This document shows positions 1 through 64,000 of a DNA stretch of 64,000 nucleotides, in pieces. The stretch comes from a virus (Duplodnaviria > Heunggongvirae > Uroviricota > Caudoviricetes). Position numbers and translations under genes: made by a program. The notes beneath the pieces were generated by a model that saw nothing but the letters and a program-made list of their open reading frames with translations, searched no databases and was not told the DNA's origin. The stretch is from IMG/VR virus record IMGVR_UViG_3300001605_000009. One strand, 5' to 3'. How positions within the stretch are numbered: the stretch's first letter is position 1; each line of letters opens with the position of its first letter.

Positions 1-112
1 GCGCACCAGTCCAGCCATCGTGCTGAAACTTGGCACTGGAGAGAATCTCTTCTCTCCAGGCCTTTAGTGTGTTTAAAGGTACCTCACCCTTGTATTCGTA
101 GTAATCACTCAT
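1..112 (-). CDS. hypothetical protein, N-terminal part only (gene continues beyond the left edge of the window); its ATG overlaps the polymerase stop codon as ATGA
   Basis: The minus-strand ATG at 110-112 is in frame to position 1 and gives MSDYYEYKGEVPLNTLKAWREEILSSAKFQ. It has a start/stop overlap with the upstream gene. Confidence 0.35.
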   Translation of the reverse strand, partial: MSDYYEYKGEVPLNTLKAWREEILSSAKFQHDGWTGA

Positions 113-2400
113 GCCGCCTCCGCATATTGCTTCTCGAACTTGCCGAATGAGTAATCATCCCCAATTTCAAAGTCACAACCAATAGCACATCCTGGGATTG
201 ATAGTCCTCGATCTTTCTTTATGAAGGCTTCAATCTCCTGTACGTAGTGATCTACTTCATCGTCAGGAACCTCAGCCAAGATAGAGTCATGTACTAGAGC
301 GAAGATTCTAGCTTTCATTCCAGTACTCTTGATGTACTGCTGCATTTCTATACCTGCTAGTAGGTTAACATCACTAGCAGGTGACTGAACTAGAAAGTTA
401 ATTCCTGAGCGAACTGCGTGTCCACGCACGGCTCCGTCAGTAGATAGAACGTTAGCAAGTCTACGCTTACGACCAAAGAAGGAATATGTGTATCCATTCT
501 TAGAGATAAACTCCTGGTTCTTATCTAGCCACTCCTTCAAGCCCTTAAACTGCTTGAAGTAGGACTTAATAGCAGCTTTAGCATCATCTACACTAAAGTG
601 ATAGTCCATGTTATTGGCTTTAGCTTCCTTGTTAACAGTCTCGCTGACCTTAGAAGGTCCGCTACCGTATAGGATGCCGAATGTAATAGCCTTGGCAGCC
701 TGACGTAGAAGTGGATATAGAGCTTTAACTTCCTCTACCTTACACTCTAGTCCGAATACCTTCTTTGCCATAGTAGAGTGGAAGTCTCCTCCGCTTTTGA
801 ATACATTCATCAGCTCTCTGTCACCAGACAAAACAGCAACAATGTAAACTTCAGCGGTGGTCAAATCGACTGCGACAATCTTATGGCCTGGAGCAGCTTT
901 GATGGCACCCTTAACAGCACTATTGTCACGAGGAAGCTGCTGCATATTCAGACGACCAGAAGAAGATAACCGCCCACTAGTAGTACCATGAATATTAAAG
1001 TTAGTACGAAGACGACCGTCTCTGTCTAGTTGCGGAATGATCTTATCAAGATAGGTATTCTTGATCTTGCTCTTTTGTCTGATATTCAGAATAAGAGCAG
1101 GAATAGGATGTTGATCCGCTAGCTCCTGCAGCACCTCTGCGTCCGTAGAGTCTAGGCCGGCTCCCGTCTTCTTACCGATAGGCTGTAGGCCAAGATAGTC
1201 AAATAGGAAGCTGCGAAGCTGCATAACACTGTTAGGGTTAAACTGCTTACCTTGAGCTTCCTCAAACTCTTTAACCTTAGGCTCCTTATAAAGCTCTGCT
1301 ACAGACTCGTCGATGCTTTTCTGCATTTCCGCCTGCGCGAACTTTAGCCTGTCTAAGTCGAATGGAACCCCATTATCCTGAATTTCAGACAAAAAGGTTG
1401 ACGCCGGAATAAGGATCTGGTTATATACTCTATCTAGCTTCTTATTCTTAGTAACCGCAGGCTTTAGCTTTAGGTAGATAAGGAATGTTACAATAGAGTC
1501 AATAGCTGCATATGGTTGAATAACTTCGAATGGAATAAGATCAAAGGTAAAGTCTTCTTTAAGACAGCCTGTTCTCTTCCTATACTCCGCAATCCACTCA
1601 TACATAGGCTGCTCATAGTCACCGTAATCGGTATACTGTAATGCTAGCTGCTTCAATCCGTGTGTGCCAGGGTTTTCATCAATACAGTAGTGCAATAGCA
1701 TGGTATCTTCGTACCGTGGGAACGTCCATCCAAAATGGTACGTTAGAAACGGCAAGTCGAACTTAGCGTTATGGAATACTACAATCTTCATACTGAACAG
1801 CGCCTGAAATAGATCAGAGCACTCCTCGTCTATGCAGTCAGAGTCAATGTAGACTCCATGATCCCGTTCGTAACACAAACTGATACCTAATACAGCACCA
1901 TTCCTAGGATATAGAGCTCCACACTCGGAGTCGACTGCAATAAAAGGGTTAGGACTTGCAATAGCATCCTGTAAGAATTTCTTTAACTTCTCAGAATCTC
2001 TAATGCCATAAATTTTATCACTAGTATAAGATACTACCTTTTTAGTTCCGGTAACATATCCAATGATGCTATCCCTAGACTCGTCCCATAGCTTTGCTGA
2101 TTCTGGCTTAAAGGCCACCATAGCAGGATTAATAACTGGTAAGAACTTGTCATCAACAATCTTACCGCTATGGTCAGTAACAGAGGCGTTCTTAGTATAA
2201 AACTTGCAGGCATCAGCACCTACAAGAATAACCCATTCATAGCTATCTGGGTCAAATTCAATATCTACATGCTTCTTTAGAAGCTTCTTAATTGTAGGGT
2301 CTGAGCATAGTGAGTATCTATCGAACTCAAATGCTCCCTTAAAACTCTTGGAAAAGTCTGTTCGGCTAGGTTTAGACTCAATTATAGCTATATTAGCCAT
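109..2400 (-). CDS. DNA polymerase, family A (Pol I-like), with an N-terminal 3'-5' exonuclease domain
   Basis: 763-residue ORF. Pol A motif B (RQAAKAITFGILYGSG) and motif C (LVHDSILAEV) are present, and the N-terminus carries 3'-5' exonuclease-like acidic motifs. Confidence 0.9.
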   Translation of the reverse strand: MANIAIIESKPSRTDFSKSFKGAFEFDRYSLCSDPTIKKLLKKHVDIEFDPDSYEWVILVGADACKFYTKNASVTDHSGKIVDDKFLPVINPAMVAFKPESAKLWDESRDSIIGYVTGTKKVVSYTSDKIYGIRDSEKLKKFLQDAIASPNPFIAVDSECGALYPRNGAVLGISLCYERDHGVYIDSDCIDEECSDLFQALFSMKIVVFHNAKFDLPFLTYHFGWTFPRYEDTMLLHYCIDENPGTHGLKQLALQYTDYGDYEQPMYEWIAEYRKRTGCLKEDFTFDLIPFEVIQPYAAIDSIVTFLIYLKLKPAVTKNKKLDRVYNQILIPASTFLSEIQDNGVPFDLDRLKFAQAEMQKSIDESVAELYKEPKVKEFEEAQGKQFNPNSVMQLRSFLFDYLGLQPIGKKTGAGLDSTDAEVLQELADQHPIPALILNIRQKSKIKNTYLDKIIPQLDRDGRLRTNFNIHGTTSGRLSSSGRLNMQQLPRDNSAVKGAIKAAPGHKIVAVDLTTAEVYIVAVLSGDRELMNVFKSGGDFHSTMAKKVFGLECKVEEVKALYPLLRQAAKAITFGILYGSGPSKVSETVNKEAKANNMDYHFSVDDAKAAIKSYFKQFKGLKEWLDKNQEFISKNGYTYSFFGRKRRLANVLSTDGAVRGHAVRSGINFLVQSPASDVNLLAGIEMQQYIKSTGMKARIFALVHDSILAEVPDDEVDHYVQEIEAFIKKDRGLSIPGCAIGCDFEIGDDYSFGKFEKQYAEAA

Positions 2401-3223
2401 ATAACATCTCCTTTAATTCGATCACTTGTGAGGCTGTCATTTCACCTGGATCATCCACGTCCGGATGATTAATAGCCCTATGGCTTACTTCTCTTTCTTC
2501 TAAAAATTTAATCAGTTTATCTGTACCAAGCTTACCTGCCGCATCATCGTCAAAGAATATGTCAATACAGGATACGCCCTGAATTTTTAGAATATTTAAC
2601 TTTTCTTCGTTCATCTTGTTAACACCAAACGCACAAACAGCATTAGTTAGCCCCTTATCGTGCAGGTTTAACATATCTATTATGCCCTCTACTAGAATGA
2701 TGCTTCCCTGAATTGGTTTAACAATCGGAAAGAACGGCAGAGAGGCTCCAGCTGGGTGGAATAAGTACTTAGGGTCGCCCTGACTTAGGTGTCTACCACA
2801 GAATGATACGATCTTACCAGATATACTATATACGGGGAAGACTACTCTACCAATAAATTCTGGATTGTTATGCTGAAAGGCACCAAATTTTAGTAGAGTC
2901 TTAGCAGAAATCCCTCTCCAGTCCCTATCAAAGGGTACCGCAGTCTCAGGAACTCTGTAGCCCGTAGATTCCTTAAGCTTCTCGTCTATAAGACTAGTAA
3001 GCTTTTTGCGACGTATCTGTAGCCAGTCGGCTTTTTCTCCGAAGTGCTCAAATATGCTGCCTTTATACCCACAAGAGAGACAGTTAAATATGCCAGTAAC
3101 TTTATCTACTCTAAGGCTTGGGTTTCGGTCTTCATGGTCAGGGCTTAGACACCTTATTAGGTAGTCACCGCCACGTGGCTGAAAATCAATTCCTTTTGAC
3201 CTTAAAACGTCGTCAACTAGCAT
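2393..3223 (-). CDS. DNA primase (DnaG-like zinc-binding domain plus TOPRIM)
   Basis: A Cys/His zinc ribbon (CLSPDHEDRNPSLRVD...CLSCGYKG) is followed by TOPRIM acidic motifs (ILVEGIIDMLNL and FFDDDAAGKLG). Confidence 0.8.
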   Translation of the reverse strand: MLVDDVLRSKGIDFQPRGGDYLIRCLSPDHEDRNPSLRVDKVTGIFNCLSCGYKGSIFEHFGEKADWLQIRRKKLTSLIDEKLKESTGYRVPETAVPFDRDWRGISAKTLLKFGAFQHNNPEFIGRVVFPVYSISGKIVSFCGRHLSQGDPKYLFHPAGASLPFFPIVKPIQGSIILVEGIIDMLNLHDKGLTNAVCAFGVNKMNEEKLNILKIQGVSCIDIFFDDDAAGKLGTDKLIKFLEEREVSHRAINHPDVDDPGEMTASQVIELKEMLYG

Positions 3224-3226
3224 ATC

Positions 3227-4621
3227 TTACTGCTCCCAAGGTAGATCGTCGTAGATACCATCCATTATAGGCTTAGAATCTTCGTCATCGTCTTTTTTCT
3301 TTTTCCCAAAGCTCTTTCTTGCCGGAGCCTCTCCATCTATAACTACTTCTTGTCCATTTTCAGGACCAATACGAAGTGTCTCCCAATACGCTTTAGAGGT
3401 AAAATTAATCTTAGCGTCTCCACGTATTTTTGTACATGTAAACTGAATAGAGTCTGGACCTGCTTCTAGTGTAAACGCCGCGTCAGCAGAGTCTAGAATA
3501 CCTTTAGCAAATCTAGCTTCACCACTAGCATCAATCTGATATGGTGAGAAGAAGGGTACGTTTAGCTCTCCAGCCATAGTCTTTAACGCAGTACTTACTA
3601 CGATTTGATCCTTCCAGTCAAACTTGTCTTCCGATGAGTTTGTCCTTTTGATCTGATTAACGTAGTCTACAATAACTAGGCCGACATTTCCTAGCTTTCT
3701 TATGCGCTTGATTATCTCAGCTTTTAACTTTGGTAGCGTTAGAACTGGATCATAGATAATATCAATCTGTACGGGCTTTAGGGGCTCTTTCTGGATTGCA
3801 GCATGAAACTTATCAAAGTCTCGATGTTTCTTGTATACTTCTAGGTGTGTGTCACCGTTTTCGTAGCGATCAGCCCACCAAGTAGCTACCTTCATCCATT
3901 CCAGATTATCTAGCGTTCTATACTTGATTTTAGAGTGCGGGACACCTGAACCAATAGAACACTGTCTCTGCAGAACTTCTCTAGTAGGCATTTCGATAGT
4001 GAAGAAGAGAACTGATTTACCTCTCTTGTACACCGTGTCTGCAAGATTAGAACAAGTAATAGACTTACCCGAACCTCTCTTACCTCCCATCAGAATATAA
4101 TCTGTACTCTTAAAGCGAACCTTCTTATCAAAGTCGTCATTCAATCCAAGAGGGATATAGTCTGCAATCTCGTCTTCTGACTCAAAAAGATTTATCTTCT
4201 GAAGATTATCCTCAGTAGTTCTAAGTTCAACCTTGTCCTCAATCCTAGATATAATATCATAGAGTGAGTCTAGCGTCTCCTCTGCTGTCTCGAAAGAGAT
4301 AGAGTCTTGAACGTACTTATGTAGTTGAAATAGTGTTTCTTTTTGAGTAAATTCGTTTTTTAAGTAGTCCAGCAATAGGAATGGCTCTGCCTCTACTTCT
4401 ACGGCTTCAATAGCGTAGATTTTGTCTAGAGTAGGCCCGTCCCTTGTAGCCAGCTTAAGTTCTTCAATCGTTGGTAGCTTGTGGTATGAGTCGATTTGCT
4501 TATCAACAATGTCATAAACTACATGATACTCGCTAGGCAAATAATGCCGTCTTAAGCTGGACCAGGTGTCAAAGTCTTCCTCTTCAAGGATTCGTTTGAA
4601 CAAAGCACTAGCAAGATTCAT
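3227..4621 (-). CDS. replicative DNA helicase (DnaB-like, RecA fold)
   Basis: Walker A motif GGKRGSGKSITCSNLA, Walker B motif LVIVDYV, and a DnaB-like N-terminal domain. The gene lies between the primase and ligase genes. Confidence 0.85.
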   Translation of the reverse strand: MNLASALFKRILEEEDFDTWSSLRRHYLPSEYHVVYDIVDKQIDSYHKLPTIEELKLATRDGPTLDKIYAIEAVEVEAEPFLLLDYLKNEFTQKETLFQLHKYVQDSISFETAEETLDSLYDIISRIEDKVELRTTEDNLQKINLFESEDEIADYIPLGLNDDFDKKVRFKSTDYILMGGKRGSGKSITCSNLADTVYKRGKSVLFFTIEMPTREVLQRQCSIGSGVPHSKIKYRTLDNLEWMKVATWWADRYENGDTHLEVYKKHRDFDKFHAAIQKEPLKPVQIDIIYDPVLTLPKLKAEIIKRIRKLGNVGLVIVDYVNQIKRTNSSEDKFDWKDQIVVSTALKTMAGELNVPFFSPYQIDASGEARFAKGILDSADAAFTLEAGPDSIQFTCTKIRGDAKINFTSKAYWETLRIGPENGQEVVIDGEAPARKSFGKKKKDDDEDSKPIMDGIYDDLPWEQ

Positions 4622-4696
4622 GAAAGTAATCTCCTATAAACAAGTTTAGCCGGAGCAGTACTTAAACTGCTCCGGCTTTCACTTTAAAGAGAAAAC

Positions 4697-5416
4697 TTAA
4701 GCAGCCTTCTCAGCCTTAGCAGCCTTAGCTGCACCATCATAGTCTGAGGCCGTTAGTGCACGACGTGTAAGCATTGTCTTAACACCGCGCTCGGTCTTAT
4801 TGATTGCTTCAGCAATCTGCGCAACAGTTAGTGATGGAACATCAATATCAGCTAGTGGATCAGCTGCTGGACCCTTAAGGTCACGCTGCTTTGGCATCGC
4901 ATCAATTTCACCAGCGCGTTGTAGGCTAAGAGCCTTACCGCGTACTGACTGAATTGACTTACCAACTGCTTCAGCAATATCCTCAACAAAGTTGCCCGCC
5001 TTAATCATCTTAAGTACCTGAGCTTCTTCATCCTGTGAGTAGGTCTTTACAGACTCTACCTTCGCTGCTTCCTTGACATGTCCAGTTAGTTCCATTGAGA
5101 GGATCTTACCCTGAATAGCCTTTGGAGTATAGTCACCTGGGAACTTGTCCGCGATTTCTACATATGTGAACTCGCCGGTATTCTGCGTTACAAAGTGGCG
5201 AAGTTCCTCGGTTACTTCATCAGAGAAGGCACGTGGAGCGGCTGAAGCTAGTTCAACATCATATCCTAGCTTACGTAGCTTTGAGGAAATTGAACGTGTG
5301 CTTGTTTCTAGATCTTCTGCAACAGTCGCAACAGTTGCACGGCTTACCGGACGTTCGTCACCTACGAGGTTAACTAGTTGTGCGGTACGATCTTCGGTCC
5401 ATTTAGGTGTAGTCAT
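4697..5416 (-). CDS. multi-repeat helix-turn-helix protein carrying four copies of the IAExLGKSxRSV/I motif
   Basis: The protein contains repeats such as VAEDLETSTRSISSKLRKLG, IAEAVGKSIQSVRGKALSL and IAEAINKTERGVKTML. The same motif defines a paralog family found across the window. Confidence 0.5.
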   Translation of the reverse strand: MTTPKWTEDRTAQLVNLVGDERPVSRATVATVAEDLETSTRSISSKLRKLGYDVELASAAPRAFSDEVTEELRHFVTQNTGEFTYVEIADKFPGDYTPKAIQGKILSMELTGHVKEAAKVESVKTYSQDEEAQVLKMIKAGNFVEDIAEAVGKSIQSVRGKALSLQRAGEIDAMPKQRDLKGPAADPLADIDVPSLTVAQIAEAINKTERGVKTMLTRRALTASDYDGAAKAAKAEKAA

Positions 5417-5419
5417 AAT

Positions 5420-6172
5420 TTAATTATTCTCCAATATAAAAGTTTTAAGGTCGTCTATGACCAATACGCCAGATTCTCTGGCTTTTTGAGTTTTAGTGGT
5501 TTCTTTACCACTTTCGTTTACTAGAATAGTCACGTCCTTAGTAATAGTGGACTTAACTAAATATCCCAGTTTTTCTAGTTCGACTTGGGCTTCTGCCTTA
5601 GTCTTAAAGCTAACTAGCTTACCTGTAATACAGACTGTACCTTTTGTTGCCTGTTTAGCAATCTTGGTAGTTTCAAAGCTAAGATTATGTGGTAGAAATA
5701 AATACCAATCATTTTCACTTAACCAGCTTATAAGGTTGTCTGTCGCTTTTGGACCTAATCCTGCTTCTGAACAGCTACTGACTGTTATAGACTCAATATC
5801 AGAACATACCTTAGATAACTTATCTGTGGCTGTTTTACCAATAAGCGGTATTCCCAGAGCAGGTAGCACATCATTAAGTCTTTTAGATTTAGATTGCTCA
5901 ATCTCGTCTAATAGCTTAGTTGCCATCTTTTCTGAGTTTAACCCTTCGGATATTTCCAATAGAGTTAATTCGTAAATGTCTAGCGGACTAGACAACTGTA
6001 GTTTTTCCACTGCTGCGGGACCCAAGCCTTTAATCTTAAGTGTAGTAGCGAAGTGTTCTACTTGTTTCTTGTTAACTGATCCGCAATCAGAACTGCGGCA
6101 GTAAAGAATATCATTAACGAGAACTAGAGAGCTGTTGCATGATGGACAATTAGTTGGAATGTTTATTTGCAT
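5420..6172 (-). CDS. NAD-dependent DNA ligase, C-terminal portion (zinc finger, helix-hairpin-helix and BRCT domains); a separate ORF from the adenylation domain
   Basis: Cys4 finger CPSCNSSLVLV...YCRSSDC, helix-hairpin-helix region, and a C-terminal BRCT-like segment (GKLVSFKTKAEAQVELEKLGYLV). The -35/-10 promoter and ribosome-binding site lie immediately upstream. Confidence 0.8.
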   Translation of the reverse strand: MQINIPTNCPSCNSSLVLVNDILYCRSSDCGSVNKKQVEHFATTLKIKGLGPAAVEKLQLSSPLDIYELTLLEISEGLNSEKMATKLLDEIEQSKSKRLNDVLPALGIPLIGKTATDKLSKVCSDIESITVSSCSEAGLGPKATDNLISWLSENDWYLFLPHNLSFETTKIAKQATKGTVCITGKLVSFKTKAEAQVELEKLGYLVKSTITKDVTILVNESGKETTKTQKARESGVLVIDDLKTFILENN

Positions 6173-6198
6173 ATTATCTCTCTGCTCTTGATAAAGCC

Positions 6199-6240
6199 AT
6201 TATATCTAAACTTAGGGTCAAAGTCAAGAAGTATTTTTAA
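6199..6240 (-). promoter_or_regulatory. sigma70-type promoter with TTGACT, a 17-nt spacer and TATAAT, upstream of the ligase C-terminal gene
   Basis: The reverse complement of the -35 hexamer is at 6222-6227 and of the -10 hexamer at 6199-6204. A-rich UP-like sequence lies upstream on the minus strand. Confidence 0.6.
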
Positions 6241-6968
6241 CCTAGGTGGCCAGGCACGCTTCTAATTATTTCATCATCTAAGTCGAAAAGCTCTGTGTGT
6301 CCGGGAAACTTTTTTGAAGAGAAGTGTCTTTTATTTGCCCATAATTTGTGTAATGACTGCTCTAAGTTAAATACTTCCTCTAAGGATCCCTTAACTATTT
6401 TCAGTAGTCTATACTCATACCCTTTGAATCCGTTAGCTCGCCTCTTTACATCCTTAAAGTTAGTACCCTTGGTTATACCTATCTTTAAGCACTCTCGTAC
6501 GTTTGTCTCCTTGTTTACTAAAACCACTAAATATAGTATACCTGGAGACTTTGCTATTTCTGGATTCCTACTGAAAAAGGTAGGATTATACTTACCAACT
6601 CTATTGCAGTCAGGACACCCGGATCCGCTCAAAACGTTATTAGGTATAGCTTTCCACTTATGGCCTGCTTTACATTCATGTAGTATAGGAGTTTTAGCTC
6701 CTTTATAGGAGTCTAGTACCTTTATATTAAGCTCTTTAGATAGTAGCTCCTCCGTGTACATTACTGTAGTTTTCTGTAATTTATTACTACAGACGGGGCA
6801 ACCACTACCTCCCAATATACTACTGGGACTAACTGGCCACCTATGCCCGTGAAGACACTCATGGAGTATAGGTGTTTTATTGGTAAGGTATTCTTCTACT
6901 GGCCAGTAGTCTATTTCTTTTCTAAATAGCTCCTCTTCATACTGAGCATGAGTCTTCTTACTAGCCAT
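6237..6968 (-). CDS. GIY-YIG family homing endonuclease with two N-terminal Cys/His zinc-binding repeats, inserted between the two ligase parts
   Basis: Duplicated HECxxGHxW...GSGCPxC motifs are followed by GILYLV...KIGITKG (GIY-YIG). The ORF at 28329..29006 is a paralog. Confidence 0.7.
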   Translation of the reverse strand: MASKKTHAQYEEELFRKEIDYWPVEEYLTNKTPILHECLHGHRWPVSPSSILGGSGCPVCSNKLQKTTVMYTEELLSKELNIKVLDSYKGAKTPILHECKAGHKWKAIPNNVLSGSGCPDCNRVGKYNPTFFSRNPEIAKSPGILYLVVLVNKETNVRECLKIGITKGTNFKDVKRRANGFKGYEYRLLKIVKGSLEEVFNLEQSLHKLWANKRHFSSKKFPGHTELFDLDDEIIRSVPGHLG

Positions 6969-7209
6969 GTAATAGGCGTTGAATCACGTTTAGTGGCTTA
7001 ACTCCAGTAAAACGCTCTACCTCAGTACCTTCAGCACTTAGAACAATAGTAGTTGGCACAGCACGTACCTCATACTTCTTAGTCAGTTCGTCATGAATAT
7101 CAATATCATACCTAATAACCCTAGTAGGGTCTAAGCCCTCTAGTGTCTTCTTATATGTTTGGCACGGCCCACACCAGGTGGCCGAAAATACCAGCAATGT
7201 ATTACTCAT
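6961..7209 (-). CDS. thioredoxin
   Basis: WCGPC active-site motif in an 82-residue protein. Confidence 0.85.
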   Translation of the reverse strand: MSNTLLVFSATWCGPCQTYKKTLEGLDPTRVIRYDIDIHDELTKKYEVRAVPTTIVLSAEGTEVERFTGVKPLNVIQRLLHG

Positions 7210-8152
7210 AGATTCTCCTTAGTACTCGCGGGATAATCTCACCCGCACGAACTACTTCAACAAGACACCCAATTTCTAGGTCTAGGTCTTGGATGTACTT
7301 CATATTATGCAGTGTAGCTCTAGATACCGTAGCTTCACCGATTACTACAGGCTCTAGAAGCGCGACAGGGCTGACAACACCAGAACGTCCTACTTGCCAA
7401 TCAACACCCAGTAGTTTAGTTAATACTCCACCCTTACGCTCTTTGAGAGCAAAGGCACCACGTGGGTGCTTTGACGTGTACCCAGCTTCATAAAACTTCT
7501 CGTAGTCGTCAATACGAAACACTGTACCATCTTGTGGAAACTCATCAAGAAAGTGTGGGTCAGAAGAAAATACTGTATGAAATCCGTAGCAAGAAGCTAG
7601 CTTTTCCATATCCTCTGACCACGTATCATAAACATGTGGTGTAATACCATACGCAATAAACTGTAGCTCACGAGTCTTAAACTCTTCAACTGACTTTAGG
7701 CTTAAAGCACCGGCAGAATAGTTACGAGCGTTGTCAATAGTCTTTGGAGCCACAACCTCACCAGTAATCTGAGTTACTAGCTCATCCATTGAGCTGAACG
7801 GTATTTCCTGAGGGATAAGAGTACGCATATTAGCAGTAATGTCAAGACCTTCCTTGCCATCACCTCGTGTTAGCGATAGGAAGTGCTTACCCTTACAGTA
7901 GTAGTTACCTACAGCTGCTCCATCTAGCTTACGCGTAGTAGCTACTGCACCGCCTAGACTGATTAAAGGTTCATCATCATAGCATTTCTGCAGGCTCCAC
8001 ATAGGAAAAGCGTGAGCAATCCGATCACCTGTGATCGAAGCACCCACGCTTTCATAGCCATGATACTCCGCTAGTTTATCAAATTCTTCGTCGCTGATGA
8101 TTGGATCACCCGCGTAGTATTTAGAACTTGCATAATCTAGAAAAGCTTTCAT
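7202..8152 (-). CDS. NAD-dependent DNA ligase, N-terminal portion (Ia, adenylation and OB domains)
   Basis: The N-terminus YYAGDPIISDEEFDKL matches the LigA Ia domain. The adenylation motif KLDGAAV (KxDG) and an OB-fold segment (GRSGVVSPVALLEPV) are present. Confidence 0.85.
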   Translation of the reverse strand: MKAFLDYASSKYYAGDPIISDEEFDKLAEYHGYESVGASITGDRIAHAFPMWSLQKCYDDEPLISLGGAVATTRKLDGAAVGNYYCKGKHFLSLTRGDGKEGLDITANMRTLIPQEIPFSSMDELVTQITGEVVAPKTIDNARNYSAGALSLKSVEEFKTRELQFIAYGITPHVYDTWSEDMEKLASCYGFHTVFSSDPHFLDEFPQDGTVFRIDDYEKFYEAGYTSKHPRGAFALKERKGGVLTKLLGVDWQVGRSGVVSPVALLEPVVIGEATVSRATLHNMKYIQDLDLEIGCLVEVVRAGEIIPRVLRRIYE

Positions 8153-8475
8153 TGATAAATGTCCTGTAATAGTTCGCTAAAATTAGATATTATCACATCT
8201 TTAGACTCAGCTAAAGACAAGATTTCAACCAACCCAGTGAATAACTCCTTAGAGTTGTTTAAATCTAAAGGCATAGCTACCCCATCTTTAGTGGGGAGCC
8301 ATTCTTCAGAAAAATCCAAGTAGTACTTACGAAGGTGCATATACTCTACACCCCTAAATCTATTGATTGTAAGTCTTACTTGGAAGTCTTCTGTACAGTG
8401 TATTACGCGAGAGTAAATTTCCTCGTCATCGTCCATTATCCCTTCCCTTGAGCGAGACAGATAATGGAACAACAC
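8149..8475 (-). CDS. hypothetical protein
   Basis: ORF only; it overlaps its neighbours by a few nucleotides. Confidence 0.35.
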   Translation of the reverse strand: MLFHYLSRSREGIMDDDEEIYSRVIHCTEDFQVRLTINRFRGVEYMHLRKYYLDFSEEWLPTKDGVAMPLDLNNSKELFTGLVEILSLAESKDVIISNFSELLQDIYQ

Positions 8476-8701
8476 TGGTTACGCTACTAGGTCTAATAAG
8501 CCTATAGGAGTCTGCATCCCAGCAGAATAGCAACACGGTGTCTTCGGTTTCTCTCGCTCTATTTGATTTGGTCTTTACATAATCCGTAGTAAAGTCTAGA
8601 GTACATACATTATACTTTAGTTTCTTAGACTCTAGGCTTCTGTATGTAATGGTGGCGTCGCCGTAATCTTTTACAGCATCAATTAGTTCATCTTTTGTCA
8701 T
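8426..8701 (-). CDS. hypothetical protein
   Basis: ORF only. Confidence 0.3.
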   Translation of the reverse strand: MTKDELIDAVKDYGDATITYRSLESKKLKYNVCTLDFTTDYVKTKSNRARETEDTVLLFCWDADSYRLIRPSSVTSVVPLSVSLKGRDNGR

Positions 8702-8770
8702 ATTTATCCCGTCAGCAGGTTGGCATACTCGCGGACGCGAGTACCCGCAGTTAAGCGGGTACTTTATGGA

Positions 8771-9136
8771 TTAAGCAAAGAGGCCTGCGAAGTAGATAGC
8801 AGCCTTGCCAGTCAACTTAGAAATAATATCTGAGTCTACTGTTTTACCAGCAGCTTCGATAGCTGCTACTAGTTGTGCTTGTGCGTCTTCCTTACTAACT
8901 CGTGTAGAAGCTGCCTTAGTTGTCTTTGTTGTCTTTGACTGACCACCTGAAGATGGAGCCGCTGGATCCTTCTTAACGTATACGCCAGCCTTGCTGAGAA
9001 TCATACGAACGCCATTAACGCTCTCTTCCATATCTTCAGCAATTTCTGCTACAATATCCATTGAATTTTCTGGCGTTGGCTCAGCCTTTTCATACATAGA
9101 AATAGCTTGTGCCTTACGTTCATCTGTCCATGCCAT
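8771..9136 (-). CDS. small helix-turn-helix protein, member of the window-wide paralog family
   Basis: The motif IAEDMEESVNGVRMILSKAGVY is shared with the ORFs at 36761, 57769, 60752 and 4697. A consensus promoter and a ribosome-binding site lie upstream. Confidence 0.55.
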   Translation of the reverse strand: MAWTDERKAQAISMYEKAEPTPENSMDIVAEIAEDMEESVNGVRMILSKAGVYVKKDPAAPSSGGQSKTTKTTKAASTRVSKEDAQAQLVAAIEAAGKTVDSDIISKLTGKAAIYFAGLFA

Positions 9137-9166
9137 ATTGTGTATTCTCCTTATTGTTGAAACTTC

Positions 9167-9210
9167 ATTATATTAAAATAAAAGCCTAAAGTCAAGAACT
9201 ATTTTGACTT
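9167..9210 (-). promoter_or_regulatory. sigma70 promoter with TTGACT, a 17-nt spacer and TATAAT, carrying the conserved AAAATAGTTCTTGACT upstream motif
   Basis: The minus strand reads aaaatagttcTTGACTttaggcttttattttaaTATAAT. This motif recurs upstream of many minus-strand genes. Confidence 0.65.
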
Positions 9211-9215
9211 TAGGC

Positions 9216-9292
9216 TGGCGAGGGTGCTCGGATTCGAACCGAGATTTGTGGGGTTGGAGTCCACCGTGTTAAACCATTGTCACTACACCGAC
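9216..9292 (-). tRNA. tRNA-like gene, possibly Trp (CCA anticodon), with two acceptor-stem mismatches
   Basis: It has a T-arm (CTCGG-TTCGAAT-CCGAG), an anticodon stem-loop with CCA at positions 34-36, and a 3' CCA end. The 5' acceptor strand GTCGGTG pairs imperfectly with the 3' strand CACCCTC. Confidence 0.4.
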
Positions 9293-9295
9293 GTA

Positions 9296-9508
9296 TTAGT
9301 TGTAGAGGTCTCGTGCATCAGCTTCATTATTGAATACTGCGCAACCACAATACCTCATAGTGTGCCTACGGAAATGCTTATCAAAATAAGCATTATGACT
9401 TGCTAGGTCTTCGCAAGCCTCTTTCAAAGTTTCACCCTTACCGTAGCCCAGGTGACAGGCTGTGTAGTCTCGGCGTGGGTCGCCCTCACACCAGATTTCC
9501 ATTAACAT
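9296..9508 (-). CDS. hypothetical Cys-rich small protein
   Basis: ORF only. Confidence 0.3.
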   Translation of the reverse strand: MLMEIWCEGDPRRDYTACHLGYGKGETLKEACEDLASHNAYFDKHFRRHTMRYCGCAVFNNEADARDLYN

Positions 9509-9600
9509 GCTACTCTCCTTAGATAAACAGAATAGCGTAAAATAGAATGGAAGTCAAGGATAGAATTAAGTCTAGCCCTATACGAGTTACAATAATTTCT

Positions 9601-9792
9601 TTACTTGGCATCTACACACTCCACATAACTTGTTTGTCCGTCATTCCAGTGCCTAATGACACCAGCTACAATAACAGCGTTGGTAATTAAATACGCCGCT
9701 AATATAGCAGTACGAATATAGGCTACAACATCTGATTCTTTGTTGCACTCAGTAGCCTTATCACCGAGTGCCTTACACCATAAACGCCACAT
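9601..9792 (-). CDS. hypothetical small membrane protein
   Basis: The ORF contains a hydrophobic segment. Confidence 0.3.
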   Translation of the reverse strand: MWRLWCKALGDKATECNKESDVVAYIRTAILAAYLITNAVIVAGVIRHWNDGQTSYVECVDAK

Positions 9793-9808
9793 ATTAATTC
9801 CTTTAAGA

Positions 9809-9882
9809 TGGATGCTCGACTAGGGCTCGAACCTAGATTGCACGGATCAAAACCGCGTTTCCTACCATTAGAAGATCGAGCA
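9809..9882 (-). tRNA. tRNA-Gln (UUG)
   Basis: Manual fold: the acceptor strands TGCTCGA and TCGAGCA pair perfectly, the anticodon loop is TTTTGAT, and the T-arm is CTAGG-TTCGAGC-CCTAG. Confidence 0.75.
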
Positions 9883-9883
9883 A

Positions 9884-9958
9884 TGGTGCTTCCACTCTGA
9901 ATCGAACAGAGATTTTCGGGTTACAAAGCCGAGGTAATAGCCGTTATACTATGGAAGC
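9884..9958 (-). tRNA. tRNA-Thr (UGU)
   Basis: The acceptor strands GCTTCCA and TGGAAGC pair perfectly, the anticodon loop is TTTGTAA, and the T-arm is CTCTG-TTCGATT-CAGAG. Confidence 0.65.
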
Positions 9959-10101
9959 TTGGTGGAAACCCTCACGGATTGGTTTCCTGTACGAGCACTC
10001 CCACGACTATTGGCTGCAGCACAAATAGTGTCTCGTATTAACCCTCACGTATCGGGTTTAATGTCTAGCATTACGACCAGCAGGGGTAGCTAGACTGAAC
10101 G

Positions 10102-10177
10102 TGGTACTCCCAGTAGGATTCGAACCCACGACCAAGCCATCATGAGTGGCCGGCTCTAACCGCTGAGCTATAGGAGC
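10102..10177 (-). tRNA. tRNA with a CAU anticodon (Met, or Ile2 if modified by lysidine)
   Basis: The acceptor stem pairs with G-U wobbles, the D-arm is TAGCTCAGCGGTTAGAGC, the anticodon loop is CTCATGA, and the T-loop is TTCGAAT. Confidence 0.75.
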
Positions 10178-10349
10178 ATTATTCTGGGTCTAAAATGAAA
10201 AGTAGAATAGTTAGTGGCCATACTAAAGACACACCAAGAAGAATCACAAACTGTGTAGACCCAATCTTAATAGGTGAGTCGTATAACATATAAGCTATTA
10301 AGGCTAAAGCTATTCCAAAGTAAATGATTGCTGCTATTTCCATTTTAAC

Positions 10350-10426
10350 CTCTTATACCTGGTGCACCCGGCAGGACTCGAACCTGCAACATACGGAGTA
10401 GAAATCCGATGCTCTGTCCAGTTGAG
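10350..10426 (-). tRNA. tRNA-Arg (UCU)
   Basis: Acceptor strands GCACCCG and CGGGTGC, D-arm GCTCAACTGGACAGAGC, anticodon loop TTTCTAC, and T-arm GCAGG-TTCGAGT-CCTGC. Confidence 0.7.
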
Positions 10427-10442
10427 CTACGGGTGCTAATTA

Positions 10443-10904
10443 CTAATGTCTAACGCAGTGATCTGCGGCTGTAGTTGCAGCAAAGCTATCTGGCTTTACT
10501 CGCGCTTGAAGACCAAGACCTCGAACCCATCCAATAGCCTCACTTGTAACTACATTACTAGCGTGACGAGGGTCAGGATTAAAGTCTAGGTGAATTTCGA
10601 GACGACGATCTCCAACTACGTCTTCAATAGCGTAGAATGCCTCTAGAGCAAACTGCACTTCCATCATTAGACGGGGGCGCATCTGACCGTAATCTGGTAG
10701 AGTTACCTTGTTATGAAAGACCTTGCAGCCATTTTTAGAGTTCATATGTAGAATAATAACTGTAGAAAAGTCAGCCTTATTCTTCGTTGAATTTCGTAAT
10801 GAGTCACATCCAATATAAATACTTGATGCCTTACTTGATTTTAGAATTTCTTCTCTGGCATCAGCCCACATAACTATCCGTTTCAATTGACTCAATAGAC
10901 TCAA
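10443..10904 (-). CDS. hypothetical protein
   Basis: ORF only. Confidence 0.35.
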   Translation of the reverse strand: MSLLSQLKRIVMWADAREEILKSSKASSIYIGCDSLRNSTKNKADFSTVIILHMNSKNGCKVFHNKVTLPDYGQMRPRLMMEVQFALEAFYAIEDVVGDRRLEIHLDFNPDPRHASNVVTSEAIGWVRGLGLQARVKPDSFAATTAADHCVRH

Positions 10905-11115
10905 ACTTAATCGAGCGCCACTGGTTCTGCTCCAAGTCCCATACTGTTATAGTAAACTGGGACGGAGCGTATTTAATATTAGGGTTCAACTCAAGAACAG
11001 GCAAAAACATACTGTTCAATGTGCAATGCATTTCACGCTTTTCGCCATTCACTTTAGTGAATACGATAGTGGCTGTTTCTGTTTTCAGAAGCTCGCGAAG
11101 TTCGTTAATATCCAT
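10861..11115 (-). CDS. hypothetical protein
   Basis: ORF preceded by a consensus promoter at 11142-11185. Confidence 0.4.
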   Translation of the reverse strand: MDINELRELLKTETATIVFTKVNGEKREMHCTLNSMFLPVLELNPNIKYAPSQFTITVWDLEQNQWRSIKFESIESIETDSYVG

Positions 11116-11141
11116 GTGCCTTTTGCCTTTCTGTTGATACT

Positions 11142-11185
11142 CTTATATCAAAATAGAGGTACTAAGTCAAGAACTATTTTCGACC
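11142..11185 (-). promoter_or_regulatory. sigma70 promoter with TTGACT, a 17-nt spacer and TATAAG
   Basis: The minus strand reads aaaatagttcTTGACTtagtacctctattttgaTATAAG, with a ribosome-binding site and ATG downstream. Confidence 0.6.
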
Positions 11186-11351
11186 TTCATTACTAGAGAG
11201 AAGTTCTCATATCGCCTGAGAAACTCTAGCTCACGAGACATAGTTTCCTCAATCATTGGTGAGAATACTGGAAAACTGTATGTAGAACTAATTGGGTTCC
11301 CACGAAGTGGGAAAGTGCTGGTGATAGTTACTTTCATGGTAACTCCTAAAA

Positions 11352-11442
11352 TGGTAGTCCTGTGTGGATTCGAACCACAATTAACCCCTAATCTGGGCTC
11401 CGGGATATAAATCCGGTCGTTTTACCATTAAACTACAGGACC
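11352..11442 (-). tRNA. tRNA-like gene, 91 nt, with a long extra arm; the anticodon may be UAU (Ile) but the fold is unusual
   Basis: The acceptor strands GGTCCTG and CAGGACT pair, and the D-arm and T-arm (TGTGG-TTCGAAT-CCACA) are canonical. The anticodon region is ccgga-TTTATAT-cccgg, and roughly 20 nt lie between the anticodon arm and the T arm. Confidence 0.5.
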
Positions 11443-11444
11443 GT

Positions 11445-11530
11445 TGGTGGGGAAGACGGGACTCGAACCCGCACGGACAAAGTCCACAAGATTTTAAGTC
11501 TCGCGCGGCTACCAATTTCACCACAACCCC
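11445..11530 (-). tRNA. tRNA-Leu (UAA), type II, with U-U mismatches in the acceptor stem
   Basis: The D-loop AAATTGGTAG and anticodon loop CTTAAAA are Leu-like, a variable arm and T-loop TTCGAGT are present, and the 3' end is CCA. The acceptor strands GGGGTTG and CTTCCCC give 5 of 7 pairs. Confidence 0.5.
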
Positions 11531-11625
11531 TTGCTTGATACATATGTTATAACTGAAATAAGATAAGAAGTCAAGATATATTTTTTAAATGGTGGGTGGC
11601 CCACTATAGGCCACCCACTATATAA

Positions 11626-14600
11626 TTAAAAGAATGCTAGAAATGCTCCTAACTTCTTTATAGCGCCAATAATAGACCCTGTTATATAACTGATTGATAA
11701 ATAATTAGGACTTGTTCCTGTAAAAGAAAGACCCGTATTATTCCCTCCATTCGTACTATTAGCTCCTACATTCCACGCTGTTGACTTTTTAAGAATCGCC
11801 GGAGTAGTGTTCGTAGAAGTTATAGTTACTAAGGAACTTGAATCCCCACTTATATTGAAACTACTAAATGTCTGAGTTGATCCACCTTCAAATTTTATAG
11901 TAGTAGGTTTCACTGTATTACTCATAGTATCAAAAGTATTGTTACCATAGATTGACAGAGTGCTTCTTTGTAACGTGGTAGAAGATGGAGTAACAGTAAA
12001 GTTATTATATGTCTGGTCACCTCCATAGAATTGGTATTCTACTGGTATTGAATAGGTAGTACATATGATATTGGCCGTGCCTTTATCTAATGTAAGATTA
12101 GTGGGATCGCTTATATCCCAACCAAATATTGGTATTAATGCAGAATACGCGCTCACATCTATTAAATATTGAAGATATGTAAGGTTATATGGTACTATAG
12201 TCCAATTACCAGACCCCATTATCAGGGCTCTACTTGAAGTGTAACTACTACTAAATTCTGGTACAGTAACATCATATCCATTAGCATTAAATGTTCCGGC
12301 CTTTAATATCATCCCTCCAGTAGTGTTCAGAGTAGCGCCATAAGAATAATAGGCGAGATTTATAGCACTACCTAGCTGATAAATTGCTCCTGGACAGTTG
12401 AATGTTAGAAACGCGCCACAAGCATTACTTGTAGTGTTGATAGTTAATGTCTTAGTTCCAGAGGTTGCCAAGAAATTAACAAAGCCAGTCAGAACAGCAG
12501 AGTTGTTAGTCATATTACCGTAGATATTAACTTTTGATGCCATATTGTACGTACCAGTGAATCCTGTATCGTTATAGTTACGAATAGAAGGTACTCCACC
12601 TGTACTAAATGAGATTATATCTGAACCAGCAGTAATATTTATATCAAAACAGGTAGTCTCTGTCATTCCAGGAGCAAATATAGTTCTAGTCCCCGTGCTT
12701 CCAGAATAAGTCAAATTCACAGTTGGTATACCTGTGTAATTAAAGTTCCCACCACTTACCTCCATATAAAGTATAGTACCGTTATTACCAGTAATATTTA
12801 TAGCACTACTACCGAATGCAATAGCTGGAAAGTCATATATAGAGGCAGATACAGCAGGCTGTAGCGAAGAAACTGTAGCAGTAAATCCATTCAAGTCTAG
12901 TGTACCAGTATAAATAGATACAGTACCACTACAAGTCAGCGCTGAGCCTAGCTTAGTTGTACCAGAATTAGTGTTATATACATTTATACCTGTAGGCCAT
13001 GTAACTCCTGCAGAAGTAATAGTTTGAGTAGCCCCACTTTTATTAAATGTTACTACTCCTGTTCCTGTTATTGTTAGTCCAGAGTATAGAGTGACATTTC
13101 CATATATATCAGGAGATGTTGTACCAATAGCTAAAGTAGAAGCTGTTGTTCTAGAAGAGTAATTTAAAGTACCAATGTTCCAGTTGGCATTTATTGTAAG
13201 CGTACTTGCAACACCCGTATTAGTGAATGTTGCAGTATCTTGAGCTAATGGGAAGTTAGCTACTGCAGGAGTACCCGCTGCTGTTGTTGCCCAAGCTGTT
13301 GCAGTCCAAAGAGAATTACCCAATAAGTTCCAATACACAGTTTTAGGAGTAGATGTGGTAATATTAGTGTTGTTTCCACAATCTCCAAGCCTTATTCCTG
13401 TCCAAGTACCTGCAGCTCCTGCAGCTGTAATATCCCTGAAGTCTACATCAGTAAGGGCAGATATTGCATTTGCTGTTATTGTTCTAGCAGTACCTTGAGT
13501 ATTAGATTGTAGGAAAGTTCTATAGATTGCTGACGTGCCGGCCCCAATAGTAAGTGTACCGTTGACAGTTTGATTACCTCCACCAAATATGACTTGACTA
13601 ATACCCACACTTCCAGTACGTCCAGCTATATTTAAATTATTGAAAGTATTAACTCCAGTAATATTAGCAGTGTTAATTGCTGTATTATTAAATGTTACAT
13701 TATAGTATGTTTTATCCCCGCCAGTGAAGGTAGGAGTAGTAGAAGTTAATACTATTGTAGAGGTACCGGCATTTATAGTATTTGTAGACAGTGCTTGCCA
13801 TGCCGTTCCAGTAGCGGATAGTGTCACTGTAGAACCATTTAAGTTTATAGTGGCATACTCACTTGCATTAATAGTTGTTGCGGATACAGAGTAGTTAGAA
13901 GTGTCAAGATTTCCTACAAGATTTATAGCATTAGTTGAGGTAAATGCTCCGCCCAATAACACTGTAGTTGATGGGCTGTAGGATGCTATCGCGATAGGAA
14001 ATGATTTTCCTGCAGTATTTAAGGTTTGTGTTTTGGTATACCCCAAAAAGGCTAACTGTCCTGTAAGTGTTGTTGGCGTTACACCCGTTCCTAGTATAAA
14101 ATCACTGTATACAAATTGAGTACTACTACCAAAAGCTAGCGTCATTACGGTTGTTCTGGCAGACATATTGATAGTACCCGTATTATATAGACCATCAAAG
14201 GTAACAGTAGTTGCTGCGCCAGTATTATCAAATATAGCAGTATCTTGAGCCAATGGAAAGTTATTTACAGCAGGAGTTCCACCAGAACTGGTGGCCCAAC
14301 CATTAGCAGACCAATTTACAGTTCCAGTTAGATTCCAATAGACAGTTTTAGAGGACTCAAATGTAATATTAGAGTTATTCCCACAATCACCAAGTCTGGT
14401 ACCAGACCAATTTCCTGAGGTACCTGCTACTACAATATCTCTGAAGTCAACATCTACTAATGAACTAATCGCAGCAACAGTTAGCGTGATTTGGGTATCA
14501 AACACCTGACTAAGTAGCCAAGTTCTGTATGCTGGACCAGTTCCTGCTCCTATATTAAGAGTTCCATTAATAGTCTGATTAGCATTAAATTGTAAATAAT

Positions 14601-17600
14601 TAACCCCAGTAACTGTTCTTCCAGCAATCGTAAGATTGTTAAATACATTGCTACCTCTAATACTATTAACGACTGATTCAGCGGAACCACCTGAGGTAAA
14701 ACTTACATTATAATAGGTTTGTTCGCCTCCATTAAATGATTGACTGGCAGCACTCAAGTTAATCGTTGATGTTCCACTTGATAAAGTAAGACCTGTTGGT
14801 ACCGTAATATCCCACCCACCAGAAGATAAAGTAATAGTTGAAGACCCCAAAGTCAACGATCTGGTATTACTATTACTACTAGAAACAGATCCTGCAGTAA
14901 CATTAAAGTTACTAGTGCTGAACGAGCCGTTAGTTAGCGTTAATGTGTATGTACTTAAATTGATAGCGTCAGCAAGAGTCCACTCTCCGCCAATACCATT
15001 GAATGTAATTGGACACCCCAATGCTTTACCACTAGAAGTGATTATTTTACCGGCAGATGTTGATGCAAATGTTCTCACACCTGCGCCAGCAGTAACAGTC
15101 ATGCCTGTTGATAACGTCAGATTACCGTAGATTGTAATGGCACTATTTGGCCAAGTACCCGCAAAACCAGTAAATACTAGATTTCTTACGTTTCCAGTAA
15201 CAGTAGTAGAGCTTGTTCCTGCGGTGATATTAAACGATACACTGTTAGATTCAGATGGAGAACCCGCGATAATAGTTCTAGCTGTTGCAGTAGCGTTAGT
15301 TACGTTTACAATAGGAGTTCCTGTTACTGTCATATTGTATACGTTTGTAGCATCCCATACTGTACCAGTCCCATTAAGAGTTAAGGAGCCATAATTAAAA
15401 GCTAAGGTTCTTGCGCTGTTTGAATTTGTTATAAAAGCAGGACATGAATGATTATTTCCATTCAAATCTAAATATCCAGCCGCAAGTCTTATAGTACTAG
15501 TAGAAGTAGTACCAGTTGATAACTGACCAGTAAGAGTCCATCGTCCAAACAGTCCATTAAAAACTATAGGGAATCCTAGGGTTTTTCCATTTGGATTAAT
15601 AGTATTACCAGTATATGTTGATAAGAATGAAACAGTATTCGTACCAGCAGCCACTGTCATTCCAGTTGATACAGTAAGACTTCCATAAATTCCTAACGCT
15701 ACATTAGTCCATGAGCCTGCAAATCCAGTGAAGTCTAGGTTTTTTATTCTGTTATTAGCAGTGAACGTAACAGGGCCAGTTCCTGCAGTGATATTAAAGG
15801 AAAAAGCATAATCTTCCGACCATACTCCGGCAGAGATCGTCCTAGTAAGAGATGTAACGGCAGTGACATCTACTCTTCTTAGGCCAGAAGTAGTTAAATT
15901 AGTTACTGTAGCAGTATTCCAAATAGTACCAGTTCCCTCTAGTTTTAAATACCCAGTAGACCCAAACATAATAGACCTAGTATTAGAATTACTAGATGAA
16001 AAGGAATTTAGAGATAAAGAGTACTCATTTAAATCAAGTGTACCATTAGTTAGCGTAAGCGACCCCATTCCTGTATTAGTAACATTTACTTTTATTGTAC
16101 TGTTGTAGGCGTCTATATTAGTAATATTTGTAGGTTGATAGCCTACTAATTGGATTTTATTTACTCCGATATAATTTAAAGTACAGCCGATACCCGCAGA
16201 AACACCCATCATATTATTATTACTTCCACACCAGTAAGTAGTAGTCGTGCCATAGGATAAGGTAAAAAGAGTCGATCTAGCGGTGGTATCATAAGTACCA
16301 ATATACCAATTCTGATCAAGAGTAAGAGTACTCCCAGCACTATTGTCATCCACAATACACGTATCTTGTACTAATGGAAAATTAGCAGCATCTGGGGTGC
16401 CACCAGAAGTCAATGCCCAGCCTGGTGAAGACCAGTTACTAACTCCTGGACGGTTCCAATATACGGTTTTTGGCGCTGCAAATGTGATGAGAGAGTTTCC
16501 TCCTGCGTCACCTAAACTAGTGCCGGACCATGTAGCTGTCCCAGATCCTGTAATGTAGCGAAAGTCTACATTCGAAAGGTCCGTTGAAGCTGCGGTAATA
16601 ACTCTAGGGCTGCCTGTTTGGTTACTTTGTAGTAATGTTCGATTTAGTAGTTCAGTACTAGATACAGTTAATGTACTAGTAATTACTACATCACCACCTA
16701 AATATGTAGGCGTTACTCCTACTGAGTCCCTGGCTGGGATATTTAAATTAATAAAAGTTATGGTAGGAGAAGGACTATTAACTGAACTACCAATACTATA
16801 TCCAAATGTATTTGCAGTAAAATTAACAGTACCAAAACTCTGCCCATCTGGAAGAAAGTTTACAATAGCCGCAGTATGCGTACAATTAATAGTAGATGAA
16901 ATACCACTAAAAGTTAGCTCTGTTGAGTTAAAAGTTATAGGTGACTGCCCATTTAGTGTTACAGTAGAAGTACCTAATGTTATTGATCTAATGTTAGAAT
17001 TACTAGACGAAATACTGCCCGCAGTTACATTATAGTTACCTGTGTCAAACGAACCCTTAGTGACTGTGATTTGATTCGTTCCAATATTCAACGCATCTTG
17101 CAGAGTCCACCCACCACCAACACCATCAAAAGTAGCAGGGCCGTTTAATGTGACGCCATTAGATGTAATGGTCTTACCTGTAGAAGTGGCTGCGAATGTA
17201 AGTGATGTATACGCGGCTACTGTTTGACCAGTTCCAAGAGTCAGGTTTCCATATATAGTACCCGCTGTTGGAATCCATGCTCCACTAAACCCAGTGAAGT
17301 CTAGATTCTTAAAGGTACTCGTGCTGGTTGATACGTTTCCTGTTCCGGCTGTGACATTTACAGATGCTTCAGAGAGTGCACCTGTGGTAATTGTTCTGGC
17401 TGTTGCTGATGAGTTAGTCAGATTGACTGTAGGGAACCCCGATATAGCTATAGAAGAGGTCGTATTGAATACTGTGCCAGTTCCCGATAATGATACAATA
17501 CCCGATGTACCAAAATTTAGTGTTCTAGCAGACAGACCAGTAGAAACGAATAATCCCGTTGTGAGTGTGAAGTTATTCAGGTTTAATGTACCAGAGTTTA

Positions 17601-18600
17601 ACGTGGTAGTTCTAGTCGAACCTACGGTAAACGCATCCTGAAGTGTCCATACACCTGTACCATTAAAGTTAATGGGAAAATCTAATAATTTACCATTGGT
17701 TGTAATTGTTCTACTGACATTTGCAAAAAATGTCCAGGCTCTTGTACCCGCAGTCAGTATCATAGTAGGGGATAATATTAAATTTCCATATATGCTTATA
17801 GCAATATTACTTACAGTACCGCTAAATCCAGTAAAGTTTAAATTGTTCACGCGATTGTCTGCGGTGAAAGTAACAATATCTGTTCCGGCAGTAAAGTTAA
17901 AACTTAATTCAGTAGCATTCGCTCCCGCATTTATAGTTCTTGTCCCAGTAGATCCAGAATAAGTGCAGTTAATTGTCGGTGTTCCAGAAACTTTTAATCC
18001 AGTTTGAGTAGCTGCATCAAAAATAGTTGTACCAGAGCCAGTAAGCGTTAAGTCTCCAGTACCAAAGTTAAATGTTCTCGTAGTAGATCCGGAGATATTG
18101 GCTGTTAACGCGGTAAATTTATTAGTGCCTATCGATAGAGTACCCACCGTAAGGGTAAGTGTACTGCTCGTAGAAAATGCCCCGTTTAGGGTAACTGTAA
18201 TAGAGTTGCCATTTACTACTACAGGACTACTAATTATTGAAGTACCAGTATTACATATAGCAGTGGTACCATTGAAGGATAGTGAGCCTGTGTTTGTCCA
18301 ATTAATAGTTCCAGAAATAGTAAGTCCAGAAGTAGTCACAGATATATTACTTGATCCATTAAAAGTCAAAGTGCCTGCTGATGGGTTTGCCATATTAATA
18401 CCAAGAACTGATGTAGTAGCAGTTCTTGTTACTGTGTAGGATGCTCCAGACCCTGCAACATTAGACTCAGAGTCAAAAATGGCAACATCGGCAGTAGTTG
18501 GAACGGCAGCACCTCCAGTTCCTCCAGATGTAAGTGACCAATTAGTTGTGTTCGTAGCATCCCAGGTACCTGTGCCGCCTACCCAATATTTATTAGCCAT
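11626..18600 (-). CDS. giant repetitive Ser/Thr/Gly/Asn-rich structural protein (2324 residues), likely a tail fibre or adhesin with beta-helix-like modules
   Basis: A single ORF of 2324 residues. The module KTVYWNxxGxxxWSxxGWAxxxGGTPxxxNFPLxQDT occurs four times and the module NL(D/V)FTGF(S/A)G(T/A)W at least five times. Composition is low-complexity beta-rich. The gene lies next to small fibre-like genes. Confidence 0.8.
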   Translation of the reverse strand: MANKYWVGGTGTWDATNTTNWSLTSGGTGGAAVPTTADVAIFDSESNVAGSGASYTVTRTATTSVLGINMANPSAGTLTFNGSSNISVTTSGLTISGTINWTNTGSLSFNGTTAICNTGTSIISSPVVVNGNSITVTLNGAFSTSSTLTLTVGTLSIGTNKFTALTANISGSTTRTFNFGTGDLTLTGSGTTIFDAATQTGLKVSGTPTINCTYSGSTGTRTINAGANATELSFNFTAGTDIVTFTADNRVNNLNFTGFSGTVSNIAISIYGNLILSPTMILTAGTRAWTFFANVSRTITTNGKLLDFPINFNGTGVWTLQDAFTVGSTRTTTLNSGTLNLNNFTLTTGLFVSTGLSARTLNFGTSGIVSLSGTGTVFNTTSSIAISGFPTVNLTNSSATARTITTGALSEASVNVTAGTGNVSTSTSTFKNLDFTGFSGAWIPTAGTIYGNLTLGTGQTVAAYTSLTFAATSTGKTITSNGVTLNGPATFDGVGGGWTLQDALNIGTNQITVTKGSFDTGNYNVTAGSISSSNSNIRSITLGTSTVTLNGQSPITFNSTELTFSGISSTINCTHTAAIVNFLPDGQSFGTVNFTANTFGYSIGSSVNSPSPTITFINLNIPARDSVGVTPTYLGGDVVITSTLTVSSTELLNRTLLQSNQTGSPRVITAASTDLSNVDFRYITGSGTATWSGTSLGDAGGNSLITFAAPKTVYWNRPGVSNWSSPGWALTSGGTPDAANFPLVQDTCIVDDNSAGSTLTLDQNWYIGTYDTTARSTLFTLSYGTTTTYWCGSNNNMMGVSAGIGCTLNYIGVNKIQLVGYQPTNITNIDAYNSTIKVNVTNTGMGSLTLTNGTLDLNEYSLSLNSFSSSNSNTRSIMFGSTGYLKLEGTGTIWNTATVTNLTTSGLRRVDVTAVTSLTRTISAGVWSEDYAFSFNITAGTGPVTFTANNRIKNLDFTGFAGSWTNVALGIYGSLTVSTGMTVAAGTNTVSFLSTYTGNTINPNGKTLGFPIVFNGLFGRWTLTGQLSTGTTSTSTIRLAAGYLDLNGNNHSCPAFITNSNSARTLAFNYGSLTLNGTGTVWDATNVYNMTVTGTPIVNVTNATATARTIIAGSPSESNSVSFNITAGTSSTTVTGNVRNLVFTGFAGTWPNSAITIYGNLTLSTGMTVTAGAGVRTFASTSAGKIITSSGKALGCPITFNGIGGEWTLADAINLSTYTLTLTNGSFSTSNFNVTAGSVSSSNSNTRSLTLGSSTITLSSGGWDITVPTGLTLSSGTSTINLSAASQSFNGGEQTYYNVSFTSGGSAESVVNSIRGSNVFNNLTIAGRTVTGVNYLQFNANQTINGTLNIGAGTGPAYRTWLLSQVFDTQITLTVAAISSLVDVDFRDIVVAGTSGNWSGTRLGDCGNNSNITFESSKTVYWNLTGTVNWSANGWATSSGGTPAVNNFPLAQDTAIFDNTGAATTVTFDGLYNTGTINMSARTTVMTLAFGSSTQFVYSDFILGTGVTPTTLTGQLAFLGYTKTQTLNTAGKSFPIAIASYSPSTTVLLGGAFTSTNAINLVGNLDTSNYSVSATTINASEYATINLNGSTVTLSATGTAWQALSTNTINAGTSTIVLTSTTPTFTGGDKTYYNVTFNNTAINTANITGVNTFNNLNIAGRTGSVGISQVIFGGGNQTVNGTLTIGAGTSAIYRTFLQSNTQGTARTITANAISALTDVDFRDITAAGAAGTWTGIRLGDCGNNTNITTSTPKTVYWNLLGNSLWTATAWATTAAGTPAVANFPLAQDTATFTNTGVASTLTINANWNIGTLNYSSRTTASTLAIGTTSPDIYGNVTLYSGLTITGTGVVTFNKSGATQTITSAGVTWPTGINVYNTNSGTTKLGSALTCSGTVSIYTGTLDLNGFTATVSSLQPAVSASIYDFPAIAFGSSAINITGNNGTILYMEVSGGNFNYTGIPTVNLTYSGSTGTRTIFAPGMTETTCFDINITAGSDIISFSTGGVPSIRNYNDTGFTGTYNMASKVNIYGNMTNNSAVLTGFVNFLATSGTKTLTINTTSNACGAFLTFNCPGAIYQLGSAINLAYYSYGATLNTTGGMILKAGTFNANGYDVTVPEFSSSYTSSRALIMGSGNWTIVPYNLTYLQYLIDVSAYSALIPIFGWDISDPTNLTLDKGTANIICTTYSIPVEYQFYGGDQTYNNFTVTPSSTTLQRSTLSIYGNNTFDTMSNTVKPTTIKFEGGSTQTFSSFNISGDSSSLVTITSTNTTPAILKKSTAWNVGANSTNGGNNTGLSFTGTSPNYLSISYITGSIIGAIKKLGAFLAFF

Positions 18601-18841
18601 TTAGTATCTCTCCTTGGATTAATACATCCACTGGAGAGGCTTCTTCTGGGGCAACATATGTAATAATAGTAATCCAGTTATCAAATCGCTCTTGTTTCAT
18701 AACTTCAATTTGCTCAGGAGCTGTAGCAGCATAGTTTTCTTGAGTAAAGTATAGTGCGTCCCTATAATTATTAGTTCCGTCTGTTTTCTCGAAAATAATA
18801 CGAATCATACCATCTTCAGTTGTTTCAATAATGTCTGTCAT
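18593..18841 (-). CDS. hypothetical protein, likely structural
   Basis: ORF whose start overlaps the end of the giant ORF. Confidence 0.4.
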   Translation of the reverse strand: MTDIIETTEDGMIRIIFEKTDGTNNYRDALYFTQENYAATAPEQIEVMKQERFDNWITIITYVAPEEASPVDVLIQGEILNG

Positions 18842-18850
18842 AAATACTCC

Positions 18851-19339
18851 TTAAAATCCAAAATTAGTAGCAATTAATTCCCACTTACTAGTATTGCTGT
18901 TATACATAAAACCAATATAGTCAGTCTTACTTGAGCCAGTGGTGGTAGTTGGTAATGGCAGGTCAGTAGACCCGATAAATATCGCATTCCATGAGAATGT
19001 CTGGATATTTGTAGACTTTACTCTTAATAATAGCTTATCTCCATTTTTAAGTGTTCCTGTAGGTGCATTAACTGTTAATGTACCAGCAGCTTGAGTATTT
19101 ATTTGATACGCTAAATCAGTAGTATCAACATTTATAGATACACTAGCTCCATCCGCTATTAAAGTATCATTAGTGGAACCAGTTGTAGCTCCTATCTCGA
19201 CAATACTTGGAGTACCATCATCTTTCTTAATAAAAAGCTTGCCATCATTTGTATTGATGGCAAGCTGTCCTAGTTCCAGATCAGTAGTGGTAGGCACTTT
19301 ACCAGGTACTGCTGATCTTTTAAATTTTATATCTGCCAT
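18851..19339 (-). CDS. tail-fibre-like protein with the conserved N-terminal IKxKRS...DGKL motif
   Basis: The N-terminus MADIKFKRSAVPGKVPTTTDLELGQLAINTNDGKLFIK is the conserved fibre N-terminal box. The rest of the protein is Thr/Gly/Asn-rich. Confidence 0.55.
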   Translation of the reverse strand: MADIKFKRSAVPGKVPTTTDLELGQLAINTNDGKLFIKKDDGTPSIVEIGATTGSTNDTLIADGASVSINVDTTDLAYQINTQAAGTLTVNAPTGTLKNGDKLLLRVKSTNIQTFSWNAIFIGSTDLPLPTTTTGSSKTDYIGFMYNSNTSKWELIATNFGF

Positions 19340-19378
19340 GTGGCTCCTGTAATCCTGCTATATAGCACAGGGTCTTTA

Positions 19379-19831
19379 CTAGAATGTTCCTAGATCAATT
19401 GTTCCGACTGCTAAAGTTACATAACCACTTGCAGCATCTTTAGTCCAGCTCATTGATGTGCTCATACGAACTATGCCATCAGTACCATCGGTTCCCCAGA
19501 TATAACCAGCAGTTCCACCTGAAACTACAGCTACTTTCTCATCTGAGGAAGCGGCTGGAATATTCAATGCTGTTTTAAAGTCATTGAAAAGCATCTTCTT
19601 TTCCTTGACACCCGTAGCACTAGCATCATGAATAAGAATAAGATCCGCAGCGCCATCAATAGCTGCTAGTGTAACTAGATCATCAACTGGTGGGACAATC
19701 GGAAGTGTTGTTGTAGCATCTGTAGCTACGTGTAGTGTACCACGATCTGTGGTAAATAGTTGTTCACCCGCTAGTAGTGCTGATGTAGGTAGATTAGCCT
19801 TTAGGCCTCTTTTAATTTGAACTCTTGCCAT
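19379..19831 (-). CDS. tail-fibre-like paralog
   Basis: The N-terminus MARVQIKRGLKANLP...GEQLFTTDRGTL is the same N-terminal box. Confidence 0.5.
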   Translation of the reverse strand: MARVQIKRGLKANLPTSALLAGEQLFTTDRGTLHVATDATTTLPIVPPVDDLVTLAAIDGAADLILIHDASATGVKEKKMLFNDFKTALNIPAASSDEKVAVVSGGTAGYIWGTDGTDGIVRMSTSMSWTKDAASGYVTLAVGTIDLGTF

Positions 19832-19834
19832 GTT

Positions 19835-20143
19835 TTACTCGAATGTGCCGCAATCAAGCGGTCCTGAGATATCCGTTGCCGGAATATCTGAAACTGCGGT
19901 GAAAGCGTCCTGCCCCACACCTTTAATATATCCTGTGAACTGTGTTCCACCTGTTCCTCCTTGAGGAACCTGTGACACATCATTCGTTTTTACAAACGAC
20001 GAATAGCCGTCGGGATCAGTCCCGACGGCTAGTCTATCTTCATCTGTAATTAAGTAAGGCTCGCCGTCTTTTAGTTGTCCGGCTGCCTTAGCAGCCTCTA
20101 TCTGAGCGCGCGTACCTCGTTTTATCTGTATAGTATGTACCAT
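19835..20143 (-). CDS. tail-fibre-like paralog
   Basis: The N-terminus MVHTIQIKRGTRAQIEAAKAAGQLKDGEPYLITDE is the same N-terminal box. Confidence 0.5.
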   Translation of the reverse strand: MVHTIQIKRGTRAQIEAAKAAGQLKDGEPYLITDEDRLAVGTDPDGYSSFVKTNDVSQVPQGGTGGTQFTGYIKGVGQDAFTAVSDIPATDISGPLDCGTFE

Positions 20144-20190
20144 AGGTCACTATAACGTACCGAAGAGTACGTGCTTGCTTTTAAGCAGTG

Positions 20191-20376
20191 TTAGCGCTTG
20201 GCCCCAGCAGAACATACAATAATATGCAACCAAAACGCTGCGGCCCAGTTCCAGAAGGTCAGGGCGATCGAGGTATTAAATAGGTGATTAATCGCTAGAA
20301 TGCTCAGCCAGGGAGCAACCACGAACAATCCAATAAGAGCTGCAATGAAAGCTGTGATAAGTAAAGATTTTAACAT
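20191..20376 (-). CDS. small membrane protein with two transmembrane segments (holin-like topology)
   Basis: A 61-residue hydrophobic protein with a consensus promoter and ribosome-binding site upstream. Confidence 0.4.
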   Translation of the reverse strand: MLKSLLITAFIAALIGLFVVAPWLSILAINHLFNTSIALTFWNWAAAFWLHIIVCSAGAKR

Positions 20377-20432
20377 ATTTTTTATACCTCAAAATGGTTT
20401 GAAAGTCAAGCTATTTTTTAACGGGTCTAGGA

Positions 20433-20816
20433 CTAAGTAAGTTTGACTGGAAGCTCTGTGAGAGCCAAGTCCCTGTCTAGGAACTTATATTCAATCTTAT
20501 TTGGCTTGAAGAATTCTGTGATCTTACTAGCAACTAGAGGTACGTCAATCCATGAGCAAGAGTATAAGTCTAGCTGCAGAACTGTATTGTCGTCGTCCTC
20601 AAATGTGTGAAGCATTACGTGCGAAGTACTTAGGATAGCACCTGCAGTAATTCCTGTATTACCAGGCATTGTACTATAGATTGAGAAGGGACCAGACAGA
20701 ATCTCCATTGAAATAGCCTCAATAAGATTTGCTAGCCATTCCGTAACGCTGTGCTGGTCCCTGATTGCAGATTCTAGTTCTGCTCTAACTAGTAGATGTT
20801 CGTGCTTTAAAATCAT
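20433..20816 (-). CDS. S-adenosylmethionine decarboxylase proenzyme-like protein (pyruvoyl-dependent, SpeD/SpeH class)
   Basis: ILSTSHVMLHTFED resembles the ESH(I/L)SIHTWPE self-cleavage region, and LDLYSC resembles the VDVFTCG motif. Confidence 0.45.
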   Translation of the reverse strand: MILKHEHLLVRAELESAIRDQHSVTEWLANLIEAISMEILSGPFSIYSTMPGNTGITAGAILSTSHVMLHTFEDDDNTVLQLDLYSCSWIDVPLVASKITEFFKPNKIEYKFLDRDLALTELPVKLT

Positions 20817-21508
20817 TATCTTCCTTCGAGAAACTTTGGAAAGCTTGCTCGGTATGGACGGTAAACATCCACACCATATTTATTAAGATGATCTAGTGCT
20901 GCTAGATCATAGGCGTAAGCCCCATCGTAATAACCTCCGTAGCCTTCCATCCGGTGGCCTTCAGTATTCTCGATAGGTTCAATAACATATACTTGATAGT
21001 ATTTGTTTTCTGGATCGGAAGCCTTTCGCTCCTCTCGTACAATGCTAAGAGCATTACGCTTAGAATTCCAAACGATCTCACCACGAATAAATGTCTCTCG
21101 TAGGCACTGTTCTGGAATGAGATCGGGAAGCCAGTAACTGCTTCCAACACTTGGACAAGGTACACCTACATTGTCAACAACGTCACGAACAAATCCTGGA
21201 GAACGGAATAATCTCTTAGAGATCTCAGCAACAGAGTCTCCGTCTAGAAAACTCTCGATGATAGCTTGAATCTCGTAAGGAGTAGCTGGTTTGCCACGAT
21301 TGGCTGCACGCCGACGTTGCTGCTCAGCCTGCTCCTCACGAAAAGTATCAAGAATCTTTGTTAGACGAGTAGTATTGTATGAGATATTGAGAATCTCGCA
21401 AGCTTCTTTCTTCGAAATAGGCTTGTCAGCCTCTAGAAGTTCGATAACTTTCTTGATATTAGTCTCGGTAAGGTTCTCATGCTCCTTAGCCTTTACTTTG
21501 CTTGCCAT
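20816..21508 (-). CDS. hypothetical protein with N-terminal helix-turn-helix motifs
   Basis: The motifs ISKKEACEILNISYNTTRLTKIL and SVAEISKRLFRSPGFVRDVV are present. Confidence 0.4.
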   Translation of the reverse strand: MASKVKAKEHENLTETNIKKVIELLEADKPISKKEACEILNISYNTTRLTKILDTFREEQAEQQRRRAANRGKPATPYEIQAIIESFLDGDSVAEISKRLFRSPGFVRDVVDNVGVPCPSVGSSYWLPDLIPEQCLRETFIRGEIVWNSKRNALSIVREERKASDPENKYYQVYVIEPIENTEGHRMEGYGGYYDGAYAYDLAALDHLNKYGVDVYRPYRASFPKFLEGR

Positions 21509-21703
21509 ACAACTCTCCCTTTAAAGACAAATTATACTATCAAACCAATGGATTGTCAAGTTAAATTTTGAAGATCCTAAGGACTTCATCGTCTAGATCG
21601 TAGTCTAGCATGTCTCCATCTTCCCAATCCAGATTGCGCATCATGCTCTCTGGAATGGTAATAAAGTGTTCGTCTAACTCGGAATCGTATTCAATTTCCA
21701 CTA

Positions 21704-22498
21704 TCATGCTCCAAGCGCTTCTTCAATTCCTGGGAAGCGCTGCTTTATAATGTCCCAACACTGGTCTGCTACAATCATGTGCTCTAGCTGAGTTCCATTC
21801 GACCGTCTTAGTTGGCAGTAATGAATCCAAGATCGTAGCGTGCCAGCCATAATAATAGTTGATTTTGTACAGCCTTCTGGAAGTACGGCCCGTGCTTGCT
21901 CCTTGGCAATCCCACGATCTGTAGCCCACTTATACGCGAAGTCTGCGGCATTAATTACTGACTTCTGAACAACGTCCCATTCGTCTGCTAGCCGATTCTC
22001 GTCTGGAGAAAGCTTTACAGAGTTCTGTCGGTTCTTCTTATCCTGTAGTCGGGCTTCTCGAAGTATATATCCTAGATCCTTGGTAGGATCAGCGTAGCGC
22101 TGGCTATATTCTTGAAAGCTAAAGCTACGGTGACGTAGCATCTGACGCGCAATGTCCCGAGTTGTCTTAATCTCAATAGACAGAGAAACCATTTCTAGTG
22201 GAGACCAGTGATTTTCTCGAACAAGATACTTTACCAGCTTTGGGCCTGTGGCAGTGTTATTTTGATTAGACGGATTAGAAACCCGCGCAACCCACGCTAC
22301 CAGCTCTTCGGCTGTACTACAACCTGTGTACTCGGTAGGTTGCGAAATACTGATTAAATTTGCTTCACTCAACGTTGAAACTCCATGTATATAAGAAGGC
22401 AAAGGACTACCGCCCAAATACTCGTAGGTACTTGAGACAGCAGTCCTAGCAGGATTAAAATTAATATGATTGGTATCATCTACCAGAGATTCTCCCAT
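21704..22498 (-). CDS. thyX: flavin-dependent thymidylate synthase ThyX
   Basis: ThyX signature RHRSFSFQEYSQRY (RHRx7-8S). Confidence 0.85.
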   Translation of the reverse strand: MGESLVDDTNHINFNPARTAVSSTYEYLGGSPLPSYIHGVSTLSEANLISISQPTEYTGCSTAEELVAWVARVSNPSNQNNTATGPKLVKYLVRENHWSPLEMVSLSIEIKTTRDIARQMLRHRSFSFQEYSQRYADPTKDLGYILREARLQDKKNRQNSVKLSPDENRLADEWDVVQKSVINAADFAYKWATDRGIAKEQARAVLPEGCTKSTIIMAGTLRSWIHYCQLRRSNGTQLEHMIVADQCWDIIKQRFPGIEEALGA

Positions 22499-23066
22499 TC
22501 TGTTGCGCTACTAGATCGTCGTCCCACCAGTCTGGTTTACCGCGACGCTTCCATGAAGCAAACGGACCCTTGTCTAGCATATAGAACTTACGATATGACG
22601 CAACGGCGTCATCGCTTTTAAGCTCGTCTGGCATAGCAAGTGTAGGTCTAGTCCACCCAACATTGGGAAGTCTAGTTGGCTCTGGCATTCGGTTTACCTC
22701 GGCACAAGAGGCGTGAGTCTTGTTACCTCGCCACATAGTCTCTTCGTTGAGAGCATTGACGTAGCAGATTATCCAATAGTGGTGATCTAGGCTACTACGT
22801 GCCCAAATAGCGCTGGGATGATTGATGTGAGTAGGGAGATATCGAGTGAATACACGATCGTCAATACTCGGTTCATTACGCTTAGCATCATTTATAACTC
22901 CTAGTTCTTCGCTTGTTAACTTACGTGGTACGTACCCAATATGCTTGTCAACCCATAATGTAGTTGTCATAAGCTGAGCAGCCTCAAGCTGCATCTTACC
23001 TACATGCTTGTCAATGTGATATTCAGCACATTTATCTACGTCATGGTCCAAATAAAAGAGATTCAT
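22476..23066 (-). CDS. hypothetical protein
   Basis: ORF only. Confidence 0.35.
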   Translation of the reverse strand: MNLFYLDHDVDKCAEYHIDKHVGKMQLEAAQLMTTTLWVDKHIGYVPRKLTSEELGVINDAKRNEPSIDDRVFTRYLPTHINHPSAIWARSSLDHHYWIICYVNALNEETMWRGNKTHASCAEVNRMPEPTRLPNVGWTRPTLAMPDELKSDDAVASYRKFYMLDKGPFASWKRRGKPDWWDDDLVAQQNGRISGR

Positions 23067-23323
23067 TCAAAGAACACTTCTATTTCTCCAAGGACAACAA
23101 ATGGATAGACTGGCTTCACAGATCCATGTTCTAGAATGTTATACACGAAGTCTTCATCCTCTTCGTCATAGACTGTATAAGAAGACCAATCAATATCGGG
23201 AACGAAATTCTCTTCGCACTCATTTAGAAAGTGAAATAACCCAGCATTGGTAGTATATAAGGTATCTGAGTACCTCCAAGGCTTATAACAGGCTGTCTTA
23301 CGAATTATATATAGTTCCTGCAT
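23063..23323 (-). CDS. hypothetical protein
   Basis: ORF only. Confidence 0.3.
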   Translation of the reverse strand: MQELYIIRKTACYKPWRYSDTLYTTNAGLFHFLNECEENFVPDIDWSSYTVYDEEDEDFVYNILEHGSVKPVYPFVVLGEIEVFFE

Positions 23324-23326
23324 AAA

Positions 23327-23635
23327 TCACCAATTGAAGTAAGAATTAGACTCGGTATGATCCAGTACAGTGATAGGGTACTTATGTACAAACGTTTCTA
23401 GATACTCTAAGGCATCGCCTAGGCTCATAGTTTCGTCAATAGGCTCCGGGCTATAGGGTAGCTGCCAGTCTAGGCAACTATGTGCTACCCTCAAGTCCTC
23501 TTTTAGTTCTTCACTAAAGTCGGAGTAGGTTTGCTTACCTTGTCCAAAGGCGTCAAATAATGCCTTACTCTTAGTGTAAACAACTCGTTGACCATCCCAC
23601 TCTGGTCCAAAGCGGCATAGAATCGAATAATACAT
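23327..23635 (-). CDS. hypothetical protein
   Basis: ORF only. Confidence 0.3.
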   Translation of the reverse strand: MYYSILCRFGPEWDGQRVVYTKSKALFDAFGQGKQTYSDFSEELKEDLRVAHSCLDWQLPYSPEPIDETMSLGDALEYLETFVHKYPITVLDHTESNSYFNW

Positions 23636-23690
23636 CAGTAATTCCTTTCAAATAGACATTACCAAATTAATAAAGGCAAGTCAATACAAA

Positions 23691-23972
23691 TTATTGACTT
23701 GCCTTCTCAGCTTCTTTGAGCCGTTTATCTACTAGTAGCGCGTATCCTGCAAGATCGTGCCATGAGTCTGAGTATAGGGTTCCAATGGGGGCATTTAGAA
23801 TGCGTGCAATCTTATCCGCTATAGTTGTTAGTGCCTGTCGTTCATCAGCTAGTAAATGATTCCAGTTTGTATTAGATCGCATTACGTCTTGAAGAGCCTG
23901 TGCAATCGTAGCGTGGTCCATAAAGGTTCCATACCGCGCTCCACGCTCTTCTAATGTCTTATCTACAGACAT
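23691..23972 (-). CDS. hypothetical protein
   Basis: ORF whose stop lies inside a palindromic hairpin with a T-tract at 23676-23704. Confidence 0.35.
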   Translation of the reverse strand: MSVDKTLEERGARYGTFMDHATIAQALQDVMRSNTNWNHLLADERQALTTIADKIARILNAPIGTLYSDSWHDLAGYALLVDKRLKEAEKASQ

Positions 23973-24247
23973 TTAATCTCCTTGCCGTTGTTAATTGCAT
24001 CCTTGACGCAATTGTATAAATCAATTAATTTGTTTTTTTGGTGTGCTTCAGCATTATACTGCATATCAGAAGCTGCGCCATCTAGTACAAGAGCACCCAT
24101 TGAAGGATCTGTTAGCTGCGGCAGTTGACCTGCTTTCTCTGATAGACCAGGTGGAATATCAGGAATTCGTACTGGTTTTGCTAAGCCTGTGTCCAAGGTC
24201 TTACAGCAACCTCCTAGTAGTAATACCGATAGTAATAATACTTTCAT
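23963..24247 (-). CDS. outer-membrane spanin (o-spanin, lipoprotein)
   Basis: Signal peptide with lipobox LLGGC, Pro-rich, and a start that overlaps the end of the upstream inner-membrane spanin gene by 4 nt. Confidence 0.55.
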   Translation of the reverse strand: MKVLLLSVLLLGGCCKTLDTGLAKPVRIPDIPPGLSEKAGQLPQLTDPSMGALVLDGAASDMQYNAEAHQKNKLIDLYNCVKDAINNGKEIKCL

Positions 24248-24684
24248 TTTACGTCTCCCAATACTACCTTAGCTGGGTACTGTGGACCTAGCTGACGTAT
24301 TGCGTTTCTATTGTCTAGTACTTCCTGATCCACTACACACGAAGTGTAAACTGGATTGTTCTTTACTATGGTTTGTAGCCGGTCACGATACACAGTCTCT
24401 GTCTTAACGCGCTTTAATGCTTCTTCTACGGCATTCTTGCCGAATGTAGAAACAACACTAACAATAAGAGCTTCAAATTCTCTGTTCTTAGCGTCTTCGA
24501 CGGCTACTCTGGCTTCCCACTTCGCTCGTTCTTCAAGAACACCCTTGTCATAGTACTTATCAGATACTACAAAGAAGGAAACTACTAGTCCTACTGTTGG
24601 TAGTAACCATTTCCAGTTATTACTTATAAAATTACCAATAAACTTGGTTCCACCAAGGAGGGCTAGGCCTATACTAGTTAACAT
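24244..24684 (-). CDS. inner-membrane spanin (i-spanin, Rz-like)
   Basis: An N-terminal transmembrane helix is followed by a coiled-coil (ERAKWEARVAVEDAKNREFEAL). It sits immediately upstream of the lipoprotein gene. Confidence 0.55.
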   Translation of the reverse strand: MLTSIGLALLGGTKFIGNFISNNWKWLLPTVGLVVSFFVVSDKYYDKGVLEERAKWEARVAVEDAKNREFEALIVSVVSTFGKNAVEEALKRVKTETVYRDRLQTIVKNNPVYTSCVVDQEVLDNRNAIRQLGPQYPAKVVLGDVK

Positions 24685-24712
24685 TTAACTTCTCTAGGCC
24701 TGAGCCTCTTGC

Positions 24713-25003
24713 TTAATAGCAGTTATCGCACTTTGGAGATTCAAAGACTTTTCGTGAGGCTGGTTGGCCGCAGTCACCACAGATAGCTGCTGACATTTCT
24801 CTAGCAAACATGGCGAAAGCATCTGTTATCTTGCTTCCACCTGCATAGGTAATCTGTAGTAGCCCGTGGTGAACGTCAAATTGAACTTCACCTTGTACTG
24901 GAATACCCCTGTTAAATTCTACGTCGTATTCGGACATTGTAACAAAGGCGGAAATAATTGGTTCCCAACTAGTTGGTACCTCCTTACTTACATAGACTTG
25001 CAA
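24713..25003 (-). CDS. hypothetical protein
   Basis: ORF only. Confidence 0.3.
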   Translation of the reverse strand: MQVYVSKEVPTSWEPIISAFVTMSEYDVEFNRGIPVQGEVQFDVHHGLLQITYAGGSKITDAFAMFAREMSAAICGDCGQPASRKVFESPKCDNCY

Positions 25004-25397
25004 GGTACTTTTCCTTATTATCAGAAGAGAAATAAATACGCTCTTCTTCTTCAGAGAGAGGTCTACTCATTGGAGTATTCTTCTCGTCCCTCCAACACAG
25101 ATGGTTGGTATTCTCAAAAGGTATAAGCCAAGGTGTCATTAATTTCTCCGTGTAAGTGCGGCGGGTTCTGTTTCTAGGTTCCGCCAGACCCAAGAAGAAT
25201 CAAGCTACTAGAGCTAGACCTTCAAATGCTGAGTTATCGTTAGCATTTACTTTTTGTGGCTCTTTGCCAGTCAATAGTCTCGGCGTTCCCTATTACACGA
25301 AAATCGATCCCTGGTCGCCCCCATCATAGAATATCGGACTGTGTAGGTACCAATACACGAGACACTGATAAACGGTCAGGCTCTTCCCAATATTCTA

Positions 25398-25425
25398 TGG
25401 TGGAGGCGGCGGGAATTGAACCCGC
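25398..25425 (-). ncRNA. tRNA/tmRNA 3'-end-like element (T-arm, acceptor 3' strand and CCA) with no matching 5' half
   Basis: The minus strand reads GACGCGGG-TTCAATT-CCCGCCGCCTCCACCA. This matches the 3' end of bacterial tmRNA and tRNA closely. No complementary GGAGGCG was found within plausible distance. Confidence 0.4.
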
Positions 25426-25454
25426 GTCTTTTCGTCTTTATTGTCGGCTGTCAG

Positions 25455-25497
25455 CGACTATATACTCGTTATAACAAAAGTTACAACAAAAGTCAAG
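25455..25497 (-). promoter_or_regulatory. sigma70 promoter (TTGACT, 17-nt spacer, TATAAC) firing into the tRNA/tmRNA-like fragment
   Basis: The minus strand reads aaaaatatttcTTGACTtttgttgtaacttttgtTATAAC, about 45 nt upstream of the fragment. Confidence 0.5.
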
Positions 25498-25732
25498 AAA
25501 TATTTTTCAAGCGTTCGGCCTTAGCACGAAGATGCTCAGCTGGGGACATTCCGTAGTCCTGATGGTTAACAGAAATATTCGCTAGTACAAATCCAAGGTC
25601 TTTTCGCTCCTGATAGAACTGCTCACGCATCTTTCGCTTACGCTCTAGCTTCTGCTCACGAGTTTCTAGATTTGGGAAGTTGACTTGTCCGTTGGACTTT
25701 TGCTTCTGTACGACCTGTTCTGCTTCCTGCAC
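25493..25732 (-). CDS. hypothetical basic protein
   Basis: ORF with the promoter at 25830-25870 upstream. Confidence 0.4.
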   Translation of the reverse strand: MQEAEQVVQKQKSNGQVNFPNLETREQKLERKRKMREQFYQERKDLGFVLANISVNHQDYGMSPAEHLRAKAERLKNIS

Positions 25733-25829
25733 TTATAATCTCCTCTATTGTTCTACCACATCCTAGACATGTATTGGTTGACCTTTCTAGTTCACACTTA
25801 TTTTGACATCTCTTTTCTGTCATTAGACT

Positions 25830-25870
25830 AATATAGAGAAGTTTAAATCAAAAGTCAACTACTAAATTTT
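25830..25870 (-). promoter_or_regulatory. sigma70 promoter with TTGACT, a 17-nt spacer and TATATT (the leftward member of a divergent pair)
   Basis: The minus strand reads aaaatttagtagTTGACTtttgatttaaacttctcTATATT. Confidence 0.55.
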
Positions 25871-25899
25871 CTTTACTAGGCAGCTTGGTTAACGAACCT

Positions 25900-25950
25900 A
25901 ACCTAAAATAGCTCTTGACTTTTACCTTAACTTACTCTATATTACTTAAA
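25900..25950 (+). promoter_or_regulatory. sigma70 promoter with TTGACT, a 17-nt spacer and TATATT (the rightward member of a divergent pair)
   Basis: The plus strand reads aaaatagctcTTGACTtttaccttaacttactcTATATT at 25915-25943. Confidence 0.6.
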
Positions 25951-26070
25951 TGCAGCACAAATGCTAAACTTAATTTACGAGAAGCACATTAAATGAAAAG
26001 TAACTTAAGCGCGTAACCCTGAAGGTTAGTATTTGTGCTGTTAATTATAACAACTAAAAGGAAATAACTC

Positions 26071-26280
26071 TTGGGTAAAAAGAAGTTGAGGTCAAAGACC
26101 TCGTCTAAAGGTGAGCGTCGCAACGTAGCCGGTAGTTTTCAATACTGGTCAGTGCTAGATCGCGCACTATTCAAAGCCAAAGCACAGGCTGCTGGTAAGC
26201 GAGTGTGCCATACTATTGCAAATCCAGATAAGTCAGCAACTAATATGCCGTTCATTAGGGTTTGTAGCAGTGGAAAGTAA
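26071..26280 (+). CDS. hypothetical small basic protein with a TTG start
   Basis: ORF with the ribosome-binding site aaaaggaaat upstream. The call is uncertain. Confidence 0.3.
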   Translation: MGKKKLRSKTSSKGERRNVAGSFQYWSVLDRALFKAKAQAAGKRVCHTIANPDKSATNMPFIRVCSSGK

Positions 26281-26467
26281 CATTGTAGAGTTCCGGCCTA
26301 AAGTGGCTGAAGTAGTAGAAGAGTATGATCCAGTAGTTGACTTTGTTCATAATAACCTACTACCGTGGGCTATGAGTAATAATCTGGATATTAACTCTAT
26401 GAAGTTCAAGCTAAATGGGGCCACTATTATGGCCTGCCTACAAGGGATGTTACTAGATGACGTTTAA
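26216..26467 (+). CDS. hypothetical protein
   Basis: ORF only. Confidence 0.3.
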   Translation: MQIQISQQLICRSLGFVAVESNIVEFRPKVAEVVEEYDPVVDFVHNNLLPWAMSNNLDINSMKFKLNGATIMACLQGMLLDDV

Positions 26468-26867
26468 TAAGTTACATGAGGATGCAATCATTCCTCAATA
26501 CCAAACTAAGGGGTCTGCTGGTCTAGATCTTCACAGTATTGAAGCAGCCACACTTCAGCCAGGTAAGTACACATTGGTAGCCACCGGGCTATCAATTGAC
26601 CTACCAGAGAACACAGAGGGACAGGTTCGGTCCCGCTCTGGCCTTGCGGCTAAGCACGGTGTACAAGTTCTCAATAGCCCTGGAACTATCGACGAGGATT
26701 ATAAGGGAGAGATCAAGGTCATCCTACATAATGCCGGTGATAGTGTCTTTTCTATTGAGAAGGGAGACAGAATTGCACAGCTAGTCATTGCTCCAGTTTA
26801 TAAACTGGAAGGTTATGCACTAGATAATACACGAGAAGATAAAGGATTCGGGTCAACAGGCTTATGA
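26457..26867 (+). CDS. dut: dUTP diphosphatase (dUTPase)
   Basis: All five dUTPase motifs are present: GSAGLDL, RSRSGLA, GTIDEDYKGEI, GDRIAQL and FGSTG. Confidence 0.9.
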   Translation: MTFNKLHEDAIIPQYQTKGSAGLDLHSIEAATLQPGKYTLVATGLSIDLPENTEGQVRSRSGLAAKHGVQVLNSPGTIDEDYKGEIKVILHNAGDSVFSIEKGDRIAQLVIAPVYKLEGYALDNTREDKGFGSTGL

Positions 26868-27058
26868 GAGTAGAAATTAGAAACAACAACGTCGAACGAG
26901 GAATGCAAGTACTCAAGCGTAAGCTAATTGACGAAGGCGTGTTTAAAGAAATGGCCGAGCGCAGGCACTATGAGAAGCCTAGCGACAAGAAGCGCCGACT
27001 AAAGCGCGCAGCCATCACCAGGGAGAGACGCAGGGAACGTAGTCGTAATGATGCGTAA
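26864..27058 (+). CDS. ribosomal protein bS21-like (phage-encoded S21 homolog)
   Basis: A 64-residue basic protein. VEIRNNNVERGMQVLKRKL...FKEMAERRHYEKPSDKKRRLKRAA aligns with the bacterial S21 pattern (V.VR.NE...AL.RFKR..EK.G...E.RRR.FYEKP...RKR.K). Its ATG overlaps the dUTPase stop codon. Confidence 0.65.
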   Translation: MRVEIRNNNVERGMQVLKRKLIDEGVFKEMAERRHYEKPSDKKRRLKRAAITRERRRERSRNDA

Positions 27059-27064
27059 AACTGA

Positions 27065-27403
27065 GTGGATCAATGCATAAATGAAGTAGTTAATACAGTA
27101 TACGCCGAAAGTAGGGGTACTGGTGAAATGGGAATGAAAGCTGTAGTTCATGTAATAATGAATCGCAGCAAAGATCAAAAAGTTAGGCCTTGCGTTATAG
27201 TAAGACAACCTAACCAGTTCGCCAGAGGTAAGAGTAGACCTAGTGATCCAGCATGGCAGATGGCCAAAAAGTTGGTTCTAGAGCCTGGTAAAGATATTAC
27301 TAGAGGTGCTCGTTACTTCCATAATCTTACGGTTAAGCCTAGTTGGAGTTATCGCTTTAGAGTGACAATGCGATTAGGTAGGCATATATTTTATAAACCT
27401 TAA
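27065..27403 (+). CDS. cell wall hydrolase, SleB/CwlJ family (candidate endolysin)
   Basis: VYAESRGTGEMGMKAVVHVIMNRS matches the Hydrolase_2 signature (AEARGE...A.V.NR). A GTG start is likely. A rho-independent terminator follows the gene. Confidence 0.65.
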   Translation: MDQCINEVVNTVYAESRGTGEMGMKAVVHVIMNRSKDQKVRPCVIVRQPNQFARGKSRPSDPAWQMAKKLVLEPGKDITRGARYFHNLTVKPSWSYRFRVTMRLGRHIFYKP

Positions 27404-27408
27404 AATTA

Positions 27409-27443
27409 GGCTCGAAGGGAAACCTTCGGGCCTTTTCTTTTAC
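27409..27443 (+). terminator. rho-independent terminator
   Basis: GGCTCGAAGG-GAAA-CCTTCGGGCC followed by TTTTCTTTT. Confidence 0.7.
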
Positions 27444-27487
27444 CCACACGTAACACCAAAACTCAAAAGATGTGCCTCCGGCGCAGC

Positions 27488-27528
27488 ATACAAATAAAGC
27501 CCGCTTCCAGTTAAGGAGGCGGGCTTTA
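27488..27528 (-). terminator. hairpin terminator for the minus-strand phosphoesterase gene
   Basis: The minus strand reads AAAGCCCGC-loop-GCGGGCTTT followed by ATTTGTAT. Confidence 0.5.
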
Positions 27529-27531
27529 TCG

Positions 27532-28323
27532 TTACAACTCTAGAATGTTAAATCTATTAAAGCCTTGAGCATTTTCATCCCTATAACCTTTTGGGTTACA
27601 AACGACTCTAGTGTTCCCAATATTGTAGTCAAAGCTATTATGCATATGACCATGAGTCCACAACTCAATCTGCGGGTTATCTAGAATAAAGTTATCTAGA
27701 TCAGAATAGTAACCGAAGTTACTTTGCTCATACATTTCATCCTGATAACTACCATGAACTGACATCCTAGACGGGGCATGATGGCTCATGACAACAACAC
27801 GCTCCGCTGAACGGATATTATTAGCAATCCTACGAAGAGCCCTAGCATGAAAATCAGCAGTATCAGATGGAATCAATTTTCTATAGATGGTTCCATCTTT
27901 GTACTTAATGATCTTAAAGTCACTCATATAGCCCTTGAGGTAATACTCAGTAAGTGGGTTCTTATGATTACAATCAGTCCACAGCGTAGTGCCAAAAAAC
28001 CTGATTCCATCAATATCAACCCATTCATCATCCAGAATGGTAATGCCGTCTAGATTATTCTTTAGAATAGTAGAAGTATTATTGATAGTTCCACTGTAGC
28101 TTTCATGGTTGCCAGGAATATAGAGAACGTGCTGATATTTAGTACGGCAGTACTCGAAGAAATCTAGAAAACGCTGCTTCTGGTAGAAGTACTTGCTGTC
28201 TTCAGTTCTATTGAGAATATCAGCAACGCAAATATCCCCGTTTAGCATCAGCATATCTGCATCTTCAGTTGGACGAAAGTCCTCGAACTCTAAATGTAGG
28301 TCCGACATTTGTAGAATGCGCAT
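27532..28323 (-). CDS. calcineurin-like metallophosphoesterase (Ser/Thr protein phosphatase-like)
   Basis: Phosphoesterase motifs DLHLE, GDICV and GNHE are present, with downstream His motifs. Confidence 0.7.
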   Translation of the reverse strand: MRILQMSDLHLEFEDFRPTEDADMLMLNGDICVADILNRTEDSKYFYQKQRFLDFFEYCRTKYQHVLYIPGNHESYSGTINNTSTILKNNLDGITILDDEWVDIDGIRFFGTTLWTDCNHKNPLTEYYLKGYMSDFKIIKYKDGTIYRKLIPSDTADFHARALRRIANNIRSAERVVVMSHHAPSRMSVHGSYQDEMYEQSNFGYYSDLDNFILDNPQIELWTHGHMHNSFDYNIGNTRVVCNPKGYRDENAQGFNRFNILEL

Positions 28324-28328
28324 ATTTA

Positions 28329-29006
28329 TTAATCCTTGTCTAAATTTAGTATGTCTTCTTTAAATAGCTCTGTGTTACCCTTTGACTTTAAAAAGTCTTT
28401 TACATATATTCTTTTGTCTTTGAACTTCTTTAGTATTTCTGTTTCTTTATCTAAAGCGTCCTGTCCTCTTATAAAGAACTCTCCAAATAATATTTTAATA
28501 TCCCTATCTTTGTCCTGTCTAAACCTCTGCTCAATAGATTTGTTTGTAATACCAACCTTATAATACTCATTATCTATTTTAATATAGTACAATATAGCAG
28601 ATTTAGTAGTATCAAAAGTATAGGAGGCCGGAGAATTAAACAGAGAACAAATTGGGCACCCACTACCTGATAGTATATTTGTAGGTGTTGAACTCCACTC
28701 ATGTCCGTCTGTGCACTTGTGAAGTAAATGTGTGTATGCATTTATATAAGGGTCAAGAACCTCTATTCCTCTGGTCTTTAATTGTAATTGATATGTTGAA
28801 TGCTCTTTTTTAACTCCGCCTTTGCAAGTAGGACAACCCTTACCTTGCAGTACACTATTAGGCCTAGCTAACCACGTGTGGCCTGCTATACACTCATGCA
28901 TAATAGGGGTACTACTATTAATATAAGTCTGTATGGGGTAAGCATCTGCTTCTATATTTAGAAGTCTATTTTCGTATTCTTCGTGTGTTAGTGTCTTCTT
29001 AGCCAT
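28329..29006 (-). CDS. GIY-YIG homing endonuclease with dual zinc-binding N-terminal repeats (paralog of the ORF at 6237..6968)
   Basis: HECIAGHTW...GKGCPTC, HKCTDGHEW...GSGCPIC, and then AILYYIKIDNEYYKVGIT. Confidence 0.7.
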   Translation of the reverse strand: MAKKTLTHEEYENRLLNIEADAYPIQTYINSSTPIMHECIAGHTWLARPNSVLQGKGCPTCKGGVKKEHSTYQLQLKTRGIEVLDPYINAYTHLLHKCTDGHEWSSTPTNILSGSGCPICSLFNSPASYTFDTTKSAILYYIKIDNEYYKVGITNKSIEQRFRQDKDRDIKILFGEFFIRGQDALDKETEILKKFKDKRIYVKDFLKSKGNTELFKEDILNLDKD

Positions 29007-29062
29007 AAAAGCATACTATATTATTACATAGTAAATGTCAAGAGTTTTTTACATCAAACACA

Positions 29063-29095
29063 TAAAAAAACTCCCTCATTTAGTGATGAGGGAGT
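29063..29095 (-). terminator. rho-independent terminator (strong on the minus strand)
   Basis: ACTCCCTCAT-TTAGTG-ATGAGGGAGT followed by a T7 tract on the minus strand. Confidence 0.7.
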
Positions 29096-29099
29096 TACG

Positions 29100-29363
29100 T
29101 CAAGTAATAATATTTACTTGTTCAAATTTTCTATCTGTCGGCCATGCGACAGCATATGGGTTATCTCTATCAAAGAGTACTAGATACTCATCATCAGTGA
29201 TTTCTCTAGCATCTGAGATAACTTCGTCTAAGTGAAGCTGAGAGAACTCTTTTAGATCGTCCTCTTTCATAACTACTAGGTCTTTTGCGTAGTCAGCACA
29301 CTTAGCATCTACTACATATCTCATACGAAACATAGATACGGCCTCTACTAGGTATTTTGGCAT
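29100..29363 (-). CDS. hypothetical protein
   Basis: ORF only. Confidence 0.3.
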   Translation of the reverse strand: MPKYLVEAVSMFRMRYVVDAKCADYAKDLVVMKEDDLKEFSQLHLDEVISDAREITDDEYLVLFDRDNPYAVAWPTDRKFEQVNIIT

Positions 29364-29576
29364 TTAAGTCGTCCTTTCTGTCTTCTGGTATACCTGTGCC
29401 CAGTCTGCTCCGTAAGCAGGACATACCAGAATATTATCTGGTAGTCCGTTTCTATCTAGTGAGCCTGTCTGTCCACATATAAAGTATACACCGCTTAGCT
29501 TTTCCGCCAGCACTGTGTGTCTGATTATAGACTGTAGTTTACGAAGATCGTCTAGCTCTCCTGGGTATTTTTCCAT
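29364..29576 (-). CDS. hypothetical protein
   Basis: ORF only. Confidence 0.3.
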   Translation of the reverse strand: MEKYPGELDDLRKLQSIIRHTVLAEKLSGVYFICGQTGSLDRNGLPDNILVCPAYGADWAQVYQKTERTT

Positions 29577-29851
29577 TATAACTTCTCCAAGTACATAGCG
29601 TCTAGGTAGCCGTCAATCCAGTCTTTATCAGCTTCTGAACCTCTAACAAATGGTCCTTCCATAGATAGCCCATTCCGGTAGGCTTCAGAGCCTAAAACAT
29701 AGGCGAGATTCTTCTTCCGGTCTTCGATCTTAACACTGAAACTAGTCACTAGTCCACTCCACATTTTTGATGCCTGCTTCCTCAATTGCCGACTGACAAA
29801 CAGGACAGGGCTTGGCATTTCCATACTTACCGCTTCGTGTAATCCTAGCAA
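29576..29851 (-). CDS. hypothetical protein
   Basis: ORF only. Confidence 0.3.
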   Translation of the reverse strand: MLGLHEAVSMEMPSPVLFVSRQLRKQASKMWSGLVTSFSVKIEDRKKNLAYVLGSEAYRNGLSMEGPFVRGSEADKDWIDGYLDAMYLEKL

Positions 29852-30110
29852 CTAGAATTCTATGCGCGCGGGTAATATCACGACACCTAATAATGGCGTC
29901 CAACTCAGCGTGAAGAAACACCTTGTGGTCCAGACCCACCTTTTTAGCATGACGAGCCTGCTTAGGGTGAGTCTTTACATAAGAATTCTTACCAATACTA
30001 AGTACGCGACCTTTCTTATCAAAGATGGTCGCTGTAATGTGCTGAGTTTGACGCCTACTCATATTAGTCCCAGAGACTCCTAAAGTATTTTCCGAAAAGC
30101 CTAGTTCCAT
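29742..30110 (-). CDS. dCMP/cytidine deaminase (zinc-dependent); the true start is probably the internal Met near 30062
   Basis: HAELDAI (HAE) and PCPVCQSAI (PCxxC) zinc-binding motifs. The upstream part overlaps its neighbour. Confidence 0.65.
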   Translation of the reverse strand: MELGFSENTLGVSGTNMSRRQTQHITATIFDKKGRVLSIGKNSYVKTHPKQARHAKKVGLDHKVFLHAELDAIIRCRDITRAHRILVARITRSGKYGNAKPCPVCQSAIEEAGIKNVEWTSD

Positions 30111-30693
30111 TGGCTATACGATCATCATAAGCTTTTTTAGCATCCCAGTCAACACTATAAGTATGCTTTGGTCCATAATTTAGCTTATATAGTCCGTTCT
30201 CGGCCGGACCCCACTGGTAGTCAGACTCTCCAGTAGAAAAGTCTTCCGGGTATTCTTCAACAATCTGAGTGAAAGCCCAGATCATTTCGTCCATAACCCA
30301 ATTCCAGCGATCTTCTCCACCTTTTAAGGAACCCCAGTCTTCCTTCTCTTCACTACGAAGATGTTCTGGAACCTCCTCGTTATCCACAGTACTAAAGCCG
30401 TGATTAGTATCTTTAAGTTGCTTCAGTCCAGGAAGAATAATAAGTGCTAAAGTGTGATCTAGGCTGAATGTATCATACGAATGATACTTAATCTCTACTT
30501 TGCGGTTCCTATTCAATTTTCTAACAAAGACTTTGTTGATGAAGTCTAAAGGAACCAGAACTAGCTTATCGTACCAAGTATGGTCTTTTTCTCCAATATC
30601 AACCCACTTGTCTCCGTACATATACTCTAGGTACAAGCACTCTAGTTTATGGGTTGATAGCCAACTTCTATACGGTCCAATATTAACTTTCAT
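30064..30693 (-). CDS. hypothetical protein
   Basis: ORF only. Confidence 0.35.
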   Translation of the reverse strand: MKVNIGPYRSWLSTHKLECLYLEYMYGDKWVDIGEKDHTWYDKLVLVPLDFINKVFVRKLNRNRKVEIKYHSYDTFSLDHTLALIILPGLKQLKDTNHGFSTVDNEEVPEHLRSEEKEDWGSLKGGEDRWNWVMDEMIWAFTQIVEEYPEDFSTGESDYQWGPAENGLYKLNYGPKHTYSVDWDAKKAYDDRIANGTRLFGKYFRSLWD

Positions 30694-30948
30694 CTGGTAT
30701 CCATTCTATCTTATGGTAGGCTACAACTCTTGTTACGAAGCTCCCGTCAGGGTATTCTAGCTCTAGAGTTACTCCGGTGGTGTTCATGCCACGAACGTAC
30801 CCATGAACTATGTATTCTACATTGTGGTCGTCCCACATATCTGTAATTAATCTACATTTCATACTGCCTCTCCAATATCCTTACTTTAGCTTATATTAGC
30901 TTCAATGTCAACAAATAAAAAGGGGGAAGCCGAAGCTCTCCCCTCTCA

Positions 30949-31161
30949 TTACTTTGCTAATTTCTTACCAAGAAGGTAGATGCCGATCCCTGGTAAAGCT
31001 ATAGGCCATAGAAGGGCCAGCCCCAGAGTTCCTATTACGTAAAACATAACTTTACCTGAGTCGATGCTACCACCACGGTTACAGAAAAGACTTTTAGTGT
31101 TCCTCCCGGCGTTAAATACTGAGTAGACTAATACTATAATAAACCCCAGGAGCCAGATCAT
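30949..31161 (-). CDS. small membrane protein with two transmembrane segments (NfeD-like partner of the SPFH protein?)
   Basis: A 70-residue hydrophobic protein whose start overlaps the end of the SPFH gene. Confidence 0.4.
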   Translation of the reverse strand: MIWLLGFIIVLVYSVFNAGRNTKSLFCNRGGSIDSGKVMFYVIGTLGLALLWPIALPGIGIYLLGKKLAK

Positions 31162-31955
31162 TTTACGTTCACAATACCTTTGAAGTCATAGGGAACCACG
31201 ATAGTGCCGACCTTACCTTCTTTGATAGCCTCTGAAATATTAATCAGAGCCTGTGCTTCCATGTACTTGGTAGCACCAGAGTTGGCGTTTAGAGCAGCAA
31301 TACGCTCAGCTTCTAGCTTAGCAGTTCGTACTTCGGCTTCTTTAGTCTTAGTGCCATTCTGTGCCCGAACTAGTTCGTTTGCAGACTCTACAATACTATC
31401 AGCGGCTTGAATATTCTTTACCAGAACCTGAGATACATTGATCGAAGTACCTAGCTTTTCAGCATTAAGCTGATCTACAATTTCTGCACGAACTAGCTGT
31501 TCGATTTCAGCTCGGTTATCTGCCATCTTTAGTGACTCATAGCGACGAGCAACTTTGTATGCAGCGTTACGGGCAAGTTGGTGAATGTAGTTATACATTA
31601 GAAGGGTATCACCTTCTTCTGTTACCTGATGGAATCCACGATTCTTTTCAATGTAAATCTCAGCCGCTGAAGCTGGGTTCACCGAGTAAATAACTGAGAT
31701 ATCAAAGTCCTTGACACTAGAGTTATCGGAAGCTAGAGGATGAAGGTCGACAACATCTACTGACACGTCCTTAACTGGGAAGGTCATAACAGAACCAAAC
31801 ATGGTCTGATTAAGAGTACCTGCACCAAGTTCAGCAGTCTCAACTTGCTTATCCATACCAACTCGAACACCGACTTCACCAGTCTCAATACGAGTACAGG
31901 CCGATGCGGAAACTACTAGACCGGCAAGAAGAGCAAACTTTGTAAAACGATTCAT
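31158..31955 (-). CDS. SPFH (band-7, stomatin/prohibitin-like) domain lipoprotein
   Basis: A signal peptide with Cys (LVVSASAC) is followed by an SPFH-like core and a coiled-coil tail (ADNRAEIEQLVRAEIVDQLN...EAEVRTAKLEAERIAAL). Confidence 0.65.
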   Translation of the reverse strand: MNRFTKFALLAGLVVSASACTRIETGEVGVRVGMDKQVETAELGAGTLNQTMFGSVMTFPVKDVSVDVVDLHPLASDNSSVKDFDISVIYSVNPASAAEIYIEKNRGFHQVTEEGDTLLMYNYIHQLARNAAYKVARRYESLKMADNRAEIEQLVRAEIVDQLNAEKLGTSINVSQVLVKNIQAADSIVESANELVRAQNGTKTKEAEVRTAKLEAERIAALNANSGATKYMEAQALINISEAIKEGKVGTIVVPYDFKGIVNVK

Positions 31956-32282
31956 GAAAATTCCTTAAAATAGAACGATGATTAGGATAACTGCGAATAT
32001 CGTTGCAGTTAGTGAGTACATTATAGGATAAAATAAAGGCTTTGTCAAGTCCCAATCTAGGGAAGGTATGATTTTAATCCCAAAGAAGACTAGACAAAAT
32101 ACAAACAAAAATCCAAGTATAATCTTACCCATTAGTGAATAGTATGCGCAATGAGATACTCCTCCTCAACAAACCAAGTAACCAGTGTTTTCATTTCTGA
32201 GTCATCAAAATCCATATACGACTGGATAAAGCTAAGATCCTCTCCTTCTAGTAGAAGACTAAGAGCGTCCAGCTTTTCTTCT

Positions 32283-32606
32283 TCATCCACCATTGCCAAG
32301 AAGCTCCATTAGTGCGGGATCGAAATAGACATGACCCTTAGTACGTTCCTTACTAGGATCGGCCTTCGCTACTACAGTAACGTGAGAACTAAACTCCTTT
32401 CCTCGAAGCCTTTCGATAAGACTAGTGGTGTACTCAACCATGTCTTGGTTGTATACAATCCAGAAAATATGTTTAGTTGGGTTAGCTGGAAGGCCAAGAA
32501 TGGCTTGTTCCCGTTTTACGTAAGAAGTCACTGCTTTCTCCTTGTTATGCCTCATTATACTGAATTGACACGAAGATGTCAACACTGAAATTAGAGTATC
32601 TTGCAA
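32283..32606 (-). CDS. hypothetical protein
   Basis: ORF only. Confidence 0.3.
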   Translation of the reverse strand: MQDTLISVLTSSCQFSIMRHNKEKAVTSYVKREQAILGLPANPTKHIFWIVYNQDMVEYTTSLIERLRGKEFSSHVTVVAKADPSKERTKGHVYFDPALMELLGNGG

Positions 32607-32844
32607 AGCTCCAGTGCCTGAGCTGGTTCAAAGCCTTCTGATAGGTAAGCCTCATATAGCGTTCTTCGGCAGTACGCGATATCCGAAGAGAACTCAGCTA
32701 GGTGCATGTAACTCCCTACGAGTACAGGAATAAGCTGGTCGGCGCCAAGTAAATTTTCATCCATAAATAACTCTTACTTCTTTTATTGAAGCTCTTGTTG
32801 AAGACATATTCTTTATACTACAAAATTAGCTTGGTGTCAAGCAC

Positions 32845-32880
32845 TAAAAAAGGGTCGGTAATCACGAAGACTACCGACCC
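32845..32880 (-). terminator. rho-independent terminator (minus strand) that also supplies the UP/-35 region of a downstream promoter
   Basis: GGGTCGGTA-loop-TACCGACCC followed by TTTTTTAGTGCTTGACA, then a 17-nt spacer and TATAAA. Confidence 0.65.
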
Positions 32881-33348
32881 TTATGTTGCTGGTTACGTTT
32901 ACCAGACTGTGCGTCTTTCCGAACAGTCACTATAGCACTTTGTGTTAACGACGGCGACTTTAGCAACCTACGCTGAATAGCAAAGCCTACTCAGAGCTAC
33001 ATTTGAATAACCGAGTGAATGCTCTCGGCCCTAGCTTATAGTAGAAGGGCAACCGCCAGTAGTTAGCTGGGCTTAAGACTTTATGGGGTAACTACGTCCA
33101 TAGAATCCGGGATTCACACTATCCCTGAGTGGCTCTTAGCGGTCCCCATACGGTGAACCTTTTGCATATCCATACTGGCATTGCCAACAGGGCTAAGTTA
33201 TAACACTCCTGCACTAGCTTGTAGTGCGCCGGAGTGTTAAAGTGGAAAGCAGTCTTTAGGCCTTCCTCATTACCTCTTCCGAGGCCTAGGGTCATGGCAC
33301 GCCCACCTAAAGTTCCATGATGAAGGCTACTGCCTACTGCTTATCTTG

Positions 33349-33422
33349 TGGTGCGGACGGAGAGTATCGAACTCTCGACTACTGGGTGGAAGCCAGTCAC
33401 GTTACCATTACGCCACGCCCGC
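33349..33422 (-). tRNA. tRNA-Gly (UCC)
   Basis: The acceptor strands GCGGGCG and CGTCCGC pair with one G-U. Anticodon loop CTTCCAC; T-arm GAGAG-TTCGATA-CTCTC. Confidence 0.75.
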
Positions 33423-33661
33423 ATTAATCCATTCTCTAACGTCGTCAGACGTGATACTAAACTTGTGATACTTCTTGAGCATAGACACTACTCTAGGTAC
33501 AATATAAGAGTATAGAACTACTCTATCCTTGACCTTGTTCTCTACAGTCAGATAAGGTTTACCTGCTATATAGGCTCTTGCTAGAAAGGTTGCTCTGTTC
33601 TCGTTTCCAACATCCCACCTACGATGGGCTGCAGTTGCTTATCGGCCACACCTAAGTTAAC

Positions 33662-33746
33662 TGGTGGGTAGTGTAGGGTTCGAACCTACCGTGCCTTTCG
33701 ACTCTGGGTTTACAATCCAGGACGCGTCCACTCGCGCATACTACCC
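33662..33746 (-). tRNA. tRNA-Tyr (GUA), type II
   Basis: An 85-nt gene with acceptor strands GGGTAGT and ACTACCC, anticodon loop TTGTAAA, a long variable arm, and T-arm GTAGG-TTCGAAC-CCTAC. Confidence 0.7.
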
Positions 33747-34118
33747 AATTATTTCTCTGCCGCTTTTCATCGTTATTAGTTTATTCGTGAACTCATTCCA
33801 TGTTTTAGCCCAAGGCCCACGAAAAGTCAAGACATATGTTTGACCATGCGAATCCACTTTGTGAAAATCTTCTCTAGTAGTAATGAAGGGAATCAAGCTA
33901 GGTTTATATTCACGAACGCTACCGTCGAGCATAGTCTCGGTCAGCTTTCCTTTTAGGACCCAACTAAAGCAGTTGAATGCATGATTGTGAAAAGCTTCAC
34001 GGCTACGACCGTCAAATTTTAGTATAAGAGCCGAGAATAAGCGCCTAGACTCAATAAGCCAGTAACCTGTTACTGTGCTTTCTGGTCCGCCGTCTTTCAT
34101 TTTCTTAAGGAGCTTCAT
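33741..34118 (-). CDS. hypothetical protein
   Basis: ORF only. Confidence 0.35.
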   Translation of the reverse strand: MKLLKKMKDGGPESTVTGYWLIESRRLFSALILKFDGRSREAFHNHAFNCFSWVLKGKLTETMLDGSVREYKPSLIPFITTREDFHKVDSHGQTYVLTFRGPWAKTWNEFTNKLITMKSGREIIG

Positions 34119-34375
34119 CCGTACATTTCCTGTTGCTCAAACATTCTTTCACGAAGACTAACTTCACGAAATAGTGCATCGTCCGGAACTGTTTTTAGTA
34201 GATCAATCTGCTCTTCTGTGAGTTGTGTACAGTAGTATCCATAATCTTCTGGATCAAGCTTTAACACATTCTTAATATAGTTAAAATAACTATGTTGATG
34301 TTCTGGACTAAGGTAGGCTCGGTTTACTAACATACCTCCATCTTTGACCCAAACTGGTACTTGAATTTCTTCCAT
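34115..34375 (-). CDS. hypothetical protein
   Basis: ORF only. Confidence 0.35.
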   Translation of the reverse strand: MEEIQVPVWVKDGGMLVNRAYLSPEHQHSYFNYIKNVLKLDPEDYGYYCTQLTEEQIDLLKTVPDDALFREVSLRERMFEQQEMYG

Positions 34376-34376
34376 A

Positions 34377-34727
34377 TCAAAATACCTTTAGCTGATTTGC
34401 ACTGAACCCAATCTGACGATACAGAATATCATTCAAGATAGGAAGTTTAGTTTTAACTATACCCATACGCTGAGAGTTAGGCTTCTTACGAAGAATAGTA
34501 CCTCTAGTCTTTAGACCCGCACCCTTTGCTAGTATAGCAATCTGACGTCCAATCTCATACCCAGGACTACTAATATCGTAGTTAAATGGCTCGCCATTAT
34601 AAATGGAAAGAATACCAGCATGAATACTAGGAATATTTAGCCAGTCTTCTACGGTTGTTCTAACGCCCTCTACGGTAATATTGCTCATTAGTATCTCCAC
34701 TTGTTGAAACCATATTAGCGGATTCAA
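34377..34727 (-). CDS. hypothetical protein
   Basis: ORF only. Confidence 0.35.
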   Translation of the reverse strand: MNPLIWFQQVEILMSNITVEGVRTTVEDWLNIPSIHAGILSIYNGEPFNYDISSPGYEIGRQIAILAKGAGLKTRGTILRKKPNSQRMGIVKTKLPILNDILYRQIGFSANQLKVF

Positions 34728-34756
34728 CGTGAAGGATCAAGACTTAAATTAGGAAC

Positions 34757-34832
34757 TGGTGAACCATGTTGGGATCGAACCAACGACACGGAGATTAAGA
34801 GTCTCCTGCTCTACCTACTGAGCTAATGGTCC
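34757..34832 (-). tRNA. tRNA-Lys (CUU)
   Basis: Acceptor strands GGACCAT and ATGGTTC, D-arm TAGCTCAGTAGGTAGAGC, anticodon stem GGAGA/TCTCC with loop CTCTTAA, and T-loop TTCGATC. Confidence 0.7.
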
Positions 34833-34987
34833 GAATACTTAACTCAATACACTAGATATTGTTAATACCACTCCGTTTAGCTTAAGAGTGCGTAAAAGCG
34901 ACCTGACAATCACCCTTTCGCATAGTGTCAGCTATACCGACACTTTGAGAGAGTGCCGTCTAGTGTACTGAGTTAAATACTCGGTAA

Positions 34988-35063
34988 TGGTGCCTCCCCG
35001 AGGAATCGAACCCCAACCTCTAGTTCTTCAGACCAGCGCGCACACCAGCTACGCCAGAGAGGC
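34988..35063 (-). tRNA. tRNA-Phe (GAA)
   Basis: Acceptor strands GCCTCTC and GGGAGGC, anticodon loop CTGAAGA, and T-loop TTCGATT. Confidence 0.7.
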
Positions 35064-35187
35064 AAAATGCTGTTACGGTAGCACTCCACTTGATTTATAC
35101 ATAGAACGTCAACTAGATAGCGTCTGCAGTACGGACCTAGTAATATAGTCTAGTGATAAATAGTGAAGTGCTGTCATAACAGCACAA

Positions 35188-35269
35188 TGGAGTCGGCGAC
35201 AGGATTCGAACCTGCATTTTCAATCCAGTTACCTTTCTCTCCGTTCGTAGCGGAGGGGGTTACGCCGAC
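35188..35269 (-). tRNA. atypical tRNA-like gene, 82 nt; the anticodon arm may read ACG (Arg) but the D-arm is irregular
   Basis: The acceptor strands GTCGGCG and CGCCGAC pair perfectly, the T-arm is GCAGG-TTCGAAT-CCTGT, and the 3' end is CCA. The internal arms CTCCG-CTACGAA-CGGAG do not fit a standard cloverleaf. Confidence 0.4.
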
Positions 35270-35278
35270 AATATTATT

Positions 35279-35944
35279 TTACCAGTTGGGTACTTTGTTA
35301 GATTTCTTTAGATTTTCTTCTACGGTTAAATACTGTAGGTTATTCTCTACATGTAGTCCACAACTATTTTTAGCGTTAAGAGGGTATATATGATCTACAT
35401 GATACCCTTCTGGACACTCATTATATATTTCTTTTAGCTTCTTAATATCTGCCCATGGAGCTAGGGCTTGTTTTAGTTGGGCCCTTCTTCTGGCATTCTT
35501 TTCTCTACCATGTATTTTCCAGTATTCCTGATGATACTCTTTATTATTTTGATAATTATTCTTATTATATGAAGATTTACAATCTGTGCAGTACCTGTCT
35601 ATACCGTCATGCTCTAGGGCAGATTTAGTGAAAGTCTCTCTTAAAGAGAATTCACTACATCCGGAGCACTTCTTGTAGTCTGACTGTCTTACTAGCCAGG
35701 ATACCCAGGTACCCTCCCCTCCTTGTAGCTTTACCTCAGGAAATAGCCTCTTAACTAATCTATTAAAGGTCTGTTCAGACCTACCAAGACTTTTTATAGC
35801 TTTTGGACCTGTTCCATAAGTAAATAGGGCGTCTACCACTTCTCCAAAACAAATAGGTGGTTTTTCACCTCTTTTGTTAATGACTATAGTGTACTGCCCT
35901 ATGTTTAGGTTTTTATAAATTGATTCTTTTACTTTCTGTTCCAT
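35279..35944 (-). CDS. HNH homing endonuclease, inserted within the tRNA cluster
   Basis: HNH motif GYHVDHIYPLNAKNSCGLHVENNLQYLTVEENLKKSNK. N-terminal DNA-binding region. The promoter at 35953-35997 lies upstream. Confidence 0.75.
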   Translation of the reverse strand: MEQKVKESIYKNLNIGQYTIVINKRGEKPPICFGEVVDALFTYGTGPKAIKSLGRSEQTFNRLVKRLFPEVKLQGGEGTWVSWLVRQSDYKKCSGCSEFSLRETFTKSALEHDGIDRYCTDCKSSYNKNNYQNNKEYHQEYWKIHGREKNARRRAQLKQALAPWADIKKLKEIYNECPEGYHVDHIYPLNAKNSCGLHVENNLQYLTVEENLKKSNKVPNW

Positions 35945-35952
35945 ATTCCAAA

Positions 35953-35997
35953 ATAATAGCAGTTTGGAGGACAGAAGTCAAGAACTAAAATTTGGTA
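35953..35997 (-). promoter_or_regulatory. sigma70 promoter with TTGACT, a 17-nt spacer and TATTAT
   Basis: The minus strand reads aaattttagttcTTGACTtctgtcctccaaactgcTATTAT, followed by the ribosome-binding site and ATG of the HNH gene. Confidence 0.55.
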
Positions 35998-36070
35998 CCC
36001 CAGGCGAGACTCGAACTCGCACAACTTTCGGACCTAAACCGAACGACTTTACCAATTTGCCCACAGGGGC
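35993..36070 (-). tRNA. tRNA with a UAG anticodon (Leu-like); one U-U acceptor mismatch
   Basis: Anticodon stem TTCGG/CCGAA with loop TTTAGGT, T-arm GCGAG-TTCGAGT-CTCGC, and acceptor strands GCCCCTG and CTGGGGT. Confidence 0.5.
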
Positions 36071-36078
36071 ACAATAAA

Positions 36079-36154
36079 TGGTGGAGGATAACGGGATCGA
36101 ACCGTTGGCCTCAACAGTGCAAGTGTTGCGCTCTCCCAGCTGAGCTAATCCCCC
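36079..36154 (-). tRNA. tRNA-Ala (UGC)
   Basis: Acceptor strands GGGGGAT and ATCCTCC (one G-U pair), D-arm TAGCTCAGCTGGGAGAGC, anticodon loop CTTGCAC, and T-loop TTCGATC. Confidence 0.75.
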
Positions 36155-36156
36155 AT

Positions 36157-36232
36157 TGGTACCTGATGACGGTCCTGCCCCGCCGACCTGAGTCTTGTAA
36201 GGACCCCGCTCTACTAACTGAGCTAATCAGGC
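36157..36232 (-). tRNA. tRNA-Val (UAC) with a non-canonical T-loop
   Basis: The whole gene aligns with canonical bacterial tRNA-Val except that the T-loop reads GGCAGGA instead of the canonical TTCGATC. The anticodon loop is CTTACAA. Confidence 0.5.
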
Positions 36233-36380
36233 AAACTTTTTTCTACAGGCATACTTTCGTAGCTGTTTCTTTTTATCTTTAATAACTTTTGGTTTGTTGT
36301 ATCTGTAGCTATTACCTGCTACAGGGTTTCTTGTCTTCATTTCAAGTTCTCCTTATAGCAAGAATTTAACTAACAGTCAA

Positions 36381-36457
36381 CATCTAAATTTGGTGAACCC
36401 TCTGGGATTCGAACCCAGGATCGCGGATTAAAAGCCCACTGCTTTAGGCCTACTAAG
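36381..36457 (-). tRNA. tRNA-Lys (UUU)
   Basis: Acceptor strands GGACCCT and AGGGTTC, anticodon loop CTTTTAA, and T-arm CTGGG-TTCGAAT-CCCAG. Confidence 0.7.
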
Positions 36458-36471
36458 CTAAGGGTCCGTTA

Positions 36472-36768
36472 TTACTTTGATCCGTAACAGGTATGTTCAG
36501 TCTCTTGCTTAAAGCTTCGAATAGCTAGATCCTTCATTTCCTGCGTCGGATAGACGGGAGTCTTAAAAGCATAGCGAATCATGCTCTTGGTTAGCTCGGT
36601 AACTTGAGTGTTAGGAGTAACCATATTCAGTACTTCCTGCTCTTCTAGTCCGAGTTGTCGTGCCCACATAACACTACCTGCTAGTTCTCCCATAGAGGAA
36701 CATACGTTGGCAGCCGCAGGAGTGCAGGACATTACAAAAGCAGTAAAAGCTAGTACAATCTTATTCAT
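36472..36768 (-). CDS. small secreted or periplasmic protein with a signal peptide
   Basis: N-terminal hydrophobic signal MNKIVLAFTAFVMSCTPAAA. Confidence 0.4.
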   Translation of the reverse strand: MNKIVLAFTAFVMSCTPAAANVCSSMGELAGSVMWARQLGLEEQEVLNMVTPNTQVTELTKSMIRYAFKTPVYPTQEMKDLAIRSFKQETEHTCYGSK

Positions 36769-37144
36769 TTTCTAAATCCACTAGGTGTGCACGAATGAAA
36801 TCTACGTTCGATAAGGCTTTGTGCAGAGCCTGTAGATCAAGTTTACCAGCTTTAGCCAGTGATGGAATCTCTAGTCCGAACCAGTCACCAATCTCCTTAG
36901 CAAGGTCCTCCTTGCGAGTAATGGGTTCTCCGTTCTTGCTAACACGAATGGGAGCCTTATAAACTCCAGCACTAGATAGCTTAGCAATAATAGAGCGAGC
37001 ACTTTTACCAAGCTCCTCTGCTAGACGATCTACGGTTGCGCGAGTAGGCTCAGCCGAGTACTCGTCAATAATAAGTTGGCTAGTTTCCTCTGTGTAACTC
37101 ATGGTCACTCCAATATAGTTGTGTAAGTCCATAACTAAGGCCAT
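36761..37144 (-). CDS. helix-turn-helix paralog family member
   Basis: Motif LAEELGKSARSIIAKLSSAGVY. Confidence 0.5.
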   Translation of the reverse strand: MALVMDLHNYIGVTMSYTEETSQLIIDEYSAEPTRATVDRLAEELGKSARSIIAKLSSAGVYKAPIRVSKNGEPITRKEDLAKEIGDWFGLEIPSLAKAGKLDLQALHKALSNVDFIRAHLVDLENE

Positions 37145-37505
37145 AGGCCTCTACTTCCCACGGACTAAAATAATACTGTTCAGAGCCAACCTTGCTATCT
37201 TCGAACTTCTCGCCCTTCCAGATAGAATGGGCGTTGCCATCGACTAAATCTCCACGTGCATACTGTTCAACATGGACCATTTCGTGTGCTAGAACCCCTA
37301 CTGACTCGGCTCCCTTTTCTAGTACAACTAGGAAAGTTTTGATAATATCACTAGCTTCTGGAAAGTGCTCGCAGTAGCCATACATCCCTTTTAGCTTCTT
37401 TTTAATCTTGATGTGAATAAACACAGAGTCATCAAGACCCAGCTTATCAGCAAAAAATCCAGCTGCCTTGGTTAGCTTCTTACTCTTACAATCAATGATT
37501 GCCAT
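37080..37505 (-). CDS. putative zinc metallopeptidase (HExxH)
   Basis: HEMVHVEQ motif, with a consensus promoter upstream. Confidence 0.45.
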   Translation of the reverse strand: MAIIDCKSKKLTKAAGFFADKLGLDDSVFIHIKIKKKLKGMYGYCEHFPEASDIIKTFLVVLEKGAESVGVLAHEMVHVEQYARGDLVDGNAHSIWKGEKFEDSKVGSEQYYFSPWEVEAYGLSYGLTQLYWSDHELHRGN

Positions 37506-37514
37506 TGGATGATC

Positions 37515-37560
37515 CTTATATCAGAAATGGGGCGTACTGTCAAGAACTATTTTTGAATAG
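37515..37560 (-). promoter_or_regulatory. sigma70 promoter with TTGACA, a 17-nt spacer and TATAAG
   Basis: The minus strand reads aaaaatagttcTTGACAgtacgccccatttctgaTATAAG. Confidence 0.6.
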
Positions 37561-37825
37561 CGTTCCTAAGAGTTACTAGATCATCGAGAACTAACTTATC
37601 AAGACCTTTAAATGGGGTTCCTAGAATATTCTCGATTTGCTTTACTAGGTCAGCTTTTGACTCTTTCTTCATCTTAACTGGCTCTCTCAACTCTAGTGGC
37701 CTATAGCTTAGGTTACGTTCACGAATACGAGCTAGGACGTGACGAACTGGGTGTCCACTATTAAGAGATACCGCTAGTGCGGTTTCGTAGTTATGCTCTT
37801 CAAATTGATCTAGAAAGTAATCCAA
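37547..37825 (-). CDS. hypothetical protein with a TTG start
   Basis: ORF with the ribosome-binding site taaggagac upstream of the TTG. Confidence 0.4.
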   Translation of the reverse strand: MDYFLDQFEEHNYETALAVSLNSGHPVRHVLARIRERNLSYRPLELREPVKMKKESKADLVKQIENILGTPFKGLDKLVLDDLVTLRNAIQK

Positions 37826-37880
37826 CTGCTTGTCTCCTTATTTAGATAAATATATCGTAAATAAGGAGACAAATCAAGAG

Positions 37881-38369
37881 TTATTTTGAGTGTTCCTCGC
37901 AAAGAGTACGAATCCAACCTGTCTTTGTTGGCTTTCCTTTATTACCGCAGACTTCGCAGATGCGATAACTCATTTCCTCGGCCATTGTTTCTAGACCTCG
38001 AATGTACTCATCGCCACCACTATAATAGAAACGAAGGCCTCCGAATTTTTCTTTGACCTGAACGGCAACCACCTGATCAATAGGTTCTGGTAGTGGGCGA
38101 GGCTCACGACTCATCCAAGGTTCTCGATCTTGGAAGTCTGTTTTTGCGTGTTCTGCTAGTTCATCATTGAACTTCTTTGTCAGTTCAATAGAACGGTTAC
38201 GCCAATCAATGTGCCCCTGAATAAGAGCACAAAGTTTATCAAGTAGGTCGTACCATCCGTCACCTACGGACAGGCCCCAATACATACAGGTCTTACTAGG
38301 ATCTTCGTAGCGATCACGAAAGATAAGTGGGTACTTTTCACAAAGCTTTTTATCGAGATCAGAATGCAT
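37881..38369 (-). CDS. hypothetical protein with a C-terminal zinc ribbon
   Basis: CEVCGNKG...CEEH motif. Confidence 0.4.
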   Translation of the reverse strand: MHSDLDKKLCEKYPLIFRDRYEDPSKTCMYWGLSVGDGWYDLLDKLCALIQGHIDWRNRSIELTKKFNDELAEHAKTDFQDREPWMSREPRPLPEPIDQVVAVQVKEKFGGLRFYYSGGDEYIRGLETMAEEMSYRICEVCGNKGKPTKTGWIRTLCEEHSK

Positions 38370-38796
38370 TTAGTTTCTCCTGAATTTCAAGGTAGAACTT
38401 GTGATACTTAGCAATACGGGCTACATCCTTCTCGGTGACACCCTTTAGACGGCGAATATCCGAATTGTGACGAAGATCACAAAGCTTGACTCGCATTGCA
38501 TCATGACTGTTAAGTACTTGCTGCTTATAGTTGTCGTAGGACTGGCCATCACGCTTCGTTAGATTTAGAATACCATCTACAACACGATCAGAGAATCCCT
38601 CGTCAAGCAACCTCCGACTAGAAGTATCCGTGTCCTCTAGAAGGTCATGCCCCAGGGCAATACACATAAGTTCTTCGTCTTCGGAGTTTAGATAGTGCAT
38701 AACTTTTAGACAGTGAAATACGTAAGGCTTCCCAGCCTTATCATACTGTCCTTTATGCGCCTCGCACACAATGCTCAGCATGTTTTCTAGGTTCAT
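38359..38796 (-). CDS. HD-domain phosphohydrolase resembling the (p)ppGpp hydrolase domain of Rel/SpoT (small alarmone hydrolase-like)
   Basis: AHKGQYDKAGKPYVFHCLKV...ALGHDLLEDT matches the SpoT/Mesh1 HD signature (HxGQxRKxGxPYxxH...LHDxxEDT). Confidence 0.6.
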   Translation of the reverse strand: MNLENMLSIVCEAHKGQYDKAGKPYVFHCLKVMHYLNSEDEELMCIALGHDLLEDTDTSSRRLLDEGFSDRVVDGILNLTKRDGQSYDNYKQQVLNSHDAMRVKLCDLRHNSDIRRLKGVTEKDVARIAKYHKFYLEIQEKLNAF

Positions 38797-38994
38797 TACT
38801 CAAAGTCCTTCTCTAGATGTTCCATCACACCTTCCCACAGCTTTTTAAAGGCTGGGTTACTGGCGTTTTTCCACGCCGTAAAGGCTAGATACCAACGAAA
38901 TTCTGGTGAGGTTCTAATCACTGGTTTTCTCCTGCACAATCTTTACAAGTTTGTAGTTCTGTCTCTTTATGTATTCAATATACAGAGAAACGGC

Positions 38995-39225
38995 TTACAG
39001 GTCAACATAAGACTTTAGATATGCTATTTCTTCTTCCGCATCCTGAGCGTACTCTATGTTCTCTAGCACTAGTAGAGAGATTTCCTCGCGCGCTTCCCTG
39101 ATTTCTTTGACAGCACGCATCATCCTGCTCATAGCAAGTGCGAGTTTGGCGTCTTGTTCGCCATCTACCGCCTTCATAACACGAAGATGTTCAATGCTTT
39201 GTCGTAGCTCTTCTTCAATAAACAT
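38995..39225 (-). CDS. hypothetical coiled-coil protein
   Basis: ORF only. Confidence 0.3.
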   Translation of the reverse strand: MFIEEELRQSIEHLRVMKAVDGEQDAKLALAMSRMMRAVKEIREAREEISLLVLENIEYAQDAEEEIAYLKSYVDL

Positions 39226-39246
39226 AGTTATCCTTTAGTGCTGAGG

Positions 39247-39552
39247 TCACCGTCCCGCCTCCCATGCTTCACGCTCCTTGCGCATTTGCTCGGTGGCGCG
39301 GGTGAGGTTGGCGCAAGGTCGGATGTGCGGCATTAATGCGCTGCCACCTAACCATGCTGCTACCACCCGCTTCGCCGCTTCTTCGTCAGGATCGGTCATC
39401 GGTGCAGGCGGGTTCATTAGCAGCTCGGCTACGGTTAAGACGGCGGGGTAATCGCGGCACCCCGGCCATTTGTAGTCATATACCGGTCCACTAGCATTCA
39501 GCAACCGCACGGCTTCGCGGCCTACGTGGTCGGGGATGGTGGTCATTTCCAA
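39247..39552 (-). CDS. hypothetical protein encoded in a GC-rich islet
   Basis: ORF in a segment of roughly 58% GC. It overlaps the upstream small ORF. Confidence 0.4.
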   Translation of the reverse strand: MEMTTIPDHVGREAVRLLNASGPVYDYKWPGCRDYPAVLTVAELLMNPPAPMTDPDEEAAKRVVAAWLGGSALMPHIRPCANLTRATEQMRKEREAWEAGR

Positions 39553-39683
39553 CTACCCCTTTTTGAAAATGATCGGGCGACGTAAAACCCGAACCATGCC
39601 AGCGCCAGAATGACGATAATCGTTGGAACGCCGATCAAGGCGGCAAGCGCCCAAAGCGCCCAAGTGGGGATTGTGAATGTCAT
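39543..39683 (-). CDS. small single-pass membrane protein (46 residues) in the GC-rich islet
   Basis: MTFTIPTWALWALAALIGVPTIIVILALAWFGFYVARSFSKRGSWK. Its ATG overlaps the stop of the upstream gene as ATGA. Confidence 0.4.
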   Translation of the reverse strand: MTFTIPTWALWALAALIGVPTIIVILALAWFGFYVARSFSKRGSWK

Positions 39684-39979
39684 GGCTGGCCTTTCGTGAA
39701 GGGTGCGAGGGCTTGGCGCATCTGTTCAAATGCCACAGTCGGTACGAGAACATATCTGGGGTGATGGTGCTCGCTGGTCATGTAGTCATCACCCATCGCC
39801 TTCGCAGCCTCCACCAGCGCAGCCACATCGGTTGCAACAGGCGTTGCATCTGTGCGTGTGGCGAGGATGCGATGCTGCGCTGCAATTTCGGAGGCCGTAT
39901 CGCAATTTACATCCCAAGCATTCCGAATGTTTCTAGCGCAGTCCTTATCAGCTTGAGTCACTTCGATCTTATCAGTCAT
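39680..39979 (-). CDS. hypothetical protein in the GC-rich islet
   Basis: 99-residue ORF whose composition differs from the rest of the window. Confidence 0.4.
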   Translation of the reverse strand: MTDKIEVTQADKDCARNIRNAWDVNCDTASEIAAQHRILATRTDATPVATDVAALVEAAKAMGDDYMTSEHHHPRYVLVPTVAFEQMRQALAPFTKGQP

Positions 39980-40080
39980 TTCTATCTCCTATTCATGAAT
40001 ATATATAGCAGGAACTAACTAAATAGTCAATATAAAAATTATAGTAGCCCATAGAATAATAGAAACTATACACCCAACTC

Positions 40081-40578
40081 TCATAGAAACTTCACAGCTA
40101 GTGCTGTGGCGTCCCACCAGGCGTTATGCTGTACCGCCTCAGTTAGTAATGTAGGGTAACAATCAATGTTCTCTACTGTGAACTTAATCTGCCTGTATCC
40201 AGTAGACTCCCACCCACCGTCTGGTCCAGTTGAGAGAGCCTTACAGAAACGGTAAATATCTACAGGGCTGTCTGCGACGATTTCGAAATCTACATCAGGT
40301 AGAAAGGCTCTCAGTACGGCACCCACATCATTTGTGTTGACATTGATGACCTTCGACGCAAGATGAGAATCTAATACAGGAATTACGTTTCCTGCTACCC
40401 ACGGGTCACACACTAAAGCATCGGCCACTTTGATATAAATGCTATCATGAATATTTACTAGAGCCATACTGATTAGATCACCGTCGTGGCCATCAAATTC
40501 ACAATCAAGGTAATATTTCATATATGTCTGCTTCCTTATATAGAGATTTCCAGTATTCAGCCTCGTACTCGGTATCAA
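40081..40578 (-). CDS. small DEDDh-type 3'-5' exonuclease
   Basis: Exo I motif YYLDCEFDG and Exo III motif HNAWWDA. Confidence 0.5.
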   Translation of the reverse strand: MIPSTRLNTGNLYIRKQTYMKYYLDCEFDGHDGDLISMALVNIHDSIYIKVADALVCDPWVAGNVIPVLDSHLASKVINVNTNDVGAVLRAFLPDVDFEIVADSPVDIYRFCKALSTGPDGGWESTGYRQIKFTVENIDCYPTLLTEAVQHNAWWDATALAVKFL

Positions 40579-40647
40579 ATGTCATAGGCCTAAGATCGTC
40601 TAGAGGGCCTTCCATCAAAGGAAGACCCTCTACAATAATTCCATACT

Positions 40648-41193
40648 TCATGCTAGCTTATATACCGTATTTCGTGTAATAAGACGAGTACCTTCAATAC
40701 CCTTAACCTCTGAAGTCGTAATCTTATCTCCATCACGGAAACGATTCTTTGAATCTCCGTAGATTTCTCCGGTTACTACAGTGCAATCGTAATGGAAGCT
40801 TTTTACTAGGTGCCAATTACGAAGCTCAGCATCATAAGGAGCTTCTTTTACTTCTACTACTTTCATTGGTTCTTTCTCCGATCTTTCTAGGTGACTGTGC
40901 ATAGCGGCTCCGCAGAAGAACCTATCACCTTCATTGAATTTAACATCATTAAGATAAAACGGTTTTAGTGTAATATCTCCATTTGAGCTCACTCTACAGG
41001 TAGAGATATAACCCTTCTTCTCTAGATACATACGTAGACGAGCGAAGCTAGGGTGATCTACTGATCCGTGTGAGGACCAGCTTCCACCCACTTCAGATTG
41101 TTCGCAGTTGATAGCATCAACCACCGCACATAGGTACTTTGGATCAATACGCATACGTAGGGTATACAGCTCTAGTGACGGTTGAAAGCTCAT
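40648..41193 (-). CDS. hypothetical protein
   Basis: ORF only. Confidence 0.35.
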   Translation of the reverse strand: MSFQPSLELYTLRMRIDPKYLCAVVDAINCEQSEVGGSWSSHGSVDHPSFARLRMYLEKKGYISTCRVSSNGDITLKPFYLNDVKFNEGDRFFCGAAMHSHLERSEKEPMKVVEVKEAPYDAELRNWHLVKSFHYDCTVVTGEIYGDSKNRFRDGDKITTSEVKGIEGTRLITRNTVYKLA

Positions 41194-41498
41194 TTGTACT
41201 GCTCACTCTGTAGTGAGAAATCCTCTTCAAAGGAACCACCTCCAGCCCGGAGGCCTTCATGTTCTTCTGAGTCATATTCTTCCCACCAGTACTCTAGATC
41301 ATCTGAGGTGACTTCGTTATCATACTCATTAGAGTAATCATCCACTAAATCCCAGCCGTACATTTGGGCATTTTCCACCGACGCCTCGTAGCAATATTCG
41401 GTAATCTTGTCATCTGAAGTATCATTTGACACTAGAAGTGCCTCTGCAAAATCAGTTCCTACAGTTTTAGCTGATCCTCGAAGAATAATCTTACGCAT
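41190..41498 (-). CDS. hypothetical acidic protein
   Basis: ORF only. Confidence 0.35.
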   Translation of the reverse strand: MRKIILRGSAKTVGTDFAEALLVSNDTSDDKITEYCYEASVENAQMYGWDLVDDYSNEYDNEVTSDDLEYWWEEYDSEEHEGLRAGGGSFEEDFSLQSEQYK

Positions 41499-41528
41499 TG
41501 GAAATCTCCTCTTGATACCACCATTATA

Positions 41529-42014
41529 TCATTGTGGACCACAAGGGTCAACAATGATTTGGTGGAATCCCTCATCTAATGTGGGCGGCTGATAGTTACG
41601 ATCCATCTGCCTAAGAATATGCTCTGGAATCCGTTTATCAGGCCTGCTAGCAAGTCGTTCTGCCCAATTATCAGGAATTGGAAAAACAACTGCCGTAAAC
41701 TTATGGTTTGGCAATGCCTTAAACAACCGTGCGCGACTCTTTACTGTTAAGTTTGTACGATCAATGTAAACATCTTCGTTACACCCTTCTAGAAGTTCCC
41801 AAAAATGTGCCTCTGCTTTCTTGATGTATTCTGGGAACACATTATTATATGTTTGTCCTCTAAGCTTAGCAAATAACTCGATAAAATCATCACTAGAAGC
41901 TACAAAGATATTATCTGGTCGGCTGGCAAGCCACGTAGACTTGCCAACTCCAGGAAGACCCACTAAAACATACGCATTAGGCATTATAAATAACTCCTGG
42001 AAACCATTCTGCAC
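41529..42014 (-). CDS. P-loop polynucleotide kinase-like protein (kinase domain of T4 Pnk-type)
   Basis: Walker A motif GLPGVGKST. The gene is small and sits next to the RNA ligase genes. Confidence 0.6.
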   Translation of the reverse strand: MQNGFQELFIMPNAYVLVGLPGVGKSTWLASRPDNIFVASSDDFIELFAKLRGQTYNNVFPEYIKKAEAHFWELLEGCNEDVYIDRTNLTVKSRARLFKALPNHKFTAVVFPIPDNWAERLASRPDKRIPEHILRQMDRNYQPPTLDEGFHQIIVDPCGPQ

Positions 42015-43191
42015 GGATTTCTTCGTACTTACTAGTCTTAGCTAGATTCTTGCGAATAGTATTATAAATTTTTTGCTCACAAACACTAACGGCATCTACG
42101 TACAGAACCTCGTCCCACATAGCAAACGCTATAGATCTATTAAGCCCACTCATTTTATTCGCATATGTGGTCGCGAAAGTCTTCCGATCCATACCACCGA
42201 TACGCCGACAGTTAGATACTTGTGAAACAATAGAGAGTGCCAAAGGATGAATAACTTTATTAAAGTCATTCTCGAACTGAGAAAGACGATCACGCTCTTC
42301 TTGTGGAAGATGCGCTTTCACGTCGTCTAGCTTTTGATCTAGAATAAGTTCAACAATGTGGCGATCCTGTAGAATACGCTCCTTAGCCTTGTGAATCTGC
42401 ACGTACCAGTCACACTTTAGCTTTACCATGTGTCCGTTGTCAAAACGCACAACGAAGCCTTCAGTGTCCTGAAGATCACGAGTGTGCTCAATAAGACCGT
42501 TGATGTGCTCCTGGGACGGGAAGGATTTCACAATTGGGATATTATACTTCTCGATAATAGGATAGTTATTATGAAGGTTGATAATATAACTACCGCGCTC
42601 CATATTACGAATAGCTGTAAGAATCAGACGATCCTCTGGATAGTCTAGAACGATGCGCTGCTTACGTGAGCACCACTCAAAAATAGGAGTAAACCCATTC
42701 TCGATAAGATCACGAGAGAAGTCAATGTAGTGTGGATTGTTATTCACAAACTCCTCAACAGGCTTCGCCACATCAGTAGCACCCATCTTAGTACCGAATA
42801 CTAGAACAGCACGATTAAAGAATGGGGCAATCATTGATCCATCCAGTTTATCCAGAATGATGTGATCCTCATACAGAGGAACATTCTCGGTCTCTGGTCG
42901 TTCGTTTACGTTGAAGAACTTGTGATAAGGACGGCGAAGAATATCGCCCGTTTCGTTGTCAAAGATAATACCCCGACATTCACGACGAGTAGCAGCGTGC
43001 TTAGCATCCGTAAAAGCTAGCTTGTTAAGCTGCTCGCTCCACTCAATCACAGGCGGAAAAGTATCCTCAAACATCACATTGTAGTTGATAACGGTATAAC
43101 CGTCTTTAACAGCCACTACAAATTCACTACGACCTTCAATCGCAGGAAGCACATCACTGATGTTACGAATTACTGGGAATTGATAGTTCAT
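41977..43191 (-). CDS. RNA ligase 1 (T4 RnlA-like)
   Basis: ECRGIIFDNETGDILRRPYHKFFNVNERPET aligns with the T4 Rnl1 segment [34 protein letters not shown]. The nucleotidyltransferase lysine motif DKLDGSM is present. Confidence 0.75.
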   Translation of the reverse strand: MNYQFPVIRNISDVLPAIEGRSEFVVAVKDGYTVINYNVMFEDTFPPVIEWSEQLNKLAFTDAKHAATRRECRGIIFDNETGDILRRPYHKFFNVNERPETENVPLYEDHIILDKLDGSMIAPFFNRAVLVFGTKMGATDVAKPVEEFVNNNPHYIDFSRDLIENGFTPIFEWCSRKQRIVLDYPEDRLILTAIRNMERGSYIINLHNNYPIIEKYNIPIVKSFPSQEHINGLIEHTRDLQDTEGFVVRFDNGHMVKLKCDWYVQIHKAKERILQDRHIVELILDQKLDDVKAHLPQEERDRLSQFENDFNKVIHPLALSIVSQVSNCRRIGGMDRKTFATTYANKMSGLNRSIAFAMWDEVLYVDAVSVCEQKIYNTIRKNLAKTSKYEEIRAEWFPGVIYNA

Positions 43192-43199
43192 TTGTCTCT

Positions 43200-43262
43200 C
43201 CTCTTTGAACCTTTATAGCCCAAAAACGAAAAAAAGTCAAGGCCTATTTTTGGCCTTGACTA
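43200..43262 (-). promoter_or_regulatory. overlapping terminator hairpin and promoter (TTGACT, 17-nt spacer, TATAAA)
   Basis: The minus strand reads GTCAAGGCC-loop-GGCCTTGAC followed by TTTTTTTCG. The TTGACT inside the 3' arm of the hairpin is followed by a 17-nt spacer, TATAAA, a ribosome-binding site and the ATG of the Rnl1-like gene. Confidence 0.55.
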
Positions 43263-43531
43263 ATTCTTTTGTATCGCTGTCGTAACGTAGAAATGACTAT
43301 TTCCCATAGAAACCAAGCACCAAATCCGCCAAATAAGACGTAGGCAGCTAGTGTCTCTCCTAAAAGGTATTCTATACCTAGTTCTACTCCAATTGATAGT
43401 CCACCGACTACTACCACAATAGCTAAAGTTCCTGCTAGAGCCACTCCTAGTAAGATAAAGAAGTCTTTACTTGGAGTAAGTGTCTTTTGTAATGCTTTCC
43501 AATTCATTCTGGCCCACTCCCGTTGCCCCAA
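43244..43531 (-). CDS. small membrane protein
   Basis: Two hydrophobic helices. Confidence 0.4.
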   Translation of the reverse strand: MGQREWARMNWKALQKTLTPSKDFFILLGVALAGTLAIVVVVGGLSIGVELGIEYLLGETLAAYVLFGGFGAWFLWEIVISTLRQRYKRISQGQK

Positions 43532-44160
43532 GCCTTGACAGGCCCAACATATCCTACTACTTCCCAGCGATCCTTAATACGAGCTTCTACTTCGTCGAAG
43601 GACAGAGGCTCGTAGTTAGTGTGCTCTACAGATACACAGAGATAACGCGGGTCAGGAACAGATACTGACTTATATTCACTAGGGTGGGAACTATGGTAAT
43701 CGCTCCAGCCTTTGGATACCATTTTATGCCTAGTCTGCATTACTTCATTGGCATGAAGGTGCCCATGCACGTTAACCTTAAATCGGTCAGTTACGCAGTC
43801 TGGATGCAGCGGAATATGGCTAAGAATAAACTTATCCACAAACACACGAACACCATACATCTTTTCAAAGCCAACTTCCCGATAGTACTTATCATGAAAA
43901 ATATCATGATTACCGCGTACTAGACGCTTCTTACCATTAAGACGTTTTACTAGCTCTAGTGAAGGCTTCTTGATGACAACATCACCAAGATGGTAGACGG
44001 TGTCCTGCGGGCTTACTTTAGCATTCCAACGCTCGATCATGGCCTCGTCCATTTCTTCGTTAGAAGAGAACGGACGTAGAGGATCCCCATTGGGAAGCTT
44101 AAACTTCTGCCACGAATTAGTGTGCCCGAAATGGGTATCACTTATAACAAAGCTGCTCAT
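43504..44160 (-). CDS. calcineurin-like metallophosphoesterase (candidate RNA 2',3'-cyclic phosphodiesterase or 3'-phosphatase in the RNA-repair cluster)
   Basis: Phosphoesterase motifs DTHFGH, GDVV, GNHD and HGHLH. Confidence 0.65.
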   Translation of the reverse strand: MSSFVISDTHFGHTNSWQKFKLPNGDPLRPFSSNEEMDEAMIERWNAKVSPQDTVYHLGDVVIKKPSLELVKRLNGKKRLVRGNHDIFHDKYYREVGFEKMYGVRVFVDKFILSHIPLHPDCVTDRFKVNVHGHLHANEVMQTRHKMVSKGWSDYHSSHPSEYKSVSVPDPRYLCVSVEHTNYEPLSFDEVEARIKDRWEVVGYVGPVKAWGNGSGPE

Positions 44161-44383
44161 TCATATACTCCAATATATCATATAGTACGCTGGTACTGAG
44201 ACCTGTTCGACCTGTTCTTAGATCATCTCGAATACGATCACGAATCATTAGCTCCGCGGCTTCTGCATTCGTGAACATAAAATCATTAAGCTCTTGAAAC
44301 TTCTCAATTTCCTCAAATGAGGGCTCTGGATTATAAGGCTCTCGTGGTTTGTAGGGACCTAAGTCTCTATCATAGTCTGTCAT
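44138..44383 (-). CDS. hypothetical protein (start set to the ATG that overlaps the lipoprotein stop)
   Basis: The ORF in the track begins with TTG. An ATG six nucleotides downstream overlaps the lipoprotein stop as ATGA. Confidence 0.35.
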   Translation of the reverse strand: MTDYDRDLGPYKPREPYNPEPSFEEIEKFQELNDFMFTNAEAAELMIRDRIRDDLRTGRTGLSTSVLYDILEYMNEQLCYK

Positions 44384-44556
44384 GAGCAAGTATCTGGCAT
44401 ATCATAACCCGCAGAATACTTAGGGGCTATCCCATTGTCTGACCCCTGCCAGTATGCTACACCATCTATGCATATAATTTCATATTTAGGTTTAGGGGTT
44501 GGCTCACTGCAACCCGAGAGTAGACCTAGACATAGAATAATTACTGGATATTTCAT
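44380..44556 (-). CDS. small lipoprotein (58 residues, lipobox LLSGC)
   Basis: MKYPVIILCLGLLSGCSEPTPKPKY... It is below the 60-residue ORF cutoff of the track. Its ATG overlaps the Rnl2-like stop as ATGA. Confidence 0.45.
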   Translation of the reverse strand: MKYPVIILCLGLLSGCSEPTPKPKYEIICIDGVAYWQGSDNGIAPKYSAGYDMPDTCS

Positions 44557-45569
44557 GAATTAATCCTTTTAATAAACCAAGGGCGAGCCTTGTTAGCAAT
44601 TGGTCCACCAAGCTTCTTAGGATCAAACCCAGAGGCTACAATAGTATCGGTTTCTTCCTTTACAACATCGTTGTAGACCCAACGAATGAAGTCACCCATT
44701 GAAGTCATATCTAGGGGCTTTAGTTGCTCACGAACTAGGTTATCAACACCCTGTTCTAGACGTTGCTCGGTAACTGTAGTGTCAACGAAGTCCTTGAGAG
44801 CTTGAACGGCTTCAACGTCTACAGCAGCTAGAGTCTTAACCTTAGATGCTGAGTGCTTTTCACCCTTTACCTTGAAACGAAGACCTTCCCAACCTGGTGT
44901 AACGCAGGTCCAAACAACACCTTCTCCGACACCAGATACACCGAAAGCCTTGCCCACAGGGCATTCGTTTTCGACGGCTTCTGTGATTTCGATCATGCGG
45001 TTCTGTGCTAGTTCAGGATGTGCGAAGTCAATGTCAAGCTCCCACATTGGAAACTCCTCAATGTCACGAACACCTGGAATATCAGTAAACTCAGTTTCTC
45101 CAGATAGAGGGTCACTCCAGAGCTCTGTACCGTCTTGTTCAATAAACTTCACTGCGAAGATGACAAACATCTTAGGCAGTTCACTAACAGCCACACCACG
45201 TTGAATGCCTTGTCCACACCACTCACCGTATACGGCAATCTTGCGCACACTTGGGTGGCTCATAGTACCAAAGAATTCTAGCCACTTTTTCTCGTACTTC
45301 ATCTGTGCTAGCATGAAGCCAGCGTTATCCTGAGTAAGACTTAGCACCCGTTCACGAGACTGATAAGAAAGTTCTTGTGAAACATAATCGTACACTACAG
45401 CTGCGTTTGTACCGTGAAGCTTCACAGTACCATGAAACTTCAGAGTTGGAAGCTCCCGTGTATGGTCATAGATTGGCTGGCCTGTATCATCCTTACCGAC
45501 ATAGCGGTGTGACGCCTTCACATGATGAATGACGTTGCGAAACTGCTCGATTGATGGAAACTTAATCAT
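44553..45569 (-). CDS. RNA ligase 2-like nucleotidyltransferase (start corrected to an internal ATG with a ribosome-binding site)
   Basis: KLHGTN matches the KxHGTN lysine motif of T4 Rnl2. The promoter at 45578-45640 and the ribosome-binding site taaggagat place the start at 45569 rather than 45752. Confidence 0.65.
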   Translation of the reverse strand: MIKFPSIEQFRNVIHHVKASHRYVGKDDTGQPIYDHTRELPTLKFHGTVKLHGTNAAVVYDYVSQELSYQSRERVLSLTQDNAGFMLAQMKYEKKWLEFFGTMSHPSVRKIAVYGEWCGQGIQRGVAVSELPKMFVIFAVKFIEQDGTELWSDPLSGETEFTDIPGVRDIEEFPMWELDIDFAHPELAQNRMIEITEAVENECPVGKAFGVSGVGEGVVWTCVTPGWEGLRFKVKGEKHSASKVKTLAAVDVEAVQALKDFVDTTVTEQRLEQGVDNLVREQLKPLDMTSMGDFIRWVYNDVVKEETDTIVASGFDPKKLGGPIANKARPWFIKRINS

Positions 45570-45577
45570 TCTTATCT

Positions 45578-45640
45578 CCTTAACAAAACAAATATAGCCC
45601 ATCAACCGAGAAAAGTCAAGGGCTATTGAAAGGCTTGGTC
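45578..45640 (-). promoter_or_regulatory. sigma70 promoter with TTGACT, a 17-nt spacer and TATATT
   Basis: The minus strand reads caatagcccTTGACTtttctcggttgatgggcTATATT. Confidence 0.55.
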
Positions 45641-45775
45641 CATAAAGTCGTAATATGCCTGTGTAATCAAAAGTGATTAGTGTATAATCATCTGACATGA
45701 AGGCATACTCGTTTATCTCGTCTGCGTAGCACCTAGGTTCCGTCCGGTCCATACGTAAATATCATCCGGCATTGT

Positions 45776-46213
45776 TTAAGCTGTCTTCCATTCATAGTCG
45801 TCTACTGTGCAAACGGACTCAAAGCCGTCATACTCGTCAATTTTATAGAGCGTGCCTTCATCAACTTCCGCAATTTTAAGATTAGAGTATCTAGAATTAG
45901 CCGCTTGTCCAAGAGTCTCTATAACTTCTACTAGGCAAGGGTCAGTACGATCAATATTGCTAACCGAGAAGCAAAGCTTGTTTGAGATCTCAAATCTTCC
46001 TACACCTGCAGGGTTCTGATGGTCTTTTGCTAGTGCCTCCTCATACTCTGGTACAGGGCAGAGATAATAGTTGGTAAAAAAGTCTCCAACTTCATGTTTG
46101 GAGTACAACGTAATCCTCTTTAGTTTTGCGTATAGTTCAACAGCCTTATTGGAGAGCCCAAAACCGCCGTAACAAGCGTTATATACAATCTTAGTCATTA
46201 TGCTGTCTCCCAA
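45776..46213 (-). CDS. hypothetical protein; paralog of the ORF at 46198..46497
   Basis: The C-terminal motif IDEYDGFESVCTVDDYEWKTA matches IEEYDGAETLRLENEYDWETA in the neighbouring ORF. Confidence 0.4.
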   Translation of the reverse strand: MGDSIMTKIVYNACYGGFGLSNKAVELYAKLKRITLYSKHEVGDFFTNYYLCPVPEYEEALAKDHQNPAGVGRFEISNKLCFSVSNIDRTDPCLVEVIETLGQAANSRYSNLKIAEVDEGTLYKIDEYDGFESVCTVDDYEWKTA

Positions 46214-46497
46214 TCGTATTCATTTTCTAGCCGCAAAGTTTCTGCACCATCATACTCTTCAATACGAAAACGTGTGCCTACTGGAACCCACCGAACTACT
46301 AGTCCTTCAATACCACCAACATAGGCGTCCGGATAAATTTCTCTAGCAATATCTACAATTTCAGTCTCAGACTGTCCCTCTAGAAGGGCCTCTACGATTC
46401 TAGGTTCAAATACATTCTGTCCCCACGTTGACCATCCCGATCCGAATCCACGAGACACTAAAACAGCAACTTCCCCGTCTACAATAAACTTACTCAT
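46198..46497 (-). CDS. hypothetical protein; tandem paralog
   Basis: Shares the C-terminal motif described for the ORF at 45776..46213. Confidence 0.4.
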   Translation of the reverse strand: MSKFIVDGEVAVLVSRGFGSGWSTWGQNVFEPRIVEALLEGQSETEIVDIAREIYPDAYVGGIEGLVVRWVPVGTRFRIEEYDGAETLRLENEYDWETA

Positions 46498-46694
46498 GTT
46501 AAAATCTCCTTCACAACGTCTTCCAGAGTGTCAAAATCGCCTGTGAAATTATCACAGTCAAAGTACCCGCCGCCTTCTCCACGAAAGCCCTCTAGATCAT
46601 GCTGCTCTAGCAACTTAATGCACAGCTCGTTATTGAAGAAACGAACAGACATTGATCCATCACCGCAGTCTACAGCTGTATAAAAGATTCTCAT
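46494..46694 (-). CDS. hypothetical protein
   Basis: ORF only. Confidence 0.3.
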   Translation of the reverse strand: MRIFYTAVDCGDGSMSVRFFNNELCIKLLEQHDLEGFRGEGGGYFDCDNFTGDFDTLEDVVKEILT

Positions 46695-46891
46695 GACATA
46701 TACTCCTGGATTTCTTCTTGTGCTTCTGATACTGCTGAGGCAATCTGCTCAAAGTAGTAGCTAAGGCTATCGGCCACGGATTCTTTAGCAACATCCAGCT
46801 GGTTTTCTAGCTTTCGTACGTCCCTCTCTAGACGGTCGATTTTGGACTGAAGCTCGTTCACCCAGGCCTTGTAATAAAGAACTTCATCCAC
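46691..46891 (-). CDS. hypothetical coiled-coil protein
   Basis: ORF only. Confidence 0.3.
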   Translation of the reverse strand: MDEVLYYKAWVNELQSKIDRLERDVRKLENQLDVAKESVADSLSYYFEQIASAVSEAQEEIQEYMS

Positions 46892-46943
46892 GTTTCTTCC
46901 TCCCTTTGTTTAATGCCTTAATTGCTAGTGTAGGTGGAGCGGT

Positions 46944-47051
46944 TCAGGTAAAGTGAACTCCTGCCCCACCACATCCGGGACAGTCCCACCATTGAAGTTT
47001 ATTAGAAGTAGTCAAAAGATTGCCAGAGCCTTTACAGACAACACAGATCAT
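46944..47051 (-). CDS. 35-residue zinc-ribbon mini-protein
   Basis: MICVVCKGSGNLLTTSNKLQWWDCPGCGGAGVHFT, with the ribosome-binding site aaggagac upstream. It is not in the ORF track. Confidence 0.35.
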   Translation of the reverse strand: MICVVCKGSGNLLTTSNKLQWWDCPGCGGAGVHFT

Positions 47052-47115
47052 TTCCTGTCTCCTTAAACAATAATATAGCCCGTTAACCTTTGAAAGTCAA
47101 CGGGCTATTTAAGTT

Positions 47116-48492
47116 TTACTTGATTTCAGCGCGTTTTCGAATGTCCTCGAAAGTTTGCTGCTTAGGGACTTCTCCGTCTACAAAGACTACTCGAAGATAG
47201 TCACCTACTGTTTCATAGTCGTCTTCATGATTACTTACTGTAAAGTACTCGTTGTAGAATGTTTTACCTAACTTCAGCAAGCCCCGCTTAGAGCGCTTAC
47301 CACTATCAGTGACTGGATCTTTATAAACATCAACCCATTTGCCGTTGATCTTAGCAGCTGAGCACTTCATGGCGAATTTAAAATCGTCTCGATTAACGAT
47401 CTGAAGAAGCGCGCCGCCCTGACCAAAGACTACGTTATCAGCACTGAAGTCGTGTGCTGCTAGATTGTCTAGAATAGCACGAATAGAGTCGATGTTGATA
47501 CCGTCACCCTGCAATACGCGAACGTTATTAAGAACCTTAAAGCCCTTTTCGTTTACAGTGTAGCCGAAGTATTCTGCTAGAATGCTTACGCAGTCTAGTA
47601 CTACTTTCTTTGGCTCTCCAGAGTCCGGACGAACAACAAGAGTAGCGCCGCTGTCTAGAACATCCTGCTTTAGTACTGTACCCCACAGCTTGCAGGCTTC
47701 ATAGATATTGTAGCTGTCTGAAACAGCGGATACAATACCACCTGGCTTACCATTCTTCTTAACCATGTTACGGTACGCGTCAACTTCGTTTTCGCGACCC
47801 CAACTGGTTACAGTGCTATGTTCCATAGCGGGAACACTGAACCCAGCCATATCAGCACCATAGTGGCGACGAGCAAAGAGCAGAGCTTCAATAGTGTCAG
47901 TACCCATGAAGTTGACAAGATGCGCTGCTCCGCCAATTCCAGCCGACTCAAGCGAGCTAACACCGCGAGAACCAAAGTCATGAAGCTTAAAGCTAATATC
48001 AGCAGGAGTTCCAGTGCGAACGAGAGCATCTAGAATGACCTTCTTAATTTCGCGGCTATTGGTAGCCACAGTTGTAGGATACCAGATCGCTCGAAGAAGC
48101 GCGGTTTCTAGGAACGACGTCAACCACCAGCAATTTGGATCAGTATTCTCAATAGTGGCGAGCACGTTATGAGTTGGCACGACAGTGCCCTCATGTACAG
48201 CTGTGATAAGAACAGGAAGACGACCGTCATGCTCACGAACAATGTACTCCCAACCCTCACGGTTGAAAGGCTCACCATGTGCTAGAATGATGGCTTCCGC
48301 TTCATCAATCATTTCCATAGTGATAGGTTCCATCAAGTATTCTTGAATGAATGCCTGAAGACCAAAGAACACAGTTTCGTCGTACTTGCCACCACGGCTT
48401 TCGATGTAGCTATATACGATTTCAGTACCTTCGGGGTACTGGTTAAATTGGCTGTATTTGTAGCTATCGCTGTTTAGGATAATGTTTTTCAT
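47116..48492 (-). CDS. nadV: nicotinamide phosphoribosyltransferase (NadV/NAMPT)
   Basis: A 458-residue protein with an NAMPT-like N-terminus (LNSDSYKYSQFNQYP) and overall family architecture. Confidence 0.8.
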   Translation of the reverse strand: MKNIILNSDSYKYSQFNQYPEGTEIVYSYIESRGGKYDETVFFGLQAFIQEYLMEPITMEMIDEAEAIILAHGEPFNREGWEYIVREHDGRLPVLITAVHEGTVVPTHNVLATIENTDPNCWWLTSFLETALLRAIWYPTTVATNSREIKKVILDALVRTGTPADISFKLHDFGSRGVSSLESAGIGGAAHLVNFMGTDTIEALLFARRHYGADMAGFSVPAMEHSTVTSWGRENEVDAYRNMVKKNGKPGGIVSAVSDSYNIYEACKLWGTVLKQDVLDSGATLVVRPDSGEPKKVVLDCVSILAEYFGYTVNEKGFKVLNNVRVLQGDGINIDSIRAILDNLAAHDFSADNVVFGQGGALLQIVNRDDFKFAMKCSAAKINGKWVDVYKDPVTDSGKRSKRGLLKLGKTFYNEYFTVSNHEDDYETVGDYLRVVFVDGEVPKQQTFEDIRKRAEIK

Positions 48493-48540
48493 GTTGGTTT
48501 CCCTTTTGATGCCTCATTATATGAAATTTCAGCTAATTGG

Positions 48541-49014
48541 TCAAGCCCAATATTTAGTAATGTATGTGATTAGGTCTTCCAAACTATCAACCACATTAAG
48601 ATCATATACGCTAGAAACAATATCTACATTTCCTTTACGCCAGAACGGATCAGGACAGTATACAATAGCCTGTTGTCCCATTCCAGCAACAAGGCCAAGC
48701 TCTAGTAGAGTAATTGGTGATTTTGTACTTGGATCAAATACAAATACTACCAGATCACTGTTTTCAATACCAGATAGCTCCCATAGTACTTGCTCTTGAA
48801 ACTGTTCGTTATCAATAGATTGAGTCCAACTGCTGTCCCAATCATCCCTACGAGGATTAAGGAAGGTAATATCACTATTCTGAAAATGACTAACTAATTC
48901 ATCTTGCCAGTTGATAGCTGTACCCATTTCAATAGAGCCAGCTAGAAAGATTAAAGTATTAAACTCATCAAACTCATTTGGGGCTTTAATTACTTGCATA
49001 TACTGTTGTTCCAT
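48541..49014 (-). CDS. nucleoside 2-deoxyribosyltransferase-like or Rcl-like protein
   Basis: The IFLAGSI motif and a Rossmann-like fold resemble the deoxyribosyltransferase/LOG superfamily. Confidence 0.45.
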   Translation of the reverse strand: MEQQYMQVIKAPNEFDEFNTLIFLAGSIEMGTAINWQDELVSHFQNSDITFLNPRRDDWDSSWTQSIDNEQFQEQVLWELSGIENSDLVVFVFDPSTKSPITLLELGLVAGMGQQAIVYCPDPFWRKGNVDIVSSVYDLNVVDSLEDLITYITKYWA

Positions 49015-49202
49015 TACAGCTCACTCGCATAGGGCGAATAGGCTTTCTATTTACTAGTACTTCGACGTCGCTCTTACCTACAGTTTCCCAGATACGATAA
49101 GTAGGAATATCAGGAACTTCTAGTCCCGATCGTAGCGCTGTCCAGCATTGCCCTGCGTACACCCACTGTACACAGAGCATATCATTTCGTGTTTTCTTAC
49201 CT

Positions 49203-49703
49203 TCAGACATTTGTAAACTCCACTAATGTTGCTGATCCACCCTTAAGCTCTTTAGCAAACTCTTCTAGCATTGAAATGATACGATCCTTATCTCCACCAG
49301 CTAGGCCCATTCCAATGTAAGGAAAGCCAAAGTCGTAGTTTGGATAAAGATGCAAAAGCTTCTGTAGAATAACAGCGAAACTGGCATATTCAAAGTGGTC
49401 CTTACCCCGTGGTAGGTAGTCGTACTGTGTATACGCGTTCACAATAGTAAAACTCCCAACCCTAGTATGTGTGAAGTTTCCTAGCTTTAGATATGGAATG
49501 AGCTTTTTCTTCTCGTGATAAGCCGTATCTACATCGTATGCAGACGGAAAGCGCTCTCGAATCTCTTTAGCAATACCACTTCCCATAGTATTCTTGCAAT
49601 TGCAGCCATGAACGATAATATCGAACTTACCGCGCTCTGCTAGAGTGAGAAGGTTTCCTTTAGTGTGCTGTAGCATCTTGAGACCACTCCCAGTATTTAT
49701 CAA
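49203..49703 (-). CDS. Macro domain protein (ADP-ribose binding or ADP-ribosylhydrolase)
   Basis: DIIVHGCNCKNTMGSGIAKEI matches the Macro domain glycine-rich ADP-ribose-binding loop. Confidence 0.6.
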   Translation of the reverse strand: MINTGSGLKMLQHTKGNLLTLAERGKFDIIVHGCNCKNTMGSGIAKEIRERFPSAYDVDTAYHEKKKLIPYLKLGNFTHTRVGSFTIVNAYTQYDYLPRGKDHFEYASFAVILQKLLHLYPNYDFGFPYIGMGLAGGDKDRIISMLEEFAKELKGGSATLVEFTNV

Positions 49704-49959
49704 GTTTTTCTAGCTCTCTCGAGCCTATAGCAATAATATCCGAGTCTGGGAAATTATTAGCAATAAAGAAGTTTAGAGCGGCGGATACGTCTGCTAATTC
49801 TTCAATAAGATTCTGGCCGAGATCAGCGCCACCCCAATAGGCTAACTCCCCACCGTTCCCTATGATTTTACTCAGAACAGTTTGAAGCTCTCCCATCTCC
49901 TCTTGAAGTTTAGACAACCCTCTCCATGAATCTGTTGATTTAATTCTGTACATCACCAA
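49660..49959 (-). CDS. MazG-like nucleotide pyrophosphohydrolase
   Basis: The EEMGEL and IEELADV acidic motifs are typical of MazG/HisE family proteins. Confidence 0.5.
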   Translation of the reverse strand: MVMYRIKSTDSWRGLSKLQEEMGELQTVLSKIIGNGGELAYWGGADLGQNLIEELADVSAALNFFIANNFPDSDIIAIGSRELEKLDKYWEWSQDATAH

Positions 49960-50144
49960 CTCCTAATAATTGCTTGATGACCACAATTAGGGCAGTCTAC
50001 CCACTCGTGTCCATCAGGACCGCCACTGTAGTCCCTACCACGGTACTCTTTCACTTCACAGAGCTTGTACTCTAGAATAGAAGCACATCCGCGACAGGTA
50101 ATCCGCTTCACAGCTGACTCGTCTCGTCCTACAACTTTAACCAT
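49953..50144 (-). CDS. zinc-ribbon protein
   Basis: CRGC...CPNCGH motif. Confidence 0.4.
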   Translation of the reverse strand: MVKVVGRDESAVKRITCRGCASILEYKLCEVKEYRGRDYSGGPDGHEWVDCPNCGHQAIIRSW

Positions 50145-51189
50145 TTAGTAGTTCCTTAATGATATGATAATGATCGTCGAACATAACACTTTCATCTAGC
50201 TCAGAGATATTAATCCAGCCAGCTGAGACAGCATCATCTGCGCCAACCACATCAGGTCGTTTACCCATCCAGCTAATATCAAAGTAAAAACAGTGACTTA
50301 CAGTATGTCCCATAGTTGAGCGACCTGGATGATCGGCAATGAACAGCTTTGGCTTCCCACTAAGTAGTAGGTCATCCTTAGTAAGTTGCAAACCAGTTTC
50401 TTCAAGCAGCTCACGAAGTGAGCCAGCTAGTGTGCGCTCGCCCGCATTAAGATGGCCCCCAGGAAGAGCTAGAAGCCCCTTACCGGGGTGTTTTCCACGC
50501 TCTACAAGCAGAATCTGGTCGTTATATCGAACCACAGCATCTACAGTGATCTGCTTAACAGGATACGGGGAAGAAGACCACAACTCTGTGTTTATATCAA
50601 TTTCTGTCTGCCAATCAGACATGTAGTTGATAAAACCTAGCTCAGAGTTAGTAATTACGTCTACTGTGCTCCATGGGAGGTTATCTAGCTGTAGCGAAAA
50701 GTCTCGGAAGAGTTCTTCACGAATATCAGTGGCATTCAGCGGGGCATCAATAGCCCACTCTACTAGATCATAGTTTGGGAACATATCAAGGTAGTAGCTA
50801 GACTCGTCCTTACGGGCACCGATGATGCCAATCTTGAGGTCAGCAGTACCATTGTTGTGAAATCCATCAGGATTGGCAACGTCTAGTGCTGTGAACTTGA
50901 TAGCTTCTCTTACTTCGGCAGCCCATGCACTATCATCATAGGGCTGGTCCCGAATAGCGTCTGTATATAGATTTGTGCCTTCAGGATAAGAAGCTAGAAT
51001 CATATCAGAGCGCTCTTCATAGGTCCATGGATTCTTTGGAGTACGCGCACCACCAGAACTTCCAATAAGAACTAGGACGTTCTTGGCTTTGGTAAAAGCA
51101 TGGTCGATCACACTCTTGTGACCCTTATGAAACGGCTGAAAGCGTCCGATGTATACTAGAAGGTCGTACATTATTATCTCCTTATGCAC
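50137..51189 (-). CDS. bifunctional NMN adenylyltransferase and Nudix ADP-ribose pyrophosphatase (NadM-Nudix, NatV-like)
   Basis: Nucleotidyltransferase motif GRFQPFHKGH at the N-terminus and Nudix box GGHLNAGERTLAGSLRELLEETG at the C-terminus. Confidence 0.85.
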   Translation of the reverse strand: MHKEIIMYDLLVYIGRFQPFHKGHKSVIDHAFTKAKNVLVLIGSSGGARTPKNPWTYEERSDMILASYPEGTNLYTDAIRDQPYDDSAWAAEVREAIKFTALDVANPDGFHNNGTADLKIGIIGARKDESSYYLDMFPNYDLVEWAIDAPLNATDIREELFRDFSLQLDNLPWSTVDVITNSELGFINYMSDWQTEIDINTELWSSSPYPVKQITVDAVVRYNDQILLVERGKHPGKGLLALPGGHLNAGERTLAGSLRELLEETGLQLTKDDLLLSGKPKLFIADHPGRSTMGHTVSHCFYFDISWMGKRPDVVGADDAVSAGWINISELDESVMFDDHYHIIKELLNG

Positions 51190-51222
51190 TGATAATACAA
51201 AATTTAAGCAGTTGAGTCAACA

Positions 51223-51459
51223 CTATTTACTAACGACCCAGTAAGCAAGTGCGAGAGGCCCTAGACAAGCTAATCCGGCTAGAAACATAGGAATGGTGGC
51301 TGGCCAAAGTAACCCAAAGAAAAAGCTACCTATAGCTATAGCCTCTCGTTCAGCTGTATCTATTTCTTCTCCCTTACGAATAAATGTTAGGAATTTTAGA
51401 TATACGTAGGCAGATAGAGGGGCTAATATAATAAAGCCAATAAACCAACTAACAATCAT
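51223..51459 (-). CDS. small membrane protein
   Basis: Hydrophobic ORF. Confidence 0.3.
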   Translation of the reverse strand: MIVSWFIGFIILAPLSAYVYLKFLTFIRKGEEIDTAEREAIAIGSFFFGLLWPATIPMFLAGLACLGPLALAYWVVSK

Positions 51460-51697
51460 AGTTGCGCTCCAGGTACTCTTTTAAGTCCTCTTGAGACATT
51501 TTGAGATTCTCTTCTGTCTGCTTTTGAATTGCCTCTAAGATAATCTCATTTCTTACTTTAATGGAATCGCCCCGAAAGCATTGACTAAGTTTCGACCGTA
51601 GATTGGAAACTTCTAGTCTTAGCGCTATGATCTCTTCTTTCAGGTCGTTGATAGTTTCTACCCTACCCCAGTCTTCTGGATCATTTATACTCATCAA
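51449..51697 (-). CDS. hypothetical coiled-coil protein
   Basis: ORF only. Confidence 0.3.
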   Translation of the reverse strand: MMSINDPEDWGRVETINDLKEEIIALRLEVSNLRSKLSQCFRGDSIKVRNEIILEAIQKQTEENLKMSQEDLKEYLERNYDC

Positions 51698-52388
51698 TAG
51701 CCTTTCGTTTTCCTAATATGTCTAAAATTACAGAGATAAATCCCTCATTAGAGGAATCTATATGGTGACTCACGTGTCTATGCTCTCCACCAGTTAAAAT
51801 ACCAAATACTAATCCTCTATTGATAGCACCACTATCGTCGTGATTAAAGGTAGACCACGACAAGGTTACCAGAGCGCAAGCTGCTGGAACCAGCCACAGA
51901 AATAGAAGGGCCTTCAAAGAAATTAGTAGTAACAATACTGGTAAGCACACTAGTATCCAGTAGTGACGCTGAAAGAACATAACTCTAGGATTCTTACTTA
52001 ACCTAGCAATTGTTCGATAGTCTCCCTTATCTTTATCTACCCAAAAGAGTGGAAAAGCGGCTCTCCAACCTATGTATTTTGGAGAGTGAGGATCACGATT
52101 CGTGTCTACGTATTTATGGTGATTAATGTGTATAGAGGCTGCCTCTAGTGGAGTTGACATACTACCATAGAACCCAAAAGCTAGACATATAAATTCTATA
52201 GCTGGGTGAAACTTGTGTGTTTGATGGGTTATTACTCTATGATAAGTAGCTGTATACCCAACACACCTAAATAGAAAAAATACTAGAATAGATACTAGTG
52301 CCCAACCTAGGGTTATAAAGTATAAAGACGCTAAGGCTAGTATAGGCAGCGTTATCTGCAATATAAACAGAAATAGAGCCTTATTCAT
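51681..52388 (-). CDS. membrane di-iron His-box enzyme (fatty acid desaturase or hydroxylase family)
   Basis: Three histidine boxes (HRVITHQTH, HINHHKY and HRHVSHH) and multiple transmembrane segments. Confidence 0.5.
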   Translation of the reverse strand: MNKALFLFILQITLPILALASLYFITLGWALVSILVFFLFRCVGYTATYHRVITHQTHKFHPAIEFICLAFGFYGSMSTPLEAASIHINHHKYVDTNRDPHSPKYIGWRAAFPLFWVDKDKGDYRTIARLSKNPRVMFFQRHYWILVCLPVLLLLISLKALLFLWLVPAACALVTLSWSTFNHDDSGAINRGLVFGILTGGEHRHVSHHIDSSNEGFISVILDILGKRKAIDEYK

Positions 52389-52926
52389 AGAGGCCTCTAC
52401 TTCTCAACATATCAAATATCCACTGCTTGTTATCTCTCCAGAATCTAGCAGAGCGTAGACCCTCAGTAGAAGCTACATATCGTTTATCTCGTGTTTCAAA
52501 GTATTCCATAGTATTAAACTCGCACCCTACATGCATCCAGCCATTATCTAGAGCTGTAATTGGGTACTCTATTCCATCAATAATAAGTGGAGGGGAGTTG
52601 ATGATGGTTCCCTTCCAATGCACATTTTCAAAGTTTGTGCCAGTAAAGTCTACGGTACTAAGGAGAGTATCATCCATAGTACAGGAGTCTAGCACACAGT
52701 TTTTGAACTGAGAGCGGAAAATATAAGCATTACTAAACTCACATAGGGTGAAGCTACAGTTAGTGAACTTTGTGCCAGTGATATAGGCATTTAGGTCACA
52801 CCCATGAAATGTACAATTAGAGAACTCCGCCCCGTACATATCAGCATTCTTGAGAGTACAGTTAGAGAAGACTACACCAGTATAGTCTTCATAGCGCATG
52901 TTTTTAAAGGTATGATTCTCAATCAC
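52381..52926 (-). CDS. pentapeptide-repeat protein
   Basis: Tandem A(D/N)LxX-type repeats (FSNCTLKNADMYGAEFSNCTFHGCDLNAYITGTKFTNCSFTLCEFSNAYIFRSQFKNCVLDSCT). Confidence 0.7.
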   Translation of the reverse strand: MIENHTFKNMRYEDYTGVVFSNCTLKNADMYGAEFSNCTFHGCDLNAYITGTKFTNCSFTLCEFSNAYIFRSQFKNCVLDSCTMDDTLLSTVDFTGTNFENVHWKGTIINSPPLIIDGIEYPITALDNGWMHVGCEFNTMEYFETRDKRYVASTEGLRSARFWRDNKQWIFDMLRSRGLYE

Positions 52927-53425
52927 AGAATCTCTCTAAGTAAAGGGCTTCACCTTCTGAAATGCCTAGTGCACGGAACCAGCTACGAAAGTATAAGTCT
53001 AACTCTTCAGAACGCTCATGCTTTCCTTTATGGAACTGTTTAAAGTCTTTCCAGTTTTGTACTTTATCAGCAATAAGCATCTTATTGACCTGCTCTAGTG
53101 GACTGATTTTAATCTGTCTACGAAGCTCTAGTGGGCACCAGTCTTTATAATTATTACGAAATACAATGTCACTAAGACTGGCATTAGCAATATTACGGTA
53201 TTCCATAACGTATACTACCACGAGCTGTGGAAGCTTTACAAGCTCGAAGTAATTATCCTCTAGGTCATAATCATTTTGGTACATGGGGTGCAGACGATAT
53301 GCCAGAATGGCCGCAGGATCGGTTCCAAGAGCCTCTAGAATACGAGTTCCCTCTTTGATATGATTAATGAGGGGCACACCTGAGCGCTTTGCGGTTCGAT
53401 TACCGTAGAATTCTTCAATAGTCAT
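52919..53425 (-). CDS. hypothetical protein (start moved to the internal Met; the upstream frame is occupied by a small membrane-protein ORF at 53427-53580)
   Basis: An ATGA overlap with a 51-residue hydrophobic ORF in another frame. Confidence 0.35.
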   Translation of the reverse strand: MTIEEFYGNRTAKRSGVPLINHIKEGTRILEALGTDPAAILAYRLHPMYQNDYDLEDNYFELVKLPQLVVVYVMEYRNIANASLSDIVFRNNYKDWCPLELRRQIKISPLEQVNKMLIADKVQNWKDFKQFHKGKHERSEELDLYFRSWFRALGISEGEALYLERFCD

Positions 53426-53718
53426 AGATTCTCCATTAGTACGCGGACACCAATTAGACTGAGCATAGCGCAGACTACAAAACAGAAAGCCAGAGCAAAG
53501 ATGGAACACTCAACAGCAATACCTGCTACAATAGTGAATCCAAAGACTCCTACTATAGCTGTTCTAACCGAGTTGTTCATAGTACTTCCTTTGTGCTTCC
53601 GTTAGTTGTGCGTCATGCGACGCATTATGAATAGGGTCGAATCCACACTCTGGGCAGCTTTCTTCCCAGAAGAAGAATCTGTAGTCACAGTGTATGCAGT
53701 ATTCGTCTGGATTACGCA

Positions 53719-53925
53719 TTACCATGACGGAAACTCATCTTCATAATCAGAGTTATAGGCATCCCAACCATCTCGCCGGAGTTGAGCCTGATTTTCTCGG
53801 TAAGATGGAATCTCTGAGCAGGGGTTACTAATATTATAAACTACAGGTTTATCTGAGCTGAGCATACTCTTTAGCCAGCGCACATCAGCCTCTAGTCGGG
53901 CCACTCTTAGTTCTAGTTCATTCAT
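53719..53925 (-). CDS. hypothetical coiled-coil protein
   Basis: ORF only. Confidence 0.3.
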   Translation of the reverse strand: MNELELRVARLEADVRWLKSMLSSDKPVVYNISNPCSEIPSYRENQAQLRRDGWDAYNSDYEDEFPSW

Positions 53926-54467
53926 TATTCAAATCCTCTTAGTGCAGCAAATGTTTTAGGCAGACTCTGACAGACTTCGTACGCTAGCAGCAGCTTTCGC
54001 ACTTCTGCATCCGTCATTTCATCTAGGTCTTTGGGACTTTGAAATCCTCGGCCCACAATTTTAACAAGTTCAGCTCCCGCGCGGTCTGCGTCTCCAATTG
54101 CAATGATCGGTCGCTGTCTACGCATAATACGGAACCAAGATACAAGTCGTCTAGGCGTTGCTCCAAGAACCGCGACGGCGGACAGACCAAGATTGTGTAG
54201 CTTGATTGCTTTAAAGATTCCCTCAACGATGTATAGTGGGCCTCCAAAGTCTCTGGAGTAGAATCCGTCGACATCCCTCGGTAAATACGTATAATATCTT
54301 CCTTCTCGTGGGTCATTTCTTTTCTCCTTACTAGCGCCAGGTCGGTAAACCTGATAACCTACTAGCCTGCTACCGTTGTACAGCATAAATGTAGCTGTTT
54401 CGCCATCAGTGTAATATGTGCCCGGAGAGGCACCACGTGAGGCCATATGTTCAACCAAGCATGTCAC
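53925..54467 (-). CDS. standalone TOPRIM-domain protein
   Basis: TOPRIM motifs IVEGIFKAIKLHNLG and AIGDADRAG. Confidence 0.5.
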   Translation of the reverse strand: MTCLVEHMASRGASPGTYYTDGETATFMLYNGSRLVGYQVYRPGASKEKRNDPREGRYYTYLPRDVDGFYSRDFGGPLYIVEGIFKAIKLHNLGLSAVAVLGATPRRLVSWFRIMRRQRPIIAIGDADRAGAELVKIVGRGFQSPKDLDEMTDAEVRKLLLAYEVCQSLPKTFAALRGFE

Positions 54468-54645
54468 GAATAATTTGTCCTAATGCCCATAGACCACCAA
54501 TAGTTGCTAGGACTCCAACAACCACTTGAAAAACTGTGATGAAGAGAGGCACAGAGGTTAAAACAGCTACAGTGCCAACCAGCAGTGCAGCTAGGATTCC
54601 TAGGGCTACACTTTTAAGAAAGTCAACCAAAGTAAATATCCCCAA
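54451..54645 (-). CDS. small membrane protein (first of a cluster of five or six tiny hydrophobic ORFs spanning 54.45-55.35 kb)
   Basis: Hydrophobic 64-residue ORF. The neighbouring ORFs are similar and most are shorter than 60 residues. Confidence 0.35.
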   Translation of the reverse strand: MGIFTLVDFLKSVALGILAALLVGTVAVLTSVPLFITVFQVVVGVLATIGGLWALGQIIRDMLG

Positions 54646-54855
54646 GAGTATATGATATAAACATTACGCCTAAAGCTATAATTACCCAGGCTACTAGCTT
54701 GTAGACCATTACAATGTGTATAAAGGCCACCATTAGTAGCAGTACTCCAAATCCTAGTACTAGTCTAATCAGATGATGCATGAACTACAACTCCCACAAT
54801 GATTGCACAGGCTAGTAGAAAGGCGGAAGCGGCTAGAAAGATGCCTAGAATTACT

Positions 54856-55038
54856 TCAATCATAACCAAGATCCTCCTTAACTAAGCTTCCTATAACACA
54901 TAGAAGGGGAACTAGAAACAGTAGACCGAAAACTATCACTGCAATAACCGGAAAGCTATTGACAAAAGCCACTAAGCAGGATATCGCCACTCCTAAGAAT
55001 AGGACGAAGCCTAGTCCAAAAAAGAAGTTTTTAATCAT
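54856..55038 (-). CDS. small membrane protein
   Basis: Hydrophobic 60-residue ORF. Confidence 0.35.
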   Translation of the reverse strand: MIKNFFFGLGFVLFLGVAISCLVAFVNSFPVIAVIVFGLLFLVPLLCVIGSLVKEDLGYD

Positions 55039-55419
55039 AATAGAATTGCATCCCCAATAACTACTGATCCCACGACTAGTAGCAATACCGTCATGCCACC
55101 AATTACTAGGTTAGGAAATGCAATAGCTAGTTGCATAAGTCCGAAAAAGACGGCGGCTAGAATAGCGAGGGCACCAAACCCAACAATGAAACTTTTAACC
55201 ACGAATTAGATTCCCAATTACACCAGACACGATAAGAGTAGTAGCTACGATCCATAGTATGGTCATGAAGCCGGGCACAAAAGCAAATCCAGCAATAACT
55301 GGCACTACGATTATGAGGCCCACTCCAACGTCTCTAAGCAATTCCATTTTCATTTCTCCTTAATTGAGTTTAATATACACTGGAAAAAGCCGGCTGTCAA
55401 GGGTTAAATCGGGGTTGGG

Positions 55420-55461
55420 TGAAAAATAATTCTTGACATTGCAACTGTTTTTTGTTATATT
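55420..55461 (+). promoter_or_regulatory. sigma70 promoter (TTGACA, 17-nt spacer, TATATT) with flanking ATTGCAA direct and inverted repeats
   Basis: aaaaataattcTTGACAttgcaactgttttttgtTATATT. The ATTGCAA repeats may be an operator. The leftward partner promoter (TTGACA, 17-nt spacer, TATATT) at about 55376-55405 drives the small membrane genes. Confidence 0.55.
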
Positions 55462-55500
55462 TTTTATATTGCAAAAGCGTTGCAAAGTCAGAGGAAATCA

Positions 55501-55818
55501 ATGGAAGAAAAACTAGACAAAATTATATCACTACTAGAGGAGTTAGTTTATAACTCTAAACACTATAACGGATATGTTAAATGGTCCTACGAACAGGAAG
55601 AATTTCTAGATATTATGTTTACAGCAGGGCACGATGTTCCAGAATTAATAAAGCTCATTAAAGAAAAATTTGGTATTGATAGATCAGCCGGGGCCATATG
55701 CTCTAGACTAAGTAAGCTTGGACTAAATAAGCCTATTGAAAAGAAACGAGTCATTGAAAAGAAAGAGTCTACTACTATAGAAGATATTTTTGACCTACTA
55801 CCGTGGGAAGTAGAATGA
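55501..55818 (+). CDS. helix-turn-helix protein (plus-strand member of the paralog family)
   Basis: The ATG at 55501 has a ribosome-binding site upstream. Motif IKEKFGIDRSAGAICSRLSKLGL. Confidence 0.5.
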   Translation: MEEKLDKIISLLEELVYNSKHYNGYVKWSYEQEEFLDIMFTAGHDVPELIKLIKEKFGIDRSAGAICSRLSKLGLNKPIEKKRVIEKKESTTIEDIFDLLPWEVE

Positions 55819-56324
55819 GCGTAGATAATATTAGAAACAATCCGCGATGGACCGCAGAAGAAGAAGAGAAACTGTGTAGGGCTGTATCCGCTTACTCGGA
55901 TTGGGACGAAGTCCCATACGCTAGTATTCAGGACAAATACTTCCCACACCGATCTGTGTCAGCTCTGCAAGCTAAGTATCTTCGTACTAAAGATAAATAT
56001 TCCTTCTATCAGTGGAGTGATAACGCATCTAAAAATGTGTTCAGAATGTACCTGGATGGGGCCTCCATCGGTCAAATTCACACTAAGATGATAGAAGTGG
56101 GACTAACTGGAGCGAGCCCACGAGATATTGAGCTAGAGATAGAAAGGCTTCGAGGGATTCTCTCTAGTAAGGTTAGGACTTATGCCGAAGAGCATGGACT
56201 TAGGCCAACTAAGAGATATTCGCTGGAACAGCTCCAAGCTTTCGCCAAATTCAAAGCTCCCGAGGGCAACTCCTTCGCAGCTAAAGCCGCTATTGCAGCG
56301 CTTCATGAGATTATTAATGGCTAG
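55803..56324 (+). CDS. Myb/SANT-like helix-turn-helix repeat protein
   Basis: WTAEEEEKL and a helix-turn-helix motif of the paralog-family type. Confidence 0.45.
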   Translation: MGSRMSVDNIRNNPRWTAEEEEKLCRAVSAYSDWDEVPYASIQDKYFPHRSVSALQAKYLRTKDKYSFYQWSDNASKNVFRMYLDGASIGQIHTKMIEVGLTGASPRDIELEIERLRGILSSKVRTYAEEHGLRPTKRYSLEQLQAFAKFKAPEGNSFAAKAAIAALHEIING

Positions 56325-56637
56325 AGGCTGGACACCACAAGAGGATGAATTACTACTTAGACTTCGAGACGAAGGTCTCACAGCTAGGGAGATTGCTCTT
56401 AGACTAGAGCGCAGTGCTGGAGCAATCAGAATGAGAGCTTCACTACTAGCTGAGGACAAGCAGAAACGCTGGACTGAAGCTGATAAGCAGCTAGTATTTC
56501 AACTTAAATCTGAAGGACATACTAACAAGTTTATTGCTATAAAACTGGGCAGAACAGCATCTTCAATTAGTACGTTTGTCTCTCGCAACTGGCATGTTGA
56601 ACAGGCTTCAACCGATGCTAGGAAAAATAATTCTTGA
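56317..56637 (+). CDS. Myb/SANT-like helix-turn-helix repeat protein (start set to the ATG at 56317)
   Basis: Motifs WTPQEDELLLRL, IALRLERSAGAIRMRASLL and IAIKLGRTASSISTFVSRNW. Confidence 0.45.
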   Translation: MARGWTPQEDELLLRLRDEGLTAREIALRLERSAGAIRMRASLLAEDKQKRWTEADKQLVFQLKSEGHTNKFIAIKLGRTASSISTFVSRNWHVEQASTDARKNNS

Positions 56638-56663
56638 CATTTGATATCGCATATGGTATCATA
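56622..56663 (+). promoter_or_regulatory. sigma70 promoter (TTGACA, 17-nt spacer, TATCAT) firing into a 500-bp ORF-free region
   Basis: aaaaataattcTTGACAtttgatatcgcatatggTATCAT. It overlaps the stop of the preceding gene. Confidence 0.5.
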
Positions 56664-57112
56664 CAAACTATGTTAAGTTAGATTGCTTTATATTTACTTT
56701 TATTCTGTTATTGACCTGATCGCGACGGTCCGAGCGTCTCGGATCCGTCGCGTATTCAGGGAGACTCAATACAGACTTTATATCGTGTCTAACTTGTTTT
56801 GCTACAGCCCTTAACGGGCTGGAATTGCGTTTAAAATCCGCTACAAAAATTATGGCTATTTTAAGCTCTTTCTACAAGGCTGTATCGGCTTTTTGATAAC
56901 TTTCTCTTCATTCATCATAAACTTGATCCAACCTAACTCTAGCCGCTCGCTTTAGCCTCGATTCAGCCTGCTGTAGCTCGTTAAAATGTCGTTAGTTGCG
57001 CACGAAGTGCGCTGGATTTAGCTTCAGGCACCAGCTCAACCAAAATAATTTTTTGGCGCTTTTGCTTGGGTGCCAACACAAAAAAGGCCGTACCAAACTG
57101 GCACAGCCTCAT

Positions 57113-57154
57113 AAAAACCGAAAAAAGCGGGTCTAACTTTCGTTAGGCCCGCTT
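57113..57154 (-). terminator. rho-independent terminator (bidirectional, stronger on the minus strand)
   Basis: AAGCGGGTCTAAC-TTTCG-TTAGGCCCGCTT with a T6 tract on the minus strand. Confidence 0.65.
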
Positions 57155-57161
57155 AAGTTGT

Positions 57162-57380
57162 TTAATCTGCAAAAATCTCGTAAGAAAGCTCAAAATCTGC
57201 GTCAAGCACCATCTCACCTACTAGCAGTTCCTCGTCCTCGGAGAGGACTAGCACGATGTCAAAAAATCCAGCAGCACTGTGCACAACCTGGATCGCCTCG
57301 CGATCATACTCTAGGAAAAGGTCTGGAATAGCTTGCGCATACTGCGTCAAGATCGTCTCAATATCGTCGCGAATGTTCAT
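57162..57380 (-). CDS. small acidic protein
   Basis: A 72-residue Asp/Glu-rich ORF. Confidence 0.4.
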   Translation of the reverse strand: MNIRDDIETILTQYAQAIPDLFLEYDREAIQVVHSAAGFFDIVLVLSEDEELLVGEMVLDADFELSYEIFAD

Positions 57381-57575
57381 TGCTTATCTCCGTTGCTTGA
57401 AACTCATTCTAGCCGTTTTAGTGCGCGAAGTCAACATGAAAAAAATAGTTCTTGACACCAGTTTGCACCTGGTTGGCGAACGAAGTTCGCAAGCTTGGTA
57501 AAAATAGTTCTTGACACAAGCATGGCCTAAAATAGATGTTGACTTCGCACTAGCCGGCGCAGGATTTTTGGCGCT

Positions 57576-57620
57576 ACAAAAATAACCGCCACACCTTTGC
57601 AGGGGGCGGTTATTTTTCGT
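57576..57620 (-). terminator. bidirectional rho-independent terminator
   Basis: ATAACCGCC-loop-GGCGGTTAT with T-tracts on both strands. Confidence 0.6.
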
Positions 57621-57768
57621 ACTAGCCGATCCAACGGCAGGCTCTGTTCATTCTAGACTGCGTAAAACAGGCACTGGGAGGGATCCGGTCGTGTACTGAT
57701 ACTAGGAGGGGTGAGGAGTGTCGTTGCTACTCAATGCCTCACCTTATTGTAGCGTTTCCTAGTATTGC

Positions 57769-58080
57769 TTAGGCACTCAGTTTCGAACGAAGTTCGACGA
57801 GTACCAACTTAGGAGCCTTCTCAAGACCATCGAGGCTGCGACCAACGAGGGCCGAAATCTCAGCTACAATGTCTTCCTTGCTCTCGATCTTACCGCCAGT
57901 CTTGCTGGTCTTGACCTTACCACGGTAGGAGCCGAGGCGGACTGCCTTAGCACGCACCGAGCGCACGTCCTTACCAAATTCAGCGGCGAGCATTTCTGCC
58001 GTAGCGTTGTCGATAACCTCGAATTCAGCGAGGCGGGCTTCTTGAGCGTCGGTGTAGTTCTTGATGATGGTCTTGGTCAT
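57769..58080 (-). CDS. helix-turn-helix paralog family member
   Basis: LAAEFGKDVRSVRAKAVRLGSYRGKVKTSKTGG aligns along its whole length with the ORF at 60752..61075. Confidence 0.55.
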   Translation of the reverse strand: MTKTIIKNYTDAQEARLAEFEVIDNATAEMLAAEFGKDVRSVRAKAVRLGSYRGKVKTSKTGGKIESKEDIVAEISALVGRSLDGLEKAPKLVLVELRSKLSA

Positions 58081-58148
58081 AAATGATCCTTTTCTTGGGT
58101 TGATTTAGTATTTATAGTTGGTTTGGGGTTGAATGTCAACTACTATTT

Positions 58149-58244
58149 TCAGAAGTCCTGGTACATGTCCCAGACGCGGCTGGTGTCGTAGTCGTCTTCG
58201 AGGGCGTCTTGGTCTTCAACGAAATCGTCTTGATACTGATCCAT
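58149..58244 (-). CDS. 31-residue highly acidic mini-protein (candidate DNA mimic or anti-restriction protein)
   Basis: MDQYQDDFVEDQDALEDDYDTSRVWDMYQDF, with the ribosome-binding site gaaggaagga upstream. It is not in the ORF track. Confidence 0.4.
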   Translation of the reverse strand: MDQYQDDFVEDQDALEDDYDTSRVWDMYQDF

Positions 58245-58278
58245 ATTTTGTTTCCTTCCTTCTCGCTCTTGATGTACT

Positions 58279-58310
58279 CTTATAACCGGAAAGCGGTCGG
58301 CGGTCAACAT
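58279..58310 (-). promoter_or_regulatory. sigma70 promoter (TTGACC, 17-nt spacer, TATAAG) carrying the conserved box CTCTTGATGTACTCTTATA
   Basis: The box recurs upstream (on the minus strand) of the genes at 59215..59940 and 60752..61075. Confidence 0.5.
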
Positions 58311-58339
58311 AAACTTTTAGCAGTGCTGGTCGGCTTTGG

Positions 58340-58380
58340 TTATTTTTTAACTTGACTTTGCATTGATTTGCCACTATAAT
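58340..58380 (+). promoter_or_regulatory. consensus sigma70 promoter (TTGACT, 17-nt spacer, TATAAT) firing into a 470-bp ORF-free segment
   Basis: ttaacTTGACTttgcattgatttgccacTATAATtttggcgctgcgcgcc. Confidence 0.6.
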
Positions 58381-58716
58381 TTTGGCGCTGCGCGCCTTAC
58401 CAGACCTTCTTCGAGGTCATTTTCAGCACACGTAAAAATTGAACTTGCACTAGGTCGTCGCGGCGCTAAGGGGCTCGTTATAAGTTGCTCCCGCACTCTT
58501 CCTAGCAGGTAACTTTCGCACTAGCATTGCTTTCGCACTGGCGCAGGAACGCTGTTCTCGTTTTGTTCTCGGTTTGTTCCATGTGATGATATATCGTTAC
58601 GCTCATTTAACATAACATGCTTTCCCTGATTTAAGCTGCCTAAGTCATTGATATTACTAGATAAAACCGTTTAACATAATGCATTTTATCAAACCCATAT
58701 TTATTTTTCCTAGCTC

Positions 58717-58745
58717 TTGACAAATGTGTTGAAACCTGTTAAAAT
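58717..58745 (+). promoter_or_regulatory. island plus-strand promoter cassette (TTGACA, 17-nt spacer, TAAAAT, then CGGCGC), copy 1
   Basis: cTTGACAaatgtgttgaaacctgtTAAAATcggcgc. A TG dinucleotide at -15/-14 gives an extended -10 element. Confidence 0.6.
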
Positions 58746-58932
58746 CGGCGCTAGGCCATTTTCGGCGCTGTCACATCCATTATAGCAGGTTTTAATGGGC
58801 TTGTCAATAGGAAAAATCGCCTGTGGATAAATATATTCTAGCGCGGCCTGACCGAACAAAACGGGAACAAAAATTTCGGCGCATTCAGCGCGCTATTTTC
58901 AGTATAGCATATGCCAAAAATGCTGTCAAGCG

Positions 58933-58973
58933 AAAAAAATGCTCCAGAACCAGTCTGGAGCATTTTCTTTTTC
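58933..58973 (-). terminator. bidirectional rho-independent terminator
   Basis: ATGCTCCAGA-ACCAGT-CTGGAGCAT flanked by an A6 tract and a T tract. Confidence 0.75.
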
Positions 58974-59175
58974 AGTCCTTCACTTCAACGTCGATAGTAA
59001 AGGATAGTTCGACTTCTTTATATAACTTGACGTTATAAACACTTACGCCATTTTTTACTTCCTCTTTAATGTCGTCTAGTATGTCTGCTAGTGACTCACT
59101 ATAGTAACTGCCAGTCACACCGCCAGTAATGCCCAAGATTTCAGCATAAAACATAATACTTAATCCTTTTTCCAA
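58972..59175 (-). CDS. hypothetical small protein
   Basis: ORF followed by a terminator. Confidence 0.4.
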   Translation of the reverse strand: MEKGLSIMFYAEILGITGGVTGSYYSESLADILDDIKEEVKNGVSVYNVKLYKEVELSFTIDVEVKD

Positions 59176-59214
59176 AGTTGGGGCAAGTAATCATTACTTG
59201 CCCCGTTTCTGTTT

Positions 59215-59940
59215 TTACTTGACCGTGAAGTGATCCCGAACGGCGAAGTCACGATAGTTGTATGGCGGCGGATTCATATAGTCAGACGGTGAAGTATTTT
59301 TGACTAATGCCGTAAGAATAGGCACCTCGTAATACTTGGCGTCTTCTAGTGCCGTATGTGGTTCGTCTGGCAATCCCGCGCCTAGCAGAAATTTTGCCAT
59401 AACATCGGCATTAGTTTGCACGCCCATATGCCCTGTTTTACTTGTGCGATTGCCGAAATAGTGATTCTGCAAAGCAAAGTTAAGAAAAGCGCGAGTATTG
59501 CCCCACTTAGCAGCGGCAGCGTGCCACAAACAAAATTGACTAGGGAACAAATCATTGGCAATAATGCCAGACTTGTTCATCTTATCACGGTCGAAAGCCA
59601 AGTTATAGGCTGTCATAACAGGCGAGTACTTAGCGGCAATCTTGCTAAGTACGCGATTAACAGCACCAACGCTTGCCAATACTCGCGTTCCGTCTTGTAG
59701 CATTTGCTCATAAGCGGCGTAGCGCGCGGGCAGGCTTTCCTTGCTGAAAACATCGCCCTTATCCCCGAAAACATGAAACAGAGGGTGCGCCTCTTTATCG
59801 CTGAAAAAGTCGCCAATTAGAATGCCCATCTCATAATGGATGTTTCCTTGCTTGTCGGAAACAACGATGCCCATATCCGCGACCATATTGGTTTGCGTTG
59901 TTTCCGTGTCAATTGTCAAGAAAAACTTTTTCTTACCCAT
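59215..59940 (-). CDS. DEDDh 3'-5' exonuclease (DnaQ/RNase T-like)
   Basis: Exo I FLTIDTETT, Exo II YNLAFDRD and Exo III HTALEDA motifs. Confidence 0.75.
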   Translation of the reverse strand: MGKKKFFLTIDTETTQTNMVADMGIVVSDKQGNIHYEMGILIGDFFSDKEAHPLFHVFGDKGDVFSKESLPARYAAYEQMLQDGTRVLASVGAVNRVLSKIAAKYSPVMTAYNLAFDRDKMNKSGIIANDLFPSQFCLWHAAAAKWGNTRAFLNFALQNHYFGNRTSKTGHMGVQTNADVMAKFLLGAGLPDEPHTALEDAKYYEVPILTALVKNTSPSDYMNPPPYNYRDFAVRDHFTVK

Positions 59941-59998
59941 TTTTCGTTCCTTTGCCCTTTGGGTCTTTCAGGAGAGCCTTGCGCCCTCTTGATGCTCT

Positions 59999-60045
59999 CT
60001 TATACCTAGCGAATCGTTGCCCGTCAAGAAAAACTTTTCCACAAT
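59999..60045 (-). promoter_or_regulatory. sigma70 promoter (TTGACG, 17-nt spacer, TATAAG) with an upstream DnaA-box-like TTTTCCACA
   Basis: The minus strand reads TGTGGAAAAgtttttcTTGACGggcaacgattcgctaggTATAAG. Confidence 0.55.
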
Positions 60046-60061
60046 TTATTTATTTTTGCTC

Positions 60062-60090
60062 TTGACAGATTGATTGGACCCTGTTAAAAT
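60062..60090 (+). promoter_or_regulatory. island plus-strand promoter cassette, copy 2
   Basis: cTTGACAgattgattggaccctgtTAAAATcggcgcc, with a terminator hairpin starting about 10 nt downstream. Confidence 0.6.
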
Positions 60091-60098
60091 CGGCGCCA

Positions 60099-60131
60099 AT
60101 AAACCCTTGAAAAACAAGGGTTTATTTTGTT
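60099..60131 (+). terminator. rho-independent terminator
   Basis: AAACCCTTG-AAAAA-CAAGGGTTT followed by ATTTTGTT. Confidence 0.65.
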
Positions 60132-60136
60132 GGCTG

Positions 60137-60538
60137 CTATACTATCGGAAACACAAGTATTGCAAGCAATATAGAATTGAGAGCAAAGCCAATGCCATTA
60201 GAGACAATATAGAGCATATCCTTTTGATATACTGCTCGCCACAAGTAAAGCGCCAAGCCAACCCAAGTCAAGAGTACCATTGATAGTGGTGGCATAGTGG
60301 TGTTATATCCGGCAATTTTTCCGACCATAGTGGGAACAGTATTGCTATGCAGCATAACCATTGCAAGCCAGCCAGCAATTTCAGGGGCTGGCATATTGCG
60401 AATTTTTTGAAAAAACATTGACTTTTCCTTTTTCTTGGGAAAATTCCCATAAGCCGCGTCATGCAAACAAGCCGCCACTAGATCATTGCCTAGTGCCCGT
60501 TCCCGCTTGCTTGCCGCTAGAAGTTCGTTTTTCGTCAT
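60137..60538 (-). CDS. membrane protein with C-terminal transmembrane helices
   Basis: A 133-residue ORF with a hydrophobic C-terminal half. Confidence 0.45.
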   Translation of the reverse strand: MTKNELLAASKRERALGNDLVAACLHDAAYGNFPKKKEKSMFFQKIRNMPAPEIAGWLAMVMLHSNTVPTMVGKIAGYNTTMPPLSMVLLTWVGLALYLWRAVYQKDMLYIVSNGIGFALNSILLAILVFPIV

Positions 60539-60607
60539 GCCCTCTTATGGACTAGGCCAGCCGACCCGTCAAGAAAAACTTTTCCACAAATAAAAATAAA
60601 TAAGCTA

Positions 60608-60636
60608 TTGACAAACCCTAGCGCGTCTGCTAAAAT
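60608..60636 (+). promoter_or_regulatory. island plus-strand promoter cassette, copy 3
   Basis: aTTGACAaaccctagcgcgtctgcTAAAATcggcgcc. Confidence 0.55.
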
Positions 60637-60704
60637 CGGCGCCTCCAGCCGGATTTTTTGGCGCTAATACAATTATAACAGAATCAAAAGGCTTTGTCAA
60701 GCCC

Positions 60705-60742
60705 AAAAAACAAATAAAAAAAGTGGGGGATTTCTCCCCCAC
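60705..60742 (-). terminator. rho-independent terminator (minus strand only)
   Basis: GTGGGGGA-TTTC-TCCCCCAC followed on the minus strand by TTTTTTTATTTGTTTTTT. Confidence 0.75.
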
Positions 60743-60751
60743 CCTATTGAC

Positions 60752-61075
60752 TTATGCGGAAAGCCGTTCCCGAAGGATTTGCAAGGCCAGCTTAGGGGCC
60801 TTTTCCAGTCCGTCCATATTTTTCTGGACAAGTGCCGCAATGTCTGCAACAATGTCTTCCTTGGTTTCGACTGGGCCGCCAGTCTTGCTGGTCTTTTCCT
60901 TAGCCTTATAAATGCCCATGCGAGTTGCCTTAGCGCGAATTGAGCGAACGTCCTTGCCGAGCTTTTCGGCCAATTCGATTGCCTTATCATTGTCAATGAT
61001 GCCAGCGGCCAAGAGAACAGCCTCTTGTTCAGCCGAGTAGTTCTTGACGGTTTCGGTTTTTGCAGTAGCAGCCAT
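60752..61075 (-). CDS. helix-turn-helix paralog family member
   Basis: LAEKLGKDVRSIRAKATRMGIYKAKEKTSKTGG is co-linear with the ORF at 57769..58080. Confidence 0.55.
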   Translation of the reverse strand: MAATAKTETVKNYSAEQEAVLLAAGIIDNDKAIELAEKLGKDVRSIRAKATRMGIYKAKEKTSKTGGPVETKEDIVADIAALVQKNMDGLEKAPKLALQILRERLSA

Positions 61076-61208
61076 GAGAAAATTTCCTTTTTATCTCGAA
61101 GGGCCTATCCCCTCTTGATGTACTCTTATACCGCGCGTTTGCATGTCTGGCAAGAGAAAAATGCACGAAAGCCGAAAAAACTTTTCCACAGTACATTTAT
61201 TTTTGCTC

Positions 61209-61237
61209 TTGACAGGCTCTAGGAAACCTGCTAAAAT
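61209..61237 (+). promoter_or_regulatory. island plus-strand promoter cassette, copy 4
   Basis: cTTGACAggctctaggaaacctgcTAAAATttggcgcc. Confidence 0.55.
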
Positions 61238-61287
61238 TTGGCGCCAATAGGCCTTCAGAAATCTTTTCGCTTGACACGTTTTTTCGC

Positions 61288-61316
61288 TTGACACGGCTGG
61301 CGTTCCGTCCTATAGT
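61288..61316 (+). promoter_or_regulatory. additional plus-strand promoter (TTGACA, 17-nt spacer, TATAGT) inside a tandem 17-bp duplication
   Basis: The sequence cgcTTGACAcg occurs twice. The second copy is followed by a 17-nt spacer and TATAGT, and about 70 nt further on by a terminator. Confidence 0.5.
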
Positions 61317-61354
61317 GAGAGTAGCGGGCAAAATTTTCGGCGCCTTTGGCACAT

Positions 61355-61390
61355 TTAAAAGGTGGGAACAAGTCCCACCTTTTACTTAAT
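61355..61390 (-). terminator. bidirectional rho-independent terminator
   Basis: AAAAGGTGGGAACAAGTCCCACCTTTT. Confidence 0.7.
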
Positions 61391-61598
61391 GTGCTCTGTA
61401 ATCAAGTATAGATTGCAATTCGATTATTTCCCGCAATGTCCTTTGTTTCTCCATGTTTGCAGTATAAAGATCAACAATGATTGACGAAATCAGATCCTCT
61501 TGTAGTGCTAGTTTGTCCTCTGCACAGTCAAGCTGCAATTCTAGTGGTTCCTCGTTCATGCCGCTAACTTTCCGTTTTGCTTTACAGCGTTGAAACAA
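61386..61598 (-). CDS. hypothetical small protein
   Basis: ORF with a terminator at its end. Confidence 0.4.
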   Translation of the reverse strand: MFQRCKAKRKVSGMNEEPLELQLDCAEDKLALQEDLISSIIVDLYTANMEKQRTLREIIELQSILDYRAH

Positions 61599-62029
61599 GT
61601 AATACCGATTGAAAGCATTGCGTCAATTACTTTCAAGTTATCGTCAAACATAATTGCGCAAGCATCCTTTGCACAAGAAAAGCCTTCGCCCGCAAAGTAT
61701 GCTTCTAGCAGATCAACTTTCAATTGCGCGTCCCCGCGCATATCGTTAACGCCGCGCGACAAGAAAACATCATGTTCTAGTCCATGCTTTTCAAGGAACA
61801 AATGGTTGCTTTCATGTGGCGAACGCGCCGTGCAAATGATAACCGTATGGCCAGCCTTTTTAATCTGTTTCATGCTTTTTGCAAGTGGCAAAAGCGAGTC
61901 ACCCATAATTTTCTCATGGGTATTATTCTCCAGCCAGTGCGCAAGATTAAGCGAGCCATCGGGCAACGTGTTTTGACGGTGGCTTGAGTCGATAACCGTG
62001 CCATCCAAGTCGAAAATTACATAAGCCAT
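61556..62029 (-). CDS. HAD-superfamily 5'-nucleotidase (deoxyribonucleoside 5'-monophosphatase-like, comparable to T5 dmp)
   Basis: HAD motif I FDLDGTV at the N-terminus. The gene is small and located in a pre-early-like island. Confidence 0.65.
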   Translation of the reverse strand: MAYVIFDLDGTVIDSSHRQNTLPDGSLNLAHWLENNTHEKIMGDSLLPLAKSMKQIKKAGHTVIICTARSPHESNHLFLEKHGLEHDVFLSRGVNDMRGDAQLKVDLLEAYFAGEGFSCAKDACAIMFDDNLKVIDAMLSIGITCFNAVKQNGKLAA

Positions 62030-62122
62030 TTTGCTAGTCCTTGCTGTCTTGATGCCCCATTATTGCCAGAAAAGCGGCATAGCGTCAAGAAGTTTTTATC
62101 CACAATTAAAAATAATTTGCTA

Positions 62123-62151
62123 TTGACAACCTATAAAAATCCTGCTAAAAT
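62123..62151 (+). promoter_or_regulatory. island plus-strand promoter cassette, copy 5, with a perfect DnaA box 20 nt upstream
   Basis: aTTGACAacctataaaaatcctgcTAAAATcggcgct. TTATCCACA is at 62096-62104. Confidence 0.55.
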
Positions 62152-62160
62152 CGGCGCTAA

Positions 62161-62197
62161 TTAAGCCTTTGAAAACAAAGGCTTAATTGCTTGTTTA
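62161..62197 (+). terminator. rho-independent terminator
   Basis: TTAAGCCTTTG-AAAAC-AAAGGCTTAA followed by TTGCTTGTTT. Confidence 0.6.
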
Positions 62198-62635
62198 ATC
62201 TATGGGGCAAGAGGACTGGCAGCTCTTGCTTGCCCACCAAACCGTTTCCGGTCTTGACAGCCGATTAAAAGTGCGAATGTCAAGTAAAATTGGCTCTCCC
62301 GAATGTTCGCTAGTCGCCAGCTTTTCCACCTTGTCAAGCCAGCGATTAGAGTATTCTGCGTCAGCTAATATGTATTCAATTGGGCAGCCGTCAAACATAT
62401 CGTATTTGAATGTTTTAGAGAATGCAATAACGCTAGAGCGATCAAAAGAAAAGCGCGCCTTTGGTGGGTTTACTAGCCCAAACCAACGCCTAGTGCTAGA
62501 ACGCTTTTCTTCTGATTTGACCCAGCTATTGACTTGTTTGTCAGTTTCTACAGTGACTTGATGCACAATTTCAAGGCGGCAATCCTCTACCATTGCCAGA
62601 AGTGAAGCCTTAGTGACTGGAACAAAACCCTTCAT
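62195..62635 (-). CDS. hypothetical protein
   Basis: ORF only. Confidence 0.4.
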   Translation of the reverse strand: MKGFVPVTKASLLAMVEDCRLEIVHQVTVETDKQVNSWVKSEEKRSSTRRWFGLVNPPKARFSFDRSSVIAFSKTFKYDMFDGCPIEYILADAEYSNRWLDKVEKLATSEHSGEPILLDIRTFNRLSRPETVWWASKSCQSSCPID

Positions 62636-62835
62636 GCATAATTCCTTTGAATAAAGCGATCACCAAAACGATCAAGAGCGAGAATCTGCCAATCATCACT
62701 TTCATAGTCGATATCTATATCGTAGTCAAGCGGTTCTGCAACAAAAAACAGATCACAATCCCATGCTTCCGTGCTAGCATTATCTGCTAAGTGCCAGTCA
62801 AGAGGTTCGTTCATTGCTTCATTCCTTGTTTCCAT
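62632..62835 (-). CDS. small acidic protein
   Basis: A 67-residue Asp/Glu-rich ORF containing DYDIDIDYESDDW. Confidence 0.4.
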   Translation of the reverse strand: METRNEAMNEPLDWHLADNASTEAWDCDLFFVAEPLDYDIDIDYESDDWQILALDRFGDRFIQRNYA

Positions 62836-62882
62836 GAATCCACCTTAGACAATAAAAAACGCCTGTCAAGAAATCTTTTCTC

Positions 62883-62910
62883 TTGACAAAATAAAATAAC
62901 CTGCTAAAAT
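62883..62910 (+). promoter_or_regulatory. island plus-strand promoter cassette, copy 6 (16-nt spacer)
   Basis: cTTGACAaaataaaataacctgcTAAAATcggcgc. Confidence 0.5.
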
Positions 62911-62975
62911 CGGCGCATCTGAGCCAAAAAATTCGGCGCTACTACCATTATAGCATGAAGCTAAATTGTTGTCAA

Positions 62976-63009
62976 ATAAAAAATAAGGCCTGAAGGCCTT
63001 ATTTTTTAG
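62976..63009 (-). terminator. bidirectional rho-independent terminator
   Basis: AATAAGGCC-TGAA-GGCCTTATT flanked by an A6 tract and a T6 tract. Confidence 0.7.
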
Positions 63010-63194
63010 TTCTCCACAACTCTAGCGGCCTTATATTGGGCCGCTTTCATGAAACGCTTAGCCTTATCCAAGGCGTCGCGGGCCTCGCCAGCAGTGTCAA
63101 AATATTGTGCCCGTTCGATCCTTCCAGCAAAGGTCCATACCGTGCCGCGCAGGTAGCAGATGCCTTGTGGTGTGGTCAGTTGAACAGTGAACAT
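63006..63194 (-). CDS. hypothetical small protein
   Basis: ORF only. Confidence 0.35.
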   Translation of the reverse strand: MFTVQLTTPQGICYLRGTVWTFAGRIERAQYFDTAGEARDALDKAKRFMKAAQYKAARVVEN

Positions 63195-63282
63195 TGCTTA
63201 TCTCCTTGCTGATGAATTAACCCTAGGCCATAGCAGTCCCAATGTCTAGCAGTATTTATCCACAAGCAAATTTTATTTGCTC

Positions 63283-63310
63283 TTGACAAACTATAGAAAA
63301 CCTGTCAAAA
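63283..63310 (+). promoter_or_regulatory. island plus-strand promoter cassette, copy 7 (-10 hexamer CAAAAT), with a perfect DnaA box at 63256-63264
   Basis: cTTGACAaactatagaaaacctgtCAAAATcggcgcc, with a hairpin immediately downstream. Confidence 0.45.
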
Positions 63311-63347
63311 TCGGCGCCAATGGGAGGCTTTGCAGCCTCCCATTTTG

Positions 63348-63551
63348 TCAACCATAATTCTGCCAATTCACAATATCGGCCAATGCTTGTTCTGCCGTTG
63401 GCTTTTCATCATAATGCTTGACAAAATCCTCGTCAGTGCCTTCAAAGATTAGATGGTTTCTTCGAGGCAACCAAAAGGCGGCTTGATCCTTTTCGCCACC
63501 ATACCAAGAAACCATTAGATCATTGTGCACCCATTCAGCAGTTGTTTTCAT
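63348..63551 (-). CDS. hypothetical small protein
   Basis: ORF only. Confidence 0.35.
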   Translation of the reverse strand: MKTTAEWVHNDLMVSWYGGEKDQAAFWLPRRNHLIFEGTDEDFVKHYDEKPTAEQALADIVNWQNYG

Positions 63552-63754
63552 CGGCTAGACTCCAATCCAAAGGCTTCGAGGCCTTCATCACCATATTCGC
63601 TTTCTACCGCTTCTGCAAGCATTTCTTCTGGAGTATAGTCGGCTTCCCAGAAATCATAGTAATTCTGGTCAGGCCAGCAATCCGTTGGCATTCCCACGGT
63701 TTCGATCATAAGAGCGTCAACCCGTGCCATCCAAGTCTTGAAAGAAACTGCCAT
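63548..63754 (-). CDS. small acidic protein
   Basis: A 68-residue acidic ORF overlapping the downstream gene by 4 nt. Confidence 0.4.
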   Translation of the reverse strand: MAVSFKTWMARVDALMIETVGMPTDCWPDQNYYDFWEADYTPEEMLAEAVESEYGDEGLEAFGLESSR

Positions 63755-63832
63755 TTGTTATCTCCTCGTTACAAGAACAACCTAGGCCCTAGCTTATCCC
63801 TAGTCAATCCCTAAAATAAAAAACTTTTGCTA

Positions 63833-63861
63833 TTGACAGGTTGAATTGAACCTGCTAAAAT
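63833..63861 (+). promoter_or_regulatory. island plus-strand promoter cassette, copy 8
   Basis: aTTGACAggttgaattgaacctgcTAAAATtggcgcc followed by the hairpin TAGGGCTTTGG-TTTC-CCAAAGCCCTA. Confidence 0.55.
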
Positions 63862-63900
63862 TGGCGCCAATAGGGCTTTGGTTTCCCAAAGCCCTATGTG

Positions 63901-64000
63901 TCAAGGGATTATTTCAAAAGATTCGCCATGATCGTGAAAATATTCTTCTCCACCCATTTCATAGAAGTATTCTTCTATCGTCTCTTTATCAGTAAGGCTA
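63901..64000 (-). CDS. hypothetical acidic protein, C-terminal part only (gene starts beyond the right edge of the window)
   Basis: In-frame minus-strand ORF ending ...EEYFYEMGGEEYFHDHGESFEIIP with its stop at 63901. Confidence 0.35.
   Translation of the reverse strand, partial: SLTDKETIEEYFYEMGGEEYFHDHGESFEIIP

Follow-up and report, generated by a model that had tools for sequence, protein, structure and literature searches.

The DNA considered here is a stretch of 64,000 nucleotides from a viral genome (IMG/VR virus record IMGVR_UViG_3300001605_000009; hereafter the window), and the locus of interest is a non-coding region of ~725 bp at positions 58245-58970. A preliminary description had marked out 58245-58716 as a gene-free span of 470 bp. 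No ORF of at least 60 aa overlaps this segment on either strand (the longest are 53, 52, 49, and 48 aa), but the segment is the centre of a gene-free region whose true extent reaches to about 58970. The right edge of this region is formed by a bidirectional hairpin terminator, which ends the upstream minus-strand gene at 58972-59175. At the left, the outermost ~65 bp (58245-58307) belong to a minus-strand ORF of 31 aa, as its promoter and 5' leader; the ATG of this ORF lies at 58244.

Several features place the window among distant relatives of phage T5. The DNA polymerase is closest to that of the T5-like Demerecviridae (44% identity), the replication genes are T5-like, and 3 kb from the region, at 61556-62029, lies an ORF homologous to dmp, a pre-early gene of T5 (E = 1e-18). 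On the best explanation, the phage is a distant T5-like one, and the region belongs to its pre-early portion, comparable to the first-step-transfer DNA of T5. The terminal repeat of T5 also bears conserved untranslated repeat regions (bioRxiv 10.1101/866236). (It should be noted that the ends of the related contigs are uninformative on a terminal repeat, because synteny runs on into early genes.) A megablast search of positions 57000-60000 against INPHARED gave no match, and no ORF of at least 150 aa in the 64-kb window matched a Pfam tyrosine recombinase.

The predicted transcription signals of the region are as follows.

58936-58966, no strand: bidirectional hairpin terminator with a 13-bp stem and T-runs on both sides (an inverted repeat)
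58901-58929, minus strand: forward promoter P1, TTGACA-17-TATACT, TG-extended, directed leftward into the region
58779-58807, minus strand: forward promoter P2, TTGACA-17-TATAAT, a 12/12 match, TG-extended, facing P3r
58746-58769, no strand: CGGCGCT-N11-GGCGCT, lying between the converging -10 boxes of P2 and P3r and conserved in relatives
58717-58745, plus strand: reverse promoter P3r, TTGACA-17-TAAAAT followed by CGGCGC, antisense to the local genes
58384-58418, plus strand: transcript start from the promoter at 58352-58380, read from the sequence as GGCGCTGCGCGCC, the hairpin GACCT-TCTTCG-AGGTC, and ATTTTC
58352-58380, plus strand: reverse promoter TTGACT-17-TATAAT, of a multi-copy family, with its hexamers kept and its spacer TTGCATTGATTTGCCAC also conserved
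58279-58307, minus strand: forward promoter TTGACC-17-TATAAG (-35 at 58307-58302, -10 at 58284-58279) for the 31-aa acidic ORF 58244-58149

The promoter at 58352-58380, an 11/12 match to consensus, had been described as driving a candidate RNA. It is present, but it is a member of a repeated antisense σ70 family with a GC-rich GGCGC discriminator rather than a dedicated promoter of an RNA gene. It is 97% identical over 35 bp to positions 12174-12208 of the related contig L001, there are more copies in L001, L006, L007, and L009, and most members of the family read straight into nearby hairpins. The GC palindrome that had been listed at its start site, GGCGCTGCGCGCC (58384-58396), is also present; the hairpin at 58384-58418 folds weakly (z -0.7), and the hairpin that relatives keep here differs in sequence (TTAACC-AAAT-AGGTTAA, with an A/T run). 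Near-consensus promoters (at least 11/12) number 27 in the window, 18 of which fall within 54-64 kb, and in 55-62 kb there are 22 promoters on both strands versus 10.4 expected, so that a near-consensus promoter in 58245-58716 is not special in this window. The earlier account overlooked the two minus-strand consensus promoters that fire into the segment (58807-58779 and 58929-58901). For P1, the hexamers are kept while the spacer is not (L001, L006, L010, and L035); P2 together with its upstream ATTTTTCCTA is strongly conserved in all relatives. The predicted start sites of the converging P2 and P3r are only ~20 bp apart, and this face-to-face layout is seen again at 60608/60700 and 62883/62975, making three in the window. 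A homologous promoter for the small acidic ORF, TTGACC-17-TATAAA, is present in L001, L006, L035, and L036.

The region is conserved in at least 9 related metagenomic phages as short blocks of 10-28 bp separated by variable spacers. Positions 58882-58505 align at 68-70% to L001, L006, and L010, and an alignment of 10 sequences shows conservation in discrete blocks with spacers that are variable and indel-rich. The proposal that the segment encodes a regulatory RNA of ~300 nt, transcribed from the promoter at 58352, is unsupported. A search of 57300-59100 against Rfam by E-value gave a best E-value of 2 and nothing in the segment; a search of the whole window at the gathering threshold likewise found nothing there; single-sequence folding of the segment yields MFE z-scores of -0.52 (plus strand) and +0.75 (minus strand), revealing no excess stability; and RNAalifold, applied across 9 relatives, predicts 0 consensus pairs on either strand. 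Peptide conservation is likewise missing: the small ORFs of 30, 34, 40, and 49 aa were considered as genes and rejected, since they are not conserved and the homologous frames of L001 stop after 4-9 codons.

Other elements of the preliminary description are borne out as sequence. The direct repeats CTTTCGCACT occur twice (58513-58525 and 58530-58542), and the GTTCTCG/TTTGTTC repeat is found as two copies of TGTTCTCG(T/G)TT at 58553-58574. The 11-mer TTCGCACTAGC does have 2 copies in the window (0.01 expected), but the second lies at 57544-57554 and not at 57533, a displacement of 11 bases. The best-conserved features were overlooked; these are a direct repeat of TTATGTTAAA (58605-58615 and 58669-58679) and an element between its copies. 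The earlier interpretation is right in part, in that its alternative of a cis-acting element holds. Conserved DNA blocks, variable indel-rich spacers, and helical-phase spacing accord with it, but an origin or packaging site is not clearly indicated, and a module resembling Xer/dif sites is seen instead. The best reading is that the segment is cis-acting DNA within a conserved control region and not a gene.

The core module spans ~92 bp on the minus strand (58605-58696) and contains two direct dif-like repeats, whose starts are 64 bp apart and whose general form is an XerC arm ending in (T/C)GATAA, a 6-bp centre, and the XerD arm TTATGTTAAAT. The module and the boxes around it are listed here from right to left.

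58854-58868, minus strand: GTTCCCGTTTTGTTC, fitting GTTC-N7-GTTC; right arm of an inverted repeat with 58553-58579 as its left arm
58822-58830, minus strand: perfect DnaA-box consensus TTATCCACA, 14 bp upstream of the P2 -35
58669-58696, minus strand: dif-like site A, GGGTTTGATAA / AATGCA / TTATGTTAAAC (XerC arm / 6-bp centre / XerD arm), recognised as a palindrome and by the dif PWM
58639-58653, minus strand: IHF-like element TATCAATGACTTAGG, fitting the consensus WATCAANNNNTTR, 15 bp from the site A XerD arm and halfway between the sites
58605-58632, minus strand: dif-like site B, AAATCAGGGAA / AGCATG / TTATGTTAAAT, recognised by the dif PWM, with a perfect XerD arm and a decayed XerC arm
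58583-58600, no strand: imperfect palindrome GTGATGATATATCGTTAC from an inverted-repeat scan, a putative protein-binding box
58553-58579, plus strand: TGTTC three times with an 11-bp period (GTTC-N7-GTTC-N7-GTTC), which includes the GTTCTCG/TTTGTTC repeat and is the left inverted-repeat arm
58513-58542, plus strand: CTTTCGCACT direct repeats (minus-strand reading AGTGCGAAAG), within a conserved block

The dif-like character of the repeats was scored with a PWM of 43 proteobacterial dif sites. At 15.6 bits, site A has the top score in the 64-kb window; this score is reached in 17 of 400 shuffles and so is marginal alone, but a same-strand dif-like pair is seen in none of 400. Site B scores 9.3 bits here and 12-25 bits in most relatives, with lower values in L024, L032, and L035. 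In E. coli, dif is GGTGCGCATAA TGTATA TTATGTTAAAT (PMC2731167). Compared with the dif arm TTATGTTAAAT, the XerD arm of site A (TTATGTTAAAC) matches at 10/11 positions and that of site B (TTATGTTAAAT) at 11/11, and the invariant 12-mer ATTATGTTAAAT corresponds to the XerD half of proteobacterial dif. The centre is exactly 6 bp, between ...ATAA and TTATG..., in 26 of 26 phage sites. The inner part of the XerC arm, which in dif forms a dyad with the XerD arm, reads TTGATAA in site A (natural XerC arms ending in GATAA are found in Burkholderia, Myxococcus, and Novosphingobium). In site B it reads AGGGAA in this window, while it is intact (TGATAA) in L001, L006, L024, L033, and L036; the L036 module has sites A and B both intact. 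Because the XerC arm of site B is decayed (9.3 bits), the copy in this window may be partly defunct.

Conservation within the module must be read with the knowledge that the family was gathered with a pattern requiring the site A XerD arm and the IHF-like element, so that the conservation of both is partly built in. The XerD arm is ~100% conserved in the 26 phage sites, although for site A this arm was in the search pattern; in site B it is intact in 11 of 12 modules. Among features outside the search pattern, the inner XerC ATAA is 88-100% conserved, while the centre (46-85%) and the outer XerC arm are variable. Conservation in dif sites is highest in the XerD arm and at the inner positions of both arms (PMC2731167), and the variability of the phage sites follows a similar profile when compared with that source: the XerD arm exceeds the XerC arm, inner positions exceed outer ones, and the centre varies between lineages. 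Of 11 loci with a module that were scored, 10 have their top PWM score or scores at the dif-like boxes, with an 8-bp offset for one of the two top hits in L024. Scores are 9-20 bits in the T5-like family and 24-31 bits for modules of other phage families; chromosomal dif has a median of 31.2 bits and a minimum of 8.9, placing the T5-like family well below it. Across modules, the spacing from site A to site B is either 64 (63) or 74 bp, as for helical phasing. The conservation pattern, the identity of the motifs, their spacing, and the absence of an RNA or coding signal are direct observations.

The element between the two sites matches the IHF consensus as TATCAATGACTTA at 58653-58641, and binding of IHF at 58639-58653 is predicted. 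In every phage family with the module, this element is nearly invariant and is fixed 14-15 bp from site A. The IHF consensus is not enriched in the window (3 matches versus 3.9 expected); what weight the match carries therefore lies in the constancy of its position across all modules. Conservation of the 15-mer extends beyond the consensus and is far above that of usual IHF sites, an excess that hints at another protein as the binder. A literature search for an IHF-assisted Xer site found none.

Outside the core, the sequence GTTC-N7-GTTC is an alphaproteobacterial LexA-box pattern, with a consensus from Caulobacter (PMC12700426). It occurs 4 times in the window versus 1.3 expected, 3 of the 4 being in this region. 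The box at 58854-58868 is conserved in L001, L006, L033, and L035, but it lies at about +26 to +40 from P1, over no -35 or -10, and the consensus is that of Caulobacter and may not be that of the host. Together with 58553-58579, positions 58854-58872 form an inverted repeat of 16-19 nt that is 89-94% complementary. The left block of three TGTTC copies also forms a weak hairpin with a T-tract (terminator-like site at 58539-58554), and a homologous GAAC-N7-GAAC is found in L010, L036, and L035. (This block resembles the direct repeats of response regulators, but it is on the XerD side.) The DnaA-like sequence TTWTCCACA occurs 8 times in the window versus 1.3 expected, with 6 copies in 58.8-63.3 kb. 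The region holds one consensus DnaA box, and the remaining copies are dispersed over separate intergenic promoter modules; in L010, L036, and L035, TTTTCCACA occupies the DnaA-box position. Just beyond site B, the motif ACG(A/T)TATATCAT is conserved, and it is duplicated in L001 and L032. In relatives, the CTTTCGCACT block runs into another reverse promoter (L001 11283, L010 10301, and L035 10638, all minus strand), which is decayed here.

Other identities for these boxes were considered by eye and dropped. The Fur 7-1-7 box has the same half-sites but the wrong spacing; the direct repeats of ArcA, CpxR, and CtrA, as well as the NrdR box, Fis sites, and matS, were also set aside. A σ54 -24/-12 element in a promoter spacer is off by 1 in its spacing, and a KOPS after site B has the wrong orientation with a 7/8 match. 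An opposite-strand σ70 promoter, TTGAT(A/T)-18-TAACAT, is possible but weak and leaves conservation outside the hexamers unexplained.

The module is not restricted to T5-like genomes, since it is present in long non-coding regions of unrelated phage contigs of 37-59% GC (L016/L020/L029, L018, and L028/L031). Comparison of the module with INPHARED gave only chance 26-nt matches in Lactococcus phages. In PLSDB, full-length matches of 28-32 nt to site A are mostly single unannotated intergenic sites on Sphingomonadales plasmids; the site on the Rhizorhabdus p1 plasmid, for example, is AAGACTGATAA TATATA TTATGTTAAAT and scores 30.5 bits. The sphingomonad plasmid sites have almost the same XerC arm as the phage, (A/C)AGACTGATAA. 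The host is probably an alphaproteobacterium of Sphingomonadales type. The exact XerD arm TTATGTTAAAT had first suggested a beta- or gammaproteobacterial host, since alphaproteobacterial chromosomes have other dif arms, but the sphingomonad plasmid matches and an alpha-type tmRNA shifted that assignment.

The module shares parts of its design with several known systems. Like chromosomal dif, the substrate of XerCD, it has a 28-bp layout with an 11-bp XerC arm carrying an inner (C/G)ATAA, a 6-bp centre, and the 11-bp XerD arm TTATGTTAAAT, and its sites sit in low-GC non-coding DNA. Unlike chromosomal dif, it resides in a phage genome, is duplicated in direct repeat 64 bp apart, and has a conserved IHF-like element attached; its centres (AAGATA, ATGGCA) differ from the usual TGTATA, there is no sign of FtsK/KOPS involvement, and its PWM scores are below those of most chromosomal sites. 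The cer site of ColE1 and the psi site of pSC101 are closer in that a Xer core is carried on an extrachromosomal replicon, and cer and psi recombine without FtsK and only as direct repeats in cis. On the XerC side they depend on ~180 bp of accessory DNA, bound by PepA with ArgR or ArcA. The phage module, in contrast, has its extras on the XerD side, namely another Xer site and the IHF-like box; no ARG box was noticed by eye on reading 58697-58900. (A role of PepA in ColE1 is described in PMC2655662.) IMEX sites are likewise phage-borne dif mimics that use host XerCD instead of a phage integrase. Known IMEX phages, however, are small ssDNA or tailless phages that lysogenise at dif, whereas the genome here is that of a large tailed T5-like phage, and its module, with direct sites in tandem, resembles neither a single-site arrangement nor the inverted pair seen in CTXphi; no integrated copies were detected.

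In phage P1, a loxP site in the redundant ends is used by Cre to circularise the injected linear genome, and it also resolves dimers. The function proposed below for the module would be similar, although P1 encodes its own recombinase while a host Xer system would serve here. The IRS of Tn4430 (TnpI) and the res sites of Tn3/γδ combine a crossover site with extra recombinase-binding repeats to give resolution selectivity without host accessory proteins (PMC2847244). They involve another recombinase and have no sequence similarity to the module, in which the second dif-like site and the bend would have an analogous architectural role. The left terminal repeat of T5, with its untranslated repeats and injection stop signal, is also a large, conserved, repeat-rich stretch of non-coding DNA among pre-early genes, with DnaA boxes as host-factor motifs, pre-early promoters, related replication genes, and dmp. 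It differs in having no sequence similarity to the present region, 7-8 DnaA boxes arranged in inverted-repeat pairs, and no dif-like site, and the function proposed for it in T5 is itself still a hypothesis.

Taken together, these observations argue, with a little better than even confidence, that the region contains a cis-acting module for Xer-type recombination or binding inside a promoter hub. From the motifs and their arrangement we infer binding by XerCD and IHF, recombination, and a biological purpose. In the proposed mechanism, host XerC and XerD would occupy both dif-like sites, and a sharp bend of the IHF type would fold the direct repeats back into the antiparallel arrangement needed by a tyrosine-recombinase tetramer. 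The result would be a self-contained, 'res-like' Xer site without accessory proteins, in which one site would serve for crossover and the other as its architectural partner. Recombination could then take place without FtsK and preferentially between two copies on one molecule. The favoured guess as to its use, on its own rather doubtful, is that it would circularise a linear genome with terminal redundancy or resolve multimers of it, a task performed by Cre/loxP in phage P1 and by cer and psi in plasmids. Since the module is surrounded by opposing σ70 promoters, the inverted GTTC-N7-GTTC pair, and the DnaA box, its occupancy and transcription probably affect each other. Against a Xer module stand the marginal score of site A, the decayed site B, the low PWM scores of the T5-like family, the partly built-in conservation, the failure to find an integrated or host copy in 185,579 species genomes, the lack of an IHF-assisted precedent in the literature search, and the excess conservation of the IHF-like 15-mer. 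In addition, phages of the T5 type are lytic, and no need for Xer is known in them; direct-repeat sites 64 bp apart would delete each other if they recombined freely; and the host, itself deduced from sequence, may or may not have xerC and xerD.

The dense promoters and their face-to-face pairs also fit a region devoted purely to transcription control or insulation, in which the boxes would be operators for a phage or host regulator, or XerCD and IHF would act as a roadblock that does not recombine. Such a region might set the balance between the converging pre-early promoters or pause DNA entry in the manner of the T5 injection stop signal. P2 always precedes the module, and one copy in L033 has the module between converging promoters. 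The three boxes centre near -72, -108, and -147 from the P3r start, resembling an upstream activating region, and GTTC-N7-GTTC and DnaA-box motifs flank the module. Genes for HTH proteins resembling Myb or σ70 Region 4 directly follow the region in L010 and L032 (they are at 55480-56637 here), and the untranslated repeats of the T5 terminal repeat have been proposed to act through host DnaA. Regulation of this kind, whether by setting promoter balance or by pausing entry, nevertheless appears unlikely as the whole explanation. It leaves unexplained the complete dif layout (the arms, the 6-bp centre, and the dif-like variability), the match of the XerC arm to sphingomonad plasmid sites, and the occurrence of the same module in unrelated phages without these promoters; moreover, no dif-like site is present in the left terminal repeat of T5 itself (best PWM score 4.8 bits). 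A regulatory RNA of ~300 nt, read rightward from the 58352 promoter or leftward from P2, would have a precedent in the promoter for the small RNA Rcd that ColE1 cer holds within a Xer site, and near-consensus promoters aimed into the segment from both sides make its transcription very probable. The block-like conservation with frequent indels, the generic nature of the 58352 promoter, and the Rfam and folding results given above render such an RNA very improbable.

The dif-like character of the sites, the lack of a phage integrase in the window, and the sharing of the module by unrelated phages would suit an IMEX-type attachment site, through which the phage or a passenger element integrates at host dif via XerCD as do CTXphi, VGJphi, TLCphi, gokushoviruses, and some tailless prophages. 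Exploitation of Xer by phages is well documented (PMC5357621, PMC9226527, PMC7062461, PMC12715192). However, the pattern 'TTATGTTAA-N17-ATCAATSACTTAGG', which would be kept intact in any integrated copy, has 0 matches in 185,579 species genomes (one genome each), so that no integrated or host copy of the module was found among them, and the phage-type arm plus centre pattern turned up no host dif, its single match being a chance one within coding DNA of an archaeal MAG. With a gene content that is that of a lytic T5-like phage, integration at dif has only a slim chance of being the function. An origin of replication could be assembled from the DnaA box, the IHF bend, iteron-like repeats, and an A+T-rich stretch (58580-58720), which the strong flanking promoters would activate, much as T7 and T4 origins are primed by transcription. 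The DnaA box at 58822-58830 is perfect, TTWTCCACA is enriched, the IHF consensus is matched, and DnaA-like boxes accompany the module in L018 and L028/L031. Yet this window has a single DnaA box in the vicinity of the module, the supposed 'iterons' are exact halves of dif, and the DnaA-like boxes belong to a promoter-associated repeat present at many intergenic sites. GC skew has no switch here, transcription direction dominating the skew, and the T5 origins map near the middle of the genome and not in the pre-early region. We regard an origin at this position as quite improbable.

Returning to the Xer-type module, a more speculative extension, about which we are inclined to be sceptical, is that it represents a new class of Xer-exploiting module, with a dif-like core and an IHF-type element 15 bp away on the XerD side, usually duplicated in helical phase. 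Such modules, on the same speculative footing, would be carried by large tailed T5-like phages, be shared horizontally with unrelated phages, and recruit host XerCD without FtsK. Their purpose, no less conjecturally, might be the circularisation or resolution of genomes with terminal redundancy, or else the exchange of pre-early gene cassettes from one module copy to another.

Use of host XerC and XerD has been documented for plasmids, filamentous phages, gokushoviruses, and tailless prophages, and was not found, in the literature searched, for large lytic-type tailed phages. If the proposal is true, some T5-like phages would handle a linear, terminally redundant genome by means of a borrowed host recombinase, and there would be a Xer site whose accessory architecture consists of a second core site and a bend rather than PepA with ArgR or ArcA. 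The pattern TGATAA-N6-TTATGTTAAAT-N15-WATCAATSACTTAGG would then provide a search handle for sites in metagenomic data and for guessing hosts (here Sphingomonadales-like). The long conserved non-coding regions of T5-type pre-early DNA have been a long-standing puzzle, and for one of them the Xer-type module offers a testable function.

The segment at 58245-58716 had been put forward in the preliminary description as an ORF-free stretch encoding an RNA of about 300 nt or serving as a cis element. An ORF scan found no frame of at least 60 aa overlapping it, and its TTGACT-17-TATAAT promoter (58352-58380, + strand), its palindrome GGCGCTGCGCGCC, the two copies of the direct repeat CTTTCGCACT and the TGTTCTCG(T/G)TT pair are all present as described. 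The 11-mer TTCGCACTAGC does occur twice (0.01 expected), but its second copy lies at 57544 rather than 57533; the ORF-free stretch is likewise real, but it continues to about 58970. A 31-aa acidic ORF has its ATG at 58244, and its promoter and leader take up the left 65 bp of the segment. All surrounding genes are on the minus strand, and to the right of the segment stand two minus-strand promoters, at 58807-58779 and 58929-58901, that match the consensus perfectly or nearly so and point into it. In this stretch consensus promoters are commonplace: 18 of the 27 window sites with a match of at least 11/12 fall in 54-64 kb, and 55-62 kb holds 22 promoter-like sites vs 10.4 expected.

Over 35 bp that take in the spacer, the rightward promoter of the segment shares 97% identity with positions 12174-12208 of L001, a related metagenomic phage contig, and several more copies are present in relatives. 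This reverse family has the form A/T-rich tract, TTGACA-17-TA(T/A)AAT, 0-4 nt, GGCGC; rRNA and tRNA promoters under stringent control have GCGCC as their discriminator, directly following the -10. The eight window members are all on the + strand, antisense to the local genes, and eight relatives contain 31 further distinct copies, antisense save for 2 of 6 in the related contig L003. Because it belongs to this multi-copy family, the promoter at 58352 is a generic repeated element of the region and offers no evidence of a dedicated RNA gene behind it. In 35 of 58 distinct copies (window and relatives) the predicted transcript folds far more stably over its first 60 nt than shuffles do, because it enters the terminator hairpin of the upstream gene directly; the copy in the segment has no excess folding over this length (z = -0.7). 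The reverse promoters could be sources of short antisense RNAs of the OOP type, or they could serve as collision or insulator elements. In the face-to-face pairs the -10 boxes enclose CGGCGC...GGCGCT, an arrangement kept in relatives, and two RNA polymerases could not occupy one such pair simultaneously. DnaA-box-like TT(A/T)TCCACA occurs 8 times in the window vs 1.3 expected. A stretch of 4.5 kb holds six of these copies, and most of the six precede a promoter -35 by 14-20 bp.

Promoters and DnaA-box-like sequences in the region
58352, 58717, 60062, 60608, 61209, 62123, 62883, 63833 (+): -35 starts of reverse sigma70 promoters
58717-58807, 60608-60700, 62883-62975 (both strands): face-to-face consensus promoter pairs, predicted start sites about 20 bp apart
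58822-58830 (-); 60035, 60580, 61182, 62096, 63256 (+): DnaA-box-like copies

The regulatory RNA reading is not borne out. Rfam returned no family on 57300-59100 (best E-value 2), neither the predicted transcript of the rightward promoter (58387-58716, z = -0.52) nor the minus-strand transcript from the promoter at 58807-58779 (z = +0.75) folds better than shuffles, and RNAalifold, applied to the conserved core of nine related sequences, gave zero base pairs on either strand. A conserved small ORF, which the preliminary description had named as a finding that would speak against it, was also not found: the window's small ORFs are not preserved, and in L001 the frames opened by the homologous ATGs run for 4 to 9 codons before a stop. 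What is conserved is DNA. By blastn, 58882-58505 is 68-70% identical to three related contigs (L001, L006 and L010), and a 10-sequence alignment resolves this similarity into short conserved blocks separated by spacers that differ in sequence and length.

Conserved blocks in the 10-sequence alignment
Promoter hexamers with TG extension
GGCGCC motifs
23-bp box, two copies
15-bp element between the two 23-bp boxes
ACG(A/T)TATATCAT motif
GCGCCAGTGCRAAAG..AGTGCRAAAGTTAC, which are the CTTTCGCACT repeats
Hairpin, then the rightward promoter at 58352-58380

Such a pattern is the expectation for protein-binding DNA, not for RNA or coding sequence, and the cis-element alternative stands on these discrete blocks. 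We consider it very likely that the segment is a cis-acting DNA element rather than an RNA or peptide gene.

Viral and metagenome collections were scanned for 'TTATGTTAA-N(15-35)-ATCAATSACTTAGG'. The matches comprised the relatives and unrelated contigs of 37-59% G+C, all inside long non-coding regions and with a gap of 17-18 bp every time. A full-text search with the invariant 12-mer ATTATGTTAAAT led to a survey of proteobacterial dif sites, in which E. coli dif is GGTGCGCATAA TGTATA TTATGTTAAAT, that is, XerC arm, 6-bp centre and XerD arm (PMC2731167). Two sites in the segment have the same layout.

dif-like sites
58696-58669 (-): site A, GGGTTTGATAA AATGCA TTATGTTAAAC
58632-58605 (-): site B, AAATCAGGGAA AGCATG TTATGTTAAAT

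Across 26 phage sites the XerD arm is essentially invariant and conservation of the inner ATAA in the XerC arm reaches 88-100%; the 6-bp centre (46-85%) and the outer XerC arm vary, as has been described for dif itself (PMC2731167). XerC arms ending in GATAA are natural, for example in Burkholderia, Myxococcus and Novosphingobium. No search pattern included the XerC arm or any part of site B, so both constitute independent evidence. Scored against a weight matrix from 43 published dif sites, with 400 shuffles as control, site A ranks first in the window at 15.6 bits, which alone is modest (reached in 17/400 shuffles); site B, partly decayed in this particular window, reaches 9.3 bits owing to the decay of its XerC arm. 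A same-strand pair like A and B arose in 0/400 shuffles. The dif-like boxes of the module hold the top score(s) in 10 of 11 module-bearing loci scored, one of the two top scores in the related contig L024 being offset by 8 bp, and modules in other phage families, at 24-31 bits, are on a par with chromosomal dif (median 31.2). The core of the segment is probably a genuine Xer-type site.

Sites A and B are direct repeats. From start to start they are separated by 64 bp (63 in one case) in the T5-like family and by 74 bp in two other families, a difference of one helical turn. An (A/T)ATCAATSACTTAGG element, which matches the IHF consensus WATCAANNNNTTR, always starts 14-15 bp past the XerD arm of site A, roughly halfway from A to B; additional copies occur in L006, L033 and L028. 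Two phage families (the L029 group and L018) carry site A and the IHF-like element without site B, and for this reason the minimal unit seems to be a dif-like core with an IHF-like element on its XerD side. The region contains a conserved cis-acting module built like two Xer sites with a bend-type element between them, flanked by opposing promoters, a DnaA box and an inverted GTTC-N7-GTTC pair (58553-58579, 58854-58872).

Full-length matches of 28-32 nt to site A in PLSDB were mostly to Sphingomonadales plasmids (Sphingobium 36, Sphingomonas 11, Novosphingobium 10, others of the same order), with one copy per plasmid, lying between genes and without annotation. Among them is AAGACTGATAA TATATA TTATGTTAAAT of Rhizorhabdus dicambivorans p1 (NZ_CP023450.1 91190-91217; L039 3000-3028), at 30.5 bits, and the phage XerC arm (A/C)AGACTGATAA is of the same type. 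Dozens of these plasmids, which are GC-rich and conjugative, have single high-scoring dif-like sites in A+T-rich intergenic DNA; these are probably plasmid multimer-resolution sites lacking annotation. GTTC-N7-GTTC fits the alphaproteobacterial LexA consensus (PMC12700426). Together, the plasmid matches, these motifs and an alpha-type tmRNA make a Sphingomonadales-like alphaproteobacterial host plausible.

25109-25490 (-): phage-borne permuted (two-piece, alpha-type) tmRNA gene, tag peptide ANDNSAFEGLALVA
61556-62029 (-): 157-aa HAD phosphatase, Dmp homologue (34% identity, E = 1e-18)

The window (42% G+C) has 14 tRNA genes in three clusters (9.2-11.5, 33.3-35.1 and 36.0-36.5 kb) and encodes a family A DNA polymerase, DnaB-like helicase, primase, NAD-dependent ligase, ThyX, NAMPT, a NUDIX/NMNAT protein, RNA ligases and a T5orf172-domain protein. 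The polymerase is nearest to T5-like Demerecviridae (44% identity). No close relative was found among isolated phages; related contigs are present in IMG/VR and JGI metagenomes, with the same gene order around the segment. Dmp is the pre-early 5'-deoxyribonucleotidase of T5, whose first-step-transfer region lies in the terminal repeat and has three conserved untranslated repeat regions (bioRxiv 10.1101/866236, T5 annotation). Given the Dmp homologue and the T5-like gene content, 57-64 kb is probably the counterpart of this pre-early region.

Several neighbouring features were also recorded. Paralogous small genes at 57769-58080 (-) and 60752-61075 (-), of 103 and 107 aa and with no Pfam match, are present in all relatives, each with its own promoter and terminator, and flank the non-coding region at a distance. 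Very acidic small ORFs (58149-58244, 62632-62835 and 57162-57380, all -) may be DNA-mimic-type pre-early proteins; the 31-aa MDQYQDDFVEDQDALEDDYDTSRVWDMYQDF (58149-58244, -) sits behind a strong ribosome-binding site, and relatives have a different small ORF there. Placed in the neighbouring non-coding stretch 57381-57768 are a 21-bp tandem repeat, AAAAATAGTTCTTGACAC(C/A)AG (57441-57461 and 57500-57520, 59 bp apart; two + strand -35-like boxes), and copies of the palindrome CGAACGAAGTTCG (two exact copies, 57477-57489 and 57784-57796). A 2324-aa ORF (11626-18600, -) between a tRNA cluster and the early genes has no Pfam match at E <= 0.001. L001 (IMGVR_UViG_3300021963_000083) encodes at 1096-2324 (-) homologues of the curli secretion-channel components CsgG (E = 1e-50) and CsgF (E = 4e-24), adjoining an M15/GH19 endolysin just past the right end of the window's homologous region.

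Xer sites are familiar, and filamentous, gokusho- and tailless phages are documented users of them. Neither a tandem dif-like module with a fixed IHF-type element nor Xer sites in T5-like tailed phages came up in our literature search, and the module is absent, at BLAST sensitivity, from 50,697 isolated phage records. In the mechanism we propose from this computational evidence, host XerC/XerD and an IHF-like protein would assemble on the module, and a U-turn at the IHF-like element would set the direct repeats side by side in the antiparallel register that the XerCD tetramer would require. Site B and the bend would take the role of the accessory sequences in cer and psi, permitting FtsK-independent recombination between copies on one molecule; they can be likened to DR1/DR2 of the Tn4430 IRS (PMC2847244).

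Other readings of the same anatomy are available. The module might be a non-recombining nucleoprotein roadblock or a regulator of converging pre-early promoters; alternatively, it might make DNA entry pause. An IMEX-type attachment site would also employ host Xer proteins; a scan of 185,579 species genomes turned up no copy of the module, integrated or chromosomal, and no tyrosine recombinase was detected among window ORFs of at least 150 aa. An origin of replication, with the flanking DnaA box, is a further alternative.

We favour a use of the putative Xer-type module in circularising or resolving a terminally redundant genome, in the manner of Cre/loxP of P1, which would fit a putative location in a T5-type terminal repeat; the proposal is tentative, and rather doubtful as it stands. 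The related contig L033 (OGWF01000187.1) has two complete modules, 5198-5238 and 7226-7266, 2 kb apart in direct orientation, one of which sits between converging promoters and not behind a reverse promoter. The genes between these two modules would form a cassette bounded by Xer-type sites.

Follow-up and report, generated by a model that had tools for sequence, protein, structure and literature searches.

An uncultivated relative of phage T5 carries, within a block of small early-type genes (the island), an iterated promoter-like element that is directed against the genes of this block, is enriched far beyond chance and is conserved under selection, with its anatomy and orientation evident from the sequence. 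As this layout is also kept in relatives, it probably acts on the island genes as a built-in brake or insulator. Our leading reading, which we hold tentatively, is that the elements are genuine promoters for the host primary-sigma RNA polymerase, and that opposing transcription from them would insulate or damp the island genes.

The DNA analysed is a single stretch of 64 kb (the window). Eight copies of the element and one variant lie at 58.35-63.87 kb, all on the plus strand, and none occurs elsewhere in the window; the -35 hexamers of the eight copies start at 58717, 60062, 60608, 61209, 62123, 62883, 63283 and 63833. The general form is TTGACA-17(16) bp-TGn-TAAAAT-YGGCGC. In a scan of the window allowing up to 3 mismatches, the strict pattern TTGACA-N17-TAAAAT-NGGCGC was observed 6 times against 0.12 expected, and all 6 matches fell on the plus strand and inside the island. 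An earlier sequence-only reading had described such copies as strong sigma70-type promoters with an extended -10, antisense to the island genes and present in nearly every gap. This description holds: every copy opposes the minus-strand genes, TG precedes the -10 in 8/8 copies, every sequence feature of the predicted promoter type is there, and 7 of the 8 gaps at 58.97-64.0 kb contain a copy (the exception is the gap 59176-59214), with the eighth copy inside a 660-bp non-coding stretch (58311-58971). The CGGCGCC reported after the -10 stands only as its GGCGC core, the full heptamer being found in 3/8 copies and the rest having CGGCGCT (two copies), CGGCGCA, TGGCGCC or TTGGCGCC. Every plus-strand match scoring 11/12 or better in the range 58.3-64 kb has GGCGC directly after the -10 or at most 3 nt away, except the one at 61288, where it is 23 nt downstream. 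Strength had also been deduced from the GC-rich discriminator, a step that finds no support, as such discriminators usually shorten the life of the open complex in E. coli; we prefer to see GGCGC as the signature of a promoter class. The elements are:

58717-58751, plus strand: antisense promoter copy 1, TTGACA-17-TGT-TAAAAT-CGGCGC; its face-to-face module has orthologues in the relatives L003, L007, L014 and L018
60062-60096, plus strand: copy 2, followed by CAAT and a stem-loop
60608-60642, plus strand: copy 3
61209-61244, plus strand: copy 4, variant TAAAAT-TTGGCGCC
61288-61316, plus strand: second promoter downstream of copy 4, TTGACA-17-TATAGT, preceding a bidirectional stem-loop
62123-62157, plus strand: copy 5, upstream of the gap of the dmp-like gene, followed by a stem-loop
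62883-62916, plus strand: copy 6, with a 16-bp spacer
63283-63317, plus strand: copy 7, with CAAAAT as -10, followed by a stem-loop
63833-63867, plus strand: copy 8, TAAAAT-TGGCGCC, followed by a stem-loop
58352-58388, plus strand: variant of the class, TTGACT-17-TATAAT-TTTGGCGC, in the long non-coding stretch

The variant has homologues in two relatives (L003 and L007), and tandem arrays of such a type occur in related contigs.

The genes opposed by these elements form transcription units of one to three genes each, and hence do not each possess their own promoter and terminator, as had been supposed. The elements are combined with predicted sense promoters in two kinds of cassette. In five gaps the element and the weaker sense promoter of the following gene stand back-to-back, with some 30 bp and a DnaA-box-like site separating their -35 hexamers; these sense promoters have a near-consensus -35 and a weak -10 (TATAAG, TAGGTT, TAGAAG), and are followed by a ribosome-binding site and then an ATG. 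The same arrangement and spacing are found in L016, L017 and L018. In three gaps the element stands face-to-face with a consensus sense promoter heading a transcription unit, the predicted start sites being about 20 bp apart, and these modules are conserved in L003, L007, L014, L018 and L141. The sites on the sense side are:

62975-62947, minus strand: 12/12 consensus sense promoter, TTGACA-17-TGc-TATAAT, heading a transcription unit; predicted start on AGCGCCGAA, about 20 bp from that of copy 6, which it faces
60700-60672, minus strand: 12/12 consensus sense promoter facing copy 3; predicted start on AGCGCCAAA
58807-58779, minus strand: 12/12 consensus sense promoter facing copy 1; module conserved in L003, L007, L014 and L141
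60027-59999, minus strand: gene-proximal sense promoter, TTGACG-17-TATAAG, back-to-back with copy 2
63807-63779, 63248-63220, 62869-62842, 62088-62059, 61153-61125, 60572-60544 and 58307-58279, minus strand: equivalent gene-proximal sites
60035-60043, plus strand: DnaA-box-like TTWTCCACA between two back-to-back -35 hexamers
60580-60588, 61182-61190, 62096-62104 and 63256-63264, plus strand: further TTWTCCACA sites

TTWTCCACA occurs 8 times in the window against 1.37 expected, with 5/8 at one shared cassette position, and is conserved in L017, L021 and L141. The back-to-back sense promoters, the TTWTCCACA sites between promoters, the face-to-face consensus promoters and the direction of all elements toward the terminase block were absent from the sequence-only reading.

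In 4/5 back-to-back gaps the element abuts the closing stem-loop of the preceding gene; in the fifth (61209) the second plus-strand promoter intervenes, and the stem-loop follows about 110 nt on. The stem-loops are:

60098-60126: 3' end of gene 60137-60538, beginning at about +1 of copy 2, -14.5 kcal/mol, z -5.1; T-run on the plus strand, ATTGGCGCC next on the gene strand
62156-62190: 3' end of gene 62195-62635, adjoining copy 5, -18.5 kcal/mol, z -5.9
63319-63344: 3' end of gene 63348-63551, adjoining copy 7, -18.6 kcal/mol, z -4.6
63870-63897: 3' end of the gene leaving the window, adjoining copy 8, -19.8 kcal/mol, z -6.1
61356-61384: bidirectional terminator-like, after gene 61386-61598, -17.5 kcal/mol, z -5.1; T-runs on both strands

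Thus 4/8 copies (60062, 62123, 63283 and 63833) enter a stable stem-loop directly (-14.5 to -19.8 kcal/mol, z -4.6 to -6.1); from 61209 and 61288 the first hairpin reached is 61356-61384, and copies 58717, 60608 and 62883 meet one only after about 90-150 nt. Firing into a terminator is not supported as a general rule: the latter three copies face a promoter, and in relatives the T-run past the stem-loop on the promoter strand is usually absent (mean 2.7 T in 8 nt). Within the window such T-runs are good after 60098-60126 and 63319-63344, and weaker after 62156-62190 and 63870-63897. A further correction to the earlier reading is that the stem-loops adjoining elements are poor in U on the gene strand (mean 0.8 U in 8 nt), so that sense termination there would need help. 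In the relatives' set, 78 of 181 non-redundant copies have a hairpin of -10 kcal/mol or stabler starting within 16 nt, mostly 0-5 nt, and in the IMG/VR copies the stop codon of the convergent gene recurs 30-42 nt past GGCG.

The pattern is present in at least 120 IMG/VR stretches, many of which have multiple copies on one strand, and the element recurs with its orientation and neighbours across many uncultivated T5-like contigs; its absence from related genomes, named beforehand as an outcome that would speak against it, is thus not what we find. It was not found in cultured phages, and 596 Gb of bacterial genomes gave only 16 single matches, which is chance level; the element class is specific to one phage clade. 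The pair of copy 2 and its hairpin has a near-identical counterpart in L014/L141. Within 5.5 kb the copies have some 35 bp of similar sequence in common, which could suggest chance matches or functionless leftovers of recent local duplication, the latter also raised in the sequence-only reading. However, in addition to the excess of strict matches, only TTGACA, CTG, AAAAT and GGCGC are invariant among the eight copies, while the spacers are unrelated. The same holds between orthologous gaps: in a three-phage alignment of the copy 5 gap the -35, TG, -10, GGCGC and the sense -35 are invariant and the spacer changes, the stem showing a compensatory T-A to C-G change. Since the spacers differ where the promoter-determining positions and GGCGC do not, the copies do not appear to be recent duplicates. 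Orientation and neighbours are, moreover, kept in phages with protein identities of no more than about 69%, and the element in many more distant contigs, making this explanation extremely improbable.

Under the favoured reading, the promoter class would comprise an A/T-rich upstream tract, TTGACA, 17 bp, TGn, TAAAAT, and YGGCGC at the start site. Given the predicted initiation, start sites and RNA ends, polymerase departing from an element would make only short RNA, either some 30 nt folded into a hairpin or a product of 90-150 nt. We infer that these promoters fire from such positions and that their opposing transcription could act in up to three ways: 1) by head-on collision of polymerases at the stem-loop; 2) by mutual exclusion of polymerases at the face-to-face pairs; 3) through the short antisense RNA. 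The common start-site motif might further allow the phage to switch the entire promoter set together. Against damping stands 'sitting duck' interference, in which a polymerase waiting at a promoter is usually displaced by an elongating one, so that a promoter is not necessarily a good roadblock; nor does damping explain the shared orientation toward the late-gene block. Collision at a stem-loop has a precedent in E. coli, where head-on RNA polymerase collision terminates convergent transcription (bioRxiv 10.1101/2022.10.23.513370).

Several other roles were weighed against opposing transcription. The most serious, though unlikely, is that the conserved core is primarily a protein site, with promoter strength secondary: either an operator for a phage DNA-binding protein or a site for a T5-type nicking endonuclease. 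The scattered TTTYGGCGC-like motifs noted earlier are real and strand-specific, WWWYGGCGC occurring 17 times on the plus strand (16/17 within 57.0-63.9 kb) and 5 times on the minus strand. Those without a same-strand promoter are:

60656-60664, plus strand: A/T-run + YGGCGC
57051, 57566, 58760, 58874, 61335 and 62931, plus strand: other such copies

Three of these seven (58760, 60656 and 62931) coincide with the predicted starts of the three consensus sense promoters, as at AGCGCCGAA, and in relatives the offset of GGCGC from the -10 varies by 1-3 nt. The promoterless copies and the variable offset suggest that the motif has its own meaning beyond promoter strength, and its overlap with the antisense -10/start and the consensus sense start means that both promoter sets could be switched by a single protein. 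Judged from the bacterial genome scan, the motif does not belong to host promoters. The sequence AAAATCGGCGCC may be a putative operator for island DNA-binding proteins, candidates being the island's two 61%-identical A2/D5-like paralogues, which match the PHROGs 'transcriptional regulator, D5-like' and 'DNA binding protein'. For nicking, the same genome encodes PF26848 Phage_T5_Nicking_endo, and GGCGC is 2.4-fold under-represented on the early-block plus strand (7 vs 16.9 +/- 4.0) while GCGCC is not; this depletion is nevertheless modest (reached in 2/200 shuffles) and absent from the 6.6-kb late block. The T5 nick consensus is given as NPu/GCGCN (record note) or R/GCGCRGG (PMC3517423), and the promoter-linked copies, GGCGC(C/T)A, misfit the latter, only 57556 and 58540 conforming; T5 nicks are also spread unclustered over the genome, and the second T5 nick has no preceding A/T run. 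The -35, the TG and the exact 17-bp spacing vary no more than GGCGC does, which only promoter function explains.

Somewhat less probable still is that the cassettes are mainly recombination linkers, 20-40 bp conserved blocks between unrelated small genes that let these be gained, lost and swapped as self-sufficient modules, the antisense promoter being a mere part. The PeSL cassettes of T4-type phages are likewise iterated strong sigma70-like promoters that have a stem-loop and an A/T-rich tract upstream and lie where small ORFans abound (PMC2839356), and gene content does change at cassette boundaries: in L141 one more small gene separates the 60062-type cassette from the membrane-protein gene, while the 70-aa gene 61386-61598 is missing, and gene order between the same cassettes differs in L017. 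Yet linkers need identity rather than a spaced promoter, and here the spacer is free while hexamers, TG and spacing are fixed; unbroken identical stretches are short (about 12-20 bp), and the antisense orientation and face-to-face modules are left unexplained. This role is in any case compatible with opposing transcription rather than a true alternative. We consider it improbable to a further degree that the strong antisense promoter boosts the weak one at its back, divergent transcription providing local negative supercoiling or polymerase recruitment on injected linear DNA without supercoiling. The recurrent geometry and the poor -10 of the would-be beneficiaries favour this, and leu-500 and ilvY-ilvC are established cases of divergent promoters coupled by transcription-induced supercoiling; but little torsional stress comes from a transcript of 30 nt, the effect is impossible in the three face-to-face modules, and a weak -10 (TAnAAG/TAGAAG) may be normal for an alphaproteobacterial sigma (Caulobacter, rhizobial consensus). 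Equally doubtful is a target of plus-strand transcription beyond the island. All elements are directed toward the lysis, terminase and portal block, an orientation toward the late genes that holds in each relative examined, and by analogy with T5 they would point to the first-entering genome end; they could prime or boost late-block transcription from an internal copy of the terminal repeat, or have their effect at the DNA end itself, in entry, end protection or the function of a packaging site. In the source contig, L141, L110, L034 and L043 all GGCGC-class promoters lie upstream of the terminase block and share its orientation, L110 and L034 have tandem arrays along the far side of an island that contains few gaps, and T5 offers a possible parallel (below). 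Against this, half of the promoters run directly into stable hairpins, two with good promoter-strand T-runs, the island's last 3 kb before the late block contain no GGCGC-class promoter, the late block has its own (TTGACC-17-TATAAT), and genome ends and terminal repeat are assumed for the source phage from T5.

Opposing transcription thus remains our preferred, if tentative, reading, and it may be set beside T5 itself. As proposed earlier, the island resembles the T5 pre-early region: it encodes a homologue of T5 dmp (E 3e-15; the gene also matches PF26880) and the two D5/A2-like paralogues, and it adjoins the small and large terminase genes. This HAD/dmp gene has Pfam matches, and other island genes have homologues in related contigs. 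The host is probably an alphaproteobacterium, for which start-site distances and terminators may not follow the E. coli rules exactly. T5 offers a precedent in promoter classes that are told apart chiefly by their discriminator, a contact on which T5 gp026 acts (PMC7472727). The T5 terminal repeat itself has no such promoter architecture. T5 does possess a strong unannotated minus-strand promoter-like site (10879-10851) that would fire into the non-coding injection-stop region.

On the strand opposite to the small, early-type genes of the island at about 57–64 kb lies an iterated element with the make-up of a strong promoter. Its −35 hexamer is TTGACA in all eight copies (TTGACT in one further variant) and is invariant in orthologues, the spacer measures 17 bp in seven copies and 16 bp in one, the −10 hexamer is TAAAAT in seven and CAAAAT in one, with YGGCGC after it, and a TG stands one base 5' of the −10 in all eight. 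The genes flanking the elements lie on the minus strand, as judged from Pfam matches and homologues in other contigs. Two layouts can be distinguished: back-to-back cassettes, where the element is accompanied by a weaker sense promoter, and face-to-face cassettes, where it opposes a consensus sense promoter. The elements, named by the start of the −35 hexamer, are:

58352 (+): variant copy, TTGACT as −35
58717 (+): antisense promoter, face-to-face, paired with the sense promoter 58807
60062 (+): antisense promoter, back-to-back
60608 (+): antisense promoter, face-to-face, paired with the sense promoter 60700
61209 (+): antisense promoter, back-to-back
62123 (+): antisense promoter, back-to-back
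62883 (+): antisense promoter, face-to-face, paired with the sense promoter 62975
63283 (+): antisense promoter, back-to-back
63833 (+): antisense promoter, back-to-back

A strict form of the pattern has six matches against 0.12 expected, all six of them in the island and on the plus strand, and the first 54 kb of the window are free of plus-strand promoter matches scoring 11/12 or better. The sequence-only reading had placed an antisense element in nearly every gap of the island, and one is indeed present in seven of the eight gaps from 58.97 to 64 kb. The copies agree fully with one another only in TTGACA, CTG, AAAAT and GGCGC; the spacer varies in its first 10–12 bases. When the gap upstream of the dmp-like gene is aligned with its counterparts in two other phages, the antisense −35, TG, −10 and GGCGC are again invariant, as are the −35 of the sense promoter and a TTWTCCNCA block; the spacer has been replaced, and the stem of the adjoining hairpin has undergone a paired T-A to C-G change. 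The unrelated spacers and this promoter-shaped footprint in orthologous gaps rule out recent cassette duplication, which had been offered as one source of the conservation. Because selection has acted on precisely the bases that a primary-sigma promoter requires, the elements are likely to be real promoters of this type.

Pattern scans of IMG/VR recovered at least 120 stretches with the element, many with two to six copies on the same strand. In these relatives TAAAAT and TATAAT alternate as the −10; about half of the 168 unique instances have a G at the relevant positions before the −10, and the upstream tract is A-rich at −9 to −5 before the −35. Wherever the neighbours could be judged, the stop codon of the convergent gene recurs 30–42 nt past the GGCG, and a stable hairpin begins no more than 16 nt away, mostly at 0–5 nt, in 78 of 181 non-redundant copies. 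Several of the pattern-bearing contigs have the same type of terminase and portal nearby and therefore form one broad T5-like clade. The element is absent from the cultured phages searched, and bacterial and archaeal genomes (596 Gb) yielded 16 single matches, which is the chance level; hence, the search of phage genomes that had been proposed as a check identifies the element as a signature of this phage clade. The same 16 matches rule out a host-type promoter, such as an rRNA-like one, copied by the phage. Every promoter of the GGCGC class points toward the terminase block, both in the source contig and in the related contigs L141, L110, L034 and L043, an orientation that the damping proposal set out below does not account for. 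A small plus-strand protein was rejected as the product of the elements: downstream reading frames, including leaderless ones, are not conserved, and an ATG coincides with the predicted start in only one copy in the window (63320) and one in the related contig L017. Apart from a weak, chance-level match to Rfam rli42 (E 0.04) at 56634–57160, no known RNA family was found in 54–64 kb at E ≤ 1.

The window is part of a longer contig (ENA ERZ27315062 k141_509581, 106,419 nt; exact protein match), and nearly all of its genes are on the minus strand, including those for a family-A DNA polymerase, a primase and a DnaB-type helicase. It also carries a permuted tmRNA, about 16 tRNA genes, a short NAD-ligase fragment, RNA ligases and NAMPT. 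The DNA polymerase shares 44% identity with its counterparts in T5 and related phages, and searches of cultured phages with megablast, blastn and a 72-nt cassette consensus gave no DNA-level homologue. The island continues for about 3 kb beyond the window, to about 67.1 kb in the extended coordinates of k141_509581, where it adjoins the small and large terminase genes and meets the late block head to head. The genes of this block are:

T5-type small terminase
lysin
large terminase
T5-type nicking endonuclease (PF26848)
portal
prohead protease

A homologue of T5 dmp lies at 61562–62020 (34% identity, E 2.6e-15, tblastn with T5 dmp; Pfam PF26880, Phage_T5_dNMPase), and two small island proteins of 103 and 107 aa, 61% identical to each other, resemble DNA-binding proteins of the D5/A2 type. 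This makes the guess of a pre-early-type region a reasonable one, as judged from an assembled contig. T5 A2 itself has weak similarity only (E 0.003) to 8942–9136 and to the 107-aa paralogue; A1 has no match within the window, which covers the island as far as 64 kb, and no homologue of T5 gp026, the RNA-polymerase-binding protein, was found in the window.

Several further features of the genome deserve mention. The tmRNA, at 25157–25500 (−), is of the permuted two-piece, alphaproteobacterial type (RF01849, 79.7 bits; RF04321, 90.8 bits; tag peptide ANDNSAFEGLALVA by ARAGORN), and suggests an alphaproteobacterial host; this matters for interpreting −10 hexamers such as TAGAAG and TATAAG. The sole plus-strand genes of the window, three overlapping ones at 55480–56637, run towards the island; their products, with helix-turn-helix repeats of the Myb-like and sigma70-region-4-like kinds, are candidates for transcription regulators. 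A 500-bp non-coding convergence zone (56634–57160) has a plus-strand promoter-like TTGACA-17-TATCAT with TG (56634–56662) where the Myb/HTH gene stops; a long inverted repeat, rich in GC, comes next at about 56717–56752, and then terminators on both strands at 57084–57154; an unannotated RNA from this zone is possible. The variant promoter 58352 would transcribe about 170 nt of non-coding DNA with TTYGCACT repeats (58388–58562, +), a segment with homologues in two related contigs (L007, L014), up to a weak terminator-like hairpin at 58539–58554. One open reading frame of 2324 aa fills 11626–18600 (−) between two tRNA clusters. The late block opens with TTGACC-17-TATAAT (6520–6600 of L160, from the same contig as the window, in window orientation; about 67.1 kb extended), and the ATG of the small terminase stands six bases past the TATAAT, so its mRNA is predicted to be nearly leaderless.

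The back-to-back cassettes have a constant order along the genes: 1) the stop codon, a stem-loop and two to four bases; 2) GGCGCCG-ATTTTA...TGTCAA, which is the antisense promoter in reverse; 3) about 30 bp of A/T-rich DNA with TTWTCCACA; 4) the sense promoter, a ribosome-binding site and the ATG. Their sense promoters combine a good −35 with a weak −10 (TTGACG-17-TATAAG, TAGACA-17-TAGGGT and similar), and at copy 61209 a second plus-strand promoter (61288–61316) precedes the stem-loop, which lies about 110 nt downstream. TTWTCCACA fits the DnaA-box 9-mer TTWTNCACA and is a putative DnaA site; there are eight such sites in the window against 1.37 expected, five of them at one fixed position of the cassette. 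Candidate binding sequences in the cassettes, relevant to the operator and DnaA questions, are AAAATCGGCGCC and TTATCCACA. Two related contigs (L016, L111) have a 16-bp perfect palindrome, ATTACAAATTTGTAAT, in the A/T-rich tract about 10 bp upstream of the antisense −35, roughly at the place of TTWTCCACA; lineages may therefore put different factor sites between the two promoters.

The stem-loops adjoining the elements are stable (−14.5 to −19.8 kcal/mol, z −4.6 to −6.1). They have the GC-containing hairpin of an intrinsic terminator and lack its U-tract on the gene strand, where the sequence that follows is (A)TTGGCGCCG; a gene-strand U-tract is found only at the separate terminators 60745–60720, 63003–62981, 58966–58936 and 61384–61356. 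On the promoter strand, five or six of the ten nucleotides after the stem-loops 60098–60126, 61356–61384, 62156–62190 and 63319–63344 are T (only three after 63870–63897), and the antisense RNA is thus predicted to be a hairpin of about 30 nt. The earlier claim that the promoters point into a terminator accordingly holds in the window by virtue of these T-runs. It does not extend to the clade as a conserved rule, since the eight nucleotides after the hairpin contain on average 0.8 U on the gene strand and 2.7 on the promoter strand (78 cases). What is conserved, as far as predicted starts and folds go, is the position of a stem-loop, which coincides exactly with the start site of the antisense promoter and closes the convergent gene. 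A different arrangement is seen in the related contigs L026, L030, L040, L048, L053, L067, L094, L115 and L125, where a promoter of the GGCGC class is followed by a Fur-box-like palindrome, AATGAGAATCATTCTCATT, rather than by a random hairpin. No such palindrome occurs in the window; T5 (L023, ~9690–9725) has two similar ones just downstream of its major nick, in the injection-stop region.

In the face-to-face cassettes a canonical U-tract terminator closes the previous unit and is followed by a sense promoter that matches the consensus at 12 of 12 positions. The −10 hexamers of the three pairs are 33–36 bp apart, which puts the predicted start sites about 20 bp apart, and that of the sense promoter falls on AGCGCC(G/A)AA, the reverse of a second TTTYGGCGCT motif. 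The module is kept base-for-base at functional positions in five related contigs (L003, L007, L014, L018, L141). All three pairs thus present facing promoters with overlapping footprints or transcripts, and activity of one might lower the output of the other. The island therefore reads as three or four putative transcription units, each with a consensus promoter at its head and an antisense promoter immediately facing it; more antisense promoters lie at internal junctions. At 62862–62890 (−) the antisense and sense −35 hexamers together make up an inverted repeat, TTTGTCAAGAGAAAAGATTTCTTGACAGG, after which the gene strand reads CGTTTTTTAT; the leader of the 62835 unit may thus contain an attenuator. 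A repeat of this type was not seen in the other gaps.

From this organization we tentatively infer that transcription initiating at the elements would insulate and damp the island genes, a proposal to which we give somewhat less than even weight. It is the best-supported role of the elements, because no protein is made, the RNAs would be short and copy-specific, and the geometry opposes sense transcription at unit heads and gene ends. In the face-to-face pairs, overlapping footprints would keep polymerase from occupying both promoters at once, and at gene ends a head-on partner at the stem-loop could block read-through where the U-tract is missing; programmed head-on collisions of this kind have been demonstrated at convergent E. 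coli genes (bioRxiv 10.1101/2022.10.23.513370). The shared start-site motif could allow the whole promoter set to be raised or lowered together. In T5 it is chiefly the discriminator that sets the promoter classes apart, and the contact made there is modulated by a phage protein (PMC7472727).

The motif also behaves independently of the promoter, which favours a protein that reads an A/T-run plus YGGCGC, either an operator protein or the T5-type nickase of the same genome. Its plus-strand copies outnumber the minus-strand ones (17 versus 5), and 16 of the 17 lie in 57.0–63.9 kb; seven copies have no same-strand promoter, the distance from the −10 varies by 1–3 nt in relatives, and the consensus sense promoters have the same GGCGC core at their predicted start sites. 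For the nickase speaks the presence of a Phage_T5_Nicking_endo gene (PF26848) on the same contig, and T5-like nicking of its own DNA is probable for this phage; the gene, at 2200–2610 (−) of L160, stands between those for terminase and portal, about 8 kb past the end of the window. GCGC is part of the T5 nick consensus (NPu/GCGCN; R/GCGCRGG, PMC3517423), and two plus-strand sites in the neighbouring non-coding DNA, which fit R/GCGCRGG, resemble the nick context of the T5 terminal repeat (TTTGCACAAAA/GCGCAGGG, L023 9748):

57545–57564 (+): T5-nick-like site, TTCGCACTAGCCGGCGCAGG
58529–58548 (+): T5-nick-like site, TTCGCACTGGCGCAGG

This region may be the counterpart of the injection-stop and nick region of T5; relatives have TTTGCACT..GGCGC repeats in the same non-coding region. 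Plus-strand GGCGC is also rarer than expected in 1–56600 (7 versus 16.9 ± 4.0 in dinucleotide shuffles, 2 of 200 as low), with its reverse complement GCGCC at the expected level (22 versus 21.7). However, this depletion is modest, and no GGCGC bias is seen in the 6.6-kb late block. YG/GCGC matches the short nick consensus trivially, and the extended form is found only at 57556 and 58540, not at the promoter-linked copies. The second T5 nick is without an A/T run, which excludes the run from the T5 consensus; like the misfit of the promoter-linked copies and the modest depletion, this speaks against the nick reading.

A bolder version, in which nickase breaks at GGCGC in packaged DNA, between −10 and +1 on the non-template strand, would pre-open the promoters for immediate loading of host polymerase, strikes us as very improbable. 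The breaks would act on the first-entering DNA, which is linear and not supercoiled; if true, this would show what the single-strand interruptions of T5-like phages, long a puzzle, are for. Another rival holds that local supercoiling activates the weak partner promoter, and yet another that the cassettes are recombination linkers like the promoter-early stem-loop (PeSL) cassettes of T4-type phages; single-gene differences at cassette boundaries (window versus L141 versus L017) are few, as are the genomes. An RNA-polymerase 'winch' that pulls DNA in was set aside, as the promoters would face already-entered DNA if, by analogy with T5, the terminase side enters first.

Insulation and damping by opposing transcription, if real, would have wider implications. 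Phage early regions are usually read as plain strings of promoter, gene and terminator, and here a clade of uncultivated T5 relatives keeps a strong wrong-way promoter in nearly every gap, with selection falling on exactly the promoter-making bases. Should these promoters fire, dedicated non-coding promoters would serve as insulators, terminators or timers in the form of a repeated standard part, and one start-site motif marking them all could switch the set jointly. This would bear on how T5 pre-early genes are limited and shut off, and would offer compact parts for synthetic gene insulation. The GGCGC motif, together with the nearby T5-like nick context and the nickase gene, provides a testable handle on the purpose of the nicks. 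The feature is robust, conserved and odd in orientation; its role and host are predicted from sequence.

Comparison with T5 reveals a similar neighbourhood: a dmp homologue, A2/D5-like paralogues, the adjacent terminase block, a non-coding repeat region with T5-nick-like context, DnaA-box-like sites (T5: Davison, bioRxiv 10.1101/866236) and a promoter class marked by the sequence from −10 to the start (T5: PMC7472727). In contrast to T5, no A1 homologue lies within the window, the orientation of dmp with respect to the terminase block is reversed, and the discriminator is GGCGC rather than the ATATT of the T5 early class; a terminal repeat and two-step DNA transfer would apply to this phage by analogy. 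The T5 left terminal repeat has no iterated antisense promoters: its 43 promoter-like sites compare with 32.5 expected, and none is paired with a gene-end hairpin. In the literature we found neither a description of iterated antisense promoters in T5-like phages nor transcript maps of the T5 family with antisense starts.

Ju et al., in 2019, reportedly described collision-driven bidirectional termination at convergent E. coli genes. Our island shares with that system (Wang et al., bioRxiv 10.1101/2022.10.23.513370) a stem-loop between opposing units and poor gene-strand U-tracts, so that head-on collision rather than a U-tract would prevent read-through. In E. coli, however, the opposing polymerase comes from a real convergent gene, whereas in the island its source would be a dedicated, non-coding promoter whose start lies at the foot of the stem-loop. 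Sense polymerase would therefore collide with a complex that is still initiating or has just escaped.

Coliphage 186 pR/pL, IS10 pIN/pOUT and the lambda oop RNA are systems of convergent promoters or short antisense RNA that act by interference. Like them, the island has facing promoters with a short overlap, where the stronger or regulated one would limit the other, and a predicted short antisense RNA near a gene end. They are single switches, whereas the present arrangement recurs at the heads of three units and at five junctions within units; the predicted overlap at the face-to-face pairs is only about 20 nt, and the antisense RNA predicted for the internal junctions would extend over no more than the 3' stem-loop.

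The closest described system is the PeSL cassette (Arbiol et al. 2010, PMC2839356; Comeau et al. 2014, PMC4122927). Both are iterated intergenic cassettes among small, variable early genes, and both join a stable stem-loop to a strong sigma70-like promoter with an A/T-rich tract upstream; as with PeSLs, the few differences in gene content seen between the window and its relatives lie at cassette boundaries. The PeSL promoter drives the downstream gene, in the order stop, A/T tract, −35, −10, SD and ATG (PMC2839356), whereas our elements oppose both flanking genes, which departs from the orientation that defines the PeSL, and a second, weaker promoter serves the downstream gene. The cassettes of this T5-like siphovirus further differ from those of the T4-like myoviruses in a stem-loop fixed at the start site, an additional GGCGC start-site motif and a DnaA-box-like site.
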